Source: a virus
Reading direction: 5' to 3' (one strand)
Length of the DNA stretch: 64,000 nt
Virus record (IMG/VR): IMGVR_UViG_3300034374_012521
Location: 1 to 64,000 of that record
Made by a program: the position numbers and the translations under genes
Notes under the pieces: model-generated
Told to the model about the DNA's origin: nothing
What the model saw: only the letters and a program-made list of their open reading frames with translations
Databases searched by the model: none
Shown: in pieces, positions 1 through 64,000 of the stretch
Layout: each line of letters opens with the position of its first letter
How positions within the stretch are numbered: the first letter of the stretch is position 1

Positions 1-279
1 ATAGGTACAAGAGTTAATGGTAATAACGCATTTACACCTGTTAATGATTATGACAATAGTATACAGACATCTCAGGAATTAAGATTAATGAGAAATAGGT
101 CATCAGTAGAACTGGATGGTCGTATGGCCGAGTTCTTTGCGGTTGCAGATATACCAGGAGTTAGTGGTACCGACTTAACTGATTTAGAAAAAGGTGAAGG
201 GTATCTTGCGTGGAAATGGGGACTAGTTTCTTCTCTGCCATCTGGGCACCCATATAAGAATTCACCTCCAACTGTTTAA
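1..279 (+). CDS. C-terminal part of a putative virion/tail-associated protein (partial, starts before window)
   Basis: Frame open from base 1; ends in EGYLAWKWGL..LPSGHPYK..PP, a C-terminal motif seen in phage structural/LamG-type proteins. Confidence 0.55.
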   Translation: MGTRVNGNNAFTPVNDYDNSIQTSQELRLMRNRSSVELDGRMAEFFAVADIPGVSGTDLTDLEKGEGYLAWKWGLVSSLPSGHPYKNSPPTV

Positions 280-291
280 AACAGTTGACAT

Positions 292-300
292 GATATATAG
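292..300 (+). promoter_or_regulatory. putative phage late promoter (GATATATAG)
   Basis: Instance of the recurrent RATATATA motif just upstream of a tail-fibre-like gene. Confidence 0.5.
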
Positions 301-318
301 ATAAAATAATTTCCACTA

Positions 319-972
319 GTGGCTTATAGAATAGTACTAAGACAGGATGTTGCAGCGAATTGGACAACTAACAATCCAGTTCTTCTAAGTGGTGAACTCG
401 GATTTGAAACCGATACCAAAAGAATCAAACTTGGTAATGGTTCGGATAGATGGAATGCTCTTCCATATTATCTAAGAGCAGGATTCTATGGGCATTTTTA
501 TGATACCACCTTTCAGCAAGTGGGTTCTACTGGGGAAGCTTACTATGTTAGATGTAATACCACAAACATTTCTGAAGGAGTTTATGTAACTGGAGCTACT
601 GCTGGTCCTTCAGGTGCTACTGGAAACTTTAGATATGTGGTTGAAAACCCAGGAACCTATGAGGTAAGGCTATCTGGAAATCTGAGATCCTGTGGTAATG
701 GTGAAAGATTTGTGTATGTTTGGCTTGCGAAAAACGGAACTGACGTACCGTATTCTGGACAGTACGTTGAAATGTTTGGTAACATTTCAAACCCTGATTA
801 TCTGGACTTCAATTTCCACTACCCCGTAAGAATGGATGCTGAAGATTATATAGAAATCAAATATGGAAATGAGGAGTGCCCGTTACTTGGATTTGAACCA
901 GCAACTGGAGCAACTGGAAGACCTTGGGAAAGCGTTCCTTCGGTATCAGTAACCCTCAGTCAACTTGGATAG
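319..972 (+). CDS. tail fibre-related protein with Mtd/hyaluronidase-like N-terminal domain
   Basis: NWTTNNPVLLSGELGFETDT..IKLGNG...WNALPY motif. Confidence 0.75.
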   Translation: MAYRIVLRQDVAANWTTNNPVLLSGELGFETDTKRIKLGNGSDRWNALPYYLRAGFYGHFYDTTFQQVGSTGEAYYVRCNTTNISEGVYVTGATAGPSGATGNFRYVVENPGTYEVRLSGNLRSCGNGERFVYVWLAKNGTDVPYSGQYVEMFGNISNPDYLDFNFHYPVRMDAEDYIEIKYGNEECPLLGFEPATGATGRPWESVPSVSVTLSQLG

Positions 973-1269
973 TCTTTGAACGGCTATCGGATCCTTAATA
1001 GATTTTCCCGAGAGTGCATTAAAGGTTTCTTCGTTAACCATTATTACTGAGGTATTAATTCCGCTATCATAATTCCTAAATGCACCATTATCCCAATTGG
1101 TTTTAAGATGTATAGACATCTCATCACCCTCTTTCAGGTAAAGAGTGTCCTTATCTGTTGTGACAATTGAAAATTCAGAAACCTGGATTAGGTTGGACGA
1201 AACTACCTTTTGTTGTCCGCAAGCAGCAAAGAGAACTGACGTTGCTGCAATAATGAATGTCTTTTTCAT
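946..1269 (-). CDS. putative lipoprotein
   Basis: MKK + hydrophobic stretch + lipobox LFAAC. Confidence 0.6.
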   Translation of the reverse strand: MKKTFIIAATSVLFAACGQQKVVSSNLIQVSEFSIVTTDKDTLYLKEGDEMSIHLKTNWDNGAFRNYDSGINTSVIMVNEETFNALSGKSIKDPIAVQRLSKLTEGY

Positions 1270-1329
1270 AACGATGATTTCTTCAAAAATACATCATTAA
1301 TACGAAAAGAACCCGATTGAGTTTCGATT

Positions 1330-2034
1330 TTATAAGCTACATCCTGGAGGATTTTTAAACTTGGCCTCAGTGCCAGCTCCAGCTGAAGTGTTGTACCTGT
1401 CTTTCCACCACGTAGCTTGTCCAGAGAGATCTGATGGGATTGGCTTGTCAACTGCAGTAATCTTATTTGTTGTTTGATCGTACTTGTAATCCTTCATCCT
1501 TATCTCTAAGAACATTCTACAAGCCAATGCATTATAAAGTGGTTTGGCTAAACTATCATAAGGAACCATATCCCAATTTAGCCCAAGATCTCTGCTAATC
1601 TTTGATTTTGCATCTTCTATGGATTTTTTAATAGCCCAGTTCCCCTGTGGTTCTTGTCCTTGGTAGCCAATGGTCTTCAGTGAGGATGATTTATCAAGCT
1701 GGAAGATTCCTTTTGTTGAAGCTGGTCTTGTATAAGTCCTTGGGTTTGTTCCATAACAACTTTCAACAGCAGAAAGTCTTTTCATGAACGATTTGATGTT
1801 TTCCCCATCACCAAATACCTCAGCCACAATATCAATTGCTTTGTCGACAAGATCTACCGCCTTGTCACCAGTATAGTATTCTTCGTACTTTTCCCTTTCC
1901 TTAGAATCTTCTGGGTTTGCCCTCATAGCTTCCCATTCCTCTGTAGATACTTTTTTGGCCTTTTTAATCGACTCAATCCTAGCCTCATTGAGGTTCTCGG
2001 AAGTGAAATTGGTAAATGATTTCAAGTTATTCAT
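1330..2034 (-). CDS. putative lysozyme-like (transglycosylase-fold) protein
   Basis: AVES..G, GIFQ, WWKDRYNT..G motifs; start chosen at MNNLKSF. Confidence 0.5.
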   Translation of the reverse strand: MNNLKSFTNFTSENLNEARIESIKKAKKVSTEEWEAMRANPEDSKEREKYEEYYTGDKAVDLVDKAIDIVAEVFGDGENIKSFMKRLSAVESCYGTNPRTYTRPASTKGIFQLDKSSSLKTIGYQGQEPQGNWAIKKSIEDAKSKISRDLGLNWDMVPYDSLAKPLYNALACRMFLEIRMKDYKYDQTTNKITAVDKPIPSDLSGQATWWKDRYNTSAGAGTEAKFKNPPGCSL

Positions 2035-2069
2035 GGGAATCAATAAAGCTATGATTTTAATTATATATC

Positions 2070-2768
2070 TCAGTTTTCTACTATTTGGTATAAATTAAGA
2101 TCTTGTATAACCTTCTCTGCTACTTTTTTATGACCGGAGATTTGCATATGACAGAGGAAATCAGCACAGTCGGATCTTTCAATTAAATCCCTGGTGTCTA
2201 TAATTTGAGCACCTTTTAAATCTGACACAAGTAAATTCTGGTATTCGGTTTTGATCCTTGCATATTCTCTCCATTTGCTTGAGTTGGAGTTTAAAACTTT
2301 ATCGGTTGATGTTCCTAAGATTACAACAGGTTTAACCCCAAAGTCTAAGCATATCTCAACCATCTGTTCTATATTTCTAAAGATTTCTTGTGGTGGAATG
2401 GAAGACGATGCGTCGTTCCCTCCACCAAAGATAAAGCAATATTCGTAGGTAGAGTCTATGTTTTGGATTAGTCTCCTTTTCATCCAGGATGTTGTTTTAC
2501 CCTCAACAGCAGTATTGGTTATTTCCATCCCAGTCCATTCAGAAAGGAATGTCTGCCACCCTTTAGAAAAGGCGGAATGAGAATCTCCAATAATTAATGA
2601 TTTCTTGTTTAGAACTATCGTAGGACAGTCAGGTTGTATAATAACCGTATCCGATACAATTTGCTGGGGGATAGGATTTATTGGCTCTTCAGCAGAATCT
2701 AGTAGGAAAGCTAATATTAACCCTGCAACTAATGCCATTATGATGTTTGTTAAATCCCTATTTGTCAT
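2070..2768 (-). CDS. membrane-anchored SGNH/GDSL hydrolase
   Basis: IIGDSHS, GGGND, D.LCH....GH blocks; N-terminal TM helix. Confidence 0.8.
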   Translation of the reverse strand: MTNRDLTNIIMALVAGLILAFLLDSAEEPINPIPQQIVSDTVIIQPDCPTIVLNKKSLIIGDSHSAFSKGWQTFLSEWTGMEITNTAVEGKTTSWMKRRLIQNIDSTYEYCFIFGGGNDASSSIPPQEIFRNIEQMVEICLDFGVKPVVILGTSTDKVLNSNSSKWREYARIKTEYQNLLVSDLKGAQIIDTRDLIERSDCADFLCHMQISGHKKVAEKVIQDLNLYQIVEN

Positions 2769-2976
2769 CCTCTATATAACCTAGAGGAGAGTTTTGATTG
2801 GTTCTTTTGTGAAACATTTGATTCACAGTGGAGTTGATCTTTTCACACCTTAGTACTTGGAAGGCTCCAAGCCCCATTGTTATAACTGCCCATATTGTCG
2901 GGAAGGTGAGTAAGCAACATGCCCAAAGAATAAGACCAATAATTTTAGGAATTAATTCTGTTGTTTGGAACGTCAT
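2758..2976 (-). CDS. small hypothetical membrane protein
   Basis: Hydrophobic 72-aa ORF packed between neighbours. Confidence 0.45.
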   Translation of the reverse strand: MTFQTTELIPKIIGLILWACCLLTFPTIWAVITMGLGAFQVLRCEKINSTVNQMFHKRTNQNSPLGYIEDDK

Positions 2977-3160
2977 TTTGGTTTTTACTGTTCATATAAT
3001 CCAAACCTGCTTGTCCCATCCATTGCAAAGGATCAACTGAGTCTGGATCATTTTGTTGTCTTCCCATTGCTTGTAGTGGCTCAGGGGAACCGTGTGATGC
3101 CTTATTTAATCTCTCAAGTTTATCCTTAATTGCCTCTAAATATTCTGAATTTTGATACAT
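2945..3160 (-). CDS. hypothetical protein
   Basis: ORF preceded by the GATATATAG motif (3178-3186). Confidence 0.5.
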   Translation of the reverse strand: MYQNSEYLEAIKDKLERLNKASHGSPEPLQAMGRQQNDPDSVDPLQWMGQAGLDYMNSKNQNDVPNNRINS

Positions 3161-3287
3161 AGTTATTCTTTAATCATCTATATATCGATTTATTCTAAGG
3201 TATTCCTTTATTGTGATAAAAACGAATATGATGAAGTATCCTGTTAGCGTAAATTTTAGCATTACACCCAGTCCTCTGATAATGTTA

Positions 3288-3536
3288 TCAATTATTTCTA
3301 ACCAGCTCAATCGCATCTTCGAGGGTTTTCCAAATGATCATATCTGGTTGATCCTCGGACTGAATTGCAAGAAGCATTTTACCCTCGTCGGACTTTGCAA
3401 CTGCCAAAGTTCCAAGTCCTTCGCAAATAAGCGGATAAGCTTGGTTGTTCTCCAGTCTTTCAAAAATTTCTTCATAATCAAAGTCATGCCAATCAAAATT
3501 GAAAGCATCTTTGTACTGTTTGCTGAATTCTGCCAT
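3288..3536 (-). CDS. hypothetical protein
   Basis: 82-aa ORF in the dominant orientation. Confidence 0.55.
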   Translation of the reverse strand: MAEFSKQYKDAFNFDWHDFDYEEIFERLENNQAYPLICEGLGTLAVAKSDEGKMLLAIQSEDQPDMIIWKTLEDAIELVRNN

Positions 3537-3714
3537 TATTTTTTCTTTGTATAAGGTTTAACTAAACAAGTTGGACATATGTAAACCATATTCAGACCGG
3601 GGGGAATTCCCTTTCCACACGATGTGCACTTGTCCCATCTATCTTTATTTTTGTCCATTTAGAACGTATATTTTTTCGACCCCTTTCTTGGAGGTTAATA
3701 ATTGTCTATTGATT

Positions 3715-4413
3715 TCACTTTCTATTCCTTCTAAGAGAGAATTCCCCTTTATTGTAGATTATATATGAATTGTTTTCTATCCAGTCGCCACAATTTAAGT
3801 AATGTCTATTGTACTTAGAAAAAGATATTTCTGGGGTGTGTATATGTCCACAAATAACCCCCTTACATCCCCTTCTTTCTGCTTGATAAACAAGTTGCTT
3901 TTCGAACGAAGTAATAAATTTAACAGCACCCTTAACTTTTTGTTTTAGAAATTTTGATAACGACTTCTTTCTGCCGATTTTTTTCAGCAATCTATCTATA
4001 ACAATGGCAGCTTCGTACCCCCAGCTTCCTAAATGACCCAGCCATTTAAGTTGAACTACTCCGTCGTACATATCCCCATGGACAATAAAATAATCGTTCC
4101 AAACGAATTCGTCTACAATAAGAATATTTTTACCAAAACTTGTTGGTGTGTAATCTCTTATAAATTCATCATGGTTACCGCTAACCCAGACAACCTGTGT
4201 TCCCCTTTTTGAATAGGAAAGTATTTTTCTAATAAGGTTTGTATAATCCTGGTTCCAGAGGTGTCTTTTTTTTAACAGCCAGCCGTCTATAAAATCGCCA
4301 ACTATAAAAAGATGATCTGGTTCATACATTTTTAGAACCTCCAGACACTCTTTTGCATTGCATCCTTTGCTTCCTAAATGCACATCTGATATAAAAAGGG
4401 CTTCGACTTTCAT
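3715..4413 (-). CDS. LpxH-like metallophosphoesterase (UDP-2,3-diacylglucosamine hydrolase family)
   Basis: SDVHLG, GDFID, GNHD, HGD, GHIH, NCGDW motifs. Confidence 0.85.
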   Translation of the reverse strand: MKVEALFISDVHLGSKGCNAKECLEVLKMYEPDHLFIVGDFIDGWLLKKRHLWNQDYTNLIRKILSYSKRGTQVVWVSGNHDEFIRDYTPTSFGKNILIVDEFVWNDYFIVHGDMYDGVVQLKWLGHLGSWGYEAAIVIDRLLKKIGRKKSLSKFLKQKVKGAVKFITSFEKQLVYQAERRGCKGVICGHIHTPEISFSKYNRHYLNCGDWIENNSYIIYNKGEFSLRRNRK

Positions 4414-4416
4414 TTC

Positions 4417-5481
4417 CTAATTGCTTAATGGTGCTTTAATTGCTGGATGTGATTCATATCCATCTAGGATAAAATCTTTGGATCTTAGTATCGGGATAAT
4501 ACTTCCAAAGTCTTTGGGATCAACATGATCCTTAATTAAGATTTTTGGTAATTGATAAGGCTCCCTACGAATCTGTTCTTCTGCTTGGTTTATGTGATTC
4601 TTATAGAGATGAACATCACCCAAATTTCCAACCAGTTCATCTGGGACCATATTAACCTCTTTGCCAATGATTATTAGCAATAGAGCGTAACTAGCAATGT
4701 TAAAAGGCAAACCTAAAAAGGTGTCAACTGATCTTTGGTTCCACATAAGGGAGATAGTTCTTCTAGGAAACCCCCTTTCATCCAGATCCTCGTGATAAAG
4801 ATTTTTTGCATAACTTTTATCCTTGCCCTCATTTTTAGACCAAACTTCCCTTCTTTCGTTGAGGTCCATTTCTCTTGTATAAACTTGAAACCCATAGTGA
4901 CAGGGTGGAAGAACCATTTGATCTAATTCACCGACATTCCAAGCGCTAACCATTAATCTCCTTGAGTCTGGGTTTGTTTTAAGATCGTTGATTAGGTTTT
5001 GGATTTGGTCAACATATCCGGACTGTAAATAAAAACCTTCGGTTCCATCAGTATTTCCTTCTATCCAGGTATCACCTTTCCAATTCCTCCACTGAGAACC
5101 GTAGATTGGACCTAATTCACCCCACTCCTTAGCAAACTCATCATCGTTTTTGATTTGTTGGATAAACTCATCCATTGATAAAGAATTATCCATTGCAAAT
5201 GCCTTATAATTCTTATATGCATCACCATTCCAGATGTTACACCCATTATCTACCAAATACTTAATGTTAGTATCACCATTTAAGAACCACAATAATTCAA
5301 CCACCATGGTTCTGAATGCCATCTTCTTGGTAGTGAGTAGAGGGTATCCCTCCGACATCTTATGACGGATTTGTCTTCCAAATACTGAAATAGTCCCGGT
5401 CCCAGTTCTATCTGATTTTTCTACTCCATTTGAAAGTATATCATTCAGTAATTCTTGGTATTGTTTATCTATATTATTCAT
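4417..5481 (-). CDS. thyA: thymidylate synthase
   Basis: DRTGTGT, LGPIYGSQWR, LPPCH, QRSVDTFLGLPFNIASY. Confidence 0.97.
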   Translation of the reverse strand: MNNIDKQYQELLNDILSNGVEKSDRTGTGTISVFGRQIRHKMSEGYPLLTTKKMAFRTMVVELLWFLNGDTNIKYLVDNGCNIWNGDAYKNYKAFAMDNSLSMDEFIQQIKNDDEFAKEWGELGPIYGSQWRNWKGDTWIEGNTDGTEGFYLQSGYVDQIQNLINDLKTNPDSRRLMVSAWNVGELDQMVLPPCHYGFQVYTREMDLNERREVWSKNEGKDKSYAKNLYHEDLDERGFPRRTISLMWNQRSVDTFLGLPFNIASYALLLIIIGKEVNMVPDELVGNLGDVHLYKNHINQAEEQIRREPYQLPKILIKDHVDPKDFGSIIPILRSKDFILDGYESHPAIKAPLSN

Positions 5482-5863
5482 CTTGGTATCTTGATTTTAC
5501 TCTTTCCGAAATTGGTATGGGGTCATTATTTTCGTCTATCCTTACAAATTTTATTTTGGTGGATAGAATAACTGATTGCTGTCCTGAATAAACACTATGT
5601 GCTCTGGCCTCCAGATAAAGTGTTAGCGAGGTGTTACCAATATCACTGACTTCCCCATATATTTTAATTAGCTGGCCCTCTTTAGCGGGTCTTTTGAAAA
5701 TACATTCATCTATTTTAACAGTGACCATTCTTGGGGTATCACAAACTTCCATTGCCATTGCAGCACCAGCTGCATCTAGCCAAGCAAGAAGTTTACCACC
5801 AAAAAGGTTTGCATGAAATCCAAGGTCAGACTTTTTTATTGGGTGTGTTGATATTAATTCCAT
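5474..5863 (-). CDS. acyl-CoA thioesterase (hotdog fold, YciA-like)
   Basis: DL...NLFGGKLLAWLD.A and GNTS motifs. Confidence 0.85.
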   Translation of the reverse strand: MELISTHPIKKSDLGFHANLFGGKLLAWLDAAGAAMAMEVCDTPRMVTVKIDECIFKRPAKEGQLIKIYGEVSDIGNTSLTLYLEARAHSVYSGQQSVILSTKIKFVRIDENNDPIPISERVKSRYQDE

Positions 5864-6123
5864 TAGATTCTTTGTGGGAATTGACCCTTTATACAAATAA
5901 TATATTGCAACTCACTATTGGGGCTTTCTAAAAGAGGAATACTAAATTTCAAATCGCTAGGCAAATCCCTTTCATATTTGACACCTTCTGGCAATTCCCT
6001 CCCAAGTACTACACCGAGCGCCATATATTCTTTGAACTCCAATTCTCTCCCGTCGCAAGGTAGCCAGTCTTTAGGGGTGTAGTTATTACTAAAAAGTATT
6101 ATTTGTCCTAAGTAAGCTTCCAT
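5863..6123 (-). CDS. phage tail-collar domain protein
   Basis: YLGQIILF..NYTPKDWLPCDGREL...YIICIKGQFP. Confidence 0.75.
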   Translation of the reverse strand: MEAYLGQIILFSNNYTPKDWLPCDGRELEFKEYMALGVVLGRELPEGVKYERDLPSDLKFSIPLLESPNSELQYIICIKGQFPQRI

Positions 6124-6488
6124 TACTTTTCAAATATTTTAATTTTTGCATCAACCTCAGTTAGCTCCGACCAGGTACCCATATAGGTAACCGCTCTTAC
6201 CTTACGATTATCTATCCATACGTATTCCTGTCCATCTTTTATCCTTGGTTTATCCATTACCAACGAGTGATATAGAAATCCATTGTCGTGAAGCCACTTC
6301 TCAGTAACTTCTCTGTCCTTCTCCTCTCTGGCTGTAAAGAAGGTGATTGTGTTTCCCTCCTCGTGCCACTTATTGATAATATCCAAAGCATCTTCATATG
6401 GCTTTGCATATGGGTAGAGGTGACTATCCTCATTTTTAATGTCCTCACAGACGGTTCCGTCAATATCTATTAGGAAAATTCTTGTCAT
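6123..6488 (-). CDS. small HAD-superfamily phosphatase
   Basis: DIDGT, FFTAR, KP, WIDN motifs. Confidence 0.8.
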   Translation of the reverse strand: MTRIFLIDIDGTVCEDIKNEDSHLYPYAKPYEDALDIINKWHEEGNTITFFTAREEKDREVTEKWLHDNGFLYHSLVMDKPRIKDGQEYVWIDNRKVRAVTYMGTWSELTEVDAKIKIFEK

Positions 6489-6651
6489 ATTTAATCGTTA
6501 ATAGATTCTTCTCCCGATTGTCTTGCAAGTCTTAAAGCAATTCCTATCATTAAACCTTCAGCTAAATGTCCAACTAAGTTATCAAATGTGATTGGCATCC
6601 ACATACCTAGTATGGCAATACAAATTGCGTGTCCATATTTTGTCATCTGAA

Positions 6652-6996
6652 TCACTTAAAAAGCCTTCCCAAAAGATCAAGTTGGAATTGCTCCCATCTA
6701 GTTAGGTTTGAACCCCAAAGCTTTCTTTCCGAAAAATCATCATATCGATTCCATAATGGGTAATATAGGAACAGAAAATCCCATTCATCGATAGTGAACC
6801 TTTTTACTGAGGTTTTGTTGGGAAGCCTAAACTCAAAAGATAATAGCGAGTAAAACCTAAAGTTTACATTAAACGTGAAAAAATTAAACCCCCATGATTC
6901 GTCTCCGTCGTGAAGATATAAGTTTAATAAATGGAATTTGAAGTTCCATCTCCTGGTCTTCCAGGAGATTTTTTCTAGAAATGTTTTGAATCTCAT
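6652..6996 (-). CDS. hypothetical protein
   Basis: Aromatic-rich ORF; start uncertain. Confidence 0.5.
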   Translation of the reverse strand: MRFKTFLEKISWKTRRWNFKFHLLNLYLHDGDESWGFNFFTFNVNFRFYSLLSFEFRLPNKTSVKRFTIDEWDFLFLYYPLWNRYDDFSERKLWGSNLTRWEQFQLDLLGRLFK

Positions 6997-7049
6997 AATG
7001 ATAGAAAATGATCCTATCATTAAACCGTTTTGATTACCTAAAGTTTCGA

Positions 7050-7997
7050 TTAAGCAAGGTTTGAATAATCACCTATTTCAAACCTGGATGAGTATGCTAA
7101 AGCGTGTCTCCAAGCCCTACTTCCGGTTATATCTTTACCCCATCCGGCATTAGCATTAACAGCAGCTCCTAAAGCATCTTCAAATTTTGTAAAATCATTT
7201 GGGTCATCATTCCCAAACTTTCTTTTTGAGTGTTTGCTGCTTAATCTATCTAAGAAATAAAGTGCATTTAGTTCTGCCGCTATTTCAGGGTCGTTTGCCA
7301 TTTCAGGGTTTCTGACTATATCAACGTTAGTTCCGTGCTGCTTAAGAAGATTGTTGTATTTTTCATAGTTGCCCTTAAAGGTCAGTCCATTAAAACCTCT
7401 CCCCCTATATTTTGCACCGTCTCCAGGACTATCATTACCATATCTTCCGCCGTAAACAACGTCCCAAAATTCATCGGTCTTTTTGATTCTATTAAGTTCG
7501 TCGTCTGAGAGATCCTTAACCTTGCTCCCAAATATTTTTCTGATTCTTTCATTAGATGTATTCTTATAGGAAATCTCGTCCTTTGGGATAAAATTGGACT
7601 CTTTTCCTATGACCGAAAGGATGGCTTTTTGTGTTAGTGGATTTACTATTCCATATTTCTTGAGGGCATCAACGACAAGCTGGGCATTTTTCTTCTTGTC
7701 TCCAGACAAACCCTTGGGATCAACTTTTCCAACTACGGGGGAAAGTTTAGTCTGTAGGTCAAGATCTTCTATCTCGTCCCGGTTAGACATTTTTCCCACT
7801 AATATATCAGCCAAAGAACCGGTTTCTTGTTGGCCCGTTTGCTGTTGAGGGTCAATACCGTCCCTTCTATTCAGATAATTTCTAAGTGTGGTAGCTAATT
7901 CCTCGGTTGGTTTTCTTTTTCCCCTTTCCCTTTTTACGCTACTTATGAATTCTTTAGCAGAATCTTCAAAAAGTTCAAACTCTTTTATATTTCTCAC
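7050..7997 (-). CDS. GH19 chitinase-like peptidoglycan hydrolase
   Basis: KES, YGGRYGND..GDGAKYRGRGFNGLTFKGNY. Confidence 0.85.
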   Translation of the reverse strand: MRNIKEFELFEDSAKEFISSVKRERGKRKPTEELATTLRNYLNRRDGIDPQQQTGQQETGSLADILVGKMSNRDEIEDLDLQTKLSPVVGKVDPKGLSGDKKKNAQLVVDALKKYGIVNPLTQKAILSVIGKESNFIPKDEISYKNTSNERIRKIFGSKVKDLSDDELNRIKKTDEFWDVVYGGRYGNDSPGDGAKYRGRGFNGLTFKGNYEKYNNLLKQHGTNVDIVRNPEMANDPEIAAELNALYFLDRLSSKHSKRKFGNDDPNDFTKFEDALGAAVNANAGWGKDITGSRAWRHALAYSSRFEIGDYSNLA

Positions 7998-8011
7998 AAT
8001 TGAAATTTATT

Positions 8012-8833
8012 TTACCAACACTCTATTGAGGGATAATATATATCCGAATCTACAAACTGGAATTGGAATGAGTGCTCTCTGACTCTAAATTCCATATTTC
8101 TGATTTTTTTATAATGGTCTGAGATACTTATAAATTCCCTGGCAACCATTGGCCATATGGTATAGTTTGATATGGATGTTTCTTCTGAGGTAAGTAAGTG
8201 ATCCACATCATATAAATCTAATTCTTTCCTGAGGTGCAAGTTTTTAACCACTGCATCATGACAAGAGTGATTATAGATAACGAAATTGGCGGTGCTAGCT
8301 TGGGTTCTGGGTTTTGCTAGATGTTCTGTTAATATTTCAATCTCGCTAAAAAAATAGTGGTTCCCAATAAGTACATCCCAGTCAGCCGGCAATTCCTGGA
8401 ATACCTTTTTTATCTTTTCAAACCAACCTTGTGCTAATTCGCAATCATCTTCCAAAACCAAAATAGGTTCCCCTATTTTCTTAGCTAATTTCATGCATTT
8501 GAGATGTGATTTGAAAATTCCATCTGGTGGGAATTTTTCAACTATCCCATTAACTCTCTCCACATTCAGTTTTTGGAAAAGGTTATCATTTTTGATCTTG
8601 AAATTCATCCACCGATCTTCCCTTTCGGGTAGGTTAATAACCAAAGCTTTACTTGGAAGATCAAAGGCCTTTAGATCCTTTCGAAACCCACCCTTACAAT
8701 CTACAATTTTTGCAAGATCATCCTCCTTGTTATTCAAAGACATCTGTGAAAAATATCCTGGACTAACTCCTGGGGATAACGGCGTTCTCATACTTCTATT
8801 ATTCGTTCCAATCGGGATCCCCCCAATCATCAT
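8012..8833 (-). CDS. glycosyltransferase family 25-like
   Basis: VINLPEREDR, SHL, LVLEDDC, LPADWDVL. Confidence 0.8.
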   Translation of the reverse strand: MMIGGIPIGTNNRSMRTPLSPGVSPGYFSQMSLNNKEDDLAKIVDCKGGFRKDLKAFDLPSKALVINLPEREDRWMNFKIKNDNLFQKLNVERVNGIVEKFPPDGIFKSHLKCMKLAKKIGEPILVLEDDCELAQGWFEKIKKVFQELPADWDVLIGNHYFFSEIEILTEHLAKPRTQASTANFVIYNHSCHDAVVKNLHLRKELDLYDVDHLLTSEETSISNYTIWPMVAREFISISDHYKKIRNMEFRVREHSFQFQFVDSDIYYPSIECW

Positions 8834-9206
8834 ACGATTCGTCCAAATAGAAATCTGTTTCCTCGTGGGTTAATTCCCATCCGAATCCATCCTTAACCCA
8901 AACTTTTTCTGAAAGCGGGATCTCTATTCTTATTTCTACCCTCGAGCCATCAATTATTCCACCGATTACCTTTTCAAGGGCTTCAAGAATTTCTACGAGA
9001 TCCTCGTCTGGGATTTTTTTGCTTGATTCTGATTCGCAGTAGATTTCTAACCTGTTACTTTCATTGATATCCAGGCAATCTAAAAAGAGAGATCTTGTTT
9101 GTGGATCTATAATTAATTTTTCAATATTAGATCTAACAAGATCCAAAGACTCCCTTTGGAATTTACCCTTGCTTACTAAATCTATATGATAAAGACAGAC
9201 ATCCAT
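8799..9206 (-). CDS. hypothetical protein
   Basis: 135-aa acidic ORF. Confidence 0.55.
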   Translation of the reverse strand: MDVCLYHIDLVSKGKFQRESLDLVRSNIEKLIIDPQTRSLFLDCLDINESNRLEIYCESESSKKIPDEDLVEILEALEKVIGGIIDGSRVEIRIEIPLSEKVWVKDGFGWELTHEETDFYLDESYDDWGDPDWNE

Positions 9207-9248
9207 ATATGTTTTTAAACTTTGCTTTTATTTGACTATATAACAAGT

Positions 9249-9818
9249 TTAAAAAATAGATTTCTTACCTATAAATCTCGTGCAAAAAGTTTTTCTGTGA
9301 TATTTGGTTAACCCAAATTTTTCGATGGCTTCTATATGAGCCTTAGAGCCATAACCAGCATTGCTTTCCCATAAATATTCTGGAAATTGCTCTCCTAGTT
9401 TTTTCATTAATCTGTCTCTGGTAACCTTTGCTATGATTGATGCAGCTGCTATCGATTGAACTTTACTATCCCCTTTCACTATGCATTCGTAAGGAATGCC
9501 TTTGTGACCTGGGAATTTATCTCCATCCACTAAAAGTTTGGTTGGTGTATTTTCTAATTCGTCAATGGCCTTTTTCATGGAAACGAAAGTGGCTTGGAGA
9601 ATATTAATTCTATCGATCTCTTCGGATTCTACAATACCGATTCCCCAACTTATAGAGTTGCTCATTATAATATCATAAGCTTGATCCCTTTTCTTAGGGC
9701 TAAGCTTTTTGCTATCTTTGATAAGCTCATGCTTGAATCCTTCCGGTAAAATAACAGCTGCAGAAACAACGGGTCCAGAAAGACACCCTCTTCCTACCTC
9801 ATCAATTCCCGCTTCCAT
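9249..9818 (-). CDS. rnhB: ribonuclease HII
   Basis: GIDEVGRG.L.GPV, DSKKL, KGD...SIAAASIIAKVTRD. Confidence 0.96.
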   Translation of the reverse strand: MEAGIDEVGRGCLSGPVVSAAVILPEGFKHELIKDSKKLSPKKRDQAYDIIMSNSISWGIGIVESEEIDRINILQATFVSMKKAIDELENTPTKLLVDGDKFPGHKGIPYECIVKGDSKVQSIAAASIIAKVTRDRLMKKLGEQFPEYLWESNAGYGSKAHIEAIEKFGLTKYHRKTFCTRFIGKKSIF

Positions 9819-9990
9819 TCTTAGCCATCTCCTTTTTGACTTCTTCCATAGCTTGGTCGTAGATGACTTCCCTGTCCATCCATTTTCCGGACATACGTAA
9901 ATCCATTTGCTTTTGATTTACCTTTTCCATGACTTGGTCTTTTATACCAAGTTCCCAAGCTTCCATTAGTAGATCTTCTATTCGGCTCAT
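9802..9990 (-). CDS. hypothetical protein
   Basis: 62-aa ORF coupled to neighbours. Confidence 0.5.
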   Translation of the reverse strand: MSRIEDLLMEAWELGIKDQVMEKVNQKQMDLRMSGKWMDREVIYDQAMEEVKKEMAKNGSGN

Positions 9991-9993
9991 TTT

Positions 9994-11538
9994 TTAAACA
10001 TTTGCCATTAGGGTGGCTTTAATTCCATTTTCTGGGTGAACTACGTAAGCATGTAATGCTCTTGTTGATCCTTCGTATCCGTGATTGTGATGCCATCTAT
10101 CCGATCCTGAAAGACTTGGCATCTGGAATACTTTCACTCCTTTGTAGTCTTTTACCATTTCGTGGTGTAAGTGACCAGTAAAGAATGCTCTGTGTTTCGT
10201 CTGAGCCCAAAGGTCAGCAGCTTCGTTTGCCATCATGTAAGGAAGATCTTGAAGCTTCATACCATCACCATGTGTGAATCCCATCAAGGTGTTGCCATAG
10301 CTGAAGTATTGTCTGAATTTGTGACATCTGATAACATTTACATCGTCGCAATCCCTATAGTAAGCCCCCAAATATTGTAGCAAGACGTGAGACAGCTTAA
10401 AGTCATGGTTACCTGCGGTGAGGATAATCTCAACATCAGCAACTTGTCTAAGCATATCCAAGAACTCAACCATTAGTTGTTGACCTTCAACCATAATTTG
10501 AATAAATGTTCCATCACAGTCTTGTGGGGTTCCTTTTGTTGTGGTTCCTCCCATAGTGTCTACGTGGAAGAAGTCAGAACCAACAGGAACTATAATTTTC
10601 TCGATATTGTATTTTACGATATCCGGGATTAGCTCCTTGGTCTTTTGGATAAGAAGATCTCGAGCCATTTGTCGATTGTATTCTTCTCTTACTTCTCCAG
10701 ACCAAGCATATTTACCATAGTGCAAATCAAACGGTGACATTACTAAAGCATGTTTGTCCCCTTTGGGAAGATCCAATTTTGGAACCTTATATTTAGCAAA
10801 GACCTGTTCTAGTTTTTCAGCAAGTGGGTTTAAGGTCAGACCCTTAAAAGCCCACCAGTTGTTGGCTGCGTCTTTGATAAGCTTTTCTTCCTGTCTAGTG
10901 TATTTTTGGAAGAACGAGAACTTTCTTTTCTGCAATGCATCTTGAACCATTTCATCCTCACCCCTTGCAAACATTTCTTCATCAGTGTAAGGTTCTGAAT
11001 CGTGTGTCCAACCCATTATAGATTTAAGGGCAATGAAAATGTTGCGCGGGATTTCGAAGTTCCTACAGATCTCATTGATGGTTTCTGGAGAGCCGTCAAG
11101 GTTAGAATACCTAGACTTCATATCTCTGATAATAGTTCCGGTAAACTTATACGGCTTGTTTTTGATGTAAACAATGTAAAGGTCTTTGGACTCGTCAAAA
11201 TAATAAGCAGAGCTGTGCTTGTATTTTTTGTATGCTGTCTGTGCTAGTTCCCTTTCCTCTTTCTCCTCAATTTCAATTTGTTCTTCGCTTATCTCAGACT
11301 CTGCATCAAACTTCTTTTGAATCTCCTGTTCTAGGTCAGTGTTGTCATCAACTACTGGTGTTTGTAAGTGGACTGAGATTGCTCTTCTTAAACTGTCAAT
11401 GTGGGAGGCTCCTAAATCGATCGAATGCTTTTTTACAATTTCTCTAGCAATTTCTGAATGGTTAAGGCCTTTTTTAAGAAGCTGAATTATTTCGTTCTCA
11501 AACTTATTGACTATTTCTCTTAGAGACAATTTACTCAT
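9994..11538 (-). CDS. calcineurin-like metallophosphoesterase/nuclease with N-terminal HTH-like region
   Basis: DLHYG, GSDFFH, GNHD, THGD, GHLHH motifs. Confidence 0.8.
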   Translation of the reverse strand: MSKLSLREIVNKFENEIIQLLKKGLNHSEIAREIVKKHSIDLGASHIDSLRRAISVHLQTPVVDDNTDLEQEIQKKFDAESEISEEQIEIEEKEERELAQTAYKKYKHSSAYYFDESKDLYIVYIKNKPYKFTGTIIRDMKSRYSNLDGSPETINEICRNFEIPRNIFIALKSIMGWTHDSEPYTDEEMFARGEDEMVQDALQKRKFSFFQKYTRQEEKLIKDAANNWWAFKGLTLNPLAEKLEQVFAKYKVPKLDLPKGDKHALVMSPFDLHYGKYAWSGEVREEYNRQMARDLLIQKTKELIPDIVKYNIEKIIVPVGSDFFHVDTMGGTTTKGTPQDCDGTFIQIMVEGQQLMVEFLDMLRQVADVEIILTAGNHDFKLSHVLLQYLGAYYRDCDDVNVIRCHKFRQYFSYGNTLMGFTHGDGMKLQDLPYMMANEAADLWAQTKHRAFFTGHLHHEMVKDYKGVKVFQMPSLSGSDRWHHNHGYEGSTRALHAYVVHPENGIKATLMANV

Positions 11539-11655
11539 TATTCTTTGTGATATTTGTCCTTACGGTTTAGGTAAGGAATTTTCTAATATATGGGCGTTTC
11601 TTAAAAAGATTTCGGTCTACCTTCTAATTATATAACCCAATAAGATTAGATGCAC

Positions 11656-11684
11656 AAAAAAGGCCTGATTTCTCAGACCCTTTT
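11656..11684 (-). terminator. intrinsic terminator
   Basis: AGGGUCUGA/UCAGGCCU hairpin followed by a U-run. Confidence 0.7.
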
Positions 11685-11704
11685 GTTTTATTAACCCCCG
11701 GAAT

Positions 11705-11971
11705 TTATTCTTTGCTTTCTTTAGTAATTGCACCAACTATTTCCATTAATCCAATTTCTTTTTCAAGCTCCGTAAAGTACTCAGTAATATATTTACATTT
11801 TTCATACTCCTCCGTTGATTCATAATAGCCAAGAAGAGAAGTTTTAATAGCCTCCCTTTTCTCTATGAGTCTTGGGTGCAAGATAGCCTTCGTCCCCATG
11901 GTTTCCATACGACGAATAGCATTCTCGTAAATATTTCTTTCTATTTTCTTTGGTGCTTGGTCCAATTCCAT
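11705..11971 (-). CDS. small UVR-motif-like protein
   Basis: YYESTEEYEKCKYI motif. Confidence 0.6.
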   Translation of the reverse strand: MELDQAPKKIERNIYENAIRRMETMGTKAILHPRLIEKREAIKTSLLGYYESTEEYEKCKYITEYFTELEKEIGLMEIVGAITKESKE

Positions 11972-11974
11972 CTT

Positions 11975-12172
11975 TTATATTTGGGTGTAATTCTCGTCCT
12001 CTTTCAATATTTCAAAAAGGTCGTGACATTTTTCATATTCTTCAAACTCTTCTAGTATAGTTAAGCAATCCTTCGAATTCTCAAGCAACGTGCTCTTTAA
12101 CCCAAACTTTACAATATTTGAGTAAATGCTAAGTGCCCAGTTTAATTCATCTATAGTTCGAAGAGTTTTCAT
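11975..12172 (-). CDS. small UVR-motif-like protein
   Basis: LEEFEEYEKCHDL motif. Confidence 0.55.
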   Translation of the reverse strand: MKTLRTIDELNWALSIYSNIVKFGLKSTLLENSKDCLTILEEFEEYEKCHDLFEILKEDENYTQI

Positions 12173-12200
12173 GATTTCCCATTCAAACTATATATTTCAA

Positions 12201-12425
12201 TTAGCTCAAAAAAGAGAAAGCATCTGGTCCTTTTTGGAAAGGTACCCCTGACATGTTTGGTCCGTTATATTCAACCATAAGGAGTCTGTCGCCTTCTTTA
12301 TTACCGTAAACACTTAGAACTTTTACAGTTTTATTGGTTGCATTTTCTCTTAAAATATCGCCTCTGGATACCTTTATCCCATTTACCTGGGCAGAGTTGG
12401 TTAAGAAATATTCGCTTTTGTCCAT
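12201..12425 (-). CDS. hypothetical protein
   Basis: 74-aa ORF overlapping the upstream gene end. Confidence 0.5.
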   Translation of the reverse strand: MDKSEYFLTNSAQVNGIKVSRGDILRENATNKTVKVLSVYGNKEGDRLLMVEYNGPNMSGVPFQKGPDAFSFLS

Positions 12426-12718
12426 GTTTCAAATTCTTTTATTAAAGTTTTTACCTCTCCACAAGTTTCGTATCTTTCAAGCTCTTCAGACCAAAGCAGG
12501 AAGTTGTTAAGAAAAGTACCATAGTCTTCTTTTTTTATGATGATAGAATAACCATCATCGTTATCCAAACCTTCTTCATCCAAATGGAAAATGATTACAA
12601 ATGAATATCTTTTCTTGACGCCCTTCTTTATTTTTTGGAAAATGATCTTCCAGAATGTATCCTTTTCATCAAAGGACATGTCATCACTAAATATTAGGTT
12701 GTCTTGTGGATCTTGCAT
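12401..12718 (-). CDS. small UVR-motif-like protein
   Basis: WSEELERYETCGEV motif. Confidence 0.55.
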   Translation of the reverse strand: MQDPQDNLIFSDDMSFDEKDTFWKIIFQKIKKGVKKRYSFVIIFHLDEEGLDNDDGYSIIIKKEDYGTFLNNFLLWSEELERYETCGEVKTLIKEFETWTKANIS

Positions 12719-12722
12719 TTTA

Positions 12723-13793
12723 TTATTTTTCTAGCTCTACCTCTTCTATTCCAGGAGATAGAATGTTACCCATAAAAGCCGTAATTAAATAGGGGTCTGC
12801 GTTAGATCCTGGTCTTCTATCCTCTAGGTATCCTATCCAATTCTTTTCTGTGTCTAGAGGGATTCTAATTGATGCCCCTCTATCACTCACACCCCAAGAG
12901 AACTTTTCAATGCTTTGTGTTTCGTGGTTTCCAGTTAACCTTTGGTCATTGTCCGACCCGTAGATTTTAATGGCTTCCAAATGCTTACTCTCCATATCTT
13001 TGAAGAGCCTTTCGAAGTATTCCTTTCCACCAGTGGTTCTCATAACCTCGTCTGAGAAGTTTACATGCATTCCAGAACCATTCCAGTCTTCTTCTGCACC
13101 CATTGGTTTGGGGTGGTAATCAACTTTAACCCTATATTTTTCTGCAATTCTACTTAGCAGAAATCTAGAAACCCAAAGATCGTCTCCTGCGTTTTTATTT
13201 CCTTTGGAAAAAACTTGATATTCCCATTGTCCAAGCATAACCTCAGCGTTTGTTCCGGTAATATTAATTCCACAAGATAGACATGCGTCCATATGCTCTT
13301 CTGAGATCTCCCTTCCTGCACTATATGGATGACCAACTGAACAATAGTACTTTCCTTGTTTTTCTGGTGTGTTGAAATTTTCAAACCCTAGGGGCTTGTC
13401 ATCCTTTCTATTGTGCCACCTTAGAACATACTCTTGTTCAAAGCCAAACCAGTGTCCTTCAGTATCCACGTTGATTGAAGATCTTGTATTGGTTTCGTGT
13501 GGGGTTCCATCAGGATTCATTACTTCGCATAATACCAAATATGAGAAACCCCCTCTTAGTGGGTCTTGGTATAATTTAACTGGTTTAAGTATGCAATCAG
13601 ATGAGCTTCCCTCTGCTTGGTTGGTTGAGCTACCGTCAAAAGACCAAGAGGGGATGTCTTCTAATTTTGGCATCATTAAAGCTAGAGGATTCTCGATGCT
13701 ATCAGCTCCGAAATCCAATACTTTTACTTTTGACCTTAAATTAGGTTCTGGTTTATAACCATCTAGCCAGATGTATTCGAGTTTAATCTTCAT
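12723..13793 (-). CDS. glnII: glutamine synthetase type II
   Basis: LEYIWLDG, WSFDGSST.QAEG, GFEQEY, NAEVMLGQWEYQ, DWNGSGMH, YLEDRRP.SNADPY; 356 aa. Confidence 0.93.
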   Translation of the reverse strand: MKIKLEYIWLDGYKPEPNLRSKVKVLDFGADSIENPLALMMPKLEDIPSWSFDGSSTNQAEGSSSDCILKPVKLYQDPLRGGFSYLVLCEVMNPDGTPHETNTRSSINVDTEGHWFGFEQEYVLRWHNRKDDKPLGFENFNTPEKQGKYYCSVGHPYSAGREISEEHMDACLSCGINITGTNAEVMLGQWEYQVFSKGNKNAGDDLWVSRFLLSRIAEKYRVKVDYHPKPMGAEEDWNGSGMHVNFSDEVMRTTGGKEYFERLFKDMESKHLEAIKIYGSDNDQRLTGNHETQSIEKFSWGVSDRGASIRIPLDTEKNWIGYLEDRRPGSNADPYLITAFMGNILSPGIEEVELEK

Positions 13794-13870
13794 GAATAAG
13801 TTGTTATTTTTTTGCTCCTTGTTTATATACCAAGAGTCAAAAAGATTTTCGACTTATTTCTTAGAAAATT

Positions 13871-14059
13871 TTATGGCTGTTTTGACTGAAGTCCCCCAGC
13901 TTTTTTGCTGAAGTCTTCGTATTGAATGATTTTTCCTGTTGTCCCCCTCTCTAAACCAAGGGATCCTTTTTCAGTACCGAAAGTTCTTTCATCAAACCAC
14001 TTGACAAAGTTATCGATTGTTTTGAATTTTTTATTGGGTTCTACTACTGGAAGTGACAT
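13871..14059 (-). CDS. hypothetical protein
   Basis: 62-aa ORF. Confidence 0.5.
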   Translation of the reverse strand: MSLPVVEPNKKFKTIDNFVKWFDERTFGTEKGSLGLERGTTGKIIQYEDFSKKAGGLQSKQP

Positions 14060-14071
14060 AATGTTTTTCTT

Positions 14072-14455
14072 TTATTTATCAAGAAGGAACATTTTGGTCA
14101 AAATACCAACTAATGCCGAGAAGATGATCCAAAGAGTTTTAGTAACAGTGCCTTTCCATTTAACCAGCTCGGAATGCTCCATGAGCATTTCCTTGAAGTC
14201 TTTTTCGTCTTCCTCTTGAGATTCCCTGTACTTAGTGTTTTCGTTAACCTTAACGATGACACCATCGTCTGGGTCCAGCAATTTTTTTTTTAGGTCCGAT
14301 AGATCTTTCTTCATATCGGCCTGAGATTGCTTGAGTTCCTCGATGTTCATTTGGATGATTTTAAGTTCCCCGTTAGGTAACTTTGTCCTCATGGTAGACA
14401 ATTCATCCAGAATGTCCTGCATTAAATCGGTTACTTGTTTTTTATTATCAGCCAT
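14072..14455 (-). CDS. coiled-coil protein with C-terminal TM helix
   Basis: Heptad-rich; TLWIIFSALVGIL; preceded by GATATATAG. Confidence 0.6.
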   Translation of the reverse strand: MADNKKQVTDLMQDILDELSTMRTKLPNGELKIIQMNIEELKQSQADMKKDLSDLKKKLLDPDDGVIVKVNENTKYRESQEEDEKDFKEMLMEHSELVKWKGTVTKTLWIIFSALVGILTKMFLLDK

Positions 14456-14542
14456 GCTTTTACTTTGGTTCATTCCCCAACAACCCAAAATAAAGCATAC
14501 TATATATCACCCCTGGGGGTAATCAAGGCTGACAAAAGAAGG

Positions 14543-14755
14543 TTATGATTTATTATAAGATGGCTGAATATCCACCATAGAATCCTCTATGATAATAAAG
14601 GAGTCTACTGTTTCCTTTGGTGTTTCAAGAATGAAAAAACCATAGCAGTCTTTTCGATTTACCGAGTCCTTTATTATACGGGACCCGTAAAATCTAATAA
14701 GCTCACAAGTTTCTATATGAGCTTGAGCGGTTTGTGTTTTAATAGAAATTTTCAA
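14543..14755 (-). CDS. hypothetical protein
   Basis: 70-aa ORF abutting its neighbour. Confidence 0.45.
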   Translation of the reverse strand: MKISIKTQTAQAHIETCELIRFYGSRIIKDSVNRKDCYGFFILETPKETVDSFIIIEDSMVDIQPSYNKS

Positions 14756-15031
14756 CTACTCAAGTATTGCACGACTTACATCGTCAATGTGGACTATCAT
14801 GTATTCGTCATCGTTAGTTAGGTGCAACAAAACTTCTTCGGAGGTCATGCTTCCAACCAAGATTGCATTTTCTCCTTCAAAGGTAAATTCTATCCCTAGA
14901 TGATCGGTCTCAAGTTTGGATCTTCTAATCCATTTGCTTTGGTTCCTCAAAAACTGATCACCATAGTACTTTCTCATGGAGTCTGTTGGCTCCTTGATTT
15001 TTCTCCTTCTTTTGCCTGATAAACTTGCCAT
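14756..15031 (-). CDS. hypothetical protein
   Basis: 91-aa ORF. Confidence 0.55.
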   Translation of the reverse strand: MASLSGKRRRKIKEPTDSMRKYYGDQFLRNQSKWIRRSKLETDHLGIEFTFEGENAILVGSMTSEEVLLHLTNDDEYMIVHIDDVSRAILE

Positions 15032-15032
15032 T

Positions 15033-15980
15033 TTAGTTGTAGTATCCTTTTTCTTTTAACATGTCTAAATGTTGTATGATTTTTTCCAATTCTTGTTCCC
15101 TCTTTTCCCCATGCAACACCTTAATCAAATTTTTATCCTTTGGAATTTTATAAAAATCCCCATTTAGAGTATCCTGTTCTACTTCGGTTTCGAAAAAATG
15201 CTTCACCGTGTTATGTCCATCATTGATGTTTATGTAGCTCATTGGCAAACCCCCACCTCCATATTTCCAGATCAAGACGTTCATAGGGGTTTCGTCTTGG
15301 AATGGTGAGTAGTGGTACACATCAACAACCTTCCACATCACATGCAGAAATTCTTCAAGTATAGTGAAGAAATTTTTACAAGACCTGTTGAAGATAAAAA
15401 GGTTCCCTGTCCTATATTCATCCCTCTGCTCAGCAGAAACCTGTAGAAATTGCATCAAAGGCCATTCAAGAGTTTTTGTTAAATCGCATTCTGGCCAGCA
15501 CCCCTCAAAAGGATTACCTCTCATAACACCATCATCGTCAGGTACCATAACGAATTCGTGTGGTCCCTTGGTTGCTAATGGTATATTTTTTATCCTGCTT
15601 GAGTAATCGAAGATCTCATCAATGTTCGGACAGGCAATACTATCACCATCGATATAGCAAGCTTCGTCATAACCAAGGTCGATTGTTTTTAAACATGCCT
15701 CGCTTTTCCTTGTCATGACCTGGAAGCTTCTTGGGTTTCTTCTATTTACATAAAAATTACCTCCCCCCTCATTTTGGAAGCTCTCACCATCCTCATATAG
15801 ATCATAGTTTATTCTATGGAAATAAACACCCTCCGGCATTTCCAACCCAAGATCAGCCGGAAAGTAATTAATGCAAAATATGTTTACGTCATAATTAGAA
15901 TAGCGTTTCAGGCTTTTCGCTAACCATAGCGCTAGGTAATGGTAATTTTCGGTTGTGATAGAAACGTAGGATCTTCTCAT
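15033..15980 (-). CDS. GT-A fold glycosyltransferase (GT8-like)
   Basis: YIDGDS (DxD), QDETPMN, VLHGEK. Confidence 0.7.
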   Translation of the reverse strand: MRRSYVSITTENYHYLALWLAKSLKRYSNYDVNIFCINYFPADLGLEMPEGVYFHRINYDLYEDGESFQNEGGGNFYVNRRNPRSFQVMTRKSEACLKTIDLGYDEACYIDGDSIACPNIDEIFDYSSRIKNIPLATKGPHEFVMVPDDDGVMRGNPFEGCWPECDLTKTLEWPLMQFLQVSAEQRDEYRTGNLFIFNRSCKNFFTILEEFLHVMWKVVDVYHYSPFQDETPMNVLIWKYGGGGLPMSYININDGHNTVKHFFETEVEQDTLNGDFYKIPKDKNLIKVLHGEKREQELEKIIQHLDMLKEKGYYN

Positions 15981-17518
15981 TTCTTTATTTGGTATAATGC
16001 TATTTCTTTTTGGATAGAATCGAACACTCTGATTACGTCGTTGTTTTGGAAGTTGTCAGTAGAAACCCAGTATTCCAAGGTACGGGCTGTGTTTGGGATA
16101 TCCCATTTAAGTATTTGATCACATCCTCTATAAAGAACTAAAGTTATATCCCCCAAAGAATCCACAAGGGGTTTGAAATATAAACAGCCCCCTTTTAATT
16201 CCCACCTACCTATTTTTCCACCGACGAAGGGTTTAAGCAAAGTGATGCTTTCAATCATGTCGTTTTTGGTATAAGGGGTCACGTGGGCTATAAAATCACC
16301 AGGTTCCCACAGGTTTTTATTTATGTGTGGGAAAGCATCAATGGTGTAAGGATTATTTGTGGGCCAGAATCTGTTAAAAAGTTTCTCCTCTATCAAACCG
16401 ATTCCATCTCTCCACCTATCTTTTTTCAAAGACATTCTCATCTGCCTCGTTTCGTGATCAAATTCATTTATGTCCATCCCTTCGGGCCAATCCGGGGATT
16501 CCCATATTTCTGTCAAGAAATCGATAGATTCCTGACAGTTTTTTATTAATATCTGGGATGACATTATGTTATCGTTGTAGGTACTTCCGGTTAGATTGTT
16601 ATCTGGTGCTCCTCCACCTATAGGCAGTATAATAAACTTATCCTCCTGTATGAAAGACTCTAGTTTAATAGAAGGATTCGTAATTAAACAACCAAAGTCA
16701 ATGAAGAAAAACCAGTCAGATTTCTCTTTTTCTATAAGTTGTCTAAGAATCTTTATCTTTCCCCATTGTGGATTTCTACCCTCTAGGAAATCGTCGCCCA
16801 TCAGGAATCCTATGTGGTTATAACCGTTTAATTGACAATAATCCTTAAAATTGCTGTTTATTGTATGATCAGCCACCTCAGAATATTCCTCATTGTACAG
16901 GGACACAACAGATATGCTCACACCTCTCTCAAAGATAAAATTTTCTGGAATATCAGAAGTCAATCTGTATCCTAATGAGATAAGTCTGTCTTTTAGTTTG
17001 TAAAAACCCCCGCTTGAATCGTTCACATAATGACCCTCACAATACTCGAATGCTATTTTATCTGGTAGGACTTTTCCATAATCTAGTAATGAGTTTATTA
17101 TGTCGATATCAATACCCTCTAGGTCTGTTTTAAATATACCAATCTCGGTAATTGAATATTCCTCTATAATTTCACCTATGGTAACAGTTCTAACCCGTAT
17201 CTCCTCATATAGATGTTGTAGATTCCTTTCTTCTAACTCCCTTAACACAAATGGGTGTGGAGATCCCAACCTTGAGCAGGCTCTTAGCCAATTTGGGAGA
17301 TTATAATCGTTTACTGTTTTTTCAGGTAATGTGTAAATGGTGTCTTCACCGCTAGAGTCAGAGACCACCGCATTTAGCTTCTTTACATTTGGTCTATCTG
17401 GTAGCTTGTCAAGATACTCTGGGATAGCCTCTATGCTCAGTCCCCTTTCTTCATCCTTGCACGATTGGAGCAGGGTTGTGAAATCACACGTTCCTATTTC
17501 TATAAAATCGTATCTCAT
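15977..17518 (-). CDS. FkbM-type methyltransferase fused to a GT34-like glycosyltransferase
   Basis: N-half DFIEIG...KTDLEGID; C-half WGKI...DWFFFID...PGDFIAH. Confidence 0.7.
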   Translation of the reverse strand: MRYDFIEIGTCDFTTLLQSCKDEERGLSIEAIPEYLDKLPDRPNVKKLNAVVSDSSGEDTIYTLPEKTVNDYNLPNWLRACSRLGSPHPFVLRELEERNLQHLYEEIRVRTVTIGEIIEEYSITEIGIFKTDLEGIDIDIINSLLDYGKVLPDKIAFEYCEGHYVNDSSGGFYKLKDRLISLGYRLTSDIPENFIFERGVSISVVSLYNEEYSEVADHTINSNFKDYCQLNGYNHIGFLMGDDFLEGRNPQWGKIKILRQLIEKEKSDWFFFIDFGCLITNPSIKLESFIQEDKFIILPIGGGAPDNNLTGSTYNDNIMSSQILIKNCQESIDFLTEIWESPDWPEGMDINEFDHETRQMRMSLKKDRWRDGIGLIEEKLFNRFWPTNNPYTIDAFPHINKNLWEPGDFIAHVTPYTKNDMIESITLLKPFVGGKIGRWELKGGCLYFKPLVDSLGDITLVLYRGCDQILKWDIPNTARTLEYWVSTDNFQNNDVIRVFDSIQKEIALYQIKK

Positions 17519-18310
17519 CTAGATGTTTTTTTGCTTTAGAATTGCCTTTTGGCTGTTAAAACAATGTAGAGAAACTATGTGCATTGCATAGTAACCGGGA
17601 ACTACATTTTCCCAAGACTTGTCCCTTTTTTTCATTTCTTCAATAACCCATAGCACCTTTCTGCAGGCAAGATAGATGTCATCTCTAAAATGTCTCATGA
17701 TGTCGCATGATCTTATAAAATAAGAAACGTGAAGGAAATCTCCTCTTCTCATGAAATGATATCCTATGGTACATGGGACTCTTTCCTTGTGATGAGCTCC
17801 AGTATCCTCTGGAAACCAAATGGGTAGAAACGCTTGTCTTGTAAAAGGTTCTCTTTCTAAAAGATCCAAGACATCATTAAAATCCCCATATTCATACCTA
17901 ATACCCTTCAGGATTTGCTTGGTGAGTTTACCGGTAGAATTATTTATTGGAGCTTTCTTTGGCCAAATTCTTTCTGGGTATGTGTGAGAAAACTTTTCTT
18001 CCTTCTTGAATTCGCTATTTTTGTTCTGGTTGAAAGGCCACCATTCGTTTGACGGTGGAGGGTTAAGAGGTACTCCACCAACTCTTTCGTCAAAGTGATT
18101 GTCCGCCCATGGTAAATTTGGTTTAATTTCTTTTACAAGTTCCTCAATCGTAGGTGGAATGAACATTTGGAATGAGTGATTCATTACTTCCCACATGTCA
18201 TCGGGGGATACCACTCCTTGCCATCTTTCTGTTTTTACGACAGATCCATAATCATAAAGTCTCTTTTTTGACCATTCAATAGCTTCCGACGGCTTGTAAA
18301 ATGTTTTCAT
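17519..18310 (-). CDS. thymidylate synthase-family protein, dCMP hydroxymethylase-like
   Basis: TRQA, VPCT, RSCD...FRDD, SLH; Asp at the dUMP/dCMP specificity position. Confidence 0.8.
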   Translation of the reverse strand: MKTFYKPSEAIEWSKKRLYDYGSVVKTERWQGVVSPDDMWEVMNHSFQMFIPPTIEELVKEIKPNLPWADNHFDERVGGVPLNPPPSNEWWPFNQNKNSEFKKEEKFSHTYPERIWPKKAPINNSTGKLTKQILKGIRYEYGDFNDVLDLLEREPFTRQAFLPIWFPEDTGAHHKERVPCTIGYHFMRRGDFLHVSYFIRSCDIMRHFRDDIYLACRKVLWVIEEMKKRDKSWENVVPGYYAMHIVSLHCFNSQKAILKQKNI

Positions 18311-18368
18311 CTAATAGTTATTGTATCCCTCTTACTTAATTATCTTTTCTAGGTTTCCTCTTTTTGGA

Positions 18369-18905
18369 TTAAACCTCAAATAAATTCCCACTGTGGAATT
18401 TCTCCTTTATTTCACCCTTAAACATTGTACCCGGTTTAACATAAAAATCAGAAACAGTAACTTTTTCAAAATGTTTGAAACCTTTTTGCCTTAATATTTT
18501 TTCTCCCTCTTCTTTTTCAAAAGAGTTGGGAAATTGTACACTAATGATCTCAGTTCCCCATCTGGAGGAATTGAATCCACTTAACACCCTTGATGGAAAT
18601 TCTACGTTTTTAATGAGAAGAATCTTTACCTCGGTGACGTTGGTTCTTTCAAGGAACCCGTCAATGGTAACCCCGTCTTTTTTCTCACAATCAATAAGCT
18701 TTGCTAATCTTCTATAGAGTCTTAGCTTAATAAATTCTTCCTCGTCCGGCTGTAAGCAAAGAACCTTCCAGTTTCTTGTTTCGTATTCATATAAATGATT
18801 TTCGAAAGCATAATTATCTGTTGCACCGTATTCCACGCAACCAGACCTAAATTGGTCGGGGTCAATCAGTTGTACAAGACGGTCACAGATTAAAATTTCT
18901 CCCAT
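18369..18905 (-). CDS. degenerate FkbM-like methyltransferase
   Basis: G.VEYGATD.....YE...W..LCLQP resembles the FkbM N-terminus. Confidence 0.45.
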   Translation of the reverse strand: MGEILICDRLVQLIDPDQFRSGCVEYGATDNYAFENHLYEYETRNWKVLCLQPDEEEFIKLRLYRRLAKLIDCEKKDGVTIDGFLERTNVTEVKILLIKNVEFPSRVLSGFNSSRWGTEIISVQFPNSFEKEEGEKILRQKGFKHFEKVTVSDFYVKPGTMFKGEIKEKFHSGNLFEV

Positions 18906-18964
18906 AAAAAAAGCAAGTTTGAATTTATACAACAAACTTGCTTTAAAATTTCAGCTTTTCCTAA

Positions 18965-19549
18965 TTATTCACAGGTAGTAAGCTTGTAATCTCTAAAAGA
19001 GCTTTTGGTTGGTTTGGAGTTTGGGAAATAGTAGCATTCAAGCAAGGAGCCTTCAAAGAAAATTTTCTTGGTAAATCCAGTGGGTACGGTTGCTCCTGTT
19101 GGTAATATCTCAGGGTTGTCATAATGGACCTTGATAATTACACACACCTCTCCTTCGTTTGCAAGTTCTCTTTCGTATGCCTCAAGCAGTCTCCAGAGTC
19201 CCCTATTTAAATCTTGGTGCTGCAGTGCACAGTTTAGATACGAAAAAGTCTGCTTTAGCATTTCTTTTGTACAATTAAAGTCTGCAGCAGGAGCCATATG
19301 TCCCTTATCCCAAACATTCGATTTGTAATCAGCATTGTCCGAGGTTAGAACTGAATCATTTTTATAAAAGTTCATACCCTTCCTCGATGCGTTACCGTTA
19401 GGACAAAGAACTTTGTATTCAACCAAAAGTGGCTGTTCTAGGACTTCCGAATATGTAACAGTATAGATTCCAGCATTAATGTTCACTTCCTCCCTTTGAG
19501 CAAAAATAACGGTTGGAAGTAATAGTAGCAGGACTAAAATTTTTCTCAT
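18965..19549 (-). CDS. secreted DNA/RNA non-specific endonuclease (NucA/EndoG family)
   Basis: Signal peptide; DKGHMAPAADF, TFSYLNC.LQ...LN...W..LE. Confidence 0.9.
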   Translation of the reverse strand: MRKILVLLLLLPTVIFAQREEVNINAGIYTVTYSEVLEQPLLVEYKVLCPNGNASRKGMNFYKNDSVLTSDNADYKSNVWDKGHMAPAADFNCTKEMLKQTFSYLNCALQHQDLNRGLWRLLEAYERELANEGEVCVIIKVHYDNPEILPTGATVPTGFTKKIFFEGSLLECYYFPNSKPTKSSFRDYKLTTCE

Positions 19550-19583
19550 TGCAAAAATTTTTCCTCTATATATTTAAGATTGT

Positions 19584-21257
19584 TTATCTCCTGGTGATAA
19601 CTATGTTGTTTATGACCAAGACATGTATATTATTCACATAGAAGCTTTTTATAGCATCTGCTGGGGATTCTACTATAGGTTCTCCTTTGCCATTAAAAGA
19701 GGTGTTTAGAAGTAAGGGGATTCCGGTTTTTTCATAGAATGCTGAAATAAGAGAATGGTACCTCTCATTCATCTCTTTTGTTACCGATTGGTATCTAGAA
19801 GTATGGTCGATGTGAGTAACCCCTGGAATTTTACCCCTCCATTCCTCTTTCACTTTTGTAGTTATAAGCATATATGGTGAAAAACAATCAAGGTCAAAAA
19901 TTTCCTTCCTATGCTCTTCTAATACGGAGGGTGCAAAAGGCCTATACCACTCCCTGTTCTTAATCTCTGAATTTATATACCTTTCAACCCAAGGTGAAGA
20001 TGGATTAGCTAATATGGATCTGTTTCCAAGAGCACGTGGACCAGTTTCACTTCCCCCCTGAAACCAGCCAACCACTTTATTCTCTACAAGGCATTGACTA
20101 ACATAGTCTAATAGGTTCTCCCAATTAACAAATTCTTGAAATTGGATATCTGGAATATCACTTTCGAAGAAATCATTTATCGCCTCTTGGTTTGAATACT
20201 CTCTTCCTAGATATGGCTTGAGATACTTTCCGGTTGGTAAATTACCCTCGACTATCTGGCCAAACCAAGCACATCCTAACGGTATTCCGCTATCGTCTGA
20301 CGATGGAAGGTAGTACTTATTCTCAAACAAGTCTGATTTTTCTATTAGCTCGTTTGAATTACAATTTAGGAATGATCCACCAGCAACACAAATGTTTTGA
20401 GAATCAACAACCTCACTTGCTTTTTTGGTAAAATACATTAGAAGTCTTTCCTGCTCTCTTTGATAGATACCAGCAATGTTTGCTCTGGATTGAAAATCGG
20501 AAAGATAATTTATACCATCAGATGGGACTTGACCATTCGGTATAAAAACGTCATTTTCCAGAATTTCTATAAAGTCAGGAAACGAGTCTACAAATTCTCT
20601 ATCGGCATAAGATGCTAACCCCATTAACTTCCCGGATTGCCAGCTATTATTTGAAGGATCATATACAAGTTGTAAAGCCCCGGTCCCATACATAATGCCA
20701 ACTGAAACTCCACCCCCCTTATAACCATCGGTAGAAAGCTTAATCCACTTTTTATAGGATTCCTCGTAAGAATCCTTTTTAAAGTTGTATATGGTTACTG
20801 CTTCAGCTAATCTTACGTTTTCTTGTAATTCGTTTGGATCCTTTTGAGGGAACCAAGCGTTTGCTTTGGAATCTGGAGCAATCTCACTTCCAGAAGCGTC
20901 CACAACAAGTACTGCAGCATCTTCAAACCCAGAACTATAAAAGGTACTAAAAGCATGGGCAAGGTGATGAGGCATAAATTCCAACCTTCCCCTGTTTACC
21001 CCAGTAATAGATTCAAACTGCTCTCCGTATTCATCAGGCAGCTCTGTAGTACTGTAGATAAATCTGTCTACATCATCAAAAGAAATACCAGCACTTTCTA
21101 CACAATATCTCATTGATTTTTCCGGCATTTGATGTTGATATCCGCCGTAAGATTTTACTCTGGTAATTCTTTCCTCTGAGATCCCAACCAAAACCTCGCC
21201 ATCTTTAATCAAGACCGCTCCCATATCGTGACCTACTGATATCCCTAGTGAGATCAT
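19584..21257 (-). CDS. carbamoyltransferase (NodU/CmcH family)
   Basis: HD.GA, EER..R.K, HHLAHA, GKLMGLASY, GPRALGNRSIL, RPFAP, NTSFN. Confidence 0.93.
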   Translation of the reverse strand: MISLGISVGHDMGAVLIKDGEVLVGISEERITRVKSYGGYQHQMPEKSMRYCVESAGISFDDVDRFIYSTTELPDEYGEQFESITGVNRGRLEFMPHHLAHAFSTFYSSGFEDAAVLVVDASGSEIAPDSKANAWFPQKDPNELQENVRLAEAVTIYNFKKDSYEESYKKWIKLSTDGYKGGGVSVGIMYGTGALQLVYDPSNNSWQSGKLMGLASYADREFVDSFPDFIEILENDVFIPNGQVPSDGINYLSDFQSRANIAGIYQREQERLLMYFTKKASEVVDSQNICVAGGSFLNCNSNELIEKSDLFENKYYLPSSDDSGIPLGCAWFGQIVEGNLPTGKYLKPYLGREYSNQEAINDFFESDIPDIQFQEFVNWENLLDYVSQCLVENKVVGWFQGGSETGPRALGNRSILANPSSPWVERYINSEIKNREWYRPFAPSVLEEHRKEIFDLDCFSPYMLITTKVKEEWRGKIPGVTHIDHTSRYQSVTKEMNERYHSLISAFYEKTGIPLLLNTSFNGKGEPIVESPADAIKSFYVNNIHVLVINNIVITRR

Positions 21258-21260
21258 ATT

Positions 21261-21518
21261 TTATTTAGTCCTCATTCCGTATTTAGACTCAAACCAAGAC
21301 ATCTCCATCTCAGCTTTTCTTCTGTCAACATCCAATACTGATATAATAGTATTTACACCAAATTCAACCCATTCTGTATACTCTCGAGTACCTAATGGAC
21401 TATTGTACATCCAATAAGGATCCCTCTGGGCTTTCTCTGGCTCAATCTCAGCATACATCATGTGTCTCTCCTTCAGGAGATTCATGATTTGGTCCTCTTT
21501 AGACTTGTTAAGGTTCAT
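21261..21518 (-). CDS. hypothetical protein
   Basis: 85-aa ORF. Confidence 0.55.
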   Translation of the reverse strand: MNLNKSKEDQIMNLLKERHMMYAEIEPEKAQRDPYWMYNSPLGTREYTEWVEFGVNTIISVLDVDRRKAEMEMSWFESKYGMRTK

Positions 21519-21533
21519 GATTTTTATGGATTG

Positions 21534-21896
21534 TTAAAAAGTTTTGATCAATCTTTTTGCTGTAGAGTAGTTTGTTGCTAGAGGTATATTGTGATGGTCA
21601 CAAACTCTCATCAACATTTGTACATCAGGTTCGTGAGGGTGTTTCCCAAGAGGGTCTCTAAAAAATATAACAAGGTCTATCTCCTTTACAGAAGCTAAGG
21701 CAGCAATTTGAGCATCCCCTCCGTGAGGTCCGGAGAGCAATTTTTTTACTTTGAGACCTGCTTGTTCTACGTGAGTTCCGGTTGTTCCGGTTGCCACTAT
21801 TTCAACATCCCTCCTTTTAAAGAATTCTATGTTATGCATGATAAAAGAAACCATAGAGGCTTTCTTCCCGTCATGTGCAATTACAGCTACTTTCAT
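21534..21896 (-). CDS. mgsA: methylglyoxal synthase
   Basis: IAHDGKK, ATGTTG, SGPHGGDAQI, FFRDPL...PHEPDV..L.R.CD..NIPLATN. Confidence 0.95.
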   Translation of the reverse strand: MKVAVIAHDGKKASMVSFIMHNIEFFKRRDVEIVATGTTGTHVEQAGLKVKKLLSGPHGGDAQIAALASVKEIDLVIFFRDPLGKHPHEPDVQMLMRVCDHHNIPLATNYSTAKRLIKTF

Positions 21897-22279
21897 TGTT
21901 GGGAATCTCCTCTCCAAACACGGTATGAGTCAGAGTCAAAATGTTCTGTTGAAACTTCGTAAACTACACCATCCTCCAAAGCTTCTAATTGGTGAGGCTG
22001 ACCTGGTCTTTGTCTTACAGAATCTCCTACCCTGAGAGTTTGTTCGTTTACCTCCGCTGTTTCGGTATCGATCCATCTATAAATGAAAGATCCCTCTTGA
22101 ACGTACCAAGTTTCATCCTTAACCATATGGTAATGCATTGAGAACTTAGCACCCTTTTTAAAGCAAAGAAGTTTACCGCAATAAAGTTCGTTGTTTTCGA
22201 ATATAATCTCGTGTCCCCAGCCTTTGGGTATATTACATCCGGGGCACTCCTTAGCATTAATTACTTTTGGCTTTTCCAT
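21893..22279 (-). CDS. cupin-domain protein (sugar isomerase-like)
   Basis: KGWGHE, SMHYH..KDETWYV, PH.L, EVST.H.D.DSYR. Confidence 0.8.
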   Translation of the reverse strand: MEKPKVINAKECPGCNIPKGWGHEIIFENNELYCGKLLCFKKGAKFSMHYHMVKDETWYVQEGSFIYRWIDTETAEVNEQTLRVGDSVRQRPGQPHQLEALEDGVVYEVSTEHFDSDSYRVWRGDSQQ

Positions 22280-22281
22280 AC

Positions 22282-22713
22282 TTATTTTTTTATAACACTA
22301 TCTAATAAATCCTTGTACCTGGGCAAAATTCTAACTGTTGCCTCCTCATAGTCCATAAACTTAGCATCGTTTATTTCGCTAAGTTGTAGCATTGACTGCG
22401 GGAGGATTTCTTTTTTTAAACCAATTTCTTCTAACGTATTGATATAACACTCGAAGATATAAACGGTTTTAAAAACCTTTTTACCCCTAGTATAGTGGAT
22501 TGTATGTTTTTTCCCTAGCTGGTGTGGTAAAATCTTGATTCCAACCTCTTCAAAAGTTTCTCTGCAAGCTGCTTCAATTTCATCCTCACCTTCTTCAATG
22601 TGACCTTTTGGTGGCATATAACTCCCAAACCATTTGCTATTTGTGCTGTGACAAAGAAGTAACTTGTTATCACAAACAATAGCAATCCCTGAAGATTCCT
22701 CTATTTTTCCCAT
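22282..22713 (-). CDS. NUDIX hydrolase
   Basis: PKGHIEEGE....AACRETFEEVG Nudix box. Confidence 0.92.
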   Translation of the reverse strand: MGKIEESSGIAIVCDNKLLLCHSTNSKWFGSYMPPKGHIEEGEDEIEAACRETFEEVGIKILPHQLGKKHTIHYTRGKKVFKTVYIFECYINTLEEIGLKKEILPQSMLQLSEINDAKFMDYEEATVRILPRYKDLLDSVIKK

Positions 22714-22742
22714 GTGAATTGTTTATTTTATTTATCACGATT

Positions 22743-23573
22743 TTAGGAATCTGAAACAGCTCTTCCCTTCATTTTCTCCCAATCTTTCTCTGGACGTACC
22801 TCTAAATTAGTAATCCATCCCCCTTCGATTGCGTTCATTCTCATACCTCTGGATTCTGCAAACTTTATAAGTGCATTTACATCTTTTGGGAAGCAGGTAC
22901 CTCCATATCCCATTTTTCCATCTGGACCCGGGACGTGAAGATGTGAATCTCCAACTCTACCGTCAGAAGCAAATCCGTTCATTGCATCCTCCCAATTAAT
23001 TCCTATTGCACTACCAAGCCTATAAAACTCGTTCATGATAGAAACCTTTGTAGCAAAGAATGTGTTGTTCATGTACTTAATGTACTCTGCTGTCTTCGAG
23101 TCTGTCAATATGAAATTTCTATTCATAAATCTATCCTCAAAAAGGGATTTTACTCTTTCATTTAATCTAGAATCCCCTCCCAAAATTATCCTTGCCTGTG
23201 TTAACATATCCAGTTTAGCAGTTCTTTCGGTAAGGAATTCTGGGGAAAAAATTATATTAAAACCAAATCTTTCTGATAGAGATTCGGTGGTTCCTGGAAG
23301 TACTGTCGATTTAATAATGAATATCTGGTCTTTATTTGGAAATATAGAACCAAAGAAGTTTTCAATAAATGAAAGGTCTTGAGTTCCGTCCATCCTCATT
23401 GGAGTTGGTAAGCAGACAAAAATAAATTCTTGCTCTAAGGTTTCCTCTAAATTATGTGTAGCTTTTAACGGATCAATGTCAAATATTTTAACATCCGCTG
23501 TTGGTGAAAAGGCAAATGCTTGGGACTCTCCAACGAATCCGTTACCGATTATTCCTACTGTTTTCTTTCCCAT
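22743..23573 (-). CDS. UDP-glucose/GDP-mannose dehydrogenase family protein
   Basis: GNGFVG, CLPTP, KSTVLPG, PEFL, GYGGTCFPKD. Confidence 0.9.
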   Translation of the reverse strand: MGKKTVGIIGNGFVGESQAFAFSPTADVKIFDIDPLKATHNLEETLEQEFIFVCLPTPMRMDGTQDLSFIENFFGSIFPNKDQIFIIKSTVLPGTTESLSERFGFNIIFSPEFLTERTAKLDMLTQARIILGGDSRLNERVKSLFEDRFMNRNFILTDSKTAEYIKYMNNTFFATKVSIMNEFYRLGSAIGINWEDAMNGFASDGRVGDSHLHVPGPDGKMGYGGTCFPKDVNALIKFAESRGMRMNAIEGGWITNLEVRPEKDWEKMKGRAVSDS

Positions 23574-23672
23574 CTTCTAAATATAAATATTACATTCCTT
23601 TTTTACTAGGATGAATGTTATAGACTAACGTCTATTGTTTATTTCAAATATAATTAGGAAAGATGTTGGCGT

Positions 23673-24098
23673 TTACCAATCTAGAGTATCAAGATCTAAC
23701 TCATAACCATCCCCGGTAGCAATTGCACTTACGTTGAATTCATACTTACCATCCATGGTTTCTGCTGTCATAAATCCCTCGTAATTATAATCACCCCACC
23801 CGCTTTCAAAGTCGTCAAAAAAGATAATTTCGTTTTTACCATCGGGTCTTATTATCTCGTACCAAAAAACATCTCTTGGGACCTTAAAATCTGGATTTTC
23901 TGGATTGTATTTTTCTGAAGAAAACCAATCCTTTTCTTCCCTATATTTTCTGATAAGATCGGTAATCTCTTTCGCATCGTCGTCTGGAGAAAGTTCCCTC
24001 ATGATTCTTACACCTCTATAATGACCCCTTTTTGGCCAATTTGATGCCATCCACCTTTCTCCGGTTCTAAAAGATTCATATAAAGAGATGTGTTTCAT
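23673..24098 (-). CDS. hypothetical protein with N-terminal MKHISLYESF motif
   Basis: Preceded by the AATATATAG motif. Confidence 0.6.
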   Translation of the reverse strand: MKHISLYESFRTGERWMASNWPKRGHYRGVRIMRELSPDDDAKEITDLIRKYREEKDWFSSEKYNPENPDFKVPRDVFWYEIIRPDGKNEIIFFDDFESGWGDYNYEGFMTAETMDGKYEFNVSAIATGDGYELDLDTLDW

Positions 24099-24110
24099 AA
24101 CTCTATATAT

Positions 24111-24716
24111 TTAGAGAAATGCAAGGATCTTTTCTTTTTTGCCACTTTGTTTTATCCCTTCCCAATTTCTTGGAGTCCAAACAAAGTTTTCTAGACCCCA
24201 TTCGCGGTCGAATGGACCATAAGAACTTGCTTCAACATGAATACCCATATGTAAGTCGTCAATGGCAACCCAATGTGTGACGGATGGGTTCTTACCTAAC
24301 CAACGAGCAATTTCAAAATAACGTTCTTGCTCTTTATCTTCGGTCCTACTCCATGGAAAATCTCCGTGGTCGGGAACAAAACCTTCATCTCTCCAATCTG
24401 TGAAATGGAAAATCTCTGTAACACCAATAGGTCGTTTGATAATACCCTGAGATTCGTAGTAGTCACCCAATTCTTCTAATGTTGCGTGAAGTCTCCAATC
24501 TGAGCTGACGATAATCTCGGCACCTGTCTCTTCTAAGATTTCGTTTAATACCTTAACTGCCTTTCGGTCAAAATTGTCAAAACGATATTCAAGAGGTATT
24601 TCACTTCCACGCATGGATAACTTCATCCTACCCCACTTCTTTTGTTTCTTGTGGCGTGAACCCCAATTATTTGCTAAACAAATAACCCCATCGTTATCTA
24701 AGAATATGACTTTCAT
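24111..24716 (-). CDS. HAD-domain protein (Swiss-Army-knife RNA-repair-like HAD)
   Basis: IFLDNDGV, IVSSDWR, WVAIDD. Confidence 0.8.
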   Translation of the reverse strand: MKVIFLDNDGVICLANNWGSRHKKQKKWGRMKLSMRGSEIPLEYRFDNFDRKAVKVLNEILEETGAEIIVSSDWRLHATLEELGDYYESQGIIKRPIGVTEIFHFTDWRDEGFVPDHGDFPWSRTEDKEQERYFEIARWLGKNPSVTHWVAIDDLHMGIHVEASSYGPFDREWGLENFVWTPRNWEGIKQSGKKEKILAFL

Positions 24717-25147
24717 TATACATTAAAAGTTCCCTCTTGCAAATCTGGTCCTTCCTTAGGTTCAATTTGGTCGCTTAGATAGTCACAGAAGTAATTGCTA
24801 CAAGTTTGTGGCCTGATTTCATGAACTGTACAGAATTTGAGACTTGTGTTGTAGAAAATACAGGGCAATTTTGGGTGATGAAAATTTACCCTCAAGGCAG
24901 GGTAGTTTTCTGGGTTTTGCCAAGTGCTTTTGTCTGGAAAAATTTGGCTACCTGCTTCAAAGTCTATAAAAACATCCTCATATCTAACGTTTCTTCCAAG
25001 GTGACTTTGGAGTCTTTCGATGAATTCATCAGTGTCCGTTATTTTTCCAATGATATAATCCCTATTCTCTATGGAACAGCAGCTTCCGTCATACCCGTCT
25101 ATACCGAAGCATTTATTAGAACATATATCGCAAATAGATCCAGGCAT
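24716..25147 (-). CDS. YkgJ-like Cys-cluster (Zn/Fe-S) protein
   Basis: CxxC...CC...CIFY.....CTVH..RP.TC..YFC. Confidence 0.8.
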   Translation of the reverse strand: MPGSICDICSNKCFGIDGYDGSCCSIENRDYIIGKITDTDEFIERLQSHLGRNVRYEDVFIDFEAGSQIFPDKSTWQNPENYPALRVNFHHPKLPCIFYNTSLKFCTVHEIRPQTCSNYFCDYLSDQIEPKEGPDLQEGTFNV

Positions 25148-25149
25148 TT

Positions 25150-25518
25150 CTATAATTTAAGACTTCCTTCATTGATTCTTTCTACTAGACGTGGATGTAA
25201 TTCCAAATCCCCACTTGGGTCAAGAACTACAACAGCATTATCTAAATAAGGATTTTTTTCCTTATCAAACCTGCCATCACTTTCAAATAACACATACAGT
25301 TTTTCCCCTATAGCAGAAGCAAGATCTTTAAGGGTCTCCAATGATTCGGTTACATCAATATCACCGTACCAGATCTTGGTTTTTCCAACAAAAAGGTTAG
25401 CATTAAAAACTACCACATGGTCAGGAAATGTTCGGCTATAAAAGCTTTTGCTTCCCGATATCATTTTACCAGGATAACCTAATGCCCCCTTTGCAACTTC
25501 ATAGTATATGTTCTCCAT
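25150..25518 (-). CDS. hypothetical protein
   Basis: 122-aa ORF. Confidence 0.6.
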   Translation of the reverse strand: MENIYYEVAKGALGYPGKMISGSKSFYSRTFPDHVVVFNANLFVGKTKIWYGDIDVTESLETLKDLASAIGEKLYVLFESDGRFDKEKNPYLDNAVVVLDPSGDLELHPRLVERINEGSLKL

Positions 25519-25553
25519 CTCGGAATTTTTAAATTCTAGAGACTTCCTGCTGT

Positions 25554-26648
25554 TTAGTTTCTTAAAGATGAAAAGAATTCGGGATTCAAGCTCCTTAAGA
25601 ATTCAACATATAAACTGATTGCATTCTCAACATCTTTCTTGTGAGCCATCTCAACTGTGGTGTGCATGTACTTTAAAGGTGTAGCAAGAATAGCAGTAGG
25701 TATACTTTCTAGGAAAAAAGCCATTGTATCATTGCCATAGGATCCTACTGTCAGTTGGAGTGGTATATCGTTTTCAGACGCAACCTCTCTCAACTTAGCA
25801 TTCAATTTGCGGTGGTTTTGTGCAGTGTATTCGATACATGGCCCATCTCCTCCCTTCGTATCTCCGTCTTTAGCTTTATTGATTCTTGGAGTGTTTGTAT
25901 TGTGGCAAACGTCGTGTACCAAAGCAAGATCTGCATTCAGCTTTTTAGCAATCATTTTTGCACCATATAAACCCACTTCCTCCTGGACAGAATTTACTAC
26001 CACCAGATTAAATGGAAGATTGGTTTTGCTGTTGTGAAGATCTTGAGCTACCTTAGCAATAATATAGCCACCGATCTTATTGTCCAACGATCTTCCAACC
26101 CAATAATCACCAATTTCTCTCAGTGGATCGTTGAATGTTACAAGACATCCTACCTCAATTTCAGCTGAAAGGACATCTTCTTTGCTTTCCAGACCAACGT
26201 CTAACCAAAGCTCGTGTTGGTCTGGACCTTTTTCAACATATTCTTTTCTAGTGTGAATAGCTGGCCATCCAAAAACACCGGGTATTTTCTTGCCAGTATG
26301 GGTGTGGATGACAACATCCTTTGATGGCGCGATCATGTTATCAGAACCACCATGACGCTTAACCCTAATATATCCTTCCTTTTCAATGTGTGTTACGATC
26401 CAAGCAATCTCATCACAATGTGCTTCGATTACTACTGTTGGAACCCCATGGTTCCCCATTCCGTTTTCGTCCCTTGAAAAGATCTTAGCTACCGCAGTCC
26501 CGTAGGGATCTATATAAACCTCATCGGAGTATTTTTTAATTTCTTCTATCCAAATTTTCTGTCCCTCTGTTTCTTGAGCTACTGGGGCATAAGCATCTAG
26601 GTATCTGTAAATAAAGGGTCTTTCTGAAACCTTAATCTGATCTTCCAT
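25554..26648 (-). CDS. M42-family aminopeptidase
   Basis: AHCDEI, SLDNKIG, QEEVGL.GA, DVCH, YMHT. Confidence 0.9.
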   Translation of the reverse strand: MEDQIKVSERPFIYRYLDAYAPVAQETEGQKIWIEEIKKYSDEVYIDPYGTAVAKIFSRDENGMGNHGVPTVVIEAHCDEIAWIVTHIEKEGYIRVKRHGGSDNMIAPSKDVVIHTHTGKKIPGVFGWPAIHTRKEYVEKGPDQHELWLDVGLESKEDVLSAEIEVGCLVTFNDPLREIGDYWVGRSLDNKIGGYIIAKVAQDLHNSKTNLPFNLVVVNSVQEEVGLYGAKMIAKKLNADLALVHDVCHNTNTPRINKAKDGDTKGGDGPCIEYTAQNHRKLNAKLREVASENDIPLQLTVGSYGNDTMAFFLESIPTAILATPLKYMHTTVEMAHKKDVENAISLYVEFLRSLNPEFFSSLRN

Positions 26649-26654
26649 CTTATA

Positions 26655-27443
26655 TTATTTAGTTTGTGTATCTGGCATTATGCTAGAAAGATATTCCTTT
26701 GGACCAAGGACAGACCTTTCACAATTCTTTTGGGTCATCATTTCATCAATCCACTCGTCCCAATATTCATCTAACAATTTTATAAAAGACTCTGGGTTTC
26801 CTCTGAGCTTAAATCGGTGGATGTATTCTTCCTTAAGGGATCTTTCGGGGTAAACAAGGACAAAAGGTATTTCGTGATAGTCTAAGGCATCTCTCAATGT
26901 TTTATGGGATGAGACCAAGATAAAATCTACCTTTGGATCATCTATTTTTTCCTTAATGTGTTGGATGTAATTCTCTGGGAAGTTTTCCTTATCAAAATCA
27001 GAGCTATCCAAGTCTATCACATTAAGACCAGAGATCTCGCTATATGTAGATTTCCCAGTTCCGGGAAAAGCTGAATATACCTTTATCTTAAATTCGTTTT
27101 TGTTACCCTCGTCGTCGTATAGACCCATCTCTTGGTCTAATCTCATCATCTCAGTAAGAGCTTTTTCTCTAAGATTCTTTTCTGCAGTTTCTCGATCTCG
27201 AGCTATTCTAACAGCATCCAAAAGTCTTTCTCTAAGATCCTCAAACTCTATATCAGTGTGTGGTGAGTTATAGCATTCAAACTCAATCCTATCAACAGAG
27301 TTGTCCCTAAGACCTACGACATGGTAGTCATCCATCTTCTTTTGTAAATCCTCAAAAGCTATTTCTTCTATCTTTCTGGAGTCAATAGATCCAATAGGAA
27401 ATCTAACTACCAGTATTGGCTTTGTTATTTTCTTTTTTGTCAT
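26655..27443 (-). CDS. two-domain protein with C-terminal P-loop kinase-like domain
   Basis: SAFPGTGKS, DLDSSDF. Confidence 0.7.
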   Translation of the reverse strand: MTKKKITKPILVVRFPIGSIDSRKIEEIAFEDLQKKMDDYHVVGLRDNSVDRIEFECYNSPHTDIEFEDLRERLLDAVRIARDRETAEKNLREKALTEMMRLDQEMGLYDDEGNKNEFKIKVYSAFPGTGKSTYSEISGLNVIDLDSSDFDKENFPENYIQHIKEKIDDPKVDFILVSSHKTLRDALDYHEIPFVLVYPERSLKEEYIHRFKLRGNPESFIKLLDEYWDEWIDEMMTQKNCERSVLGPKEYLSSIMPDTQTK

Positions 27444-27638
27444 GAGGTTCGGTTTAATCCATGTCTTCCTTTGAGGGATGATTATTCGGTCTTCTTAGAA
27501 AATCAGTTCTTTCCCCTTTCTTTTCTTTCTCGTATCCCCATTTGAAGATTTTAAGAACCATAACTAATCCGACCAAGCCGAACATTAGGATAAGGGAAAG
27601 TAGTGGAAAATCAATCATTGTTTTTAAGTTTTTATTAG

Positions 27639-27710
27639 TAGCCCCGCCAGGAATCGAACCTGGATCAAAAGTTTAGGAAACTCCCATTCTATCCGTTGAA
27701 CTACGGGGCC
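27639..27710 (-). tRNA. tRNA-Arg(CCT)
   Basis: Cloverleaf GGCCCCG.../TTCCTAA loop/GGTTCGATTCC. Confidence 0.9.
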
Positions 27711-27713
27711 AAT

Positions 27714-28367
27714 TTAATTTTTTCTAATAACCAAGAAAATATCATCTATTGTAGAAATGTGACCTGCCCTAATATAGTTTTTTTTGACAATCTCTAGAGA
27801 ATTTTGGTGACAGAACTTCACAAATCTTTCCTCGTCAAAATTTGCCCTTCCATCCACGTTTTTAAACGATAGATCATCACCACCAACTAGGTTAGAAAGG
27901 TGCAAAGAGCAGTACCCATTATTCTTAAGGACCCTTTTTATTTCCGACATGTATGAAATAACAACTTCAAAGTGCATATGAACAAAAGAATCGTACGAAA
28001 ATACAAAATCTAGAAAATTGCTGGGTATCATATCCAAGGATTTACCATCGGTGACAAAATAGCCAGAAACCCTTTTACCGAATCTTTGAGCACACCTTGA
28101 GATACAGGTTTCATTTAGGTCTGCAACATACAGATGATTTATTTCGGGACATCTTTCAAGAACTTCGTTGGTCATTCTGCCAAACCCGCAAGCTATTTCC
28201 AATACATTTCCCTTTGCAAATGGAGATATGTGCGGATCTAGATTCTGCTCCCAGGTATAGTCAATACCTCTTTTATGAGTCCATTCGTTACCATCCGATA
28301 TCCAAGAGCTCTCAGAATTCCAGTGTCTTTGCTCCTCTATATTGATATTAATTCTATCGTCCGACAT
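27714..28367 (-). CDS. class I SAM-dependent methyltransferase
   Basis: VLEIACGFGR, DFVFSYDSFVH, RVLK..G. Confidence 0.88.
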   Translation of the reverse strand: MSDDRININIEEQRHWNSESSWISDGNEWTHKRGIDYTWEQNLDPHISPFAKGNVLEIACGFGRMTNEVLERCPEINHLYVADLNETCISRCAQRFGKRVSGYFVTDGKSLDMIPSNFLDFVFSYDSFVHMHFEVVISYMSEIKRVLKNNGYCSLHLSNLVGGDDLSFKNVDGRANFDEERFVKFCHQNSLEIVKKNYIRAGHISTIDDIFLVIRKN

Positions 28368-28387
28368 GCTTGTGTTCTAAAGATAAT

Positions 28388-29065
28388 CTAAATATAAGAT
28401 TTTCTGAATAAAGAAATCACATCCTTTGCGTCATCAACAGCATCATGTGTTACTATCTTGTCCAATCCAGCCCTTTCTTTACAAAGGCTTAAACCCGGGA
28501 GTGATGTGTCGTTTTTCCAATCGGTAAATAACACGCTTGGATCTAAAACCCTCTGTCTGATTCTAATTAATTGTTTCCACCTAGGGATCCTAACTAAAAA
28601 TTTCATATCGAAAGTAGCGAAATTTTTCCCAGCTGCAGATATTGTGATTGGTTTAGTTTTGTTTGTAATTGCTGGTAGCATTTTTCCATTTCTCCTCGTG
28701 ATATAACCACCAGATCCAGGATCACCTAGATCAACGAAATCATTCTCTGCTAACCAATAATAGAATTCCTCTGCAACATCGTGCTCATTCATGAATTTCA
28801 TGCCTGTGAGTCTTTCAAGATCAAATATTTCACTATCATCTTCAGCTGTTTGGTAATGAACAATAGATTCGATGATTTCTTTGTTCATGTTAATTGCATA
28901 GGGTGATCCCTCGATTCTTTTGTGCAAAATAGCTGCATGGAAGGTTGGAAGATCCTCCATGGGTTTAATGTTGTTGGTGTCTTCGATGACTGCACCAATT
29001 GTGAGGATCTGACAATTTTCCGGGTCAAGTCCTGTTGTCTCTAAATCTATACTTATATACTTCAT
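28388..29065 (-). CDS. DEDDh 3'-5' exonuclease
   Basis: IDLETTGL, GKN...FD, THDAVDDA. Confidence 0.88.
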   Translation of the reverse strand: MKYISIDLETTGLDPENCQILTIGAVIEDTNNIKPMEDLPTFHAAILHKRIEGSPYAINMNKEIIESIVHYQTAEDDSEIFDLERLTGMKFMNEHDVAEEFYYWLAENDFVDLGDPGSGGYITRRNGKMLPAITNKTKPITISAAGKNFATFDMKFLVRIPRWKQLIRIRQRVLDPSVLFTDWKNDTSLPGLSLCKERAGLDKIVTHDAVDDAKDVISLFRKSYI

Positions 29066-29074
29066 ATACTTTAT

Positions 29075-29398
29075 TTAAGACCCTACTTTTTTCGAAGATG
29101 TGTGGTTGCTGCGAATCAGTATTTCAACCTCCCTATCATCTAGGATCCCCGAAATTGGCTCTTCTTGTTCCTTCCAAGATTTATATTGCGGAACATAGTT
29201 TCCTTGCATCACAATCTCGTATTTAGAACCTTCATTTATAACTTCATATCTTATTAAAATACAATATGGGCTTGGAAATGATACCGTCTTAACGTCGATT
29301 ATGCTATCGTCGGTTTTCTTAATTTTCTTTTGAGCAATCCTATTTACCCACTTCCAAAATTTGTTCTTAGTGGGATTTCCGATAATTTTAAACTGCAT
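29075..29398 (-). CDS. hypothetical protein
   Basis: Start moved downstream of the terminator at 29471-29496. Confidence 0.5.
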   Translation of the reverse strand: MQFKIIGNPTKNKFWKWVNRIAQKKIKKTDDSIIDVKTVSFPSPYCILIRYEVINEGSKYEIVMQGNYVPQYKSWKEQEEPISGILDDREVEILIRSNHTSSKKVGS

Positions 29399-29470
29399 AA
29401 TATCAAATGATTGGTAATTCTTTCTATTTGCAATTATATTAATGTTTCCCGTATTGAAAAAACGAAGCAT

Positions 29471-29496
29471 AAAAAAAGGTCTCAAAATTGAGACCT
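29471..29496 (-). terminator. intrinsic terminator
   Basis: AGGUCUCAA/UUGAGACCU hairpin + U-run. Confidence 0.75.
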
Positions 29497-29522
29497 AAAA
29501 ATAAACAGGGGTCCTAAATTTT

Positions 29523-29714
29523 CTAGATGAAAAGTATTAGATCACCGAAAGAATCCCAATCTCCACTATCTTTTTCCGGTTTTTCTTCATCAACGGAGTC
29601 ACTATCTGAAATTTCGGAATAGTAATCACCCTGTGATTGGTAGTTTGGTAGGTAAAATTGGTGGTCGCTTGCAGATTTTTTTTCTTGGTTGTTTTGGGAA
29701 GGGGGTTGGCTCAT
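29523..29714 (-). CDS. small low-complexity acidic protein
   Basis: 63-aa ORF followed by a terminator. Confidence 0.45.
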   Translation of the reverse strand: MSQPPSQNNQEKKSASDHQFYLPNYQSQGDYYSEISDSDSVDEEKPEKDSGDWDSFGDLILFI

Positions 29715-29787
29715 TTTTTGGGAGTGGATTTTCTTTTATTTATCTTTTGATATTAATTTTTTTAATTGTAATACACTCACAAATATA

Positions 29788-30246
29788 TTAATTATTTGTT
29801 TCCAACACAACAACGGTATCGGGCATAATTAGCGGTCTAATCTCCAGATGTGAAGATTCCCCCGTGACTGGCTTTCTAGTATAACAAAAGACAGGCTTAC
29901 CGTCAGTATCATAATAAAAGTATTCCTTAGTTCTGTCATCTAGAAAGGCCCTGTACATCCCATTATTCTCGTCAACGTAAATGATCTGTCCCGATTCAGT
30001 ATCACTCCTTAAGCCAATGGCAAAAGTTTTTTTCTTATTAGAACGTTCCTCCTCATATTCATTTATGTGCTGCTCGATTCTTTGAATTGATGATTGTATA
30101 GATTCATATTCTTGAACTAACTTATTCAAATTGGAAGCATAGCTAAATATTGGGCTCATATACCCAATAAGTGTCACAATTGTACCAATAGCTGTAACGA
30201 TGAAAATGACATTACTAAACTTGGATTTAAACTGGGTGAGAGGCAT
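29788..30246 (-). CDS. membrane-anchored hypothetical protein
   Basis: N-terminal TM then coiled coil; TATATA motif upstream. Confidence 0.6.
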   Translation of the reverse strand: MPLTQFKSKFSNVIFIVTAIGTIVTLIGYMSPIFSYASNLNKLVQEYESIQSSIQRIEQHINEYEEERSNKKKTFAIGLRSDTESGQIIYVDENNGMYRAFLDDRTKEYFYYDTDGKPVFCYTRKPVTGESSHLEIRPLIMPDTVVVLETNN

Positions 30247-30295
30247 TTGACAAACATATATTTACATTATATATTCTGAATTTATACCAAAAGAG

Positions 30296-30369
30296 AGGCA
30301 CAGATTGGATTCGAACCAATGAATAGCGGGTTTGCAATCCGCTCCCTTAGACCACTTGGGTACTGTGCC
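30296..30369 (-). tRNA. tRNA-Cys(GCA)
   Basis: GGCACAG/CTGTGCC-T, loop TTGCAAA. Confidence 0.92.
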
Positions 30370-30519
30370 TTATGCAGGTACAGGGGTTTGTATTTTAGAA
30401 CCGGATGGAAGTTGGGCTCTTGCTAATTCTTTTGCAATTATAGAATTTGGTGCTTCGATATAAAGCCTTAGTGAACCGCCTAAACCAGTAGGTAAAATAT
30501 AGTCAACCCTGTATTTCAT
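30370..30519 (-). CDS. small hypothetical protein between tRNAs
   Basis: MKYRVDY... 49 aa, start outside tRNA-Leu. Confidence 0.5.
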   Translation of the reverse strand: MKYRVDYILPTGLGGSLRLYIEAPNSIIAKELARAQLPSGSKIQTPVPA

Positions 30520-30534
30520 TTCATAATTAATTAG

Positions 30535-30620
30535 TAGTCCGGGCGGGACTCGAACCCGCACGGGCATTACTGCCCAAAAGATTTTAAGTCTTTCATGTCT
30601 ACCGGTTCCATCACCGGACC
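30535..30620 (-). tRNA. tRNA-Leu(TAA)
   Basis: Long variable arm, loop CTTAAAA. Confidence 0.92.
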
Positions 30621-30655
30621 AACTTATACAAATCTGATAAAGTACTGGAAAATGC

Positions 30656-31525
30656 CTAAGATTTTTTCTGGTAGACTTTTAGATTTCTAATTTCCATTCT
30701 ACCTTCAGTAGGCTGATTCTCACCATCAGGTTGCTTTAAACCATTATTTAACACTAAATACTGGTCTTGCCCGTTGGTCTTAAGCATCTTTTTATTCTTG
30801 GCAACCTGTACTAGTTGCCCGTCAAAATAGAATTTAATAAAATTATCCGTCCAGTGTATTGCATACTGAACAAATCTTTCTTCTGGGCTTTTGACAAATA
30901 TTCGTGGCGCTCCATAATCTTTTTTACCTTCTTGCCAGGTATTACCGGTTCCCCAATGTATATTAGGTCTCATCTCAATCTCATTCACATCTTGATCTGT
31001 GTATGCCTCGAAGATGTCAATTTCTGGTGGCCATGAGTTTGTACCACTTAACCAAAAAGCGGACCACTGCATTTTTTCGACGGGAAGTTTAATTTCTGCT
31101 TCGATCCAGCCATAGGTAAAAGATCTTTTCGATGAAATAAGACCAGAAGCCCATGGTAAAGTAAATTCATCTGGTAGCTCTGGCTTTTGTTGCCATTTAG
31201 GAAGATCTTTCTTGTAAATTGTTTTTGGTAGATACTTATTCTCTAGAATCAAGCTTTCTCCACTCAAGAAAGTAGCATCTTCGCTCCAATACCACCAAAG
31301 TTGATCTGTGTGAAAAAATCCCCATGGATGTCCATATCTCCATTCTTCTGGATTGAGAGATTCTTCAGTGAAGGAATCCTCAAAAACTATTTCATAACCC
31401 TTTGGAGGGTTTGCCTTTCGTTCCCCAGAAACTTCTTTTCTGGAAAGCATCCATGCTTTAAATTGCAACCAGAAATTGTATAGGTTGTTCCAAGGTGTTC
31501 TTTGGAGATAGTGTTTAAGTACCAT
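30656..31525 (-). CDS. glycoside hydrolase family 16
   Basis: SGLISS...FTYG.IEA, WSAFWL, WPPEIDIFE (ExDxxE). Confidence 0.9.
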   Translation of the reverse strand: MVLKHYLQRTPWNNLYNFWLQFKAWMLSRKEVSGERKANPPKGYEIVFEDSFTEESLNPEEWRYGHPWGFFHTDQLWWYWSEDATFLSGESLILENKYLPKTIYKKDLPKWQQKPELPDEFTLPWASGLISSKRSFTYGWIEAEIKLPVEKMQWSAFWLSGTNSWPPEIDIFEAYTDQDVNEIEMRPNIHWGTGNTWQEGKKDYGAPRIFVKSPEERFVQYAIHWTDNFIKFYFDGQLVQVAKNKKMLKTNGQDQYLVLNNGLKQPDGENQPTEGRMEIRNLKVYQKKS

Positions 31526-31557
31526 AAATTTTATATTTATTTCAATTTATGTATTCG

Positions 31558-31630
31558 CACGCCAGGTAGGATTCGAACCCACGACCCTCGGTTTTGGAGA
31601 CCGGTACTCTACCAGCTGAGCTACTGACGT
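31558..31630 (-). tRNA. tRNA-Trp(CCA)
   Basis: Cloverleaf, loop CTCCAAA, G73. Confidence 0.92.
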
Positions 31631-31636
31631 AAATTG

Positions 31637-31719
31637 TTGGCAGGGACGGATTCGAACCGCCGTACTCCAGAGAGAGCAGATTTACAGTCTGCCGCCTTTA
31701 ACCACTCGGCCACCTACCA
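31637..31719 (-). tRNA. tRNA-Tyr(GTA)
   Basis: GCAGA-CTGTAAA-TCTGC, long variable arm; U1-A72 pair. Confidence 0.9.
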
Positions 31720-32411
31720 ATTTTCCTTATTACCAATTTTTGATTAGCATATCTGTGTGGTCCATCTTCAAAGAGATCATTTACAATTTCCCAGTTTGAA
31801 CCGCTTCTTTTGCAATAGTGATAAATCAAAGAACCTTTTCCAAAGATCTCGTGTTCAACCTCAAATTCTCTTTTCTCGATAACTTCACCACCACTAAAGA
31901 TGTTCCAGTAAATAAAAGTTCCCCTTACGAAATTGTCATCTATTATGATATAGGAACCTTTTTCCATCTTTCCTTCAATAGCTTTGAATTCCAAAAAGGT
32001 GTGAAGCATGGAAGGCTCTGGGTTGTAGATATCAAAATCCCACGAATCCAAATGTACAATTGTTGGTGATCCTTCATAGCTCATAAGAAAATCCACAGAG
32101 TCCATGGTTAAATTTACCAGTTCATCAAAATCCGGGAGGTGATCTTTATAAAGCTGAATGCTTCTGGATGAAATGTCTTCATCTACATCAATGGAGGAAA
32201 ATTTACCACCATGCTCTTTAGCCAAATGAGCAAACAAAAGTCCAAAGCATCCATCATCAAAAGATTGGCTTGCTCCGGTTTCTATAACCTCAATTGATTT
32301 TAAATGGCTTAGTTCTATAATATCCGAGATCCTTTGAGCTTGATCTTTTCTTTGATTGCTGACTTGTTCAAGGCCCTTATAAAAATCCAAAGACGGTTTC
32401 CAACTTCTCAT
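31698..32411 (-). CDS. class I SAM-dependent methyltransferase-like protein
   Basis: VIETG, SIDVD, DSVDFL, HLDSWD, IIIDD; true start at MRSWK because the longer ORF runs into tRNA-Pro. Confidence 0.75.
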   Translation of the reverse strand: MRSWKPSLDFYKGLEQVSNQRKDQAQRISDIIELSHLKSIEVIETGASQSFDDGCFGLLFAHLAKEHGGKFSSIDVDEDISSRSIQLYKDHLPDFDELVNLTMDSVDFLMSYEGSPTIVHLDSWDFDIYNPEPSMLHTFLEFKAIEGKMEKGSYIIIDDNFVRGTFIYWNIFSGGEVIEKREFEVEHEIFGKGSLIYHYCKRSGSNWEIVNDLFEDGPHRYANQKLVIRKIGRWPSG

Positions 32412-32425
32412 AATAAAATTATCTG

Positions 32426-32498
<73 letters not shown>

Positions 32499-32501
32499 AA
32501 T

Positions 32502-32687
32502 TTATTTTAAAGCTTTTTTAGATCTCTCTGCTAACCAAACAGCTCCTTGAAGCTTAAATTCTTTCCAATTGTCAAATTCTTTGAGATCCTCTATGACACT
32601 CTCAGGCAATAGGATAAATCCCTCGGGAGCAATTCCCTGGAACTTGTAATATCCCGAGTTTTCTATTTTTTCTTTAATGTTAGACAA
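32502..32687 (-). CDS. small hypothetical protein
   Basis: 61-aa ORF with TTG start between tRNAs. Confidence 0.5.
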   Translation of the reverse strand: MSNIKEKIENSGYYKFQGIAPEGFILLPESVIEDLKEFDNWKEFKLQGAVWLAERSKKALK

Positions 32688-32706
32688 TTGAATTAATTTA
32701 TTTTTG

Positions 32707-32780
32707 GGCCGGAGGTGGGAATCGAACCCGGCGTCACGGTTAGTTTTAGCTAACTTGCTCTACCACTGAGCTACTCCGAC
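32707..32780 (-). tRNA. aberrant tRNA-like element (anticodon undetermined)
   Basis: Good acceptor stem and D-arm, TTCGATT loop; 6-nt anticodon loop CTAAAA and mismatched T-stem. Confidence 0.6.
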
Positions 32781-32782
32781 TT

Positions 32783-32858
32783 TGGAGCGGAAGACGGGAT
32801 TCGAACCCGCGGCCCTCAGCTTGGAAGGCTGATGCTCTACCAACTGAGCTACTTCCGC
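32783..32858 (-). tRNA. tRNA-Gly(TCC)
   Basis: GCGGAAG/CTTCCGC-TCCA, loop CTTCCAA. Confidence 0.93.
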
Positions 32859-32863
32859 TTTTG

Positions 32864-32937
32864 CTCCCCCACCTGGGCTCGAACCAGGGACCTATTGATT
32901 AACAGTCAACCGCTCTAACCAACTGAGCTATGGAGGA
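32864..32937 (-). tRNA. tRNA-Asn(GTT)
   Basis: TCCTCCA/TGGGGGA-G, loop CTGTTAA. Confidence 0.93.
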
Positions 32938-32981
32938 ATATAAAGGTCCGGGCCCAAAAAGGGCCCTTTTGAAGACCTTAG

Positions 32982-33054
32982 TTGCGGGAGAAGGATTCGA
33001 ACCTCCGACCTCCAGGTTATGAGCCTGGCGAGCTACCTCTGCTACCATCCCGCG
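32982..33054 (-). tRNA. tRNA-fMet(CAT)
   Basis: C1:A72 mismatch, CGCGGG start, loop CTCATAA. Confidence 0.88.
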
Positions 33055-33063
33055 ATATAATTA

Positions 33064-33168
33064 AAGGAAGGGAAATCTGGCGAGTACTTGTATTTGCCCG
33101 TTTCACACCGGTACCAAGCCTCCCGTCTTTTTCCAAATCCTTGCCTCTGTGAATAAGCACCCTTCCTT
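33064..33168 (-). ncRNA. candidate ~105-nt structured RNA in the tRNA array
   Basis: Spacer closed by a perfect 9-bp terminal stem AAGGAAGGG/CCCTTCCTT. Confidence 0.45.
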
Positions 33169-33170
33169 AG

Positions 33171-33242
33171 TTGCCCCTGCTGGACTCGAACCAACACTGA
33201 CGGAACCAAAATCCGCTGTCCTGCCAATTAGACGAAAGGGCA
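33171..33242 (-). tRNA. tRNA-Gln(TTG)
   Basis: TGCCCTT/AGGGGCA, loop TTTTGGT. Confidence 0.9.
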
Positions 33243-33248
33243 AGATTG

Positions 33249-33322
33249 TGGGCCCAGCAGGGCTCGAACCTGCGACCTACTGATTATGAGTCAGTTGCTC
33301 TAACCAACTGAGCTATGAGCCC
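33249..33322 (-). tRNA. tRNA-Ile2(CAT) (lysidine type)
   Basis: GGGCTCA/TGGGCCC-A acceptor typical of Ile2, loop CTCATAA. Confidence 0.8.
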
Positions 33323-33329
33323 AAAAAAA

Positions 33330-33380
33330 CAGGATGCTTTTTAAATATTTGCTGTATCAAAAAGTTGCTGTATGCATCCT
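33330..33380 (-). ncRNA. AGG-stem/UACAGCAA motif RNA, tRNA-array copy
   Basis: AGGATGC-ATACAGCAA...ATACAGCAA...GCATCCTG; same architecture as the copies at 38321-38571. Confidence 0.6.
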
Positions 33381-33385
33381 TTTAG

Positions 33386-33467
33386 TACCGAGGGTCGGAC
33401 TCGAACCGACACACCATAAGGCGCTAGATCCTAAGTCTAGTGCGTCTACCAATTTCGCCACCCCGGC
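33386..33467 (-). tRNA. tRNA-Leu(TAG)
   Basis: CTAGA-CTTAGGA-TCTAG, variable arm. Confidence 0.93.
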
Positions 33468-33661
33468 ATTTGCAGGATATCGCTTAACCTGCGGTGAGTG
33501 TTCCTTTCACCTTGTTCTCTTTAAGAAATACTTCGGGTCTTTCAGGGTTTCTGATAGATGATTCGTTTGTTATGTGATTACTCCAAACCCTTTTTCTTCA
33601 TTCTAACATCATCATCTATTACAGCTTCACTGTATCTCTTTCCGATACTACGATTTTTTTG

Positions 33662-33748
33662 CGGAGAGAGTGAGATTCGAACTCACGATACCGTTTCCAG
33701 TACACTACCTTTCCAGGGTAGCACAATCGACCGCTCTGTCATCTCTCC
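33662..33748 (-). tRNA. tRNA-Ser(GGA)
   Basis: GGAGAGA/TCTCTCC-G, loop CTGGAAA, long variable arm. Confidence 0.92.
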
Positions 33749-33750
33749 TG

Positions 33751-33838
33751 TGGCGGAGAGGGAGGGATTCGAACCCCCGGTACGTTGCCGTACGCCAGTT
33801 TTCAAGACTGGAGCATTCGACCACTCTGCCACCTCTCC
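33751..33838 (-). tRNA. tRNA-Ser(TGA)
   Basis: GGAGAGG/CCTCTCC-GCCA, loop CTTGAAA. Confidence 0.93.
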
Positions 33839-33937
33839 GTATTCGGTTTTGTTCCACATTAGCCCTACCACACAGTGGACATGGGTAGGATTTTGACTAA
33901 GGTGCTCTGAAGAGCTTTACACCGAAAACCTGATCAG

Positions 33938-34010
33938 AGCCGCTGGAGGGACTTGAACCCCCGACAGGCTGATTACAAATCAGCTACTCTACCAGCTGAG
34001 TTACAACGGC
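33938..34010 (-). tRNA. tRNA-Thr(TGT)
   Basis: GCCGTTG/CAGCGGC-T, loop TTTGTAA. Confidence 0.93.
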
Positions 34011-34024
34011 TTTTAGGCATTTTC

Positions 34025-34041
34025 CAACATGTCAAAGAACT
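34025..34041 (-). promoter_or_regulatory. boxA-like antitermination element
   Basis: AGTTCTTTGACATGTTG just upstream of the first tRNA; resembles rrn boxA (GYTCTTTRACA). Confidence 0.55.
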
Positions 34042-34132
34042 GTTTGATTATTTGTCTTTTTTACATCCAGCAGGATATTATGTTTCCATACAAAAACACA
34101 AATAATTACATTTTTTCTCCTCTCAGAGTTTG

Positions 34133-34547
34133 TGGAGCTGGTGGGATTCGAACCCACGTCCAGCTAGGCACACCCAGAGAATCTCATTCACAGGCTTAGG
34201 TCATTTTTCTAAATAACCAAAATAGAAAGGTTTCATATATGTGGGAATCAAACCTATCGAAAGTACCTGGTCTCAGAGTTGGTTTAGACGGGCTCTGACC
34301 TGTGACCCGCATACTCCAGATCAACCATCGGAAGATCTAGACTTTCGACTTTCTGTTCCTAGGGAGTCGACCCCCGGTGCTTAGGCTGCAAGAGCAACTT
34401 CAGCGGTTTCAACAGAACCTAGTCCTGCCAAAACGAAAAATGGATTTTCGCCATTTGAAGTGTTACATAGGTTATTAAAGAGTTTCCAATGCTAACTCTG
34501 CCTGCAATTCAAAGAACGTTCGCCTCCTGTCGATTCCAGTCAGCCCC
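34133..34547 (-). ncRNA. ssrA: tmRNA
   Basis: 5' GGGGCTGACTGGAATCGAC; 3' GTGGGTTCGAATCCCAC-CAGCTCCA with G3.U70; internal tag ORF ending ALAA-stop. Confidence 0.96.
34381..34452 (-). other. tmRNA tag reading frame GENPFFVLAGLGSVETAEVALAA*
   Basis: Translation of 34452->34381; resume codon inferred from Bacteroidota GEN... tags. Confidence 0.8.
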
Positions 34548-34559
34548 ATTTCTGTTCAG

Positions 34560-34567
34560 CAAATTTA
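34560..34567 (-). promoter_or_regulatory. Bacteroidota-type -7 promoter box (TAAATTTG)
   Basis: Matches TAnnTTTG ~13 nt before the tmRNA 5' end; overlapped by the inverted repeat TTAATCT/AGATTAA. Confidence 0.45.
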
Positions 34568-34599
34568 ATCTTTGTAAGAGATTAAAAAAACTGAGATAT

Positions 34600-34633
34600 A
34601 AAAAAACCCAAATCTTTTGAGGGATTTGGGTTT
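34600..34633 (-). terminator. intrinsic terminator (attenuator terminator)
   Basis: AAACCCAAAUC/GAUUUGGGUUU hairpin + U-run. Confidence 0.8.
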
Positions 34634-34662
34634 AGATATATCTAGACTTCTTCTAAAACTAA

Positions 34663-34746
34663 CTATCTAAACCCGCAGGGTAAGTTATACCCTGTTGGGA
34701 ACGAACCCAACGTCCAAAGACACGATATTTGTTTAAATAGTTTCAT
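34663..34746 (-). CDS. putative leader peptide MKLFKQISCLWTLGSFPTGYNLPCGFR
   Basis: 27-codon ORF between a promoter motif and the terminator; last codons are complementary to the terminator 5' arm. Confidence 0.6.
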   Translation of the reverse strand: MKLFKQISCLWTLGSFPTGYNLPCGFR

Positions 34747-34767
34747 TCTAGATGAAGATTATGGTAA

Positions 34768-34795
34768 TTATATATCAAAGGACAAAAAAGTTTCC
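34768..34795 (-). promoter_or_regulatory. putative promoter GGAAAC-N13-GATATATAA for the leader/tmRNA/tRNA unit
   Basis: Contains both recurrent upstream motifs of this genome. Confidence 0.55.
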
Positions 34796-34834
34796 GCTTA
34801 TTCCGCTGTTTTATTAAGAAAATGAAATCCCGTA

Positions 34835-35950
34835 TTATTTCGACTCCACAAAGTATCTAAGTTTAGAGAATTCCAAAAACCTGGATGTATCTATATCATA
34901 CTCATCATGAGACAGCATTCCATCACCATCCAAGGATTCTATCGAGAACAAGAATCTAATTTTACCTACTCTCCAGATAGCATCTGGAATTTTGTACCAA
35001 GCCCATCCGCCATGGCTTAGTGTGTTGCTTTCCTCCATCATTAATTCACTCCCACATAGAAGTTTGAATTTAATTCTAACTAATGAAAATGGAGAATCCG
35101 AGCTTAAATGTAGAAGTATTCTTATATCACTAATATTATCCTTATTTACGTATGGGGAACACACAGAAGTTGTGTAAAGAGTGTATTCGTTCTTGTTATA
35201 TGCTAGCTTATCAATATCCCAATTTTCCCCAATTGGACCTCCGAAAAAATGGTCCAACTCATCGTTGGACTTAAAGATGGAATTCTCCCTTCCTGTGTTA
35301 GCGATGGAAGTTATGAAATCCTCAAAAACCATGTTCGGATATTTAGATACGAAATCTCTATTTTTCCTAATATTGAGATTGGGTATAAGGGATCTAACCC
35401 GGGAATTCATTCTCAGTATAAAAAGATGACTGTATACCCAATGAGATCTTGGGACTGAGAAAAAAATAGAGTCTAGATCCTTTCGTAATAATTCTTCCAG
35501 GAAAGAATTAATTTTTTTGCCAAAATCCTTAGGGAATATAAAGTCAGTTTCCATATAAACACAAAAATCATACCCCTTAGCAAAAGAAGCACCCAAAGAG
35601 GGGATAAAGAGGGATACAATAGCAGGAGTAAAATCTATCCAGCCTTTATAATCATAATATAAGGTAGATCCAGAAGGACCCTCTGTATCAACCCACTTGT
35701 AGCTAGGTATGTTTTCTACTAACGGTACAATTTCAGGGTTGAGAATATTTGAATCTTTAAAAGCAGATGTGTTGGTGTCGTTATAGAGGTAAAGGTCCAC
35801 CTTGTTTTTTATGCTGTCTGGGCAATCAAAGTGTGTCATTAATGTAACATCCCACCCAATACTCTTAATGGAAGAGATTATCTCAAGAAGATCCTTTTGT
35901 TTTTCTTCAGTGCTTGGAAATGATGATAATATAAAGTTACAATCTATCAT
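34835..35950 (-). CDS. hypothetical protein, possibly glycosyltransferase-like
   Basis: Lies in a glycan gene block; THF and YMETD (ExD) motifs. Confidence 0.5.
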   Translation of the reverse strand: MIDCNFILSSFPSTEEKQKDLLEIISSIKSIGWDVTLMTHFDCPDSIKNKVDLYLYNDTNTSAFKDSNILNPEIVPLVENIPSYKWVDTEGPSGSTLYYDYKGWIDFTPAIVSLFIPSLGASFAKGYDFCVYMETDFIFPKDFGKKINSFLEELLRKDLDSIFFSVPRSHWVYSHLFILRMNSRVRSLIPNLNIRKNRDFVSKYPNMVFEDFITSIANTGRENSIFKSNDELDHFFGGPIGENWDIDKLAYNKNEYTLYTTSVCSPYVNKDNISDIRILLHLSSDSPFSLVRIKFKLLCGSELMMEESNTLSHGGWAWYKIPDAIWRVGKIRFLFSIESLDGDGMLSHDEYDIDTSRFLEFSKLRYFVESK

Positions 35951-35962
35951 AGATGGATTAAA

Positions 35963-37582
35963 CTAGTTGGCGAACACATTGGTAATAGTGTCATTTTTCC
36001 TCCTGGAAATTATATAATCTTCAGTTGCAATATAATCAAGAGAATCGTCGAGTAGATGTTTAATGACCTGGTGTGGATAATTATTAATAGGTTCCCCATG
36101 AGCATTTAATGAAGTATTCAGAACAACCGGGATTCCAGAAATATTATGATATGCCGAGATCAATTTATGAAAGTGTGGGTTTCTTTCCTTGTTTACTATC
36201 TGTGGCCTTGCTGTACCGTCTTCTGCATGTACAACTGCTGGTATTCTACCGAGCCATTCTTCCCTTGTGTCGTAGCACAAAGTCATAAATTCAGCAGTGT
36301 GTTTTGATTTCTCAATATGGAAAACATCTTGGCTGAATTCTTCTAACACCGAAGGGGCAAAAGGCATAATCTCGGTTCTTCTGAGCTTTTCATTAAGCCT
36401 TCTGTGTGTATCTTTATCAGTTGGCTTTACAACTATACTTCTATTTCCTAATGCCCTTGGACCATATTCTGTTCTTCCCACGAATACTCCTACAACTGAT
36501 CCTTCATCTACGAGTTGTGCAACCCTTTCGTATGTCATAGGTTCGGTTTTCAGATTCCCCTGGTTTTCACTAATGATAGAATCCCATGCTTCCCTACTAT
36601 GGCTTTCTCCAAGGAAAGCATTCTCGAGTCTAAATGACTCCGTTATTTCTCCAAGATCGTTTGCAACTTTAATTGCTGCACCCAGAGCTAAACCACTGTC
36701 AGACATTGCTGGGTGAATGTAGATTTCATCAAAAAGACCCAAATCGTTAATAAACATATTCATCTTAACATTTGCAAAGAGTCCACCAGAAAAACATATT
36801 TTTCTGTATTCGGGGAACCTTCTACTAAGGTCTTCGAGGAAATCCCTCATAGTTTCATCTGTTACCTTCTGAAGGGCAAAAGCAAAATCCGCCCTCAACT
36901 GCTTATCAGTAAAAACACCACGGGGCTTGAGAATATGTTCGCAGATATAGTGGAACCTAGCTTCGTGATTTGCAGGGCGAAAGTTCAGATCTCCACCATA
37001 ATGTATACAGTCCTTTATCAGCTTGTAGATCATCTCGTCGTGTCTACCATGAGCAGCCAAGCCAACTATTTTACCCTCATCCTTAAGCATCTTCCATCCT
37101 AGGTGTGTACAAGAAGATGCCCAAAGTCCTGCTAAAGATGCAGTAGTTGGAATGTGTTGTGAATGCACCACCTCATAATCCCCATCCTCGCAAAGCAAAA
37201 TTTTTCCTCTACTCCTGTTGCCTTTGCCGTCGTGGGAAACACTAAGAACTTTGCCTTTCATCCCAGAGGTAAAGTATGATCCAAGGGTGTGAGATAAGTG
37301 GTGTGATACCTCAGTTGTTCTTCCCATAAAGAACCCAATGTTCTGTTTAACAATCTCCTTTTTATAAAATGAAGAGATTGCGAAATAATCCACATTCGAA
37401 AGATCAATACCGTGATCCCTCTTTACCACTTCAAGACAATTGGTTGGGGGGGCAAGTACATTATAACAGGATTTTATCCCAGTAAGCTTTTCTTCCTCAT
37501 AAATTCCAAGTATTTTACCATCTTTTAATACAGCAACAGAAGTGTCGTGCGAGCAAAAACCAATTCCTAAAATAATACTCAT
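35963..37582 (-). CDS. carbamoyltransferase (NodU/CmcH family)
   Basis: HDTS, EEEK, HHLSH, DGKG, EGKIVGLAAHG, EYGPRALGNRS, MPFAP, NTSLN.HGEP. Confidence 0.93.
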   Translation of the reverse strand: MSIILGIGFCSHDTSVAVLKDGKILGIYEEEKLTGIKSCYNVLAPPTNCLEVVKRDHGIDLSNVDYFAISSFYKKEIVKQNIGFFMGRTTEVSHHLSHTLGSYFTSGMKGKVLSVSHDGKGNRSRGKILLCEDGDYEVVHSQHIPTTASLAGLWASSCTHLGWKMLKDEGKIVGLAAHGRHDEMIYKLIKDCIHYGGDLNFRPANHEARFHYICEHILKPRGVFTDKQLRADFAFALQKVTDETMRDFLEDLSRRFPEYRKICFSGGLFANVKMNMFINDLGLFDEIYIHPAMSDSGLALGAAIKVANDLGEITESFRLENAFLGESHSREAWDSIISENQGNLKTEPMTYERVAQLVDEGSVVGVFVGRTEYGPRALGNRSIVVKPTDKDTHRRLNEKLRRTEIMPFAPSVLEEFSQDVFHIEKSKHTAEFMTLCYDTREEWLGRIPAVVHAEDGTARPQIVNKERNPHFHKLISAYHNISGIPVVLNTSLNAHGEPINNYPHQVIKHLLDDSLDYIATEDYIISRRKNDTITNVFAN

Positions 37583-38226
37583 ATCCCTAATATGTTGTCA
37601 AATAAATCCTCGTTGCTTAAGCCAAGCCAGTTCTGTGGGTGATGCCAACTTGCATAGTAGGAAGCGTGATTTTCAAAAATACCTCCAGATTCCCAAAAGT
37701 CCCACGTGTTGCTTTGGATGTCGTGTTTTCCAATGTCGTAGGATGCATAGATTCCATTAGCTTCACAATATCCAATAAAATCCTTTTGTGGTTCAATAAT
37801 CTGAACTCTCCCTGAATAGTTTTTCTGGAGCCTGTCGTGAAACCTCGAGGAAACCAAAATGTGGCTACCGGTTTTCTTACCAAAGCTTTCTGCTTTTAAA
37901 AGCCATCTATAATTTACATCATAAGAGGGGGAGTCAAAGCGTAGAAGGATCTTTTTATCTTGCTCGTTATATGTGTGTTGGTAAAGCAAAACTGGCTCAA
38001 AATTTTCTATCCCCCAGATATTTACTTTCCACTTGGTTCTAAATTTTCTTAGATATTTATACCACGTAAATGGCTTGAATTCATGGTTTGAATAGATGAT
38101 TCCCCATTCTCCACCTATATCCTCATAAAGTTCAACCAAGAAATTTTCGGAGTGAAGATCTCCTATTTCTATTTTAGGGCCATCGATAAAATCTACTGAG
38201 GCCTTTATCTTTTCAAAATCTGTCAT
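37579..38226 (-). CDS. hypothetical protein resembling the N-terminal part of autotransporter heptosyltransferase-like enzymes
   Basis: F.DGP..EI...W...R.F...W...KKILLRFDS pattern; weak. Confidence 0.45.
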   Translation of the reverse strand: MTDFEKIKASVDFIDGPKIEIGDLHSENFLVELYEDIGGEWGIIYSNHEFKPFTWYKYLRKFRTKWKVNIWGIENFEPVLLYQHTYNEQDKKILLRFDSPSYDVNYRWLLKAESFGKKTGSHILVSSRFHDRLQKNYSGRVQIIEPQKDFIGYCEANGIYASYDIGKHDIQSNTWDFWESGGIFENHASYYASWHHPQNWLGLSNEDLFDNILGI

Positions 38227-38279
38227 CTATTAATCTGTGAGATATTGATTATTTTAGACAATTTGCACGTATTGTTTCC

Positions 38280-38313
38280 AAAAAAAATCCCCAGGTTATT
38301 AACCCAGGGATTT
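38280..38313 (-). terminator. intrinsic terminator closing the Ro-like/ncRNA unit
   Basis: AAAUCCCUGGGUU/AACCUGGGGAUUU hairpin + U-run. Confidence 0.8.
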
Positions 38314-38320
38314 AAAATAA

Positions 38321-38504
38321 CAGGATCGCTATTAGTATTATTCGGCTCTGCAGCTATATCTCTCTTTACGCCAATGAGAAGTTGACGTCGTGATTTTAGT
38401 TTTGAACCAGGTCACTGATCTCCGGGTCTTGTTAGTGAGTAAGCTTGCGCTCCACTACAACTAACTCTGCATCTAGTATAGAATAGGTTTGCTGTACCGA
38501 TCCT
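38321..38504 (-). ncRNA. ~185-nt AGG-stem/UACAGCAA RNA (candidate Y-RNA-like)
   Basis: AGGATCG-GTACAGCAA...CGATCCTG; internal TGCAG/CTGCA stem, GCAA-capped hairpin and GGTTCAAAAC T-loop-like segment. Confidence 0.65.
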
Positions 38505-38508
38505 TTCA

Positions 38509-38571
38509 CAGGTTTCATTCTCTTTTAACTTTGTATCTAATTAAGTATAAAGGGTTTGCTGTAAGAAACCT
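38509..38571 (-). ncRNA. ~63-nt AGG-stem/UACAGCAA RNA
   Basis: AGGTTTC-TTACAGCAA...GAAACCTG; stem covaries with the other copies. Confidence 0.65.
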
Positions 38572-38578
38572 AATATTT

Positions 38579-38860
38579 TCAAAGAACTCTTTGCTCTCTT
38601 AAGCTTTTGAATATTTCGTCAATATGCTTTTGTTCAATAAATCTTTTACTATCCCAGATGGCATTAAACAACCTTACAATTTCTTGCTCAGTATAGGATT
38701 CTGGCTGAAAGGAGGCTGTTCCACCTTTTTTAACCATTTCAAGAAGAAGGTCTGAAATATATCCTTCCTGAACTACCGTTTTTGCTAACTCACCCCTTTC
38801 AGATTCGGAGCATGAATACCAATATTCTTCTGGGTCAATATTTATATCTGCCATCTTCAA
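38579..38860 (-). CDS. hypothetical protein coupled to the Ro-like gene
   Basis: Abuts the stop of 38861..40300. Confidence 0.6.
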   Translation of the reverse strand: MKMADINIDPEEYWYSCSESERGELAKTVVQEGYISDLLLEMVKKGGTASFQPESYTEQEIVRLFNAIWDSKRFIEQKHIDEIFKSLREQRVL

Positions 38861-40300
38861 TTAAATTATAATGTCTTTATACCTTTCAGAGAGGATAGTT
38901 TCGTTCATCACTTGGAGTGGTGAGATAATTTCACCCTTACAAATGCTTTTAAGAATTGCTGGTGAGAAACCACTTACCAAAGCTGTACCAGATTCAGTGA
39001 AAGAAACCGGCACGTTTCCACCTCGGGATTGAATATTCCAGTAGATGATGGAAGGCATTGTGTATCCTGCTTCAGCATACATCTCTCTGATCATTTCCTG
39101 TGCAGTAGGATTCCACTCTACAAGATCAGTTTTATTCCAATAAGACCTAGCCCTTGTCGCATTGTCGAATTCCATGTCGGAGAGGATCAAGATCTTCGTT
39201 GGCATTTCAGATGCAGGTACAGAATTTTTCACTGCCTGATCCAATATGTGTGAAAAGGTCTTTTGGAGATCTGTGTTCATACCCCAAGCAGCTCTAGATA
39301 ATTGCGAAAACCTCGACTTTAAATCACCCTTCAGTATTTGAATCTCTGGGTTAGCAGAGAAAGTTACAAAAGAGTCCTTAAACGCTCCCTCGTTTCTTTC
39401 AGAAATGTACATCCCTAAAGAGATTGCAACATCCAAGCAGTTAACATTAGAATTTCCACCAGCTGGTGTCACCATAGAACCTGAGGTGTCAACTACTGGA
39501 AGAATTCTTTCCTCGCTCCCCTCCGTGTAATCAGGAAGTGCTTTCCATTGCTCAGAGGCAAAGTCTGCATCTCCGTGTTTGAGAGTTTTGGTCACATCAT
39601 AAGGATAGACTGCAGCAGCATTTACTTTCTCCTCACCAGACCTTAGTTTCTCAAGATACAAATTATATCTCTCTGAATCATTTTTGTGAAATGCCTTGGT
39701 GTATCTTGCAGCTGCTACTGAAGGAAGCTTACCATATTCAATAGATTCCCAATCTTTAGCACACATAGCCTGCTCGACAACATTTGTGAGGCCGACCAGT
39801 GTCTTTCTATATTGCTTAGGCGTGAATCCTAAGAAATTTCTTAGCCTGTTTGCTACCGGACCCTTTCTAGGCATCCATTTAGCACAAAGCCCATTTTCGC
39901 TTTCGAGACCACTCTTTATTAGATCTAATGCAGGTGCTTCGAGCTTGGTGCCAATTAAAGTAAGCAAATCGTCCCACCTTCCATATTCTGGGATGAGATG
40001 TAGGTTTTTTCCTAGTATCTCTGGGTTGTCGCTTGCTAAATATGTAATAATATCCTTGAAGATCTGTCTTTCTCCTGCTCCGCCTCTGATGTCTCTTACC
40101 CAAAAAAGAATTCTCATGGCTGTAAGTGGATCCTCGTGAAACGCAAGTGAGAAGTTTGCAATAAGTCTTTGCTTATCCTGCCCTCTCATAGCACCAATCA
40201 TGAAGAATAAATCTACACAAGCATTCAAAGAAGATGAATTGGTTGTCATCCCATTTTCTGTGGTGGTGTTCTTGGTTCTAAGTGCGTCTACAAGTTTCAT
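38861..40300 (-). CDS. Ro60-like TROVE/vWA protein (DUF2828-type)
   Basis: TENG, RDIRGGAGER, YGRWDDL, AKWMPR helical region followed by vWA MIDAS DTSGSM, NTD, ILSDMEFD, YWN, SGFSP. Confidence 0.85.
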   Translation of the reverse strand: MKLVDALRTKNTTTENGMTTNSSSLNACVDLFFMIGAMRGQDKQRLIANFSLAFHEDPLTAMRILFWVRDIRGGAGERQIFKDIITYLASDNPEILGKNLHLIPEYGRWDDLLTLIGTKLEAPALDLIKSGLESENGLCAKWMPRKGPVANRLRNFLGFTPKQYRKTLVGLTNVVEQAMCAKDWESIEYGKLPSVAAARYTKAFHKNDSERYNLYLEKLRSGEEKVNAAAVYPYDVTKTLKHGDADFASEQWKALPDYTEGSEERILPVVDTSGSMVTPAGGNSNVNCLDVAISLGMYISERNEGAFKDSFVTFSANPEIQILKGDLKSRFSQLSRAAWGMNTDLQKTFSHILDQAVKNSVPASEMPTKILILSDMEFDNATRARSYWNKTDLVEWNPTAQEMIREMYAEAGYTMPSIIYWNIQSRGGNVPVSFTESGTALVSGFSPAILKSICKGEIISPLQVMNETILSERYKDIII

Positions 40301-40413
40301 ATTACCGATTTTGGACTTTATATACCTCTAAATGTTAGTTGTTTCTTATTTTTTGTAATGACAGCGCAAGATTAATTGGATATCCCGAGCTAAAAAAATA
40401 TTTCCGAAAAATT

Positions 40414-41856
40414 CTAAAACCTTTTCAGTACATAAAGCTTTTTACTTGCTCTAGTGTAAGCTGTATACTTGATTCTGTTTCTTTCTATGACATCCCAATT
40501 CATCTCAATATCATCCTCCATTACAAAGGATGTTTCGTAGGTACTACCCTGGGACTTGTGTGCGGTTATACAATAAGCATAGGAAACATCAGCGAATTCT
40601 CTGAGAAAATCATAGTAAGCAAGCCATGACTTGTCCTTTCCTTTCTTCTGGATTGCTATATTCTTAAGAATGTTTGCTACTCTTTTAAAATCATATTCAC
40701 TATCCTCGTGCAGAATCTCAATTGTGTCTTCATGTCTTGAATTGTTGTCATCCAAAAACCAAACACGAGTTTCATAGTATTTAAGATCCACCTCCAAATC
40801 TTCAACCTTAGCTTTCTGAGTTTTAATTTCAAATGAATCAACAGTGAATTCATCGTTGGTGTTGAAAACCACCATTCCATTCACAATATAGGGGCTATTG
40901 ATAATCAGTTTTTCTCCAACCAATATCTTTTCTCCTATTTGCTCCTCCCCGTAGATCACTCTTCTAACTAAGGTGTTCATGGTTGACACCGTTTTATTCC
41001 TCCAAGCTATTACCTTAGCATATTCGGAGTCTTCCTCGAAGCTTTTGGTTTTGAAATACTTTTCCATGTAAGAGGAAATGTTTTTCCTTACCCCAGGATC
41101 TCCAAGATTTAGAAATTCAATACCTTCCCCCGATTTATTAGTTATGGTCTGTGGTAGAATACCAGAATCTGGCTCGTTAATATTTTCACGGATCTTTACA
41201 GAAGAACTAATAATCGGGTTGTCAAGCTTTTGTCTCATGATGGTCTTCAGATCCAAAGTCTTAATTTCATATTCCTCTGCAAGCTCTTCTCTAAAAGGTA
41301 TACAATCTGGTTTCCCAACAGGTGGGATCTGTGCAGGATCACCCATGCATATTACCTTTATATTTTCCCTGTGCTTAATTATTTTTTCAAAGAGATCATC
41401 ATTCAACATGGAGACCTCATCGATTATTAGAAGCTTAATTTTCGATATCTTCGGCTGAAATCCAGGATCCTTGACAAACTCCTGCTTCCCGTCAAGTGTT
41501 ATCTTCTCCTTTAATCCAAGTAGCTTGTGAATGGTTTGGAAAGAGACCCGAGTGTCGTGTATATCAGACGATCTACGAATGACCCTGACTGATTTATTAG
41601 TTGGACCAGTAACGGCAATTCTATACCACCCCTTATCCCGATAAAGCTCCGTTAAAAGGTAGTTCACTAAAAGACTTACGCAAAATGTTTTACCAGTCCC
41701 AGCCCAACCTCTAAGCACATAGATGGATCTGTCAGTTGGGTTCCTAACATAATTTACAAGCTTCCCAAATGCCAGCCTTTGGTCGCCATTTAATATCGAG
41801 GTATCTACTGTTTTTGTTTTAGTGCCCAAACTTTCAAATTTATTATGGGAGGTCAA
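40414..41856 (-). CDS. Dda/RecD-like SF1 DNA helicase
   Basis: GWAGTGKT, PTNK, IIDEVSM, GDPAQIPPV, RQ, YCITAHKSQGSTY, YTAYTRA. Confidence 0.92.
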   Translation of the reverse strand: MTSHNKFESLGTKTKTVDTSILNGDQRLAFGKLVNYVRNPTDRSIYVLRGWAGTGKTFCVSLLVNYLLTELYRDKGWYRIAVTGPTNKSVRVIRRSSDIHDTRVSFQTIHKLLGLKEKITLDGKQEFVKDPGFQPKISKIKLLIIDEVSMLNDDLFEKIIKHRENIKVICMGDPAQIPPVGKPDCIPFREELAEEYEIKTLDLKTIMRQKLDNPIISSSVKIRENINEPDSGILPQTITNKSGEGIEFLNLGDPGVRKNISSYMEKYFKTKSFEEDSEYAKVIAWRNKTVSTMNTLVRRVIYGEEQIGEKILVGEKLIINSPYIVNGMVVFNTNDEFTVDSFEIKTQKAKVEDLEVDLKYYETRVWFLDDNNSRHEDTIEILHEDSEYDFKRVANILKNIAIQKKGKDKSWLAYYDFLREFADVSYAYCITAHKSQGSTYETSFVMEDDIEMNWDVIERNRIKYTAYTRASKKLYVLKRF

Positions 41857-41883
41857 TTAAAAATACCTTACAGAATTTCTCAC

Positions 41884-42186
41884 CTACCATTTTGATTCTC
41901 CGTTTTTACAAACCATTTCATCTACTACTGTTTCTTTACGACTATCCCTTGGTATTTCTGGACAGAGTACATTTCTCACAAAGTCTTGTGCCTCTTTAAG
42001 AGTCTTAAAAGTAGTTCTCACTTTATAACAGTCACCATATCCGCAAGTCTCATGCTTTATATCTTTCCAATAGGACCACCATAAGAACTTTTTCCATTCT
42101 TGGATGTAGTAATACTCATTGGAGAGATTTCCCTTCTCGTCAAAGTATTCGTAGTGTTTGATTAAGAAATTGGCTTGTGCTTTCAT
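41884..42186 (-). CDS. hypothetical protein
   Basis: 100-aa ORF. Confidence 0.55.
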   Translation of the reverse strand: MKAQANFLIKHYEYFDEKGNLSNEYYYIQEWKKFLWWSYWKDIKHETCGYGDCYKVRTTFKTLKEAQDFVRNVLCPEIPRDSRKETVVDEMVCKNGESKW

Positions 42187-42188
42187 AT

Positions 42189-42683
42189 TTAACTAAAATC
42201 AGTTGAACTACACACTCTTAGGCCATCAATCTCACGATCATAATATCTAGGATCGTTAAACAGGGAACTCCTTTCGTTGTTTTTATAATATTCAGCATCA
42301 ACAGTCAAACCATTAGGCCCTCCCCACTCAAATGCCATATCTAAGAATGCTTGAGGTTCCTCCTCTGCACCGTACTCATCAACTACCCGACCACTCTTGA
42401 CAAAATCGATTAATTGTTGCTTATTGGAATAATACTTATTGTCGTGGAAGTTCCAGCAGAATTTCCACCCCATACTACGTTTTCCAAGGTGAATATTAGA
42501 TCCTTCGATAAACTCATCCCATGGGTTCATTGGACTCCACTCGTCTTCTGGGTCGTCAATGTACCTAAACCTGTCAGCTATAAGATCTGGTGTCATCTTG
42601 AGACCGATAAGCCTTGTCCGGAGTCTGTCCCTGCGCTCCTCCATTTCTGATTCAGTCGGAATTCTATAATAGTTTGTTCCCAT
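42189..42683 (-). CDS. hypothetical phage protein
   Basis: MGTNYY...HLGKRSMGWKF...DEYG pattern. Confidence 0.65.
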   Translation of the reverse strand: MGTNYYRIPTESEMEERRDRLRTRLIGLKMTPDLIADRFRYIDDPEDEWSPMNPWDEFIEGSNIHLGKRSMGWKFCWNFHDNKYYSNKQQLIDFVKSGRVVDEYGAEEEPQAFLDMAFEWGGPNGLTVDAEYYKNNERSSLFNDPRYYDREIDGLRVCSSTDFS

Positions 42684-42714
42684 ATTTTACCTTACTGTTC
42701 TATTTCGATGCTTA

Positions 42715-43476
42715 TCAAATCTCGAATATATTTTTATCTGGATCTTTATCTTCGTTTTTTTCTGGGTGTTTCCAAATAGCAGCGTGTTGGCTACTCTTTT
42801 CATCATCCGGTCTGTCTTTAGTAAAATAATAAAGAGCAAGAGAAATTCTTGATTCCTCCGATGGACAAGCTAATGGCTCTGGGTGTCCATGGAAAGCGTC
42901 ATCTGTTATGTTGAAAATAACAGCCCTGTTAAAAACTGGAGGAATTGATTTTACACAATTTTTCAAGTCCTTATCCCAAAGCTCGAGGTTGCCGCCCCAA
43001 GATTTATCCCAATTTTCATTTAGATAGAGGAGTAAATTTATTCTCCTGTGTAATCCAGTATCTGGATGGATGTTATAATCAGCGTGAATGGAAAGTTTTC
43101 CTTCACGCATTATTTTGTGAACCCCACCACCGATGAAATTAGGATCTGGGATTAAGCCTTTTATGCCAGTTAGATCCTCTAGGAACCTCAGGGTCGTATC
43201 AGAGTTAAGAAAGCTTAGGATTTCATAAGTTGCTGGGGCATATAATTTTATATCCTGGATATTATCCTCACACCAAGGGGTAAAAAACTTATTAACCTGA
43301 TTTCCCTCAGAATACTTTGAGGGATCATAGCCCCAATATTGATATTTTCCCATCTCATTAGCAGATTGCCTTAACTTCACCCCATCAACAACAAAATTGT
43401 CGATAACTGTGTGTGGAAAGGGATAAGCTATTGAATACCCAAAACTAATACTTTGGGTCAATTGGGAATCTATCAT
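42715..43476 (-). CDS. 2OG-Fe(II) oxygenase
   Basis: PFPH.VIDNF, GGG.H, HAD, NLLLYLN..W...GG.LELW, HGHP, R.SLA. Confidence 0.9.
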   Translation of the reverse strand: MIDSQLTQSISFGYSIAYPFPHTVIDNFVVDGVKLRQSANEMGKYQYWGYDPSKYSEGNQVNKFFTPWCEDNIQDIKLYAPATYEILSFLNSDTTLRFLEDLTGIKGLIPDPNFIGGGVHKIMREGKLSIHADYNIHPDTGLHRRINLLLYLNENWDKSWGGNLELWDKDLKNCVKSIPPVFNRAVIFNITDDAFHGHPEPLACPSEESRISLALYYFTKDRPDDEKSSQHAAIWKHPEKNEDKDPDKNIFEI

Positions 43477-44147
43477 TTATTTTTTGGTTTGTTCTTAATC
43501 ACATCATCTATGATTCCATATTTAACAGCTTCTTTAGCATCCATCCAAAAATCCCTACTTGCGTCTTCAGCAACTTGCTTTGGGTCCTTGTCGCAATAAT
43601 CACCTAGCAATTCGAATAGAATCTTATTATATTTCTCCCATTCTTCAAAATCAATCTTCGCATCCTGGATGTTACCACTAAAGCCGCCAGAGGATTGATG
43701 GAGCATTACTTTGGAGAACCTCAAAGAATATCTTTTACCTTTTGTGCCAGCACCAAGAAGAATAGATCCCATTGAAGCAGCCATACCGGTATTAACAGTA
43801 ATAATATCAGATTTGATGTAATCCATAACATCTACCATAGAAAGTCCAGATTTAACAGACCCTCCAGGTGAATCGATGTGCATAGTAATGTCCTTACTGT
43901 CTATGGAATCTAAAAACATTAGTTGTGCTTGGACTATTGTTGACATTTTATCATTAACTGGACCGGCAACCCAAAGAAGCCTATCCATCATTAATCTTGA
44001 GAAAATATCCATTTGGGTAGCCCTCAGTTCCCTCTCTTCTAAAATGTATGGGGTTAAAGAACCCTCGACAAATCTCGAATAATTGTGTACATCGAGTGAA
44101 CCAATGTTATGTTCACTCATCGCATATTTTTCAAATTCTTTTCTCAT
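43473..44147 (-). CDS. clpP: ATP-dependent Clp protease proteolytic subunit
   Basis: DIFSRLMMDR, IDSPGGSV, GMAASMG, MLHQ, RDFWM.A.EA..YG.ID. Confidence 0.96.
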   Translation of the reverse strand: MRKEFEKYAMSEHNIGSLDVHNYSRFVEGSLTPYILEERELRATQMDIFSRLMMDRLLWVAGPVNDKMSTIVQAQLMFLDSIDSKDITMHIDSPGGSVKSGLSMVDVMDYIKSDIITVNTGMAASMGSILLGAGTKGKRYSLRFSKVMLHQSSGGFSGNIQDAKIDFEEWEKYNKILFELLGDYCDKDPKQVAEDASRDFWMDAKEAVKYGIIDDVIKNKPKNK

Positions 44148-44722
44148 ATTTCTTTTTTAAGCTTTCCTGTTGTTTGACTGTGAGGGATAAACTCCCAAAG
44201 ATTTATTGCTATTGCTTTACGTGTTCCCGCAGTTACCTGAGACACCCCATGTGGAACTGTACCAGCATCAAATATTACAAGTCTATTTGATTTCGCATAA
44301 ATCCTTTCCGGTTCTTTATCAAGACCCTCTGAAAAGATTTCCAACATTCCACCGTCAAATTCTTGCTGTGGTGGATAATACACTGTTCCAATTTGGGCAA
44401 ATTGGATTTCTCTAGTCTCTGAGAACAGCTCTTCATCTTTATCAAAGTGAACATCTAGTTTGTCTTGATAATTATTCTCTGGATCTGCTGAAAGAATACC
44501 AGTCCAATACTCAAAACCAGCAACATTGAATACTTTACTAATTGGACAGCTATCGCCCCAGATGTATTTTATCAGTCTTTTTTTTAGTGTATCTGGCGGA
44601 GAACTCCACCATCCTTCCCAAAAGAAATAATTTTCACCCGCATCTTTGAAGAAATCCTTGTCTGATGCAATTTCTGCCAATAGATCCTCGTCCTTAATAT
44701 AGTTGTCAATAACTACTATCAC
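44144..44722 (-). CDS. 2OG-Fe(II) oxygenase
   Basis: EYW, HFDKDE, VYYP, GG.L, NRLVIFD, PH.V, R.AIAINLW. Confidence 0.82.
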   Translation of the reverse strand: MIVVIDNYIKDEDLLAEIASDKDFFKDAGENYFFWEGWWSSPPDTLKKRLIKYIWGDSCPISKVFNVAGFEYWTGILSADPENNYQDKLDVHFDKDEELFSETREIQFAQIGTVYYPPQQEFDGGMLEIFSEGLDKEPERIYAKSNRLVIFDAGTVPHGVSQVTAGTRKAIAINLWEFIPHSQTTGKLKKEI

Positions 44723-44989
44723 TTAATATTCTAGTTTGAAAGGCTCTTTTATCCCGGTTTCCCTGTTGATAAAATAGCGATCGTTTCCGCTATTAATATT
44801 ACCCTGTAAGTGATAAATTATTTCCCTTGCTGCCTTTAATTCTTCTAAAACATCAAGGATATTTACCTTATGATTTTTGGATATTGTTAAATCCTCAATA
44901 TCACCAATAGCTGAATTTACCTTTGCCCCTGCTTCTTGGAGCATATATTTTACGTTTTCCATTTTATACAGTTTTGGATTATACCTCAA
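44723..44989 (-). CDS. hypothetical protein
   Basis: 88-aa ORF (start may be internal). Confidence 0.5.
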   Translation of the reverse strand: MRYNPKLYKMENVKYMLQEAGAKVNSAIGDIEDLTISKNHKVNILDVLEELKAAREIIYHLQGNINSGNDRYFINRETGIKEPFKLEY

Positions 44990-45019
44990 AACTACCAGGA
45001 AGTAACGAAGAAAAAAAAT

Positions 45020-45343
45020 TTAAATGAGGGAATTGTTAACAGATCTGTGAGCTACCCCGCCCACACCAGCAATTCCGCTATATAAAGAATACACATTCTT
45101 TATTGTGCTATCCCACGGAAATTGGGATTCAGAGAGTCTGAGCATGGGCTTTACAGATACAAGATGATTTTCACCCATTACATCAGAGAACTTACACCTC
45201 AGTGTGCATTTGCCGTGTACTGGACAAACACAATGTATGTAAACAACACCATCCCCAGATGGCTTTTGAAAAAAATCGGAGAAGTGGGTATCAAAACCCT
45301 CCTTCTCCTTTAAATATGATTGTAATTCTTCTAAGAACTTCAT
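45020..45343 (-). CDS. hypothetical Cys/His-rich protein
   Basis: HCVCPVHGKC. Confidence 0.5.
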   Translation of the reverse strand: MKFLEELQSYLKEKEGFDTHFSDFFQKPSGDGVVYIHCVCPVHGKCTLRCKFSDVMGENHLVSVKPMLRLSESQFPWDSTIKNVYSLYSGIAGVGGVAHRSVNNSLI

Positions 45344-45348
45344 TAGGA

Positions 45349-45651
45349 TTAAACCATATATTCATTGACCCATTCTTGGACCTTAGCCTGTGGCATTGCC
45401 CCAGTTTTCATAGAAACCTCTTTTCCGTCTTTGAAAATAGTCATAGTTGGGATGCTCCTGATTCCTCTTTCAGCAGTAATCTCTCTGGATTCATCAACAT
45501 TTACCTTGACAACTTTAAGGTTTGGGTTTGCCTCGTCAATCCTTTCCAAAACTGGACCTAACATTTTACAGGGTCCGCACCAAGGTGCCCAAAAATCAAC
45601 TAGGATGTTTCCTCCTGCTTCAAGCTCCTGATTAAATTCTTCTATCGTCAT
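45349..45651 (-). CDS. trxA: thioredoxin
   Basis: DFWAPWCGPCK, SIPT. Confidence 0.95.
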   Translation of the reverse strand: MTIEEFNQELEAGGNILVDFWAPWCGPCKMLGPVLERIDEANPNLKVVKVNVDESREITAERGIRSIPTMTIFKDGKEVSMKTGAMPQAKVQEWVNEYMV

Positions 45652-45696
45652 AATTTATATTTATTACTTATAGTTGTTCTTTGTTGGATTATTCCA

Positions 45697-46017
45697 CTAA
45701 ATTAAAATGGTCTGTACCATATCTGGTTGTGTCCGGTATGTAATTTGGGGATTTGGAGACATAATAACAGATATCCCATCTGAGAGGTTATGAAGGCTAG
45801 ATATGTAATTCATTACGTCGTCCCTTTTCTCTGGTGGAAACTTGTATGTTGACATTACATCATCAACTATCTTATCCAATGAATTTTCAAATTCTGCAGG
45901 ATCGTGGAACTTAAAATACTTCTCATATTTCTTAACAAAATCCCTAATCATAGCCTGCTCTGGTTGGGTTAAGGATAGGTCAGACATAAAGTCGTCAAAC
46001 TCTCTAATTAATCTCAT
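45697..46017 (-). CDS. hypothetical protein with N-terminal MRLIREFDDF motif
   Basis: Downstream of the palindromic ATATAT motif. Confidence 0.6.
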   Translation of the reverse strand: MRLIREFDDFMSDLSLTQPEQAMIRDFVKKYEKYFKFHDPAEFENSLDKIVDDVMSTYKFPPEKRDDVMNYISSLHNLSDGISVIMSPNPQITYRTQPDMVQTILI

Positions 46018-46042
46018 AGCCGAAACACTTATTGTTTTACCT

Positions 46043-46052
46043 GATATATATT
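46043..46052. promoter_or_regulatory. possible bidirectional late-promoter motif between divergent genes
   Basis: GATATATATT reads RATATATA on both strands. Confidence 0.45.
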
Positions 46053-46076
46053 CAATAACACTAATTGATAATCGAA

Positions 46077-46424
46077 ATGTCTACAGAAGAAAGAGATACA
46101 CAAATTGAGGATCAAGTTGATTTCACACAAGAACAATCACCCGAACAGGAAGAACTTACACCAGAGGTAAATGATTTTGATGAAACTGGCGGAGAGGAAA
46201 CAGGATCTGAAATGCCTGAAATTCCTACAGATTCTACAGAAACTTCGGAGCTACCACAAATAGACCAGGCAGATTCTATTGAACAGACGGAGGAACCACA
46301 TACACCACCAGTCCAAGAAACCCCAATTGAAATCAGTCCGGAACAGCCAATTCAGCAATCACAAGAAACCTCATCACCCGGTAGAGTAATGAGGTTTGAG
46401 GATTTCGTTAATAACAGGGATTAA
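46077..46424 (+). CDS. acidic low-complexity protein
   Basis: E/T/P/Q-rich; C-terminal RVMRFEDF. Confidence 0.6.
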   Translation: MSTEERDTQIEDQVDFTQEQSPEQEELTPEVNDFDETGGEETGSEMPEIPTDSTETSELPQIDQADSIEQTEEPHTPPVQETPIEISPEQPIQQSQETSSPGRVMRFEDFVNNRD

Positions 46425-46600
46425 TCTTTTTCAGACCTACCTAGGTCTCTTCTTATTAAACCCCTCACGTAATGTGATATTGAAACCGGAGGTTCTCCGG
46501 AGGTTAAAGCTTTCTTAGAAATCTTTTTACTAAGTTCTTCCAGGTCTTCTGTTGATAACAGGACCTGGATTTTTTCTGTTTTATCTTCTCCTTTTGCCAT
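46421..46600 (-). CDS. putative ribbon-helix-helix DNA-binding protein (59 aa, below ORF-track cutoff)
   Basis: MAKGEDKTEKIQVLLSTEDLEELSKK...SISHYVRGLIRRDL; TATATA motif upstream. Confidence 0.6.
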   Translation of the reverse strand: MAKGEDKTEKIQVLLSTEDLEELSKKISKKALTSGEPPVSISHYVRGLIRRDLGRSEKD

Positions 46601-46628
46601 AGTTGGAATTTATTTCTACTTTATATAT

Positions 46629-48122
46629 TTAATCCTCTTGATCGGAAATCTCCATAAATTCAATTCCGCCGTAAGGATCTCCTTTAGCTGCCATTGGTGA
46701 ATAGTCATTTATACTGTCAGAAACTACAAATGCTTTATGAGGGTTAACCATTACACCAAGTTTTTTCATAAGGGGTCTATTTGCTAAGAAAGGGGTACTT
46801 TTTGAAATCCTGTCGCTTGGAGCAACCTTAACTCCAGGAATCTTAACCCCGTTAAAAACAATATCCATTTTTACAATAGGTCTTACCTCTGTATCCCTGC
46901 CGATCTCGGTTTTGGTACGTCCAACAATTTTACCGCCCATTACGCTATCACCAATCTTCCAGGTGAGGTTATCACCATCCTCGGTTATTTCATCAGCATG
47001 AATTGACGAAGCAGACGATCCGTTACCCGTATCGAATTTAGCTACCATCTTACCGACCTGCGGGATCTCAATGGTTTCTAAGTAACCGACTTCGAGTTTA
47101 GCTTGGGACCAATTATCTTTTTTCAAAATGTAATTAATAACATCATCAACAATAGGTTTTCCTATTGCTTGTGAAATACCGTCTGTTCCAGGAGACGAGT
47201 TTACTTCTAAGATGTATGGTTTGTTGGTTTTAGAATCTATCATAATATCAACGCCACACCAGTGACACGAAACAGCATTTGCAGCTTCGCAAGCTATTTT
47301 TTCAATCTCCTCTGTTAATTCATATGAAGAAACTTCACCGCCTAAAGTATAATTAGTTCTGAAGTCCTTCTCAACTGCTTCTCTTTTCATTGCCCCAAGT
47401 ACCTCACAGTTTTCAGCACCAGGATTTAAGGGATCAAATTTCTTTACGATTACTTGAACCCTAACATCAAAGTTCGAATCTATCTTCTCCTGTAAAAGGA
47501 TTTCTCCATCAGGATCAAGCTTCTCGATAGTTTGGTAAACTGATTTAAGAGAAGCATATGAATCAACAATAGAAACCCCAATTCCTTGTGCTCCAGAAAG
47601 AAGTTTCATAACAACCGGGAATTCACCCCCGACTTCTTCTAATGCCCTATCAAGACCTTCTATTCCATTAACCAGAGAATATCTTGGGATTGGAAGTCCT
47701 TCTTCCTCCAGAACCTTTGAGGTAAGGTATTTACTTTCACAAATTTCAATGGATTCCAAAGTGTTGACACAAAAGTATCTAGCAGCTTCTAGATCTCTCA
47801 TTATCTGCTTAGTGTAAGAGTTTGTAATTACCCCTCTTCTAGGAATTATAGCAGTAGTCTCAGGTTTAATTAAGATCTCTTTAGTCTCGTCACCATCAGA
47901 AAATTTAACAATGTGTCCGTTGTATATTTTTTCCAACACCACATTGTTGACATTTACCACGTTACACGGTATGCCCATTTTTCCACATTCTTCAAGAAAA
48001 GATTTTGCAGTTTTGCTGGGCTTAGTCTCCCCGCTTAAAATAAGGATGTCAACCGTCCCGTTATCATTAGCTTCGTTAAGAAAAGATTCGAAATTAAGAG
48101 CAGGGGTTACCTTCTTCATCAA
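46629..48122 (-). CDS. RimK-family ATP-grasp ligase fused to a RimK-associated aspartyl-protease-like domain
   Basis: FPVVMK...G.QGIGV, LLQE, DVRV, FRTN...GG, GVDI, LEVNSSPG; C-terminal AKFDTGN....IHA. Confidence 0.88.
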   Translation of the reverse strand: MMKKVTPALNFESFLNEANDNGTVDILILSGETKPSKTAKSFLEECGKMGIPCNVVNVNNVVLEKIYNGHIVKFSDGDETKEILIKPETTAIIPRRGVITNSYTKQIMRDLEAARYFCVNTLESIEICESKYLTSKVLEEEGLPIPRYSLVNGIEGLDRALEEVGGEFPVVMKLLSGAQGIGVSIVDSYASLKSVYQTIEKLDPDGEILLQEKIDSNFDVRVQVIVKKFDPLNPGAENCEVLGAMKREAVEKDFRTNYTLGGEVSSYELTEEIEKIACEAANAVSCHWCGVDIMIDSKTNKPYILEVNSSPGTDGISQAIGKPIVDDVINYILKKDNWSQAKLEVGYLETIEIPQVGKMVAKFDTGNGSSASSIHADEITEDGDNLTWKIGDSVMGGKIVGRTKTEIGRDTEVRPIVKMDIVFNGVKIPGVKVAPSDRISKSTPFLANRPLMKKLGVMVNPHKAFVVSDSINDYSPMAAKGDPYGGIEFMEISDQED

Positions 48123-48137
48123 GACAAATAATTTATC

Positions 48138-49253
48138 CTATATATCCTCAGAGATCTTTCTTATTTCCCTCTTGGATCTTGCTAATGCACTACCTATAAC
48201 ATGGTGCATATCATAGTACTTATACTCTGCTAAACGCCCTCCAAAAATATATTTGTCTGAAATCTGTTCAGCAAGTTTTTTATACCTACCATATATCTCC
48301 TTGTTTTTGTCGTCAGAGACTGGATAGAATCTTTCCTTACCAACCTCCCACTCTGCTGGATATTCCTTAGTAATAACAGTTTTATCTGTCTTAGTCCAAT
48401 CAAAGTGCTTGTGCTCACATATTCTAGTCCAAGGTATTTCAGCCTCCGTATAGTTCACAATTGCATTGCCCTGATAATCCTCTATATCCAACACCGATGT
48501 TTCAAAGTCTAGACTTCTGTATTCTAGCACCCCCTCGGAGAATTCAAAAAATTCATCTATGGGGCCGGTAAAAACTATCTTATGTGCCTGGGATTCCCAG
48601 TATTCTCTTTCCTGGAGGAAATCCACACCAAACCTTACTTCAACGTCTCCTTGAATGTTCTCTATCATCTTGGTATATCCACCTATAGGAATTCCCTGAT
48701 ATCGATCAAAGAAATAATTCTCGTCGTAGGTTAATCTGATTGGAAGTCTCCTGATTATAAATGATGGAAGTTCCTTAGGATCCCTGCCCCATTGCTTTGT
48801 TGTATATCCTTTTATGAATGTTTCATAAATTTCCTCACCAACCTCATTTAAAACCCATTCTTCAAGATTGGATGGGTTCTTGATTTTTACCTTTACCTCA
48901 TCGAGTTTTTTTCTGGCTTCCTCTGGGGTTGATACACCAAATAGCTGGTGAAGTGTCATTAGGTTTATTGGGAATGAATACATTCTATTCCCATGCCTTA
49001 CCTTGGGTTTGTTTACGTAATTGTTGAACTCTGCAAATCTGTTTACGTATTCCCAAATACCCTTGTCCGAGGTATGAAAAATGTGTGGGCCGTATTTGTG
49101 GACCTCTATTCCCTCAACATTCTCTGTGTAGCAATTTCCACCATTGTGGTCTCTCCTTTCGAGGATAATGCATTTCTTGCCTGCCTCAGTTGCTTGTTGT
49201 GCAAATACACTACCGAAGAGACCTGATCCAACAATAATATAATCGAAGGTCAT
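48138..49253 (-). CDS. glf: UDP-galactopyranose mutase
   Basis: IVGSGLFG, GGNCY, HKYGPHIFHT, YQGIP..GYT, GRLAEYKYYDMH. Confidence 0.95.
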   Translation of the reverse strand: MTFDYIIVGSGLFGSVFAQQATEAGKKCIILERRDHNGGNCYTENVEGIEVHKYGPHIFHTSDKGIWEYVNRFAEFNNYVNKPKVRHGNRMYSFPINLMTLHQLFGVSTPEEARKKLDEVKVKIKNPSNLEEWVLNEVGEEIYETFIKGYTTKQWGRDPKELPSFIIRRLPIRLTYDENYFFDRYQGIPIGGYTKMIENIQGDVEVRFGVDFLQEREYWESQAHKIVFTGPIDEFFEFSEGVLEYRSLDFETSVLDIEDYQGNAIVNYTEAEIPWTRICEHKHFDWTKTDKTVITKEYPAEWEVGKERFYPVSDDKNKEIYGRYKKLAEQISDKYIFGGRLAEYKYYDMHHVIGSALARSKREIRKISEDI

Positions 49254-49254
49254 A

Positions 49255-49788
49255 TTAAATTTCCTCGTCGCTTCTTATCCCCCAAAAATAGAGATCGTTT
49301 GGGTCCTCGTTTGTTGAAAACCCAAATTGGGAAAACATCCTACTCAGGGGTAGATGATTGGTAAAATCATTTACGTTTAAATTCCGATAATAATCAGTAG
49401 TAAATGGACTATCCCAAGGGTTAGACCTATTAGTCCCATGCTCTGGTCTGCCGTCCCGGGCACAGCTAAACGTAACCAAACCACCAGGCTTAGTTAGCCT
49501 TACCATTTGGGTAAAAGTCAAAGACCAAAACTCGTCGTGCTCAAAACACTCACTTGAAATTGAAACATCAAACTTTTTACCAGGATTAAATAGATGTCCC
49601 TTTGATACAACATCCACGTTGTTACCCTCTCCGATATCAACGCCTATATAATTGGAATTGCTGAAAAGGTATCTATTATTTCCGTTTAGATCCATAGATC
49701 CGATATCAACTACATCAACATTATCAAATTTATCGGGGAAGTTCTTTCTTACACCAATAAAAAAATCAATTTGTTCTTTATGAGCCAT
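49255..49788 (-). CDS. class I SAM-dependent methyltransferase
   Basis: DIGS.D.NG, GVDI..G.NVD, ECFEHD, KPGG. Confidence 0.85.
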   Translation of the reverse strand: MAHKEQIDFFIGVRKNFPDKFDNVDVVDIGSMDLNGNNRYLFSNSNYIGVDIGEGNNVDVVSKGHLFNPGKKFDVSISSECFEHDEFWSLTFTQMVRLTKPGGLVTFSCARDGRPEHGTNRSNPWDSPFTTDYYRNLNVNDFTNHLPLSRMFSQFGFSTNEDPNDLYFWGIRSDEEI

Positions 49789-49791
49789 TCT

Positions 49792-50553
49792 TTAATTTTT
49801 TCTATAGAAGGTTAGTGCCAATAAATCCTCAATATCATTTTTATTGGCATTATCAAATTCATCCCAGGTACGGTAATACTCTGGGCTTCCCTGCTGTAAA
49901 TCTGATCTTCCTCTATCGATCTTTTTCCGATATTCATCCCGGGTCTTAGAGAAATAGTGATTTATCTGTGCTATTTCAGTATCCCCCCTTTGATTATAAG
50001 GACCTTCAGTTCTTAATCCCTCTGGTGAAATACCATCATAATAATAAAAGTGAGGATTAACAAAATATCCCGGTGATATCCCCGGGCTCATCTTTACTAT
50101 AGATTTGATTGTGTTCTCACACCCAATCTGCCTCTTTGTGAATCTTTCTAACACCCCGGTAGTTCCCTCTGGAAATTCAGATATCCCGTTATCACCAAAG
50201 AAAACCCAGTTTATTCCAATTTGATTTGTCTCGAATTGGTTAGATATATCAAATACAAAATCCTTAACACCCTGATGCTTTTTGAGAACCAAAAATTCAT
50301 CAACATCAAAAAAAGCTGCCCAATCGTATTGGTCTGAATGATTTTCTAGGAAATGCCGATAGGACTTCATGTGCATCCCATCTCCGTTAATTTCTATAGT
50401 TTTTACCCTCTCGTTGTTACTGGAATATTCCCAGTCGTTTAGATAAAGATGTATCTGGTCAAACCCAAGCTTGAGGTTGTATTCTATCCATTCCCCTATA
50501 TAGGGATCTTCGTCCTTTGCCATCGCGACAAGAGCTATTCTCATTCCAGCCAT
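49792..50553 (-). CDS. glycosyltransferase (GT2/GT92-like)
   Basis: AKDE..YI.EW..Y...LGF, WAAFFDVDEF, KSIV, INHY. Confidence 0.82.
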   Translation of the reverse strand: MAGMRIALVAMAKDEDPYIGEWIEYNLKLGFDQIHLYLNDWEYSSNNERVKTIEINGDGMHMKSYRHFLENHSDQYDWAAFFDVDEFLVLKKHQGVKDFVFDISNQFETNQIGINWVFFGDNGISEFPEGTTGVLERFTKRQIGCENTIKSIVKMSPGISPGYFVNPHFYYYDGISPEGLRTEGPYNQRGDTEIAQINHYFSKTRDEYRKKIDRGRSDLQQGSPEYYRTWDEFDNANKNDIEDLLALTFYRKN

Positions 50554-50557
50554 TCTT

Positions 50558-50839
50558 CTAATTTTTAACACTCATGCTTGGAGGAATCCCTGAAGAAAGA
50601 TGATCAACTTCCAAAGCGTCGTAGATTGACTTTAGACTTTTACATTTTTCAAACTCGTCTTCTAGTTCCAAGAAATCAATTAATTCACGTATTCTTTCGC
50701 ACTTAAATGCTGTTGAGAAATATTTATCCATAATAAAGGCAACTCTGTGCTTCATTATCATAGAATAATTCTCATACATGAATTCTCGATACTCTTCAAA
50801 CCCCTCGTCAAAGAGATGCTCTGTTAAGGGATCTATCAT
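50558..50839 (-). CDS. small UVR-motif-like protein
   Basis: FLELEDEFEKCKSL motif. Confidence 0.5.
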   Translation of the reverse strand: MIDPLTEHLFDEGFEEYREFMYENYSMIMKHRVAFIMDKYFSTAFKCERIRELIDFLELEDEFEKCKSLKSIYDALEVDHLSSGIPPSMSVKN

Positions 50840-51237
50840 TCCTTATCGATATTTCTAAGTCTTAACCAGTTCTTGATACTCAATATAGCGGTGGTTAGAA
50901 TAACCATACCTCCAATAAAGAATAAACCGTCGAATTCATTATAATCAGACATAAGATATGTGAGTTCGACCAAACCAATCATATAGCCAAACCACATTAT
51001 CAACCATATAATATCAGGGATTCTTTTAACTTTCTTTTCGACCTTTTCTACTTTTTCATCATGAACCACTCTTGATAGGGCATCCTGTAGGTCCTTACCA
51101 TAGGCAGGTACCTTACTTATTTTGCCATCTTCTGATAATATGGTTACCTCATATTTAAGCCACTCTGGAAAGGACTCTGAGGTTTTTCTATATTCTGCGT
51201 GAATTGCTTTCTTTTTATTTTTCTTTTTCTTTTTCAT
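50836..51237 (-). CDS. membrane protein with two C-terminal TM helices
   Basis: PAYGKDLQDAL plus two hydrophobic segments. Confidence 0.6.
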   Translation of the reverse strand: MKKKKKNKKKAIHAEYRKTSESFPEWLKYEVTILSEDGKISKVPAYGKDLQDALSRVVHDEKVEKVEKKVKRIPDIIWLIMWFGYMIGLVELTYLMSDYNEFDGLFFIGGMVILTTAILSIKNWLRLRNIDKE

Positions 51238-51403
51238 GGTATTTTTGGTCTAATGATTTGAGATATTCGAGAGATTCTGATGAACCTATAAGTGCATCCG
51301 GTGAATAAAGGTAAACACGTAGGAACGTTCGATCATCCTCATATCTTTCTCTAATTGCTTTTAGAGAGGAGAGGTCCGGTAAAAATTTCTTATTAAATCC
51401 CAT
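51215..51403 (-). CDS. hypothetical protein
   Basis: 62-aa ORF coupled to the polymerase gene. Confidence 0.55.
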   Translation of the reverse strand: MGFNKKFLPDLSSLKAIRERYEDDRTFLRVYLYSPDALIGSSESLEYLKSLDQKYHEKEKEK

Positions 51404-52549
51404 TTAGAATAGTGTGTTAATCATAAAGAGGTTGGGTGATATTGGATTGTGCCCCATCACCTCTATGAATCGGTTGATTGGGTCTAAGATTGTTTTGGTA
51501 AACTGCTGATCAAAATCTATAGGGGGTGCAAATTCATAAGGGTGTGTTCCTTGAGAATAAGCAAAAACGTTATTGTCACCTGGATTTTTAACCTTAACAA
51601 AATAAAATCTTACTTTTTCTCCTCCTCCAATAAGTGGATACTTGTCCTTGTACTTAGTTGAATTTAGCAAGAAGTTGTGATAAGCAGATGCTCTAACATG
51701 AATTGGGCAGCCTTTGGCAACCTCGAGTGCAGTAGTATCGTTTAAAACAAACTTTTGGTAATTGTTGACGTTCACGGCAACCGAGATGTTTTCAGGTTCC
51801 TGTGCTTTGAAGTCTTTTTTGATAGCCTTTAATTCCTGAACAAACTCCCTAAGTTCAAACCCACCACCTTTGCTAAAAATAAACTTAGTCAAGTAAATAA
51901 GCTTTTCCCTTACAAAAGATGGGGTTCCACCTTTTACCATCTCAACCCCAGTGGTTTTAATTGAGCTTAGAGGCTCTGAATGTACACCATCAGAATAAAC
52001 AATGTTCGTAACATACTTTTTCTTACCAAGGAAAATACCGTTGATCGAAAGGGTTTCCATCTCAAAATCTTGATAATTATCTGTGCCCCATTTTTCAGCA
52101 TAGATATCAAAACACTTTTTGAGATATCCAACCAACCGGTGTTCGTTAATTGCAAGAATTAAATCCTTATCATTACCCTTCCAGCCTTCACAGGAAGCAA
52201 CTACCTCCTGGAAAGTAACATAGTTAGAATCTGTATCCCCATACACCACCATTGGTTTGTGTATCTTTTTGACGTTAGTAAGACCGAGCTTGTCGTGTAA
52301 CTCTTTGTCTTTGTGCCAAAATTCGTGGAAGTACTTATGCAAAATTTTCTCTGAGTGCTTGATCAAATCCTGCCCCTGCAAAGTCACAGCCTCAGCAACC
52401 TCAGGATTGAAGCAGACGAACCAACTATTACCAATCGCTCCGTAGATGGAGTTCATAGTTAACTTAATAGCTTGTTCTTCGTTTTTGAGCTCGTTTTTTA
52501 AAGCAGTGAGCTTTTCAATTTTTTCCTTAAGGTCTTGTACTTCAGACAT
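51404..52549 (-). CDS. family B DNA polymerase, C-terminal subunit (split gene)
   Basis: Motif B KLTMNSIYG, T.QGQ, motif C YGDTDS, KKKY; no exonuclease domain or motif A. Confidence 0.9.
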   Translation of the reverse strand: MSEVQDLKEKIEKLTALKNELKNEEQAIKLTMNSIYGAIGNSWFVCFNPEVAEAVTLQGQDLIKHSEKILHKYFHEFWHKDKELHDKLGLTNVKKIHKPMVVYGDTDSNYVTFQEVVASCEGWKGNDKDLILAINEHRLVGYLKKCFDIYAEKWGTDNYQDFEMETLSINGIFLGKKKYVTNIVYSDGVHSEPLSSIKTTGVEMVKGGTPSFVREKLIYLTKFIFSKGGGFELREFVQELKAIKKDFKAQEPENISVAVNVNNYQKFVLNDTTALEVAKGCPIHVRASAYHNFLLNSTKYKDKYPLIGGGEKVRFYFVKVKNPGDNNVFAYSQGTHPYEFAPPIDFDQQFTKTILDPINRFIEVMGHNPISPNLFMINTLF

Positions 52550-52551
52550 TT

Positions 52552-53313
52552 TTATTTTTCTATAATTCCTACTGCAGTTGAAGTGTCTGTTTGCTCAGAG
52601 AAGAAAACAATTCTATTTTCGTGAACATAACAGGAGGAGGACTCAGCATCTACGTAATTAAGATGAGATTTATAGATAGAAGACTCGAGTGGATCTTGGA
52701 CCTCAATCTCGGATGGGCCTATGTTTAATTTATAATCGAATGAATCCCCGTTAATTTTTACCTGCTCTTTATTAACTCGATACACAAGCAATTCTTCGGA
52801 ATTAGATTCCAATCCACAAAGAGACATTACGGACGAAAAATCGGAATTATAAATCTTGAAGTTAGATAATGCATCTTCTTGGGAATGAACCATGCTCAAA
52901 ATAGTATCTTCTACATAAGAAAGCAAGGATAGGTCTGCACATCTTATTTTGATTTTCAAGGAAGGAGAAACGACTTGCATTTCAGAGGCAACACATTCAC
53001 CATCTACCTCATTAATATTTAGATCCAAATGTATATCTTCTTCAGGGCGGAAGTGCTTGAAGCAATCCATCAGTTTGGTAACATCAATTAAACCAATCTT
53101 AATACGATCACATCCTAGATCATCAAACCCAGGTACATCTTCGAAAACTTGACTGATATCAACAGACGAGTATTTCATTACTGATTTATCAGGAGTGTGG
53201 ACCTTACAGAACAACTTTTCCTCATTTAGCTCTAAAAGAACACTCTTATCAACAACCTTTAGCTTCTTGAGGAAAGCTATTAGATTATTCGTGCTTGTAA
53301 CCCTAATCTTCAT
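52552..53313 (-). CDS. probable DNA polymerase sliding clamp (gp45-like)
   Basis: 253-aa acidic beta-rich protein directly upstream of polB; inferred from size and context. Confidence 0.5.
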   Translation of the reverse strand: MKIRVTSTNNLIAFLKKLKVVDKSVLLELNEEKLFCKVHTPDKSVMKYSSVDISQVFEDVPGFDDLGCDRIKIGLIDVTKLMDCFKHFRPEEDIHLDLNINEVDGECVASEMQVVSPSLKIKIRCADLSLLSYVEDTILSMVHSQEDALSNFKIYNSDFSSVMSLCGLESNSEELLVYRVNKEQVKINGDSFDYKLNIGPSEIEVQDPLESSIYKSHLNYVDAESSSCYVHENRIVFFSEQTDTSTAVGIIEK

Positions 53314-53372
53314 TTCTTACGTTTTAACTTTATTCTTCTATAGAGATAAAACGAATTGTTTTCGTCTATCAC

Positions 53373-53402
53373 AAAAAAAATCCTAGCGTTTAGCTAGGAT
53401 TT
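53373..53402 (-). terminator. intrinsic terminator
   Basis: AAAUCCUAGC/GCUAGGAUUU hairpin + U-run. Confidence 0.8.
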
Positions 53403-53424
53403 CTAAATGTCTATCTAGAATAAC

Positions 53425-54405
53425 CTACATGGTAGATTTTATTGTATCTATGATAATTCTCTTGTCCACCGGATTAAGGGTTTTAGCCCATTTTCTAACG
53501 CTTTGTACATCGGTTGGGTAAGTTTGGGAATCTCCGCTAAAGTCTGATTTTCCCTCTTTATCATCACTATCAGATTGGCTTAAGGAGCCACTCTGTTTGG
53601 ATTTTTCAGCGTCAAAAGCTTTATCGGCAAAAGAATTAAGGTCCTTAACCACCCTATCTACGCCTTGTTTAGCTTCTTTAGAAATATCCTTGGTGGGGAT
53701 TTTATCTAAATTCCCCTTAATGTCCTCTTTCTTACCAATACCAAAATCGATTTTAGATCCATTAATATTGCTATTAAGGTCACTTGCCAAAGCAAGTATT
53801 AGATCATTATTTAGGGTTACCTTTTCGTTGTTGAATAGTTGGGAAAATCCATTACCAATCATTTCATAAAAAAGCTTAACCTGATCTCCAATGTCTTTTT
53901 TATACCCAGCATACGAGCTAGAGTCTGAAAGGGTATCTCCCAGACCCGACATAACTTCATCATAAGTTGTGTCTTGATCTAGGATAGTAAATTTTGATAT
54001 TAAACCTCTTTCAATCTTACTAAATTCGTTCCATACTTGAGGCCAAGCTTCTTTCCAGAATGACTCTGGAGAAGCACTTTTATTTTCTATTACATTTTTA
54101 CCTTCGAACTCAACAGTAGGTAAAATATATGCTATTAGGGTTGGTAAAACCTTTTTTGAAATTCGATTGAAAGCCGCGTTAAAAATCGCACGGTCAGATT
54201 TTTTTTCGATATTTCCTGAAGAAATCTCTTTAATGTTTTCAAGCCATGCATCAACTAAAGAAATAGCAATATCATACGGTTTGATGGATTCACCATTAAT
54301 CTCAATCTCCTTATCTAAGGGTAAGCCAGATCCGGACCAATTAACATTTAATGCTTCGTCAAGGGAAAGAAAGTACCTTTTAGAAAAGCTATGTATGTTT
54401 TCCAT
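53425..54405 (-). CDS. hypothetical protein (putative late/virion)
   Basis: MENIHSF...LDEA N-terminus; GATATATAA upstream. Confidence 0.6.
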   Translation of the reverse strand: MENIHSFSKRYFLSLDEALNVNWSGSGLPLDKEIEINGESIKPYDIAISLVDAWLENIKEISSGNIEKKSDRAIFNAAFNRISKKVLPTLIAYILPTVEFEGKNVIENKSASPESFWKEAWPQVWNEFSKIERGLISKFTILDQDTTYDEVMSGLGDTLSDSSSYAGYKKDIGDQVKLFYEMIGNGFSQLFNNEKVTLNNDLILALASDLNSNINGSKIDFGIGKKEDIKGNLDKIPTKDISKEAKQGVDRVVKDLNSFADKAFDAEKSKQSGSLSQSDSDDKEGKSDFSGDSQTYPTDVQSVRKWAKTLNPVDKRIIIDTIKSTM

Positions 54406-54421
54406 TAGGAAGATTTTTAGC

Positions 54422-55798
54422 TTATATATCTTCCTCGTCCTCCTCTTCTAGATCAAAAATCTCAATCTCGGGGTCAATAGAAATGCTCTTAGGTACTATT
54501 GATTTAGGAATAAGTGATGCAGATTTGTTTTTCTTTAAGGCATCAGTAACCTTTTTAACAATCTGTTTCTGCTTTGTGATTGCTTTTTTAGTTTCTTGGA
54601 TACGCTTTTTGATGTCCTTAATCATATTTTCGGTTTCCTTAATATGATCAGATGAAAGCTTCACTATCTGTATTTGAGAAAGTCTGGATGATATCCATTT
54701 AGCAAATTTATTGAGAAATTCTACAATCTCCTTATTTTGCCTTTTCTTTTGACTCATGAAGATAAGGAACTTAAGTTTTGCCTCGAGAAATTCCAGATCA
54801 AGCTTAAGGTCTACCTCATCCTTCATTAACCTCTTAAGTCGAACATTTTCTAAATGGACCTTAAAAGAATCTAGATATGACTTTACAGAATCGAACTGAG
54901 CTACAGAGCCATCTTTAATGAACACAACATTTTCCCTGACAACTATTTGGGTCTGTTTCTTAATGACATCCACTGCATCTTTAAATTCCTTTGGAGAAAC
55001 CTTTTTTAGTGATATGCCAATGTCACACTTACTTTGCGAGTTGTTTTGCATATAGTATTCATACCCATATGCTTCGAGTTTAGTCAGAAGTTTTTTCATG
55101 AAAGACTCGTACCTCATAATTGGAGGAAGATCGAATATCCTGATCGTCTTTTTCCTTTCATTTATTTCAAATCCACTCTCTATGATCCAGGAATCATCGG
55201 AATCTAGTTTATAGATTTTACCAGAAAAGTCTTTAAAATATGGTTTAAGAAGTTTGTTTTTCCCCTCCAAATATTCTACAATATCCTCAACCTTACGTGG
55301 CAAGATGTTGCTTCGATATCCTACAGCAATCCCTACTATGTGAGTTAAGAGACCAATTGGTATTTCCAAATGAAGCCAATCGTGACCACCTTCCTCATTT
55401 TTTTCATTAAGGTCTTTGTGCTTTTCTACAATATCCTTAATGTTCCTATTAATCTTAACTGCAGTGTATCTCGGGGCAGAAGGGTTAGGGTTAACAGGGG
55501 AACCGAAGAATCCATCACCCTCTAAAATTTCAAAGGAACAACCAAAGGGTCTAGCTAATTTGGAAATTGCACCAGCTAAAGAAGAATCTCCGTGATGGTA
55601 TAGACCAGTACGGATAACTTCCCCAACAAGCCCAATTGTCTTATTAAAAGAATTTGGACTGTTTTCAATAATGATCCTTTGTACTGGAGTTAAGGAATCA
55701 TAAAAGTTAGGAATTCCTCTTGATTGTAAGACATAAAGGGCATAATCCCTATATTTCTCATTTATCTGTTCTGTAATAGTTAATGTATTCGCCACCAA
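54422..55798 (-). CDS. type IIA DNA topoisomerase, A/cleavage subunit (gp52-like)
   Basis: RGIP..YDSL.PVQR, YHHGDSS, G.FG, SAPRYT, GIAVGY. Confidence 0.9.
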   Translation of the reverse strand: MVANTLTITEQINEKYRDYALYVLQSRGIPNFYDSLTPVQRIIIENSPNSFNKTIGLVGEVIRTGLYHHGDSSLAGAISKLARPFGCSFEILEGDGFFGSPVNPNPSAPRYTAVKINRNIKDIVEKHKDLNEKNEEGGHDWLHLEIPIGLLTHIVGIAVGYRSNILPRKVEDIVEYLEGKNKLLKPYFKDFSGKIYKLDSDDSWIIESGFEINERKKTIRIFDLPPIMRYESFMKKLLTKLEAYGYEYYMQNNSQSKCDIGISLKKVSPKEFKDAVDVIKKQTQIVVRENVVFIKDGSVAQFDSVKSYLDSFKVHLENVRLKRLMKDEVDLKLDLEFLEAKLKFLIFMSQKKRQNKEIVEFLNKFAKWISSRLSQIQIVKLSSDHIKETENMIKDIKKRIQETKKAITKQKQIVKKVTDALKKNKSASLIPKSIVPKSISIDPEIEIFDLEEEDEEDI

Positions 55799-55850
55799 TA
55801 ATTGATTTACGGTAGTTCTATAATACTGAGGAAAGTTTGTTTCTAATTAT

Positions 55851-56930
55851 TTAAACATCATCTAGCTGGACAACGGCTAACTTAATAGATCTTTGCCCCT
55901 CGCTTTTAAGCTTATCTATTACCTCCTTGAGATCCCCAGAATTAGCAAAAACGATACAGCCAGCAGAATATGTGTTTACATTCCGTGAGGTTCCTCTTGA
56001 ACTAGCTCTGTGTATATTGATGCCGAATTTCCCGGTTTCTGTGTTACCAGGGGAAAAAGTTTTAAAGTCAATTTCTCCAGGCCCATTGACAGGTTCGTAG
56101 CGGTCAACAGTAATGTTACCGTTCTGTACAAAAGCTGGATATCCGTTGTGCTTTCCTATTTTGTAATCATAGACACCAGGTTGTACAATTGCTAACCCCT
56201 TAGGGTTAATAATATCTTTTTTGCCGTGTGTCATATACCAGTTCCTAAACTGTTGGACCATAAACATTGGCCCGGGTACAGTGGTTGCCTTGAAAGCCCA
56301 CACTTTATTATCCGACTCTGGAGACATTAGTACCAAAGCGTCAATAAAGTGGTTGTGAGATCTTTTCTTTTGGCTCAACTTATTCCTTAGGGCAACTAGT
56401 GTATATTTGTCCTTGTCGATCTTATTCCATTCTCCAGAAGATTCTAAAAATCCCTTGACCTTATTCCAAGTTAAACTATTAATTCCTCTATAGGTGTATG
56501 GAGAACTTGGCGGAAGTAAGGAAGCATTTGGTTCTATTGCTTCAAATGAGTTATCATTACTTCTAGCAATCTCTACGTTTCTTTCAACTCTTTCCCTTTC
56601 GGATCTGTTACCCCTGATATAAGATGCTATTTCATCAGATGTTTGTGGGGAATCTGAAACATTACCAGTCTCTATGTCAGTATTAGCTAATAGCCAATCC
56701 TCTAGCCCCCGTCCAACTTTAGTTGCCATTAAGAGGTCTAATCCGCTTATCTTACCTTTACCAAAAATTGTTCTCTTCTTTTGAGTTCCACCAGAATTTG
56801 TGGATTTGGAGGAAGATGAGGTTGGGGAATAAGCCTGATTAGTAGCTTGTTGTATAAACTCCCCAGCAGTTGAAGCTTCAGCCTCGTCTAATTTTTTCCT
56901 GAATTCACCAAAAGACTTTATCCTTCCCAT
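55851..56930 (-). CDS. hypothetical protein with L,D-transpeptidase-like C-terminal motif
   Basis: ATT.PG, GINIHRA...SAGC (H...SxGC). Confidence 0.55.
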   Translation of the reverse strand: MGRIKSFGEFRKKLDEAEASTAGEFIQQATNQAYSPTSSSSKSTNSGGTQKKRTIFGKGKISGLDLLMATKVGRGLEDWLLANTDIETGNVSDSPQTSDEIASYIRGNRSERERVERNVEIARSNDNSFEAIEPNASLLPPSSPYTYRGINSLTWNKVKGFLESSGEWNKIDKDKYTLVALRNKLSQKKRSHNHFIDALVLMSPESDNKVWAFKATTVPGPMFMVQQFRNWYMTHGKKDIINPKGLAIVQPGVYDYKIGKHNGYPAFVQNGNITVDRYEPVNGPGEIDFKTFSPGNTETGKFGINIHRASSRGTSRNVNTYSAGCIVFANSGDLKEVIDKLKSEGQRSIKLAVVQLDDV

Positions 56931-56967
56931 AGATTGGAAATATTTATCTTATATATCCTATGGAGTG

Positions 56968-57312
56968 TTATTCTTTACCGCTGAAAGAATAAAAGAATAC
57001 AACCAGACTATTCAATAGCACACTAACCCCGCTTGAAAGAAATCCATATGCAATGGTAGTAAGAGGATAGGATATCCAAAAATTGTGGGGCTGGGACGAA
57101 AGGTCACCCAGAGGATTATAAATAATTTCGCCGGTTGCTAAAATCCCCAGAATTATGCCAACCCAGAAACCACTACACTGCATACAGGAAAAAAGCTTAT
57201 GTAATGTAGGAGCTTTAATAAGAAGGTAGACTCTTAATCGGTCAAAAATAGTTCCATTTACTAGGATGGAGGTGATTGACCAGGCAATTAGTATAAAATA
57301 TAAATCTTTCAT
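56968..57312 (-). CDS. membrane protein (DUF1360-like)
   Basis: IFD.LR...LFSCMQCSGFW. Confidence 0.6.
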   Translation of the reverse strand: MKDLYFILIAWSITSILVNGTIFDRLRVYLLIKAPTLHKLFSCMQCSGFWVGIILGILATGEIIYNPLGDLSSQPHNFWISYPLTTIAYGFLSSGVSVLLNSLVVFFYSFSGKE

Positions 57313-58331
57313 TAGAAATGATCCTTGTAGTTTTCTATAAATTCTTGCTGATTGGGGGATAAATTTTTAGGTACTTTTATACCAATCTTAACCAATATAT
57401 CTCCTCGGTAAGTCGAGTTAAATTCAGGAACCCCCTTACCAGCTAATCTAAAAATCTTTCCGGGTGGTGTTCCAGGTGGAATTGTAATTTTATATTCTCC
57501 TCCGGAAACTAGATTAGGAATATGGACCTCCTTACCAAGGCATGCTTCTGGGAAAGAAAGATCTACATCACATATCAAATTATACCCATCTCTTCTGAAA
57601 AATTCGTGTTTTTTGTCATAGACATTAACAACAAGATCACCAGGGTCTGATGGGGATTTAGCATGATCTCCTTTTTGAGGAACTCTAAATGTTATACCAG
57701 TAACAGATCCCTTTGGAATCTGAATTTCAATCTGGTCTGGCTTTCTAACAACCCCTGCTCCTCCACAGGTTTTACACATTGACTTTGGAATCTTTCCTGT
57801 GCCTTCACATGCATAACAGGTTTCATCCATTGCCATTTGGCCAAAATTGGTATTTACTATTCGTCTTTTAACACCCATTCCAGCACAGACATGGCAGGTA
57901 TCAAGTTCCGAGTTATGTGCACCAGTTCCTTTACAATCAGAACATTGCATCTTCCTGTAAAGGTTAGCGTTCTTCTTAGTCCCATTGAGAACCTCTTCTA
58001 AGGTAATTTCAACTTTTGCGTTGATGTTGTTACCTTTTTTGATAACATCACCCTCATAGAAATTACTACCTCTAAAACCCCCGAAATCACCACCAAAGGG
58101 ATTTCTACCAAAACCTCCAAAGGGATTTGGATTATCATATTTAGATTTCTTTTCGGGATTACTGAGTGTATCGTAAGCCTCAGCTATTTCTTTGAACTTT
58201 TTCTCAGATTCCGGATCACCACCTGATTTATCTGGGTGATATTTCAGGGCTAATTTTCGATAAGCCTTCTTTATCTCCTCAGGAGTAGAATTCCTATTTA
58301 CTCCAAGTATATTGTAATAATCTGGCTTCAT
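57312..58331 (-). CDS. dnaJ: DnaJ chaperone
   Basis: J-domain HPD, G/F region, four CxxCxGxG repeats. Confidence 0.95.
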
Positions 58332-58340
58332 GTATTATCC

Positions 58341-58688
58341 TTAGAAAGAGGATTTAAGCCATTCTCGAATTACCATTTCTTTCCCTCTGTCTAATGGGGG
58401 AATATCAAACCATTTTTTCTTTAGTTGCTTCCTCAGCGAAACTATCTCACCACAAATTTCGTAGTCTTCTTCTGATTCCCAATATGAAATCATCCTGCTA
58501 CAAAAATCATCTATCTTTTCCTCGTCATCGAAAATATAAACGAAATCCTCTGGTTGTAATCTCAAAGCATTTAGAAACAAGTCCTGTACTGCTCTTTCCA
58601 CATGGCACTTCAAGATAGCATATTGTGGATGATCGTCAAACGAAGATCCCCAATCAAAAAAGTGATAGCTTCCAGGTCCTATATTCAT
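58341..58688 (-). CDS. small UVR-motif-like protein
   Basis: YWESEEDYEICGEI motif. Confidence 0.55.
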   Translation of the reverse strand: MNIGPGSYHFFDWGSSFDDHPQYAILKCHVERAVQDLFLNALRLQPEDFVYIFDDEEKIDDFCSRMISYWESEEDYEICGEIVSLRKQLKKKWFDIPPLDRGKEMVIREWLKSSF

Positions 58689-58695
58689 TGGTTTG

Positions 58696-58947
58696 TTATG
58701 AGTCTAAAAATCTATATATCTCTATATAAACCTTTTGGTCGACTAAATCGCTAAAATTAACTTTAAGTTTATCCAAAACGAGATCTACCTTATCCTTACC
58801 AAAGTTTGAATATAATACATCCCTTTTTATTTGCATTTCCATTTCATCGTCCCTTTTATATCTTACGGGAGAATCTTTTAGGTTAAGAATCGTTTTTTCA
58901 AATTCTTCAAATTTTTTTAGATCTTCTTTTGTTAACTCTTCAGGCAT
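58696..58947 (-). CDS. hypothetical protein
   Basis: 83-aa ORF. Confidence 0.5.
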   Translation of the reverse strand: MPEELTKEDLKKFEEFEKTILNLKDSPVRYKRDDEMEMQIKRDVLYSNFGKDKVDLVLDKLKVNFSDLVDQKVYIEIYRFLDS

Positions 58948-59879
58948 AGGATTTGTTCGATATTATTGTGGTAATCTAAAAGGGCTTTATCTTTCTGTTT
59001 TACCTCCAATTCTATATCAAATTCAAATCCATATGTTTCGATCTTTTCGTGTATCCAGTCTGAGTGTGCTAGTTCCTTAGCAGAGGCATCTTCAAACAGT
59101 GCTCTGGATTCTGAAAAGTGAGCTAAAGGGGTTATTCCATCTGGCCATGTATCTATACAAACCTTAAGTGATTGCTTTTCAGAAAGTCCTTGTGGTGGAT
59201 TACAACGATTATGCAGGTAATCGAATGTTATTGGGATACCTATCTGATCATGTACCATATTTTTCAAATCGACTGAGGTGTACTGGGAAGTCTTGTCATC
59301 AACCTCAACAACCAGTCTTGACTTGACAGATTCAGGGAGCAGATTAAAGTTCTCACAGAATCTTTTTGCAGCTTCCGGTTTCGTGGGTTGTGTTGTATTA
59401 ACATGTATGTTAATCGGATAATAGTGGTTCCTAGGTAAACCCATCAGATCCATAATTTCGCCGTGCTGCCTAAGCTCCTTAATTGCGTTTTCAACAACGT
59501 CATTTCTCAGCGAAGCTAAAACAGAATATGGTGAAGGATGGAAGGTGATTCTTTGTCCGGTTGATAAAGCTACTTCTCCTGCTTCTTTAAGGGAAGCTTT
59601 TATATCACTTATATGTGGCAGATCATCAAGCTCATATTCTGAACACCAAGGAAACATGTCGGAACTCATCCTATACATAAGGATTTCATTTTCATGATTC
59701 CATTCAAGAATTCTCTTAAGATCCTTCACGTTTTGCAAAGAAAGTTCAGAAGCATACTCGATGCCCTTTGTTAAAAAGGTCTTTTTGGTCATAGACCTAT
59801 TTGTTGTAATTCTATCCTTCTTTTTGACTCCATCGTTTAGAGAAAGATTGATACAACAATATCCGAATTTCCTTTGCAT
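58932..59879 (-). CDS. uvsE: UV-damage endonuclease
   Basis: GYCCIN, YRMSS, RITFHP, RLVVE.DD, FDYLH, HFSE, HSD, EVKQKD; start at MQRKF. Confidence 0.92.
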   Translation of the reverse strand: MQRKFGYCCINLSLNDGVKKKDRITTNRSMTKKTFLTKGIEYASELSLQNVKDLKRILEWNHENEILMYRMSSDMFPWCSEYELDDLPHISDIKASLKEAGEVALSTGQRITFHPSPYSVLASLRNDVVENAIKELRQHGEIMDLMGLPRNHYYPINIHVNTTQPTKPEAAKRFCENFNLLPESVKSRLVVEVDDKTSQYTSVDLKNMVHDQIGIPITFDYLHNRCNPPQGLSEKQSLKVCIDTWPDGITPLAHFSESRALFEDASAKELAHSDWIHEKIETYGFEFDIELEVKQKDKALLDYHNNIEQILCLKS

Positions 59880-59919
59880 AGGGTAATTATAATGCTTTAT
59901 CCGTTTGATAAAAAATGAA

Positions 59920-61698
59920 TCAGGAAAAATTTGATAACCAAACCTTTCTAGCATCAGAAGATTTACCAAAAGCCATCTCAAGCATAGAATTGGATTTCCG
60001 GTCCTTTACAATCTTTGTAATTTTTTTATTCTTCATTACATAGTCCCAATCATCGAGGGAAAGAGAGCCTAACCCCTTTAAATATCGAACATTTGAAATT
60101 CTTTTACCCTGGCTCTTTGTTTTGAATTCATCCAGTGAATAGTAATAGGTTTTGCTCCTATCACCAACTGAAACCAGAGGGGTTTCTAAAAAGCTTAATC
60201 TTTTATTTTCCACAATCCATGGGAACCATTTGAAGAAAAGATTAATTAAAAGGGAAGTAATGTGAGCACCGTCAGGATCTTGGTCGGTAGCAATAACTAT
60301 ATTATCATAGGGACAAGACAGATCCGGTCTTTCGGGCTCCAAGTTTAGTATTTGCATCAACTCCAGGATCTCTTTGTTGTCAGCAAGATCAGATAAGCTC
60401 CTTGCATTTTTTATTTTACCCTTGAGAGCATAAACACCATCTCTATTTGGATTTCTTTTTTGCAAAATCGATCCCATTGCACTTAACCCTTCAACTATAA
60501 AAAGGTTCTCTGCATTTCTTGAGGTTGGTGGAAAATATTTGTTGGAAAATTTTACCCTAGTATTCTTTTTCTCTTTCCGTATTCTTTTAAGACTTGCATC
60601 TCTTTTTCTTGCCTCAACCTCTTTCCTAATTTTCTTAAAAAGGGGTGTGCTGTAAAATTTCTTCAGCGAAGAGGAAAAAGTGTTTACAATTATGTTCTCT
60701 ATATCTTCTCTCCTGGTGACAAATTTGGTCTTATTCTGATCACCGAATTTTACCAAAGCTGGGGGTAAGTTAATTATTAGACAAAAGTCATAAAAGTGGT
60801 GCGCAAGGGAATCGTCTAAAGCATTATTAATTTGATCTGCTATTATCTTCTGGTGAATTCCAGTACATATAGCAGAGTTTACGAATGAAAAAGATCCGGA
60901 GTTAGGTGTTTTTTCCCAAATTAGAAGCTCTCCTATTTTTGTTTTATATGAAAGCTGCTTAAATACTGACGTGTCAACCGGAATTGTCTTTCCATCCCAG
61001 ATGAAATTCAATTTAATATCCTTCGTATTTGATTCAGTCTCAAGTACCCTTTTCTTTAACAATAGTTGGGAGAGAAGGACATCCTTGTTCCATTTACACT
61101 TATCAAAAATATTGGGAAGGGGTGTGAAGCTTACTGTTGTTCCCAATTTATTTCTTCCTTTCTTTAAGATTTTGGGTTTTTGTGCCTTAAAGTTTTTCCA
61201 CTCCTGATAATAGTATTCCTTTGCATTAGTGGTCTCAATGGAAAAAAAGCTGGACATAGCATTCACAAGGCTTACCCCCATCCCGTTTGTCCCAATTAGG
61301 GTTTCAGAGACGTTTTCGTTATCAAAATTTGATCCCGCTCTTAACATCGAAACCGCAGTTGCAATATTTGTTAAGCCACTTTTTTTATTAATTGAGGATC
61401 CATTTGTAAATCCCTCACCAGTGTCTGTAATTTTAATTGTGTTGGTTTTGGAATCCACCTCAATTGTAATAGATCCCATGTTCTTTTTCATTCTTTTAGC
61501 TTCATCAACACAATTGGAAAAAACCTCATCAAACAGCTTATACATTCCAACTGAAAGAGAATATCCCACTGAATCTATCCTATCACTTTTGACCGCGGGG
61601 ACTACCTCCTCACTTAACTTAACAGAGCCAACATAAATAGTAGGCCTTTTTAAAATGTGTTCAAAATCGGTTAATACCTGTATATCTTTTGTAGCCAT
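59920..61698 (-). CDS. type IIA DNA topoisomerase, B/ATPase-TOPRIM subunit (gp39+60-like)
   Basis: EHILKRP..YVGS, N..DE, GSNF, GTNGMG, VEGLSA, TDQDPDG.HI, YLKGLGS. Confidence 0.93.
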   Translation of the reverse strand: MATKDIQVLTDFEHILKRPTIYVGSVKLSEEVVPAVKSDRIDSVGYSLSVGMYKLFDEVFSNCVDEAKRMKKNMGSITIEVDSKTNTIKITDTGEGFTNGSSINKKSGLTNIATAVSMLRAGSNFDNENVSETLIGTNGMGVSLVNAMSSFFSIETTNAKEYYYQEWKNFKAQKPKILKKGRNKLGTTVSFTPLPNIFDKCKWNKDVLLSQLLLKKRVLETESNTKDIKLNFIWDGKTIPVDTSVFKQLSYKTKIGELLIWEKTPNSGSFSFVNSAICTGIHQKIIADQINNALDDSLAHHFYDFCLIINLPPALVKFGDQNKTKFVTRREDIENIIVNTFSSSLKKFYSTPLFKKIRKEVEARKRDASLKRIRKEKKNTRVKFSNKYFPPTSRNAENLFIVEGLSAMGSILQKRNPNRDGVYALKGKIKNARSLSDLADNKEILELMQILNLEPERPDLSCPYDNIVIATDQDPDGAHITSLLINLFFKWFPWIVENKRLSFLETPLVSVGDRSKTYYYSLDEFKTKSQGKRISNVRYLKGLGSLSLDDWDYVMKNKKITKIVKDRKSNSMLEMAFGKSSDARKVWLSNFS

Positions 61699-61747
61699 TA
61701 GCTATAATTGTTTGAGTTTATATGTCAAGCGCTTGATTTAATTTCAC

Positions 61748-61772
61748 AAAAAAAGCGGGAAGACCCGCTTTT
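61748..61772 (-). terminator. intrinsic terminator
   Basis: AAAAGCGGG/CCCGCUUUU hairpin + U-run. Confidence 0.8.
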
Positions 61773-61793
61773 GTAAAAGTTTATTCATGATGA

Positions 61794-62324
61794 TTACTCA
61801 CCTGCTGGCTCAAAATAGATCTCCTCAATCTTGATTGGTAAAATCTTCGCCTCGTATCCCTTATCCTTAAGAGAAACTGGGATTCCTATAACATAATCCT
61901 TGCCCTCAATTGTTTCTACTCGATCAACAATGAATTCAGAATCAAAGAAAATTGTTCTTTTATCACCAAATCTGTTTAGATCAAAATCAAACTCTTCAGC
62001 ATCTACATCTTTATCAATAGATTTTCCGATAGTAGATTTATATTGTCTTGCAAGTCTTTCCCTTTCTTGGTTAATTATATCCTTTACGTAGTCTGGTGCC
62101 CCTTTACCCTGTGTGGGTACTTCTGCAATTGCTGTGATAGATTCAATCTGACCAGCCTCTTTTTGAGCCAAAAGGTCTCTTAATGTAGGGATTACCTCAG
62201 AATATTTAAGCTCCATTTCAGGCCTAACGTTTACGTTTTTTCTGAACTTGGACTCGTCATAAACAGGAGTTACTCCTTCGTAAATAGAATTAGCAAAATC
62301 CTCATATAGTTTTAAATTGTTCAT
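61794..62324 (-). CDS. hypothetical protein with N-terminal MNNLKLYEDF motif
   Basis: GATATATAA upstream. Confidence 0.65.
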   Translation of the reverse strand: MNNLKLYEDFANSIYEGVTPVYDESKFRKNVNVRPEMELKYSEVIPTLRDLLAQKEAGQIESITAIAEVPTQGKGAPDYVKDIINQERERLARQYKSTIGKSIDKDVDAEEFDFDLNRFGDKRTIFFDSEFIVDRVETIEGKDYVIGIPVSLKDKGYEAKILPIKIEEIYFEPAGE

Positions 62325-62342
62325 CTCGAAAAATTTGTTTTT

Positions 62343-62624
62343 TTATATATCTTCAAGGGTTGGGTGTTTAGTAATCTTTACCTTTAATGTACCACTGCCC
62401 TTAATTATTCTATGCCAGGTACCAGCTTTAATAGATATTTCACCATTACATTTAATTGGAAGCTGGTTATCAAACTGAAACATCCAATCATTGGGTTCAA
62501 AAAATTGTATAGTTCTGTCCTCCCAATCCTGATGCCACTTTAATTCAACCGGATCTATCCCAGAGTCAAAGCATCGGATATACTCTGTGCTTGAAATCTT
62601 TTCCTCTGAAAATGGCCTTACCAA
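62343..62624 (-). CDS. small cupin-like protein
   Basis: LKWHQD.EDR...W..Q.DN.LP...WHRIIKG. Confidence 0.6.
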   Translation of the reverse strand: MVRPFSEEKISSTEYIRCFDSGIDPVELKWHQDWEDRTIQFFEPNDWMFQFDNQLPIKCNGEISIKAGTWHRIIKGSGTLKVKITKHPTLEDI

Positions 62625-63175
62625 GGGTTAGAAGATTTAAGTCCCAAAAGTTTGTGATATCTATGAACATTACAAGACCAATATCTCGGTTTCCATTTTG
62701 GCCCAGGTTCAGTACAGCGGTGTCTTGCTCTAAATGACTTTGAAGCTTTTTTATCATCGTTTTTTATCCTTTGGCCAGGTTGTCCAAATCTTACCTTTAC
62801 AACTCTTCCCTCACCGTTTTTTGTGTAAACTGCAAATTTTCGAGTTTCCCCTGGAGTTCTAAAAGGCTTATTTAACTTTACCTTTCTTCCTTGGTACTCT
62901 TCCTCATTGATCTCAAATGGAACATCAAGAATAACCTCTTGACCCCTATAATTAGCTTTCTCACCAGCATCTGTGCTGATGAGGAAAACATCATCAAGTC
63001 CAAGATCAATCTCTTCGTTCAACCAAAGTATCCTAGATTCGTTTATTAGATCCAGCCAAGAATCTGATTCAATCCGGTAAACGCTTTCCATTAAGGAAAG
63101 GCCTTCGTCTAAATGGTACTTAAGAGACTCGCTTATATTGTGGGATGTGTATGATGTAAAGCTCCTTAATTTCAT
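62618..63175 (-). CDS. conserved hypothetical phage protein
   Basis: KF.VY.K...V.FG...SFRARHRC...YWSC. Confidence 0.65.
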   Translation of the reverse strand: MKLRSFTSYTSHNISESLKYHLDEGLSLMESVYRIESDSWLDLINESRILWLNEEIDLGLDDVFLISTDAGEKANYRGQEVILDVPFEINEEEYQGRKVKLNKPFRTPGETRKFAVYTKNGEGRVVKVRFGQPGQRIKNDDKKASKSFRARHRCTEPGPKWKPRYWSCNVHRYHKLLGLKSSNPW

Positions 63176-63221
63176 ACTTTATATATCGATTAGGTATCGA
63201 ATAAGGTAGAAATTATAGGGT

Positions 63222-64000
63222 TTATTGAGCAACCGCCTCCTTAGAATTCATCACCTCAGCTTTCTTTGCAGCTGCTTGTCTATAATGGTCTAAGTTTTTA
63301 AGCATCCTTTCTTTCTCGTTAGGAGGCAAATGATTGAAGAAATCCATACGAACTACAGCATCCATCTTTTCGAAGGCCAATTCAGGATTACCTGTATGGA
63401 AAGCCGCTAGGGCATACTCATCTAAAAGTCTCCATTGCCAAACCTCAGGCTCAACAAAAAGAATATCTGAGGTCCCAGGGTTTTTTACAGCCATATTTCC
63501 ATAGGTAAATGAAAGTACCCACCTACCTCTTTCCCTTAGCTTTCTCATGCAATGGAAAACTGCTTCAAGTCTTTCCGGTCTATATTCCCAAGCTCTAGAG
63601 TAAGCTTGGATTACCTCATCTGGATGTCTTCCTAATTGTTCCTTGATTTTACCAATCATATACATTGAGTAGTATACTTCTTCCTCCCATCCACCAGCTT
63701 CGATTCTTCTCTCATAAGCTTCGATAGCTTTGACCTTTTGGTTAGAATCTCTATAGCTTTGGGCAAGATAGAACATATACCGTGTGTTTGCAGGCTCATC
63801 TTCTAATGCTTTCTCTAGAATTTCTGCATCTTTAGCATATTTCTCCTCAAGTGTATTTGCTCTCTTTAGTGGACTAATGTCAGCATTAACGAAACATTTA
63901 TCTGCAGGTATTTGGTACTGGACTAGAGGTTCCTTTCCAGGTAAATCTAAATACTCGTGTAGTACACCTTTGTATACCCAATCCTGATCGGACCTGACTA
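63222..64000 (-). CDS. GT2-TPR glycosyltransferase (partial, extends beyond window)
   Basis: Frame open to the window edge: W.YKGVLHEY...KY..DA..LE..L..EP.N.RY.FYLAQSYRD followed by TPRs. Confidence 0.8.
   Translation of the reverse strand, partial: VRSDQDWVYKGVLHEYLDLPGKEPLVQYQIPADKCFVNADISPLKRANTLEEKYAKDAEILEKALEDEPANTRYMFYLAQSYRDSNQKVKAIEAYERRIEAGGWEEEVYYSMYMIGKIKEQLGRHPDEVIQAYSRAWEYRPERLEAVFHCMRKLRERGRWVLSFTYGNMAVKNPGTSDILFVEPEVWQWRLLDEYALAAFHTGNPELAFEKMDAVVRMDFFNHLPPNEKERMLKNLDHYRQAAAKKAEVMNSKEAVAQ

What the first reader, a model, noticed from the sequence alone, without database searches (positions are those of the whole stretch)
34600..34795. Leader-peptide attenuator upstream of the tmRNA/tRNA array: a candidate tRNA-pool sensor
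Seen: minus strand reads promoter motif (34768-34795), then a 27-codon ORF MKLFKQISCLWTLGSFPTGYNLPCGFR* (34746-34663), then an intrinsic terminator (34633-34600), then tmRNA and the tRNA array. The ORF end GGGUUUAGAUA (34674-34664) is the exact 11-nt complement of UAUCUAAACCC (34638-34628), which overlaps the terminator 5' arm, so terminator and antiterminator are mutually exclusive. Two hairpins (GUUGGG/CCCAAC, CAGGGUA/UACCCUG) lie inside the ORF. Established: this is the layout of ribosome-coupled attenuators (trp/his/thr type). Inference: a ribosome reaching the stop masks the antiterminator and transcription terminates. Stalling on any leader codon (tRNA depletion or cleavage by host anticodon nucleases) would allow read-through into phage tRNAs and tmRNA. 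I know of no described attenuator controlling a phage tRNA array. Caveat: a TAAATTTG box after the terminator could give tmRNA its own promoter.
Basis: partly seen in the sequence, partly recalled or inferred. Interest (0 to 1): 0.88.

Follow-up and report, generated by a model that had tools for sequence, protein, structure and literature searches.

The report
Leader-peptide attenuator before phage tmRNA/tRNAs
An uncultured marine giant phage places a tiny translatable gene and a switchable transcription stop in front of its tmRNA and tRNA genes, and the tiny gene is built from codons read by the phage's own tRNAs, so it probably lets the phage make more of these RNAs when ribosomes slow down.

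Summary
On the minus strand a phage promoter-like motif (34776-34768) is followed by a 27-codon ORF (34746-34663), an intrinsic terminator (34633-34600), then tmRNA (34547-34130) and 16 tRNAs.

I found the same module in five lineages (six distinct sequences) of uncultured phages. All keep these features:
- An open frame of 26-28 codons, although the peptide sequence diverges.
- The stop codon 30-32 nt before the terminator arm.

The 2:3 helix has compensatory changes in two deep lineages. On its own it is more stable than the terminator.

Leader codons cover 11 of 13 scored phage tRNA types here, and 12 of 12, 8 of 8, 5 of 5 and 13 of 15 in relatives. This is well above random phage ORF windows.

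One metatranscriptome contig bridges leader, terminator and tmRNA.

Against a simple reading:
- A conserved Bacteroidota-type TAnnTTTG box lies between terminator and tmRNA, so tmRNA probably also has its own promoter.
- There are no tandem regulatory codons.
- Nothing is tested experimentally.

This scan reported the same kind of element before on another genome (e1-6048354, e1-6048367). My five literature searches found no description. I put about 0.6 on a ribosome-coupled attenuator.

The parts
34783..34794 (-). GAAAC + T-run element upstream of the promoter-like motif
   Evidence: Conserved in W, L003, L007/L009, L004 and L013. It is also present before the tmRNA of the leaderless L040 lineage.
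34768..34776 (-). GATATATAA promoter-like motif; predicted transcript start about 34761-34758
   Evidence: Seven of 11 minus-strand GATATATA hits in the window have a start of an ORF of at least 80 aa 17-27 nt downstream; about 4% of positions would by chance. The sORF ATG lies 21 nt after the motif, 20-22 nt in relatives. In L040 the same motif lies 10 nt before tmRNA.
34663..34746 (-). Leader sORF, 27 codons plus TAG
   Evidence: The frame is open in 6 of 6 related sequences (26-28 codons); the other frames hold 0-5 stops. Codons cover 11 of 13 scored phage tRNA types.
34731..34757 (-). Segment 1 (5' strand of helix 1:2, the anti-antiterminator); contains the ATG
   Evidence: Pairs with 34672-34647 in the minimum-energy fold. 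The 1:2 duplex is -24.4 kcal/mol against -9.6 +/- 2.8 for shuffled segment 1. It is present in all lineages at -16.4 to -18.8.
34647..34674 (-). Segment 2; pairs either with segment 1 (34672-34647) or with segment 3 (34674-34664); contains the stop codon
34623..34642 (-). Segment 3: 3' arm of the antiterminator (34638-34628), 5' arm of the terminator (34633-34623), and the outer-helix arm (34642-34637)
   Evidence: Antiterminator hairpin alone -18.1 kcal/mol against core terminator -13.0.
34595..34614 (-). Segment 4: terminator 3' arm (34614-34604), T-run to 34600, and the outer-helix arm (34600-34595)
34584..34590 (-). Second run of 7 T, conserved in all five lineages; either a back-up U-tract or the -33 region of the tmRNA promoter
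   Evidence: not resolved.
34560..34567 (-). TAAATTTG box (Bacteroidota sigma-A -7 type, TAnnTTTG), 13 nt before the mature tmRNA 5' end
   Evidence: Kept as TAAATTTG in L003, L007/L009 and L004, and as TATCTTTG in L013. The consensus comes from passages of PMC9723704 and PMC7366714.
34130..34547 (-). Phage tmRNA
   Evidence: Rfam RF00023, 88 bits. ARAGORN reads a 23-aa tag (GEN...ALAA) in the homologues of L004, L007 and L009.
27638..34010 (-). Array of 16 tRNA genes interspersed with ORFs

Best explanation
This is a ribosome-coupled (leader-peptide) transcription attenuator. It sits between a phage promoter and the phage's tmRNA/tRNA block.

Proposed mechanism:
- Transcription starts a few nucleotides after the GATATATAA motif.
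- With no ribosome on the leader, segment 1 pairs with segment 2, the 3:4 terminator forms and the RNA ends at the T-run.
- A ribosome that reads the 27 codons quickly reaches the stop codon inside segment 2 and masks it. The terminator forms again.
- A ribosome that is slowed or stalled in roughly the first 20 codons, possibly with a queued second ribosome, keeps segment 1 occupied and leaves segment 2 free. The 2:3 hairpin, which is more stable than the terminator, then forms first and RNA polymerase reads on into tmRNA and the tRNAs.
- Because the leader is built largely from single codons read by the phage's own tRNAs, the signal is probably the supply of those tRNAs, or translation speed in general. 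That would give negative feedback on the array.

What is shown: the anatomy, its conservation, the covariation, the energetics, the codon-tRNA match, and an RNA-library contig that spans the terminator.

What is inferred: translation of the ORF, the stall-dependent switch, and the nature of the signal.

tmRNA probably also has its own host-type promoter, so the attenuator would add regulated transcription on top of a basal level.
For: 1. Conserved geometry. In 6 distinct sequences from 5 lineages (W; L003; L007/L009; L004; L013) the motif-to-ATG gap is 20-22 nt, the ORF is 26-28 codons, and the stop lies 30-32 nt before the AAACCC of the terminator arm. Frame 0 has 0 stops in 6 of 6; the other frames have 0-5.

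2. Peptide. It is similar within the W/L003/L007 group, with many third-position changes, but unrelated in L004 and L013. That fits a role for the act of translation rather than for the peptide.

3. Helix 2:3. Anchored on the invariant hexamers, it is 11, 14, 14, 14, 10 and 9 contiguous pairs. Positions 6-8 read A-T/G-C/A-T in W, G-C/G-T/T-A in L004 and G-C/T-A/G-C in L013. With the partner slid by 1-4 nt, only 0-2 pairs remain.

4. Helix 1:2. It is present in all six sequences, -16.4 to -24.4 kcal/mol against shuffle means of -9.2 to -12.2. The segment 1 core changes in step with segment 2 in L013.

5. Energetics. The 2:3 hairpin alone is -16.7 to -20.0 kcal/mol. The core terminator is -12.5 to -14.4.

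6. Masking test. With a ribosome footprint at codon 3, the antiterminator replaces the terminator in the minimum-energy fold in 4 of 6 sequences (W, L007, L009, L004). With the footprint at the stop codon, the terminator forms in 6 of 6.

7. Codon sampling. CAT tRNAs and the odd tRNA of W were not scored.
- W: 11 of 13 tRNA types covered (p about 0.002-0.003).
- L003: 12 of 12 (p about 1e-5).
- L007: 8 of 8 visible (p about 0.001).
- L004: 5 of 5 visible (p about 0.02-0.03).
- L013: 13 of 15 (p about 0.01).
The nulls were random codon draws and random windows of phage ORFs. Off-frame controls covered fewer types in every case. Within amino acids that are only partly covered, 48 of 59 leader codons match a phage tRNA against 32.4 expected.

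8. Lineage-specific match. The L013 phage has Ala, Asp, Lys and Ser(GCT) tRNAs and no Leu tRNA in the visible array. Its leader holds GCA, GAT, AAA/AAG and two AGT codons and no Leu codon.

9. Promoter. The GATATATA motif is tied to gene starts. In the related L040 lineage it sits 10 nt before tmRNA with no leader, so the module lies between the array's promoter and the array.

10. Shine-Dalgarno. Its absence is not an argument against translation: 9 of 60 long ORFs have such a motif against 17.8% of random positions. Bacteroidota do not rely on it (passage of PMC9723704).

11. RNA. One metatranscriptome contig (run X1, 510 nt, depth 4.9) runs without a break from 34229 to 34738. That is from inside tmRNA across the terminator to codon 3 of the leader, and it stops short of the upstream gene.
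Against: 1. A TAnnTTTG box 13-18 nt before the mature tmRNA end is conserved in all five lineages. It fits the Bacteroidota sigma-A -7 consensus. tmRNA and the tRNAs may therefore be made largely from their own promoter, whatever the leader does.

2. There are no tandem regulatory codons. Single codons give a weak kinetic signal in the classical models.

3. Only codons 1 to about 10 put a ribosome directly on the segment 1 core. Most sampled codons lie at positions 11-22, so the model needs ribosome queuing or steric hindrance (my inference).

4. With a footprint at codons 8-24, the minimum-energy fold still shows the terminator in all 6 sequences. With it at codon 3, L003 and L013 also keep the terminator. 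Equilibrium folds do not by themselves give the switch.

5. In runs X2 and X4 the RNA contigs stop at 34537 and cover tmRNA only. The X1 contig could be contaminating DNA or overlapping transcripts; the tool warns that a contig shows no single transcript.

6. The sample is small: five lineages, three of them close. The tRNA sets of L004 and L007 are cut by contig ends, and the L004 and L007 rows used W's set as a stand-in.

7. Related phages (L014, L040, and the L036/L050/L085 group) have the tmRNA without the module, so it is dispensable.

8. TAnnTTTG is not enriched in the window as a whole (58 found against 70 expected). This cuts both ways.
Confidence: 0.62

Rival explanations
1. It is an independent small transcription unit: a micro-protein gene or a structured small RNA of about 160 nt with its own promoter and terminator, which merely lies upstream of tmRNA. 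tmRNA and the tRNAs are transcribed from the TAnnTTTG promoter. The alternative pairings serve RNA stability or translational control of the small ORF, not read-through.
For: - Own promoter-like motif and a strong terminator.
- Very stable fold, z = -8.8.
- Conserved TAnnTTTG box after the terminator.
- Peptide conserved with synonymous changes within the W/L003/L007 group.
- RNA contigs of X2 and X4 cover tmRNA only.
- The module is absent from related phages.
Against: - The peptide is unrelated in L004 and L013, while the ORF length and the position of the stop are kept.
- The inner hairpins are not conserved, so there is no conserved RNA core beyond the switch helices.
- The 2:3 helix covaries and competes directly with the terminator. 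An ordinary terminated gene does not need that.
- This reading does not explain the match between leader codons and phage tRNAs.
- The L040 lineage uses the same promoter type directly for tmRNA.
Confidence: 0.2
2. It is a transcription attenuator whose switch is set by something other than the ribosome. Candidates are a phage or host RNA-binding protein, an uncharged tRNA (T-box-like) or a small RNA that binds segment 1 or 2. On this reading the ORF is incidental.
For: The three competing helices and their covariation are equally compatible with any factor that sequesters segment 1 or segment 2.
Against: - No Rfam family (T-box, riboswitches, leaders) matches 34560-34840 near its gathering score. 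The best hit was 23 bits against a threshold of 50, and all E-values were 0.08 or worse.
- The region between segments 1 and 2 is not conserved in sequence or structure. That argues against a ligand or tRNA pocket.
- The frame is kept open in 6 of 6 sequences and its codons match the tRNA set.
Confidence: 0.1
3. It is a chance arrangement: an ordinary terminator after the upstream gene, with a fortuitous ORF and a fortuitous complement.
For: An 11-nt inverted repeat within about 60 nt is expected roughly once in a 64-kb window (my estimate).
Against: - Conservation of every element in five lineages.
- Compensatory changes and the slid controls.
- Fold z-score of -8.8.
- The codon tests.
Confidence: 0.03

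Closest known systems
Leader-peptide transcription attenuators of amino-acid operons (trpL, hisL, leuL, thrL, pheL type; recalled textbook knowledge; abstract of PMC3082878 seen in the listing)
   Same: - A short ORF in the leader.
- Four segments that form 1:2, 2:3 and 3:4.
- The start of the ORF in segment 1 and its stop in segment 2.
- An intrinsic terminator with a T-run.
- An antiterminator that overlaps the terminator 5' arm.
   Different: - It regulates RNA genes (tmRNA and tRNAs) of a phage, not biosynthetic enzymes.
- It has no tandem run of one regulatory codon. Instead it has about one codon for most tRNA types that the phage encodes.
- The host is probably a Bacteroidota, which does not use Shine-Dalgarno sequences.
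- A second promoter probably follows the terminator.
Ribosome-stalling attenuators before antibiotic-resistance genes
   Same: A leader ORF senses a general slowing of the ribosome rather than one amino acid. Stalling leads to antitermination.
   Different: The signal there is a drug bound to the ribosome. Here the codon content points to tRNA supply. The genes controlled are also different.
T-box leaders
   Same: They sense the state of the tRNA pool and act through a terminator/antiterminator choice.
   Different: T-boxes bind uncharged tRNA directly through conserved RNA motifs and need no ORF. No T-box match was found in 34560-34840, and the inner region is not conserved.
Candidate leader-peptide attenuators and leader sORFs in Bacteroidota (passages of PMC9723704 and PMC7366714)
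   Same: They show that sORF-based attenuation is considered plausible in this phylum despite the lack of Shine-Dalgarno sequences.
   Different: Those candidates lie upstream of amino-acid biosynthesis operons or host mRNAs. The lists are in supplements that I could not open.

Membership tests
Ribosome-mediated (leader-peptide) transcription attenuator | Short ORF in the transcribed leader, placed to be translated | tested here: met
   A 26-28 codon ORF is open in 6 of 6 sequences. The ATG lies 20-22 nt after the promoter-like motif, as for 7 ordinary genes at 17-27 nt. Translation itself is not shown.
Ribosome-mediated (leader-peptide) transcription attenuator | Intrinsic terminator between the leader ORF and the regulated genes | tested here: met
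   An 11-pair stem plus a run of 7 T at 34633-34600, kept in all five lineages.
Ribosome-mediated (leader-peptide) transcription attenuator | Antiterminator helix (2:3) mutually exclusive with the terminator | tested here: met
   Nine to 14 pairs that overlap the terminator arm by 6-9 nt, with compensatory changes in L004 and L013. Slid controls give 0-2 pairs. It is more stable than the terminator.
Ribosome-mediated (leader-peptide) transcription attenuator | Anti-antiterminator helix (1:2) that overlaps the ORF | tested here: met
   Helix 34757-34731 with 34672-34647. It is present in all lineages and better than shuffles by 2.0-5.3 sd.
Ribosome-mediated (leader-peptide) transcription attenuator | Stop codon placed so that a terminating ribosome covers segment 2 | tested here: met
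   The stop lies 9-14 nt after the start of the GGGTTT core of segment 2 and 30-32 nt before segment 3 in all six sequences.
Ribosome-mediated (leader-peptide) transcription attenuator | Tandem regulatory codons for the sensed amino acid | tested here: not met
   There is no run of any codon. Instead single codons cover most phage tRNA types. This is the main departure from the classical family.
Ribosome-mediated (leader-peptide) transcription attenuator | Read-through depends on ribosome stalling in the leader | not testable with these tools
   Only a bridging RNA-library contig is available. This needs Term-seq, Ribo-seq or reporters.
T-box leader | Conserved specifier and T-box motifs that a covariance model can detect | tested here: not met
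   No T-box hit among 15 weak matches in 34560-34840 at E up to 10.
Y RNA / YrlA-like RNA (considered because a DUF2828/DUF7788 protein lies 4 kb upstream) | Match to the YrlA model, or a conserved Ro-binding stem plus a tRNA-like module | tested here: not met
   No YrlA hit on the element. The T-arm-like hairpin of W is not kept in relatives.
Bacteroidota sigma-A promoter (for the tmRNA) | TAnnTTTG at -12 to -5, and TTTG near -33 | tested here: inconclusive
   The -7 box is present and conserved. The -33 region is a run of T, not TTTG. No start site has been mapped.

The most novel reading that the evidence does not exclude
The leader is a codon-sampling sensor. It presents about one codon for nearly every tRNA the phage encodes. 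A shortage of any of them, from high demand late in infection or from host anticodon nucleases, slows the test ribosome and opens transcription into tmRNA and the tRNA array. This would be a homeostat for a virus-encoded translation kit. As far as my searches show, it would also be the first attenuator that senses tRNA supply in order to control tRNA genes themselves.
Probability: 0.4. Interest if true: 0.9.

Novelty: new variant of a known kind. Interest (0 to 1): 0.78.

Why it matters
How phages regulate their tRNA genes is largely unknown. Current debate is about why phages carry tRNAs at all: codon compensation, or escape from tRNA-cleaving defences (abstracts of PMC10264068 and PMC11464382, seen in the listing).

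If this reading is right, three things follow:
- A leader that reads out translation speed on the phage's own tRNA-dependent codons and gates tmRNA plus tRNAs would be a feedback control on a viral translation kit.
- The classical attenuation mechanism would extend from amino-acid operons to RNA genes.
- It would give a compact, testable sensor of about 160 nt.

It would also show ribosome-coupled attenuation operating in a Bacteroidota setting, where translation initiation works without Shine-Dalgarno sequences.

Tried and rejected
1. Y-RNA idea. The minimum-energy fold of W looks like a long stem with three hairpins, one of them like a T-arm, and a DUF2828/DUF7788 protein lies at 38861-40300. 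I rejected it because there is no YrlA hit and the hairpins are not conserved.

2. Close cultured relatives. blastn of 33900-35200 against phage records matched only the tRNA-Thr part. tblastn with the carbamoyltransferase gave hits below 30% identity, mostly in cyanophages.

3. The search for related loci with the upstream 371-aa protein found nothing.

4. Exact search for the W hairpin region in viral contigs gave 0 hits. The terminator pattern gave only L003 and L013 again.

5. L005 was a chance hit inside a coding region.

6. The loose tmRNA pattern gave 81 loci. Of the 77 I screened, none had 3 or more same-strand tRNAs within 6 kb downstream. I inspected 11. L036/L050/L085 and L040 have related tmRNAs without the module. 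The other 66 were not inspected by eye.

7. MAFFT alignments A1 and A2 misplace L004 and L013 by one base at the invariant hexamers. I did not use them for pair counts, and I did not run the count of structure pairs, fold_alignment or a covariance model. Pair tables were instead anchored on the invariant GGGTTT and AAACCC hexamers.

8. Sigma-70-type promoter scan: not enriched.

9. TAnnTTTG is not enriched in the window.

10. RNA runs. Parts of the stretch without contig cover (34751-35000 in all four runs; 34566-34750 in X2-X4) prove nothing.

11. Literature. Searches returned no paper whose listing describes an attenuator before phage tRNA or tmRNA genes. I read only passages of PMC9723704 and PMC7366714. 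Their supplements (lists of structured 5' regions and sORFs) are closed and could hold related host elements.

12. CAT-anticodon tRNAs (Met or Ile2) and the odd tRNA at 32706-32780 were left out of the coverage tests.
Full report
SETTING

The window is the first 64 kb of a 118-kb IMG/VR virus record, estimated 43% complete. G+C is about 38% and the long ORFs listed are on the minus strand. It encodes DNA polymerase, both topoisomerase II subunits, an exonuclease and two carbamoyltransferases. This is the replication region of a large uncultured phage.

Three things point to a Bacteroidota host:
- Shine-Dalgarno motifs are not enriched before genes: 9 of 60 long ORFs against 17.8% of random positions.
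- The tmRNA tag starts GEN and ends ALAA (ARAGORN on the homologues; that this tag pattern is typical of Bacteroidota is my recollection).
- A TAnnTTTG box precedes the tmRNA. The consensus comes from passages of PMC9723704 and PMC7366714.

THE OBSERVATION

- the 27-codon ORF at 34746-34663;
- the terminator at 34633-34600;
- the exact 11-nt complement of 34674-34664 with 34638-34628;
- two hairpins inside the ORF;
- TAAATTTG at 34567-34560.

Rfam confirms a tmRNA at 34547-34130 (88 bits), which ARAGORN missed in the window. Sixteen tRNAs follow.

The 166 nt from 34760 to 34595 fold at -62.2 kcal/mol, z = -8.8 against shuffles. It uses a long helix, 34757-34731 with 34672-34647, that contains both the ATG and the stop.

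RELATIVES

No cultured phage is close. Pattern scans seeded on the tmRNA found related uncultured contigs.

Five lineages carry the module:
- the window (W);
- L003 (identical in L008, L011 and L012);
- L007 (L006 is nearly identical) and L009 (L010 is identical), which differ from each other by a few bases;
- L004;
- L013.

In all six distinct sequences:
- the GATATATAA motif is followed after 20-22 nt by an ATG;
- the frame is open for 26-28 codons, while the other two frames hold 0-5 stops;
- the stop lies 30-32 nt before the AAACCC of the terminator arm.

The peptide is similar within W/L003/L007, with many synonymous third-position differences. In L004 and L013 it is unrelated. The inner hairpins of W are not kept.

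Related phages have a similar tmRNA without the module: L014, L040 and the L036/L050/L085 group. In L040 the same GAAAC/T-run/CATATATAA promoter type lies 10 nt before the tmRNA.

PROMOTER

Sigma-70-like sites are not enriched in the region. GATATATA occurs 11 times on the minus strand. Seven of these are followed after 17-27 nt by the start of an ORF of at least 80 aa, against about 4% expected. One of the other four is the sORF. The L040 arrangement shows that the motif works before a non-coding gene too, so it is a promoter-like signal and not a translation signal.

THE THREE HELICES

I anchored the pair tables on the invariant GGGTTT and AAACCC hexamers, so no alignment freedom enters.

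Helix 2:3:
- It has 11 (W), 14 (L003, L007, L009), 10 (L004) and 9 (L013) contiguous pairs.
- The three positions beyond the invariant core are A-T, G-C, A-T in W; A-T, G-C, G-T in L003/L007; G-C, G-T, T-A in L004; and G-C, T-A, G-C in L013.
- With the partner slid by 1-4 nt, at most 2 pairs remain.

Helix 1:2:
- It is found in every lineage: -16.4 to -24.4 kcal/mol against shuffle means of -9.2 to -12.2. The z-score is strongest for W (-5.3) and weakest for L004 (-2.0).
- In L013 the core of segment 1 has changed together with segment 2.

Helix 3:4 and energetics:
- The terminator stem is kept. L004 has compensatory changes inside it.
- Folded alone, the 2:3 hairpin (-16.7 to -20.0) is more stable than the core terminator (-12.5 to -14.4) in all six.
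- In five of six, 2:3 is the minimum-energy fold of the nascent RNA up to the end of the terminator's 5' arm.

Ribosome footprint simulation:
- A footprint at codon 3 gives the antiterminator in 4 of 6.
- A footprint at the stop gives the terminator in 6 of 6.
- A footprint at codons 8-24 still gives the terminator at equilibrium.
- The switch, if real, is therefore kinetic, and may need a queued ribosome on segment 1 (inference).

CODONS AND tRNAs

The arrays of the relatives are syntenic. I scored each tRNA type by strict wobble and left out the CAT tRNAs and the odd tRNA of W.

Coverage of tRNA types by leader codons:

| Lineage | Types covered | Mean for random windows | p |
|---|---|---|---|
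| W | 11 of 13 | 6.2 | about 0.003 |
| L003 | 12 of 12 | 5.7 | about 1e-5 |
| L007 | 8 of 8 visible | not restated | about 0.001 |
| L004 | 5 of 5 visible | not restated | about 0.02-0.03 |
| L013 | 13 of 15 | not restated | about 0.01 |

- Off-frame readings of the same DNA cover fewer types in all ten controls.
- As a plain fraction, 50-65% of leader codons are read by phage tRNAs, against 36.7% in phage ORFs.
- The effect holds at the synonymous level: 48 of 59 codons in partly covered amino-acid families match, against 32.4 expected. The L004 and L007 rows used W's tRNA set as a stand-in.
- The L013 phage has a different repertoire, with Ala, Asp, Lys, Glu, Gly(GCC), Ser(GCT) and Phe(GAA) and no Leu tRNA in the visible part. 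Its leader has Ala, Asp, Lys and two AGT codons and no Leu codon. The specificity is modest, though: other leaders cover 10-12 of its 15 types.
- The three close lineages are not independent, and two arrays are cut by contig ends.

RNA EVIDENCE

Twenty-four metatranscriptome runs hold part of the stretch. I laid four.
- X2 and X4 have contigs that end at 34537, inside the mature tmRNA.
- X3 has a contig inside tmRNA.
- X1 has one 510-nt contig (depth 4.9, four differences) that runs from 34229 to 34738. It crosses the TAnnTTTG box, both T-runs and the terminator, and ends 8 nt into the sORF, about 20 nt short of the predicted start and not in the upstream gene.

This is a weak hint that transcripts from the upstream promoter read through into tmRNA. 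DNA carry-over or overlapping transcripts cannot be excluded.

WHAT SPEAKS AGAINST

- The TAnnTTTG box is kept in all five lineages, with different inner letters in L013, at a distance that fits a start site a few nucleotides before the RNase P site. tmRNA very probably has its own host-type promoter, so the attenuator would regulate only the transcripts that come from the phage promoter.
- There are no tandem codons.
- The module is dispensable in related phages.
- Nothing shows translation or regulation directly.

COMPARISON WITH KNOWN SYSTEMS AND NOVELTY

The anatomy meets five of the six structural criteria of leader-peptide attenuators that I could test. It fails the criterion of tandem regulatory codons, and the genes downstream are RNA genes. 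It is not a T-box or another Rfam family.

Five full-text searches gave no listing that describes such a control before phage tRNA or tmRNA genes. Subscription journals and closed supplements are not covered.

This scan had already flagged the same kind of element on another genome (e1-6048354, e1-6048367). Those are AI notes, not independent evidence. I re-derived the codon-sampling claim on this window and its relatives.

VERDICT

I rate it a new variant of a known kind. Confidence is about 0.62 for a ribosome-coupled attenuator and about 0.4 for the specific tRNA-supply sensor. Interest is 0.78.

Noticed in passing
window 34130-34547 (-); L004:9725-10144; L007:3873-4287; L009:2260-2674: The phage tmRNA encodes an unusually long 23-residue tag that starts GEN and ends ALAA. 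The tag frame is kept, with amino-acid substitutions, between lineages. ARAGORN found the gene in three relatives but missed it in the window, where only Rfam detects it.
   Followed up: partly
window, minus strand, e.g. 62351, 56957, 54430, 48146, 40326, 34776, 2069: A GATATATA(A/G) motif recurs 17-27 nt upstream of gene starts: 7 of 11 exact hits. It is probably a phage promoter element. It also precedes the tmRNA directly in the related L040 contig.
   Followed up: partly
window 34584-34600 and 34637-34642 (-): The terminator hairpin can be extended by an outer helix (34642-34637 with 34600-34595) that spans the first T-run. A second conserved run of 7 T follows at 34590-34584. This may be a tandem or back-up terminator, a processing site, or part of the tmRNA promoter.
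   Followed up: partly
window 32706-32780 (-); L016:6043-6119: An odd tRNA for which ARAGORN reports a two-letter anticodon; its Rfam score of 30 bits is just over threshold. ARAGORN reads the homologue in L003's contig as tRNA-Phe with anticodon AAA.
   Followed up: no
window 38861-40300 (-): A 479-aa protein with DUF2828 and DUF7788 domains lies 4 kb upstream of the leader. That it may be Ro60-like is my recollection and an earlier scan note (e1-6150957). I did not test it.
   Followed up: no
window 35963-37582 (-) and 19584-21257 (-): Two carbamoyltransferase genes (NodU/CmcH type) in one phage. The nearest cultured homologues are in cyanophages, below 30% identity.
   Followed up: no
window 29788-32492 (-): Protein-coding ORFs are interspersed in the tRNA array, among them a glycoside hydrolase family 16 domain protein at 30656-31525.
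   Followed up: no
whole window: Shine-Dalgarno-like motifs are not enriched before genes: 9 of 60 against 17.8% at random positions. This fits a Bacteroidota host.
   Followed up: yes
L015 (G002:C1:1-6400): The L013 phage carries a larger and different tRNA set. At least 16 are visible, including Ala, Asp, Glu, Lys, Gly(GCC), Ser(GCT) and Phe(GAA), with no Leu. The array is cut by the contig end.
   Followed up: partly

Follow-up and report, generated by a model that had tools for sequence, protein, structure and literature searches.

The locus considered here raises the question of what a 27-codon open reading frame (ORF) does at the head of a block of phage tmRNA and tRNA genes, and whether its codons are set by the tRNAs that follow it. 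The stretch of DNA analysed, hereafter the window, is the first 64 kb of one 118,056-bp phage contig (37.8% G+C). A sequence-only reading had proposed that the ORF encodes a leader peptide whose codon content mirrors the phage tRNA set, acting as a multi-codon survey leader rather than as a sensor of a single amino acid. Current discussion of phage tRNA genes treats them as a supplement for codon usage and as a way to escape defences that cleave tRNAs, and the control of their expression is hardly addressed in the passages cited here (PMC10264068, PMC11464382, PMC11555353). A search of the full-text literature, with a scope outside subscription journals and supplements, found no report of leader-type control of phage tRNA or tmRNA genes. 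If the reading favoured below is true, the phage gauges how well decoding proceeds and produces spare translation RNAs when they are needed. A caution also follows from the locus, as a striking 13/13 match in one genome is not carried over to its nearest relatives.

Locus, gene order, and phage tRNA set

The features of the locus are collected in Table 1. At Rfam gathering scores, the window holds no family besides tmRNA and tRNA; the tmRNA was detected by Rfam and missed by ARAGORN. In relatives, ARAGORN reads a 23-residue tmRNA tag, GENPFFVLAGLGS..AEVALAA, which is rich in Ala, Glu, and Val, residues absent from both the leader and the tRNA set. The optional segment between the T-run and the tmRNA is found at the same place in loci L007 and L010, is missing from L013–L018, and differs in L024.

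Table 1. Coordinates of the features of the locus within the window
Feature	Position	Strand	Content or basis
Carbamoyltransferase gene	37582..35963	-	Pfam PF16861 and PF02543
Gene for a 371-residue protein of no known family	35950..34835	-	between the carbamoyltransferase gene and the leader ORF
Putative promoter region	34768..34795	-	GGAAAC at 34795..34790, a spacer, and GATATATAA at 34776..34768
Leader ORF, 27 codons and TAG	34746..34663	-	MKLFKQISCLWTLGSFPTGYNLPCGFR*, by translation
Single Trp codon (TGG) of the leader	34716-34714	-	
R2, putative antiterminator 5' arm	34664..34674	-	GGGTTTAGATA; last three sense codons and first two stop-codon bases
R3	34628..34638	-	TATCTAAACCC; pairs with R2; AAACCC in common with the terminator 5' arm
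Intrinsic terminator	34600..34633	-	11-bp stem AAACCCAAATC / GATTTGGGTTT, 8-nt loop, then T-run; terminator scan
Optional segment of about 50 nt	34548-34599	-	small hairpin; between the T-run and the tmRNA
Phage tmRNA gene, first gene past the putative switch	34130..34547	-	Rfam RF00023, 88 bits, model positions 1-374 of 374
16 tRNA genes with ORFs in between, downstream of the tmRNA	27638..34010	-	ARAGORN, Rfam
CAT tRNA, other	33248-33322		
CAT tRNA, initiator-like as read here	32981-33054	-	C1/A72 mismatch
tRNA with 6-nt anticodon loop	32706-32780	-	ARAGORN call '?(Leu|Phe)(aa)'

ARAGORN finds 16 tRNAs in the window, and a list made over the whole 118,056-bp contig returns the same 16, all inside the window. 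The first eight are Thr-tgt, Ser-tga, Ser-gga, Leu-tag, two CAT tRNAs, Gln-ttg, and Asn-gtt; the remaining ones are Gly-tcc, an odd one with a 6-nt anticodon loop, Pro-tgg, Tyr-gta, Trp-cca, Leu-taa, Cys-gca, and Arg-cct. The counts exclude the weak calls that ARAGORN makes when its threshold is relaxed. The amino acids served are Arg, Cys, Leu, Trp, Tyr, Pro, Gly, Asn, Gln, Ser, Thr, and Met, with Ile only if one tRNA is of the Ile2 kind. One CAT tRNA carries its mismatch at the top of the acceptor stem, which we take to mark it as initiator-like, and the other could be an elongator Met or an Ile2 tRNA. Ile is counted only with this second CAT tRNA as Ile2; otherwise the overlap with the leader is 12/12. 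The tRNA with the 6-nt loop occurs at the same array position in L007–L009, L011, L016, and L018, and a Phe(aaa) call is given there in L010 and L025.

Shine-Dalgarno sites precede 13 of 115 phage genes against a background of 14%, which is no enrichment, and positions -11 to -8 ahead of the start codons are A-rich (predicted genes, whole contig). Both features fit a Bacteroidota-type host, to which the phage may be provisionally assigned. Since phage genes are generally without such sites, a leader that lacks one raises no objection.

Related loci and leader types

Relatives were sought in several ways. A blastn search of GenBank phages with positions 33900–35000 gave only tRNA-sized matches and no relative; a search for related viral contigs with the 371-residue protein alone gave none, and neither did an exact 24-nt pattern search of genome contigs. 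Aligned homologues of the 371-residue protein led to 14 metagenome loci and one viral locus, and DNA patterns led to L022/L024 and L026. Of the loci neighbouring a related carbamoyltransferase, L001 has 92% identity, but the contig stops short of the leader; L002–L004 were not used. L011, L012, and L019/L020/L025 are duplicates of L010 or of the related contig G002 and were downweighted or dropped. Further duplicates are L008 and L009 (L007 type), L014 and L015 (L013 type), and L016–L018 (the window's own type, WIN). The viral contigs L021 and L023 do not belong to the system and enter none of the counts; they share a related tmRNA 5' end, with no leader or terminator upstream. By eye, the upstream stretch of L021 is tRNA-like and the stretch directly upstream in L023 is protein-coding-like. 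In effect, the loci amount to about three or four independent lineages, and several arrays end at contig ends.

The leader types are given in Table 2. A 26–28-codon ORF is kept in the four leader types of the window clade, and the order of the 371-residue protein gene, leader, terminator, tmRNA, tRNA-Thr, and tRNA-Ser is kept in L007–L016 and L018. L017 gives no tRNA or tmRNA match, yet a leader of the WIN type and the 5' start of the tmRNA are present. The device also recurs in L024 and L026, where the leader peptides are unrelated. In L005 (2390–5400) and L006 (3415–6400), about 3.2 kb are inserted between the 371-residue protein gene and the leader, whose body is unrelated to the window's, yet has 27 codons and a G-F-x-R end. 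Additionally, there is exactly one Trp in every leader. The next residue is often Thr or Ser (LWT, NWT, IWT, NWT in L024, IWS in L026), with IWG in L005, and the distance from Trp to the stop codon varies among leaders. The single Trp may be an arrest-type motif or may be due to chance.

Table 2. Leader types, the amino acids they share with their tRNA arrays, and codon tests made against each phage's own codon usage
Leader type	Loci	Peptide	tRNA amino acids in leader	Non-tRNA amino acids in leader	All codons	Synonymous choice
WIN	window, L016–L018	MKLFKQISCLWTLGSFPTGYNLPCGFR	13/13	2/7	17/26, p=0.009	11/15, p=0.10
L010	L010–L015	MKHLNQISCIWTLGFYPTGKDHFGFR	12/12	5/8	14/25, p=0.012	9/11, p=0.011
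L007	L007–L009	MKHLNQISCNWTSGSYPLKDNPRFGFR	10/10	7/10	14/26, p=0.010	8/9, p=0.003
L005	L005, L006	MQSLKLTYNSFDSNTPSIWGNSHGFGR, 27 codons				
L024	L022/L024	MIHSQTYSYFASQDKGNWTPKVTRVCVS, 28-codon ORF unrelated to the window's	13/14	5/6	p=0.19	8/9, p=0.013
L026	L026	46 residues, all 20 amino acids	15/15	5/5	p=0.29	p=0.43

Putative promoter, antiterminator, and terminator

The GATATATAA motif ends 22 nt before the leader ATG. The promoter block is kept in L005–L018 and L024, and a looser form is seen in L026; in five leader types (26–28 or 46 codons), the ORF starts 14–22 nt past the motif. Over the whole contig, GATATATA occurs in 19 copies on the coding strand versus 3 on the opposite strand, and about eleven copies stand roughly 19–26 nt before a gene ATG (by eye from the listing). 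Example sites in the window are 62351, 58720, 56957, 54430, and 48146. This motif is probably the phage's own promoter class.

The R2:R3 duplex of the window has an energy of -16.5 kcal/mol, and the duplexes among the sequences compared range from -11.2 to -17.9 kcal/mol. Set against 5000 random 24-mers, the chance value is 0.0002 for the window and 0/5000 for both L007 and L010; against random 24-mers it is 0.0002 for L013, 0.0016 for L024, and 0.019 for L026. Moreover, the equivalent of R2 overlaps the stop codon or ends at most 6 nt from it in L007, L010, L024, and L026, and the distance from the stop codon to R3 is 27–33 nt in all six sequences measured (6/6). The arms of L024 are GGGTTTGTG and CACAAACCC, which differ from the window by three base pairs with both partners altered, and in L026, R2 copies another part of the terminator 3' arm. 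The terminator hairpin of the window has an energy of -13.1 kcal/mol, and a terminator is kept at 20 of 30 loci. A trp-like region 1 that pairs with R2 was not significant (R1:R2 duplex P = 0.12–0.98); minimum free energy (MFE) folds of the window, L007, and L024 nonetheless draw an R1:R2-type helix. In L013–L018, the gap from the T-run to the tmRNA is only about 16–20 nt, so a separate tmRNA promoter would have little room there.

In an RNA library, a 510-nt contig with 4 differences covers positions 34229–34738, which include part of the tmRNA, the terminator, and nearly the whole leader; as an assembled contig whose ends and strand are not shown, and for which DNA carry-over is possible, it falls short of proving a single transcript. 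The bins at 34751–35000, in the upstream gene, are without cover in four RNA runs, which counts as no evidence. A short X16 contig over 34601–34656 has gaps and probably comes from a relative.

Overlap between the leader and the tRNA set

In the leader MKLFKQISCLWTLGSFPTGYNLPCGFR, 15 kinds of residue occur; A, D, E, H, and V do not. Translation and ARAGORN together bear out what the sequence-only reading had stated, namely that these 15 amino acids include all 13 with a phage tRNA (12/12 without Ile) and that the five absent ones (Ala, Asp, Glu, His, and Val) are all without a tRNA on the contig. By strict wobble, the phage tRNAs read 18 of the 27 leader codons; the codons not read are AAA and TTT (twice each), TTC, CTT, GGT, CCC, and AGA. 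The corresponding share is 40.6% of codons in 115 long phage ORFs (p=0.009 minus the start codon). The leader is made of 23 distinct codons among its 27, none of which is used more than twice, and no codon is repeated in a run. The ORF contains a T-arm-like hairpin that might be a tRNA remnant; Rfam gives no tRNA there at gathering score.

How rare such an overlap is depends on the comparison. All 13 tRNA amino acids occur together in 28 of 30757 27-residue stretches of the phage proteome (0.09%), in 2299 of 300000 ORFs simulated with the trinucleotide frequencies of the coding strand (0.77%), and in one of 119 natural ATG ORFs of 25–29 codons in six frames, the one being the leader itself. 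The rarity had earlier been put at about 0.001; the pattern is indeed nominally rarer than chance, but matching for composition makes it some 8-fold less extreme, and its recognition was post hoc. The overlap is confirmed as real, with a nominal chance value of 0.1–0.8% for a pattern picked out after the fact.

Comparison of leaders with their arrays

Across the leader types, the amino acids of the tRNA array are almost always found in the leader (Table 2). In L024 and L026, this near-complete coverage arises because the leaders are diverse overall. With 15 kinds of residue, the window leader is unremarkable (P = 0.39–0.48; 0.39 against proteome stretches). Against proteome stretches, the leaders of relatives are unusually varied, with 17 kinds in both L007 and L010 (P = 0.05 and 0.04), 18 in L024 (P = 0.015), and 20 in L026 (P = 0.013), and it is this high diversity that recurs. 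The further idea that residues without a tRNA are left out of the leader fits only the window (2/7) and breaks down in the other types (5/8, 7/10, 5/6, and 5/5).

Among close relatives, the L007- and L010-type leaders use His and Asp codons, with arrays near-identical to the window's. G002 (90.9 kb, CheckV 32% complete) has 14 RF00005 matches, and no His or Asp tRNA is among those typed in a 10-kb stretch; a Pro tRNA was also not found in this 32% complete contig, and its leader keeps a Pro codon. Likewise, a Gly tRNA was not found in the available part of the L007 array, and the L007 leader keeps a Gly codon. The L024 array has Ala, Asp, Glu, Lys, and Phe tRNAs, of which the leader has Ala, Asp, Lys, and Phe, but not Glu; its His, Val, Ile, Arg, and Cys are without a tRNA in the part of the array before the contig end. 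When each leader was set against each array, no preference for the own array appeared, in a matrix where a locus or contig end truncates the arrays of L007, L024, and L026. For instance, the window leader reaches 18/27 on its own array and on that of L024 alike, and the L024 leader exceeds the baseline more on the window array than on its own.

A weaker correspondence is nevertheless seen at the level of codons. By eye, the choice of Ile codon follows the array, with ATA beside the CAT tRNA and ATT twice beside the GAT tRNA of L026, and AGY Ser codons are present in L024, which has Ser-gct. The codon tests combined over the window, L024, and L026 give p of about 0.02; with the discovery lineage excluded, the combined value is 0.21 for all codons and 0.035 for synonymous choice. 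Furthermore, the L005-type leader, at 42% nucleotide identity, has a 17/26 match to the WIN-type array (p=0.009–0.035); the available sequence of L005 and L006 stops short of their own array, and these two loci enter only this codon comparison. A modest bias toward codons read by the phage tRNAs remains. The exact match, in which 13/13 are present and the five absent residues are without a tRNA, is mostly a feature of one leader variant. Of the survey-leader proposal, the part that stands is a multi-codon leader free of codon runs, as opposed to a single-amino-acid sensor; the part that finds no support is the mirroring of the tRNA set, in view of the His and Asp codons of relatives and the swap matrix. 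The claim that can be defended is that of a broad-sampling leader, not of a mirror of the array.

Proposed mechanism and rival explanations

The ORF is best read as the leader peptide gene of a putative ribosome-read transcription attenuator that heads the tmRNA/tRNA block, a reading to which we give a probability of roughly 0.6. Anatomy, conservation, complementarity, and one bridging RNA-library contig are the observations behind it, and from them we infer promoter use, translation of the ORF, and the switching itself. Transcription would start at the phage promoter (GATATATAA), about 15 nt ahead of the ATG. The last codons of the leader and its stop codon would serve as the antiterminator arm R2, and the partner arm R3 would compete through the AAACCC that it shares with the terminator 5' arm. 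A ribosome that reaches the stop codon would cover R2, the terminator would form, and transcription would end. If the ribosome is slow, stalled earlier, or absent, R2 would stay free, R2:R3 would form, and the polymerase would read into the tmRNA and the tRNAs. Being free of codon runs and sampling many amino acids, the leader would act as a broad gauge of decoding speed; and as there is no supported region 1, an untranslated RNA would, unlike that of classical attenuators, read through by default. This default counts against the reading, as do the unremarkable 15 kinds of residue in the window leader, the small number of independent lineages, and the truncated arrays.

One use of such a device would be counter-defence. 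If any one host tRNA species were lost, for instance through an anticodon nuclease, the ribosome would stall before R2 and the replacement tRNAs and the tmRNA would be turned on, with a codon set selected to cover the replaceable tRNAs; the roughly one-codon-each design is the reason why any single loss would suffice. This trigger is put forward tentatively, as a rather doubtful extension of the attenuator. A rival reading is a tuned sensor, with leader codons that co-evolve with the phage tRNA repertoire and read-through on a shortage of exactly the replaceable tRNAs. Such tuning would explain the near-constant presence of the tRNA amino acids (13/13, 12/12, 10/10, 13/14, and 15/15), the codon match to the own array in the window clade (p=0.009, 0.012, and 0.010), and the synonymous choice in the window (p=0.10), L010 (0.011), L007 (0.003), and L024 (0.013), as well as the 17/26 match of the diverged L005-type leader to the WIN-type array and the Ile and Ser codon choices that by eye follow some arrays. 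However, exclusivity fails beyond the WIN variant (5/8, 7/10, 5/6, and 5/5), there are His and Asp codons for which the phage has no tRNA, Pro and Gly codons are retained where the tRNA was not found, and L024 has a Glu tRNA with no codon for it in the leader. Leaders gain nothing from their own array in the swap matrix, the all-codon tests give 0.19 in L024 and 0.29 in L026 (combined 0.21 minus the discovery lineage), and synonymous choice in L026 gives 0.43. We consider tuning of this kind unlikely.

Two further readings dispense with an attenuator. The ORF could simply encode a small functional peptide, expressed from its own promoter and ended by its own terminator, in which case the tmRNA and tRNAs would come from unregulated read-through or from another promoter. 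The motif Q-I-S-C-x-W-T-x-G-x-[FY]-P and the G-F-R end are indeed kept via synonymous changes in the clade (among leader types, third-position changes dominate, with 4 synonymous codon changes per pair over 19 codons), a single Trp occurs in each leader, and the terminator is good. Yet the WIN, L005, L024, and L026 peptides are unrelated, whereas ORF position, length, and stop-in-R2 geometry are kept; the R2:R3 complementarity with its two-sided changes would have no role, and a PHROG scan of the leader peptide gave no family match (best E=0.051, treated as no match). This reading appears improbable. A chance ORF, in a structured non-coding leader or in the 3' UTR hairpin region of the upstream gene, would make the amino-acid overlap coincidental. 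A 27-codon open frame is not rare at this composition, the overlap statistic was noticed post hoc, and the window RNA is strongly structured, with an MFE fold of -56.2 kcal/mol. Shuffles yield a promoter-proximal ORF that ends at R2 in 7.5%, 4.1%, and 1.7% of cases in three lineages, 7.5% being the window's; but the geometry recurs in unrelated lineages, and the product of the three chance values is about 5e-5. Moreover, the leader frame is the sole open frame in the five types tested (L005/L006 lay outside this test), indels keep the frame (26, 27, and 27 codons), and the spacing from the promoter motif to the ATG is as at real genes. A structured RNA with a chance ORF was dropped because the hairpins inside the window ORF are not kept in L007 or L010, and coincidence is rated very improbable.

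Comparison with known systems

The amino-acid operon attenuators of enterobacteria, such as trpL, hisL, pheL, thrL, and the multivalent ilv leader, are the classical systems of this kind. The putative attenuator resembles them in its short promoter-proximal ORF, in the mutually exclusive antiterminator and terminator with one strand in common, in that the position of the ribosome at the ORF end would decide, and in the intrinsic terminator before the regulated genes. It differs from them in several respects. The phage leaders have no regulatory codon runs, and each of the 15–20 kinds of amino acid that they sample appears about once or twice. The device is phage-borne, and its output would be stable RNAs (tmRNA and tRNAs) instead of enzymes. 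Additionally, it has no significant region 1, and its no-translation state should read through. The T-box riboswitch binds uncharged tRNA directly and needs no ORF. Like the T-box, the phage device would couple tRNA status to a choice between terminator and antiterminator, but through an ORF.

Attenuation through a translated leader and slowed ribosomes is also described for the mef/mel(msr) resistance genes (PMC4335068). Leaders of that type rely on drug-bound ribosomes and specific arrest peptides, whereas no drug link was seen for the phage leader. The nearest analogue in logic is the upstream ORF (uORF) of mycobacterial whiB7, at which stalling is believed to give antitermination and which is activated by knock-down of many tRNAs, tRNA synthetases, and amino-acid pathways (10.1101/2023.06.02.543512). 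Like it, the phage leader would serve as a broad gauge of translation stress. What the whiB7 uORF senses depends on its coding sequence, which is specifically rich in alanine, and the gene under its control encodes a transcription factor (10.1101/2023.06.02.543512). In contrast, Ala is absent from the four leader types of the window clade, and the phage output would be tmRNA and tRNAs.
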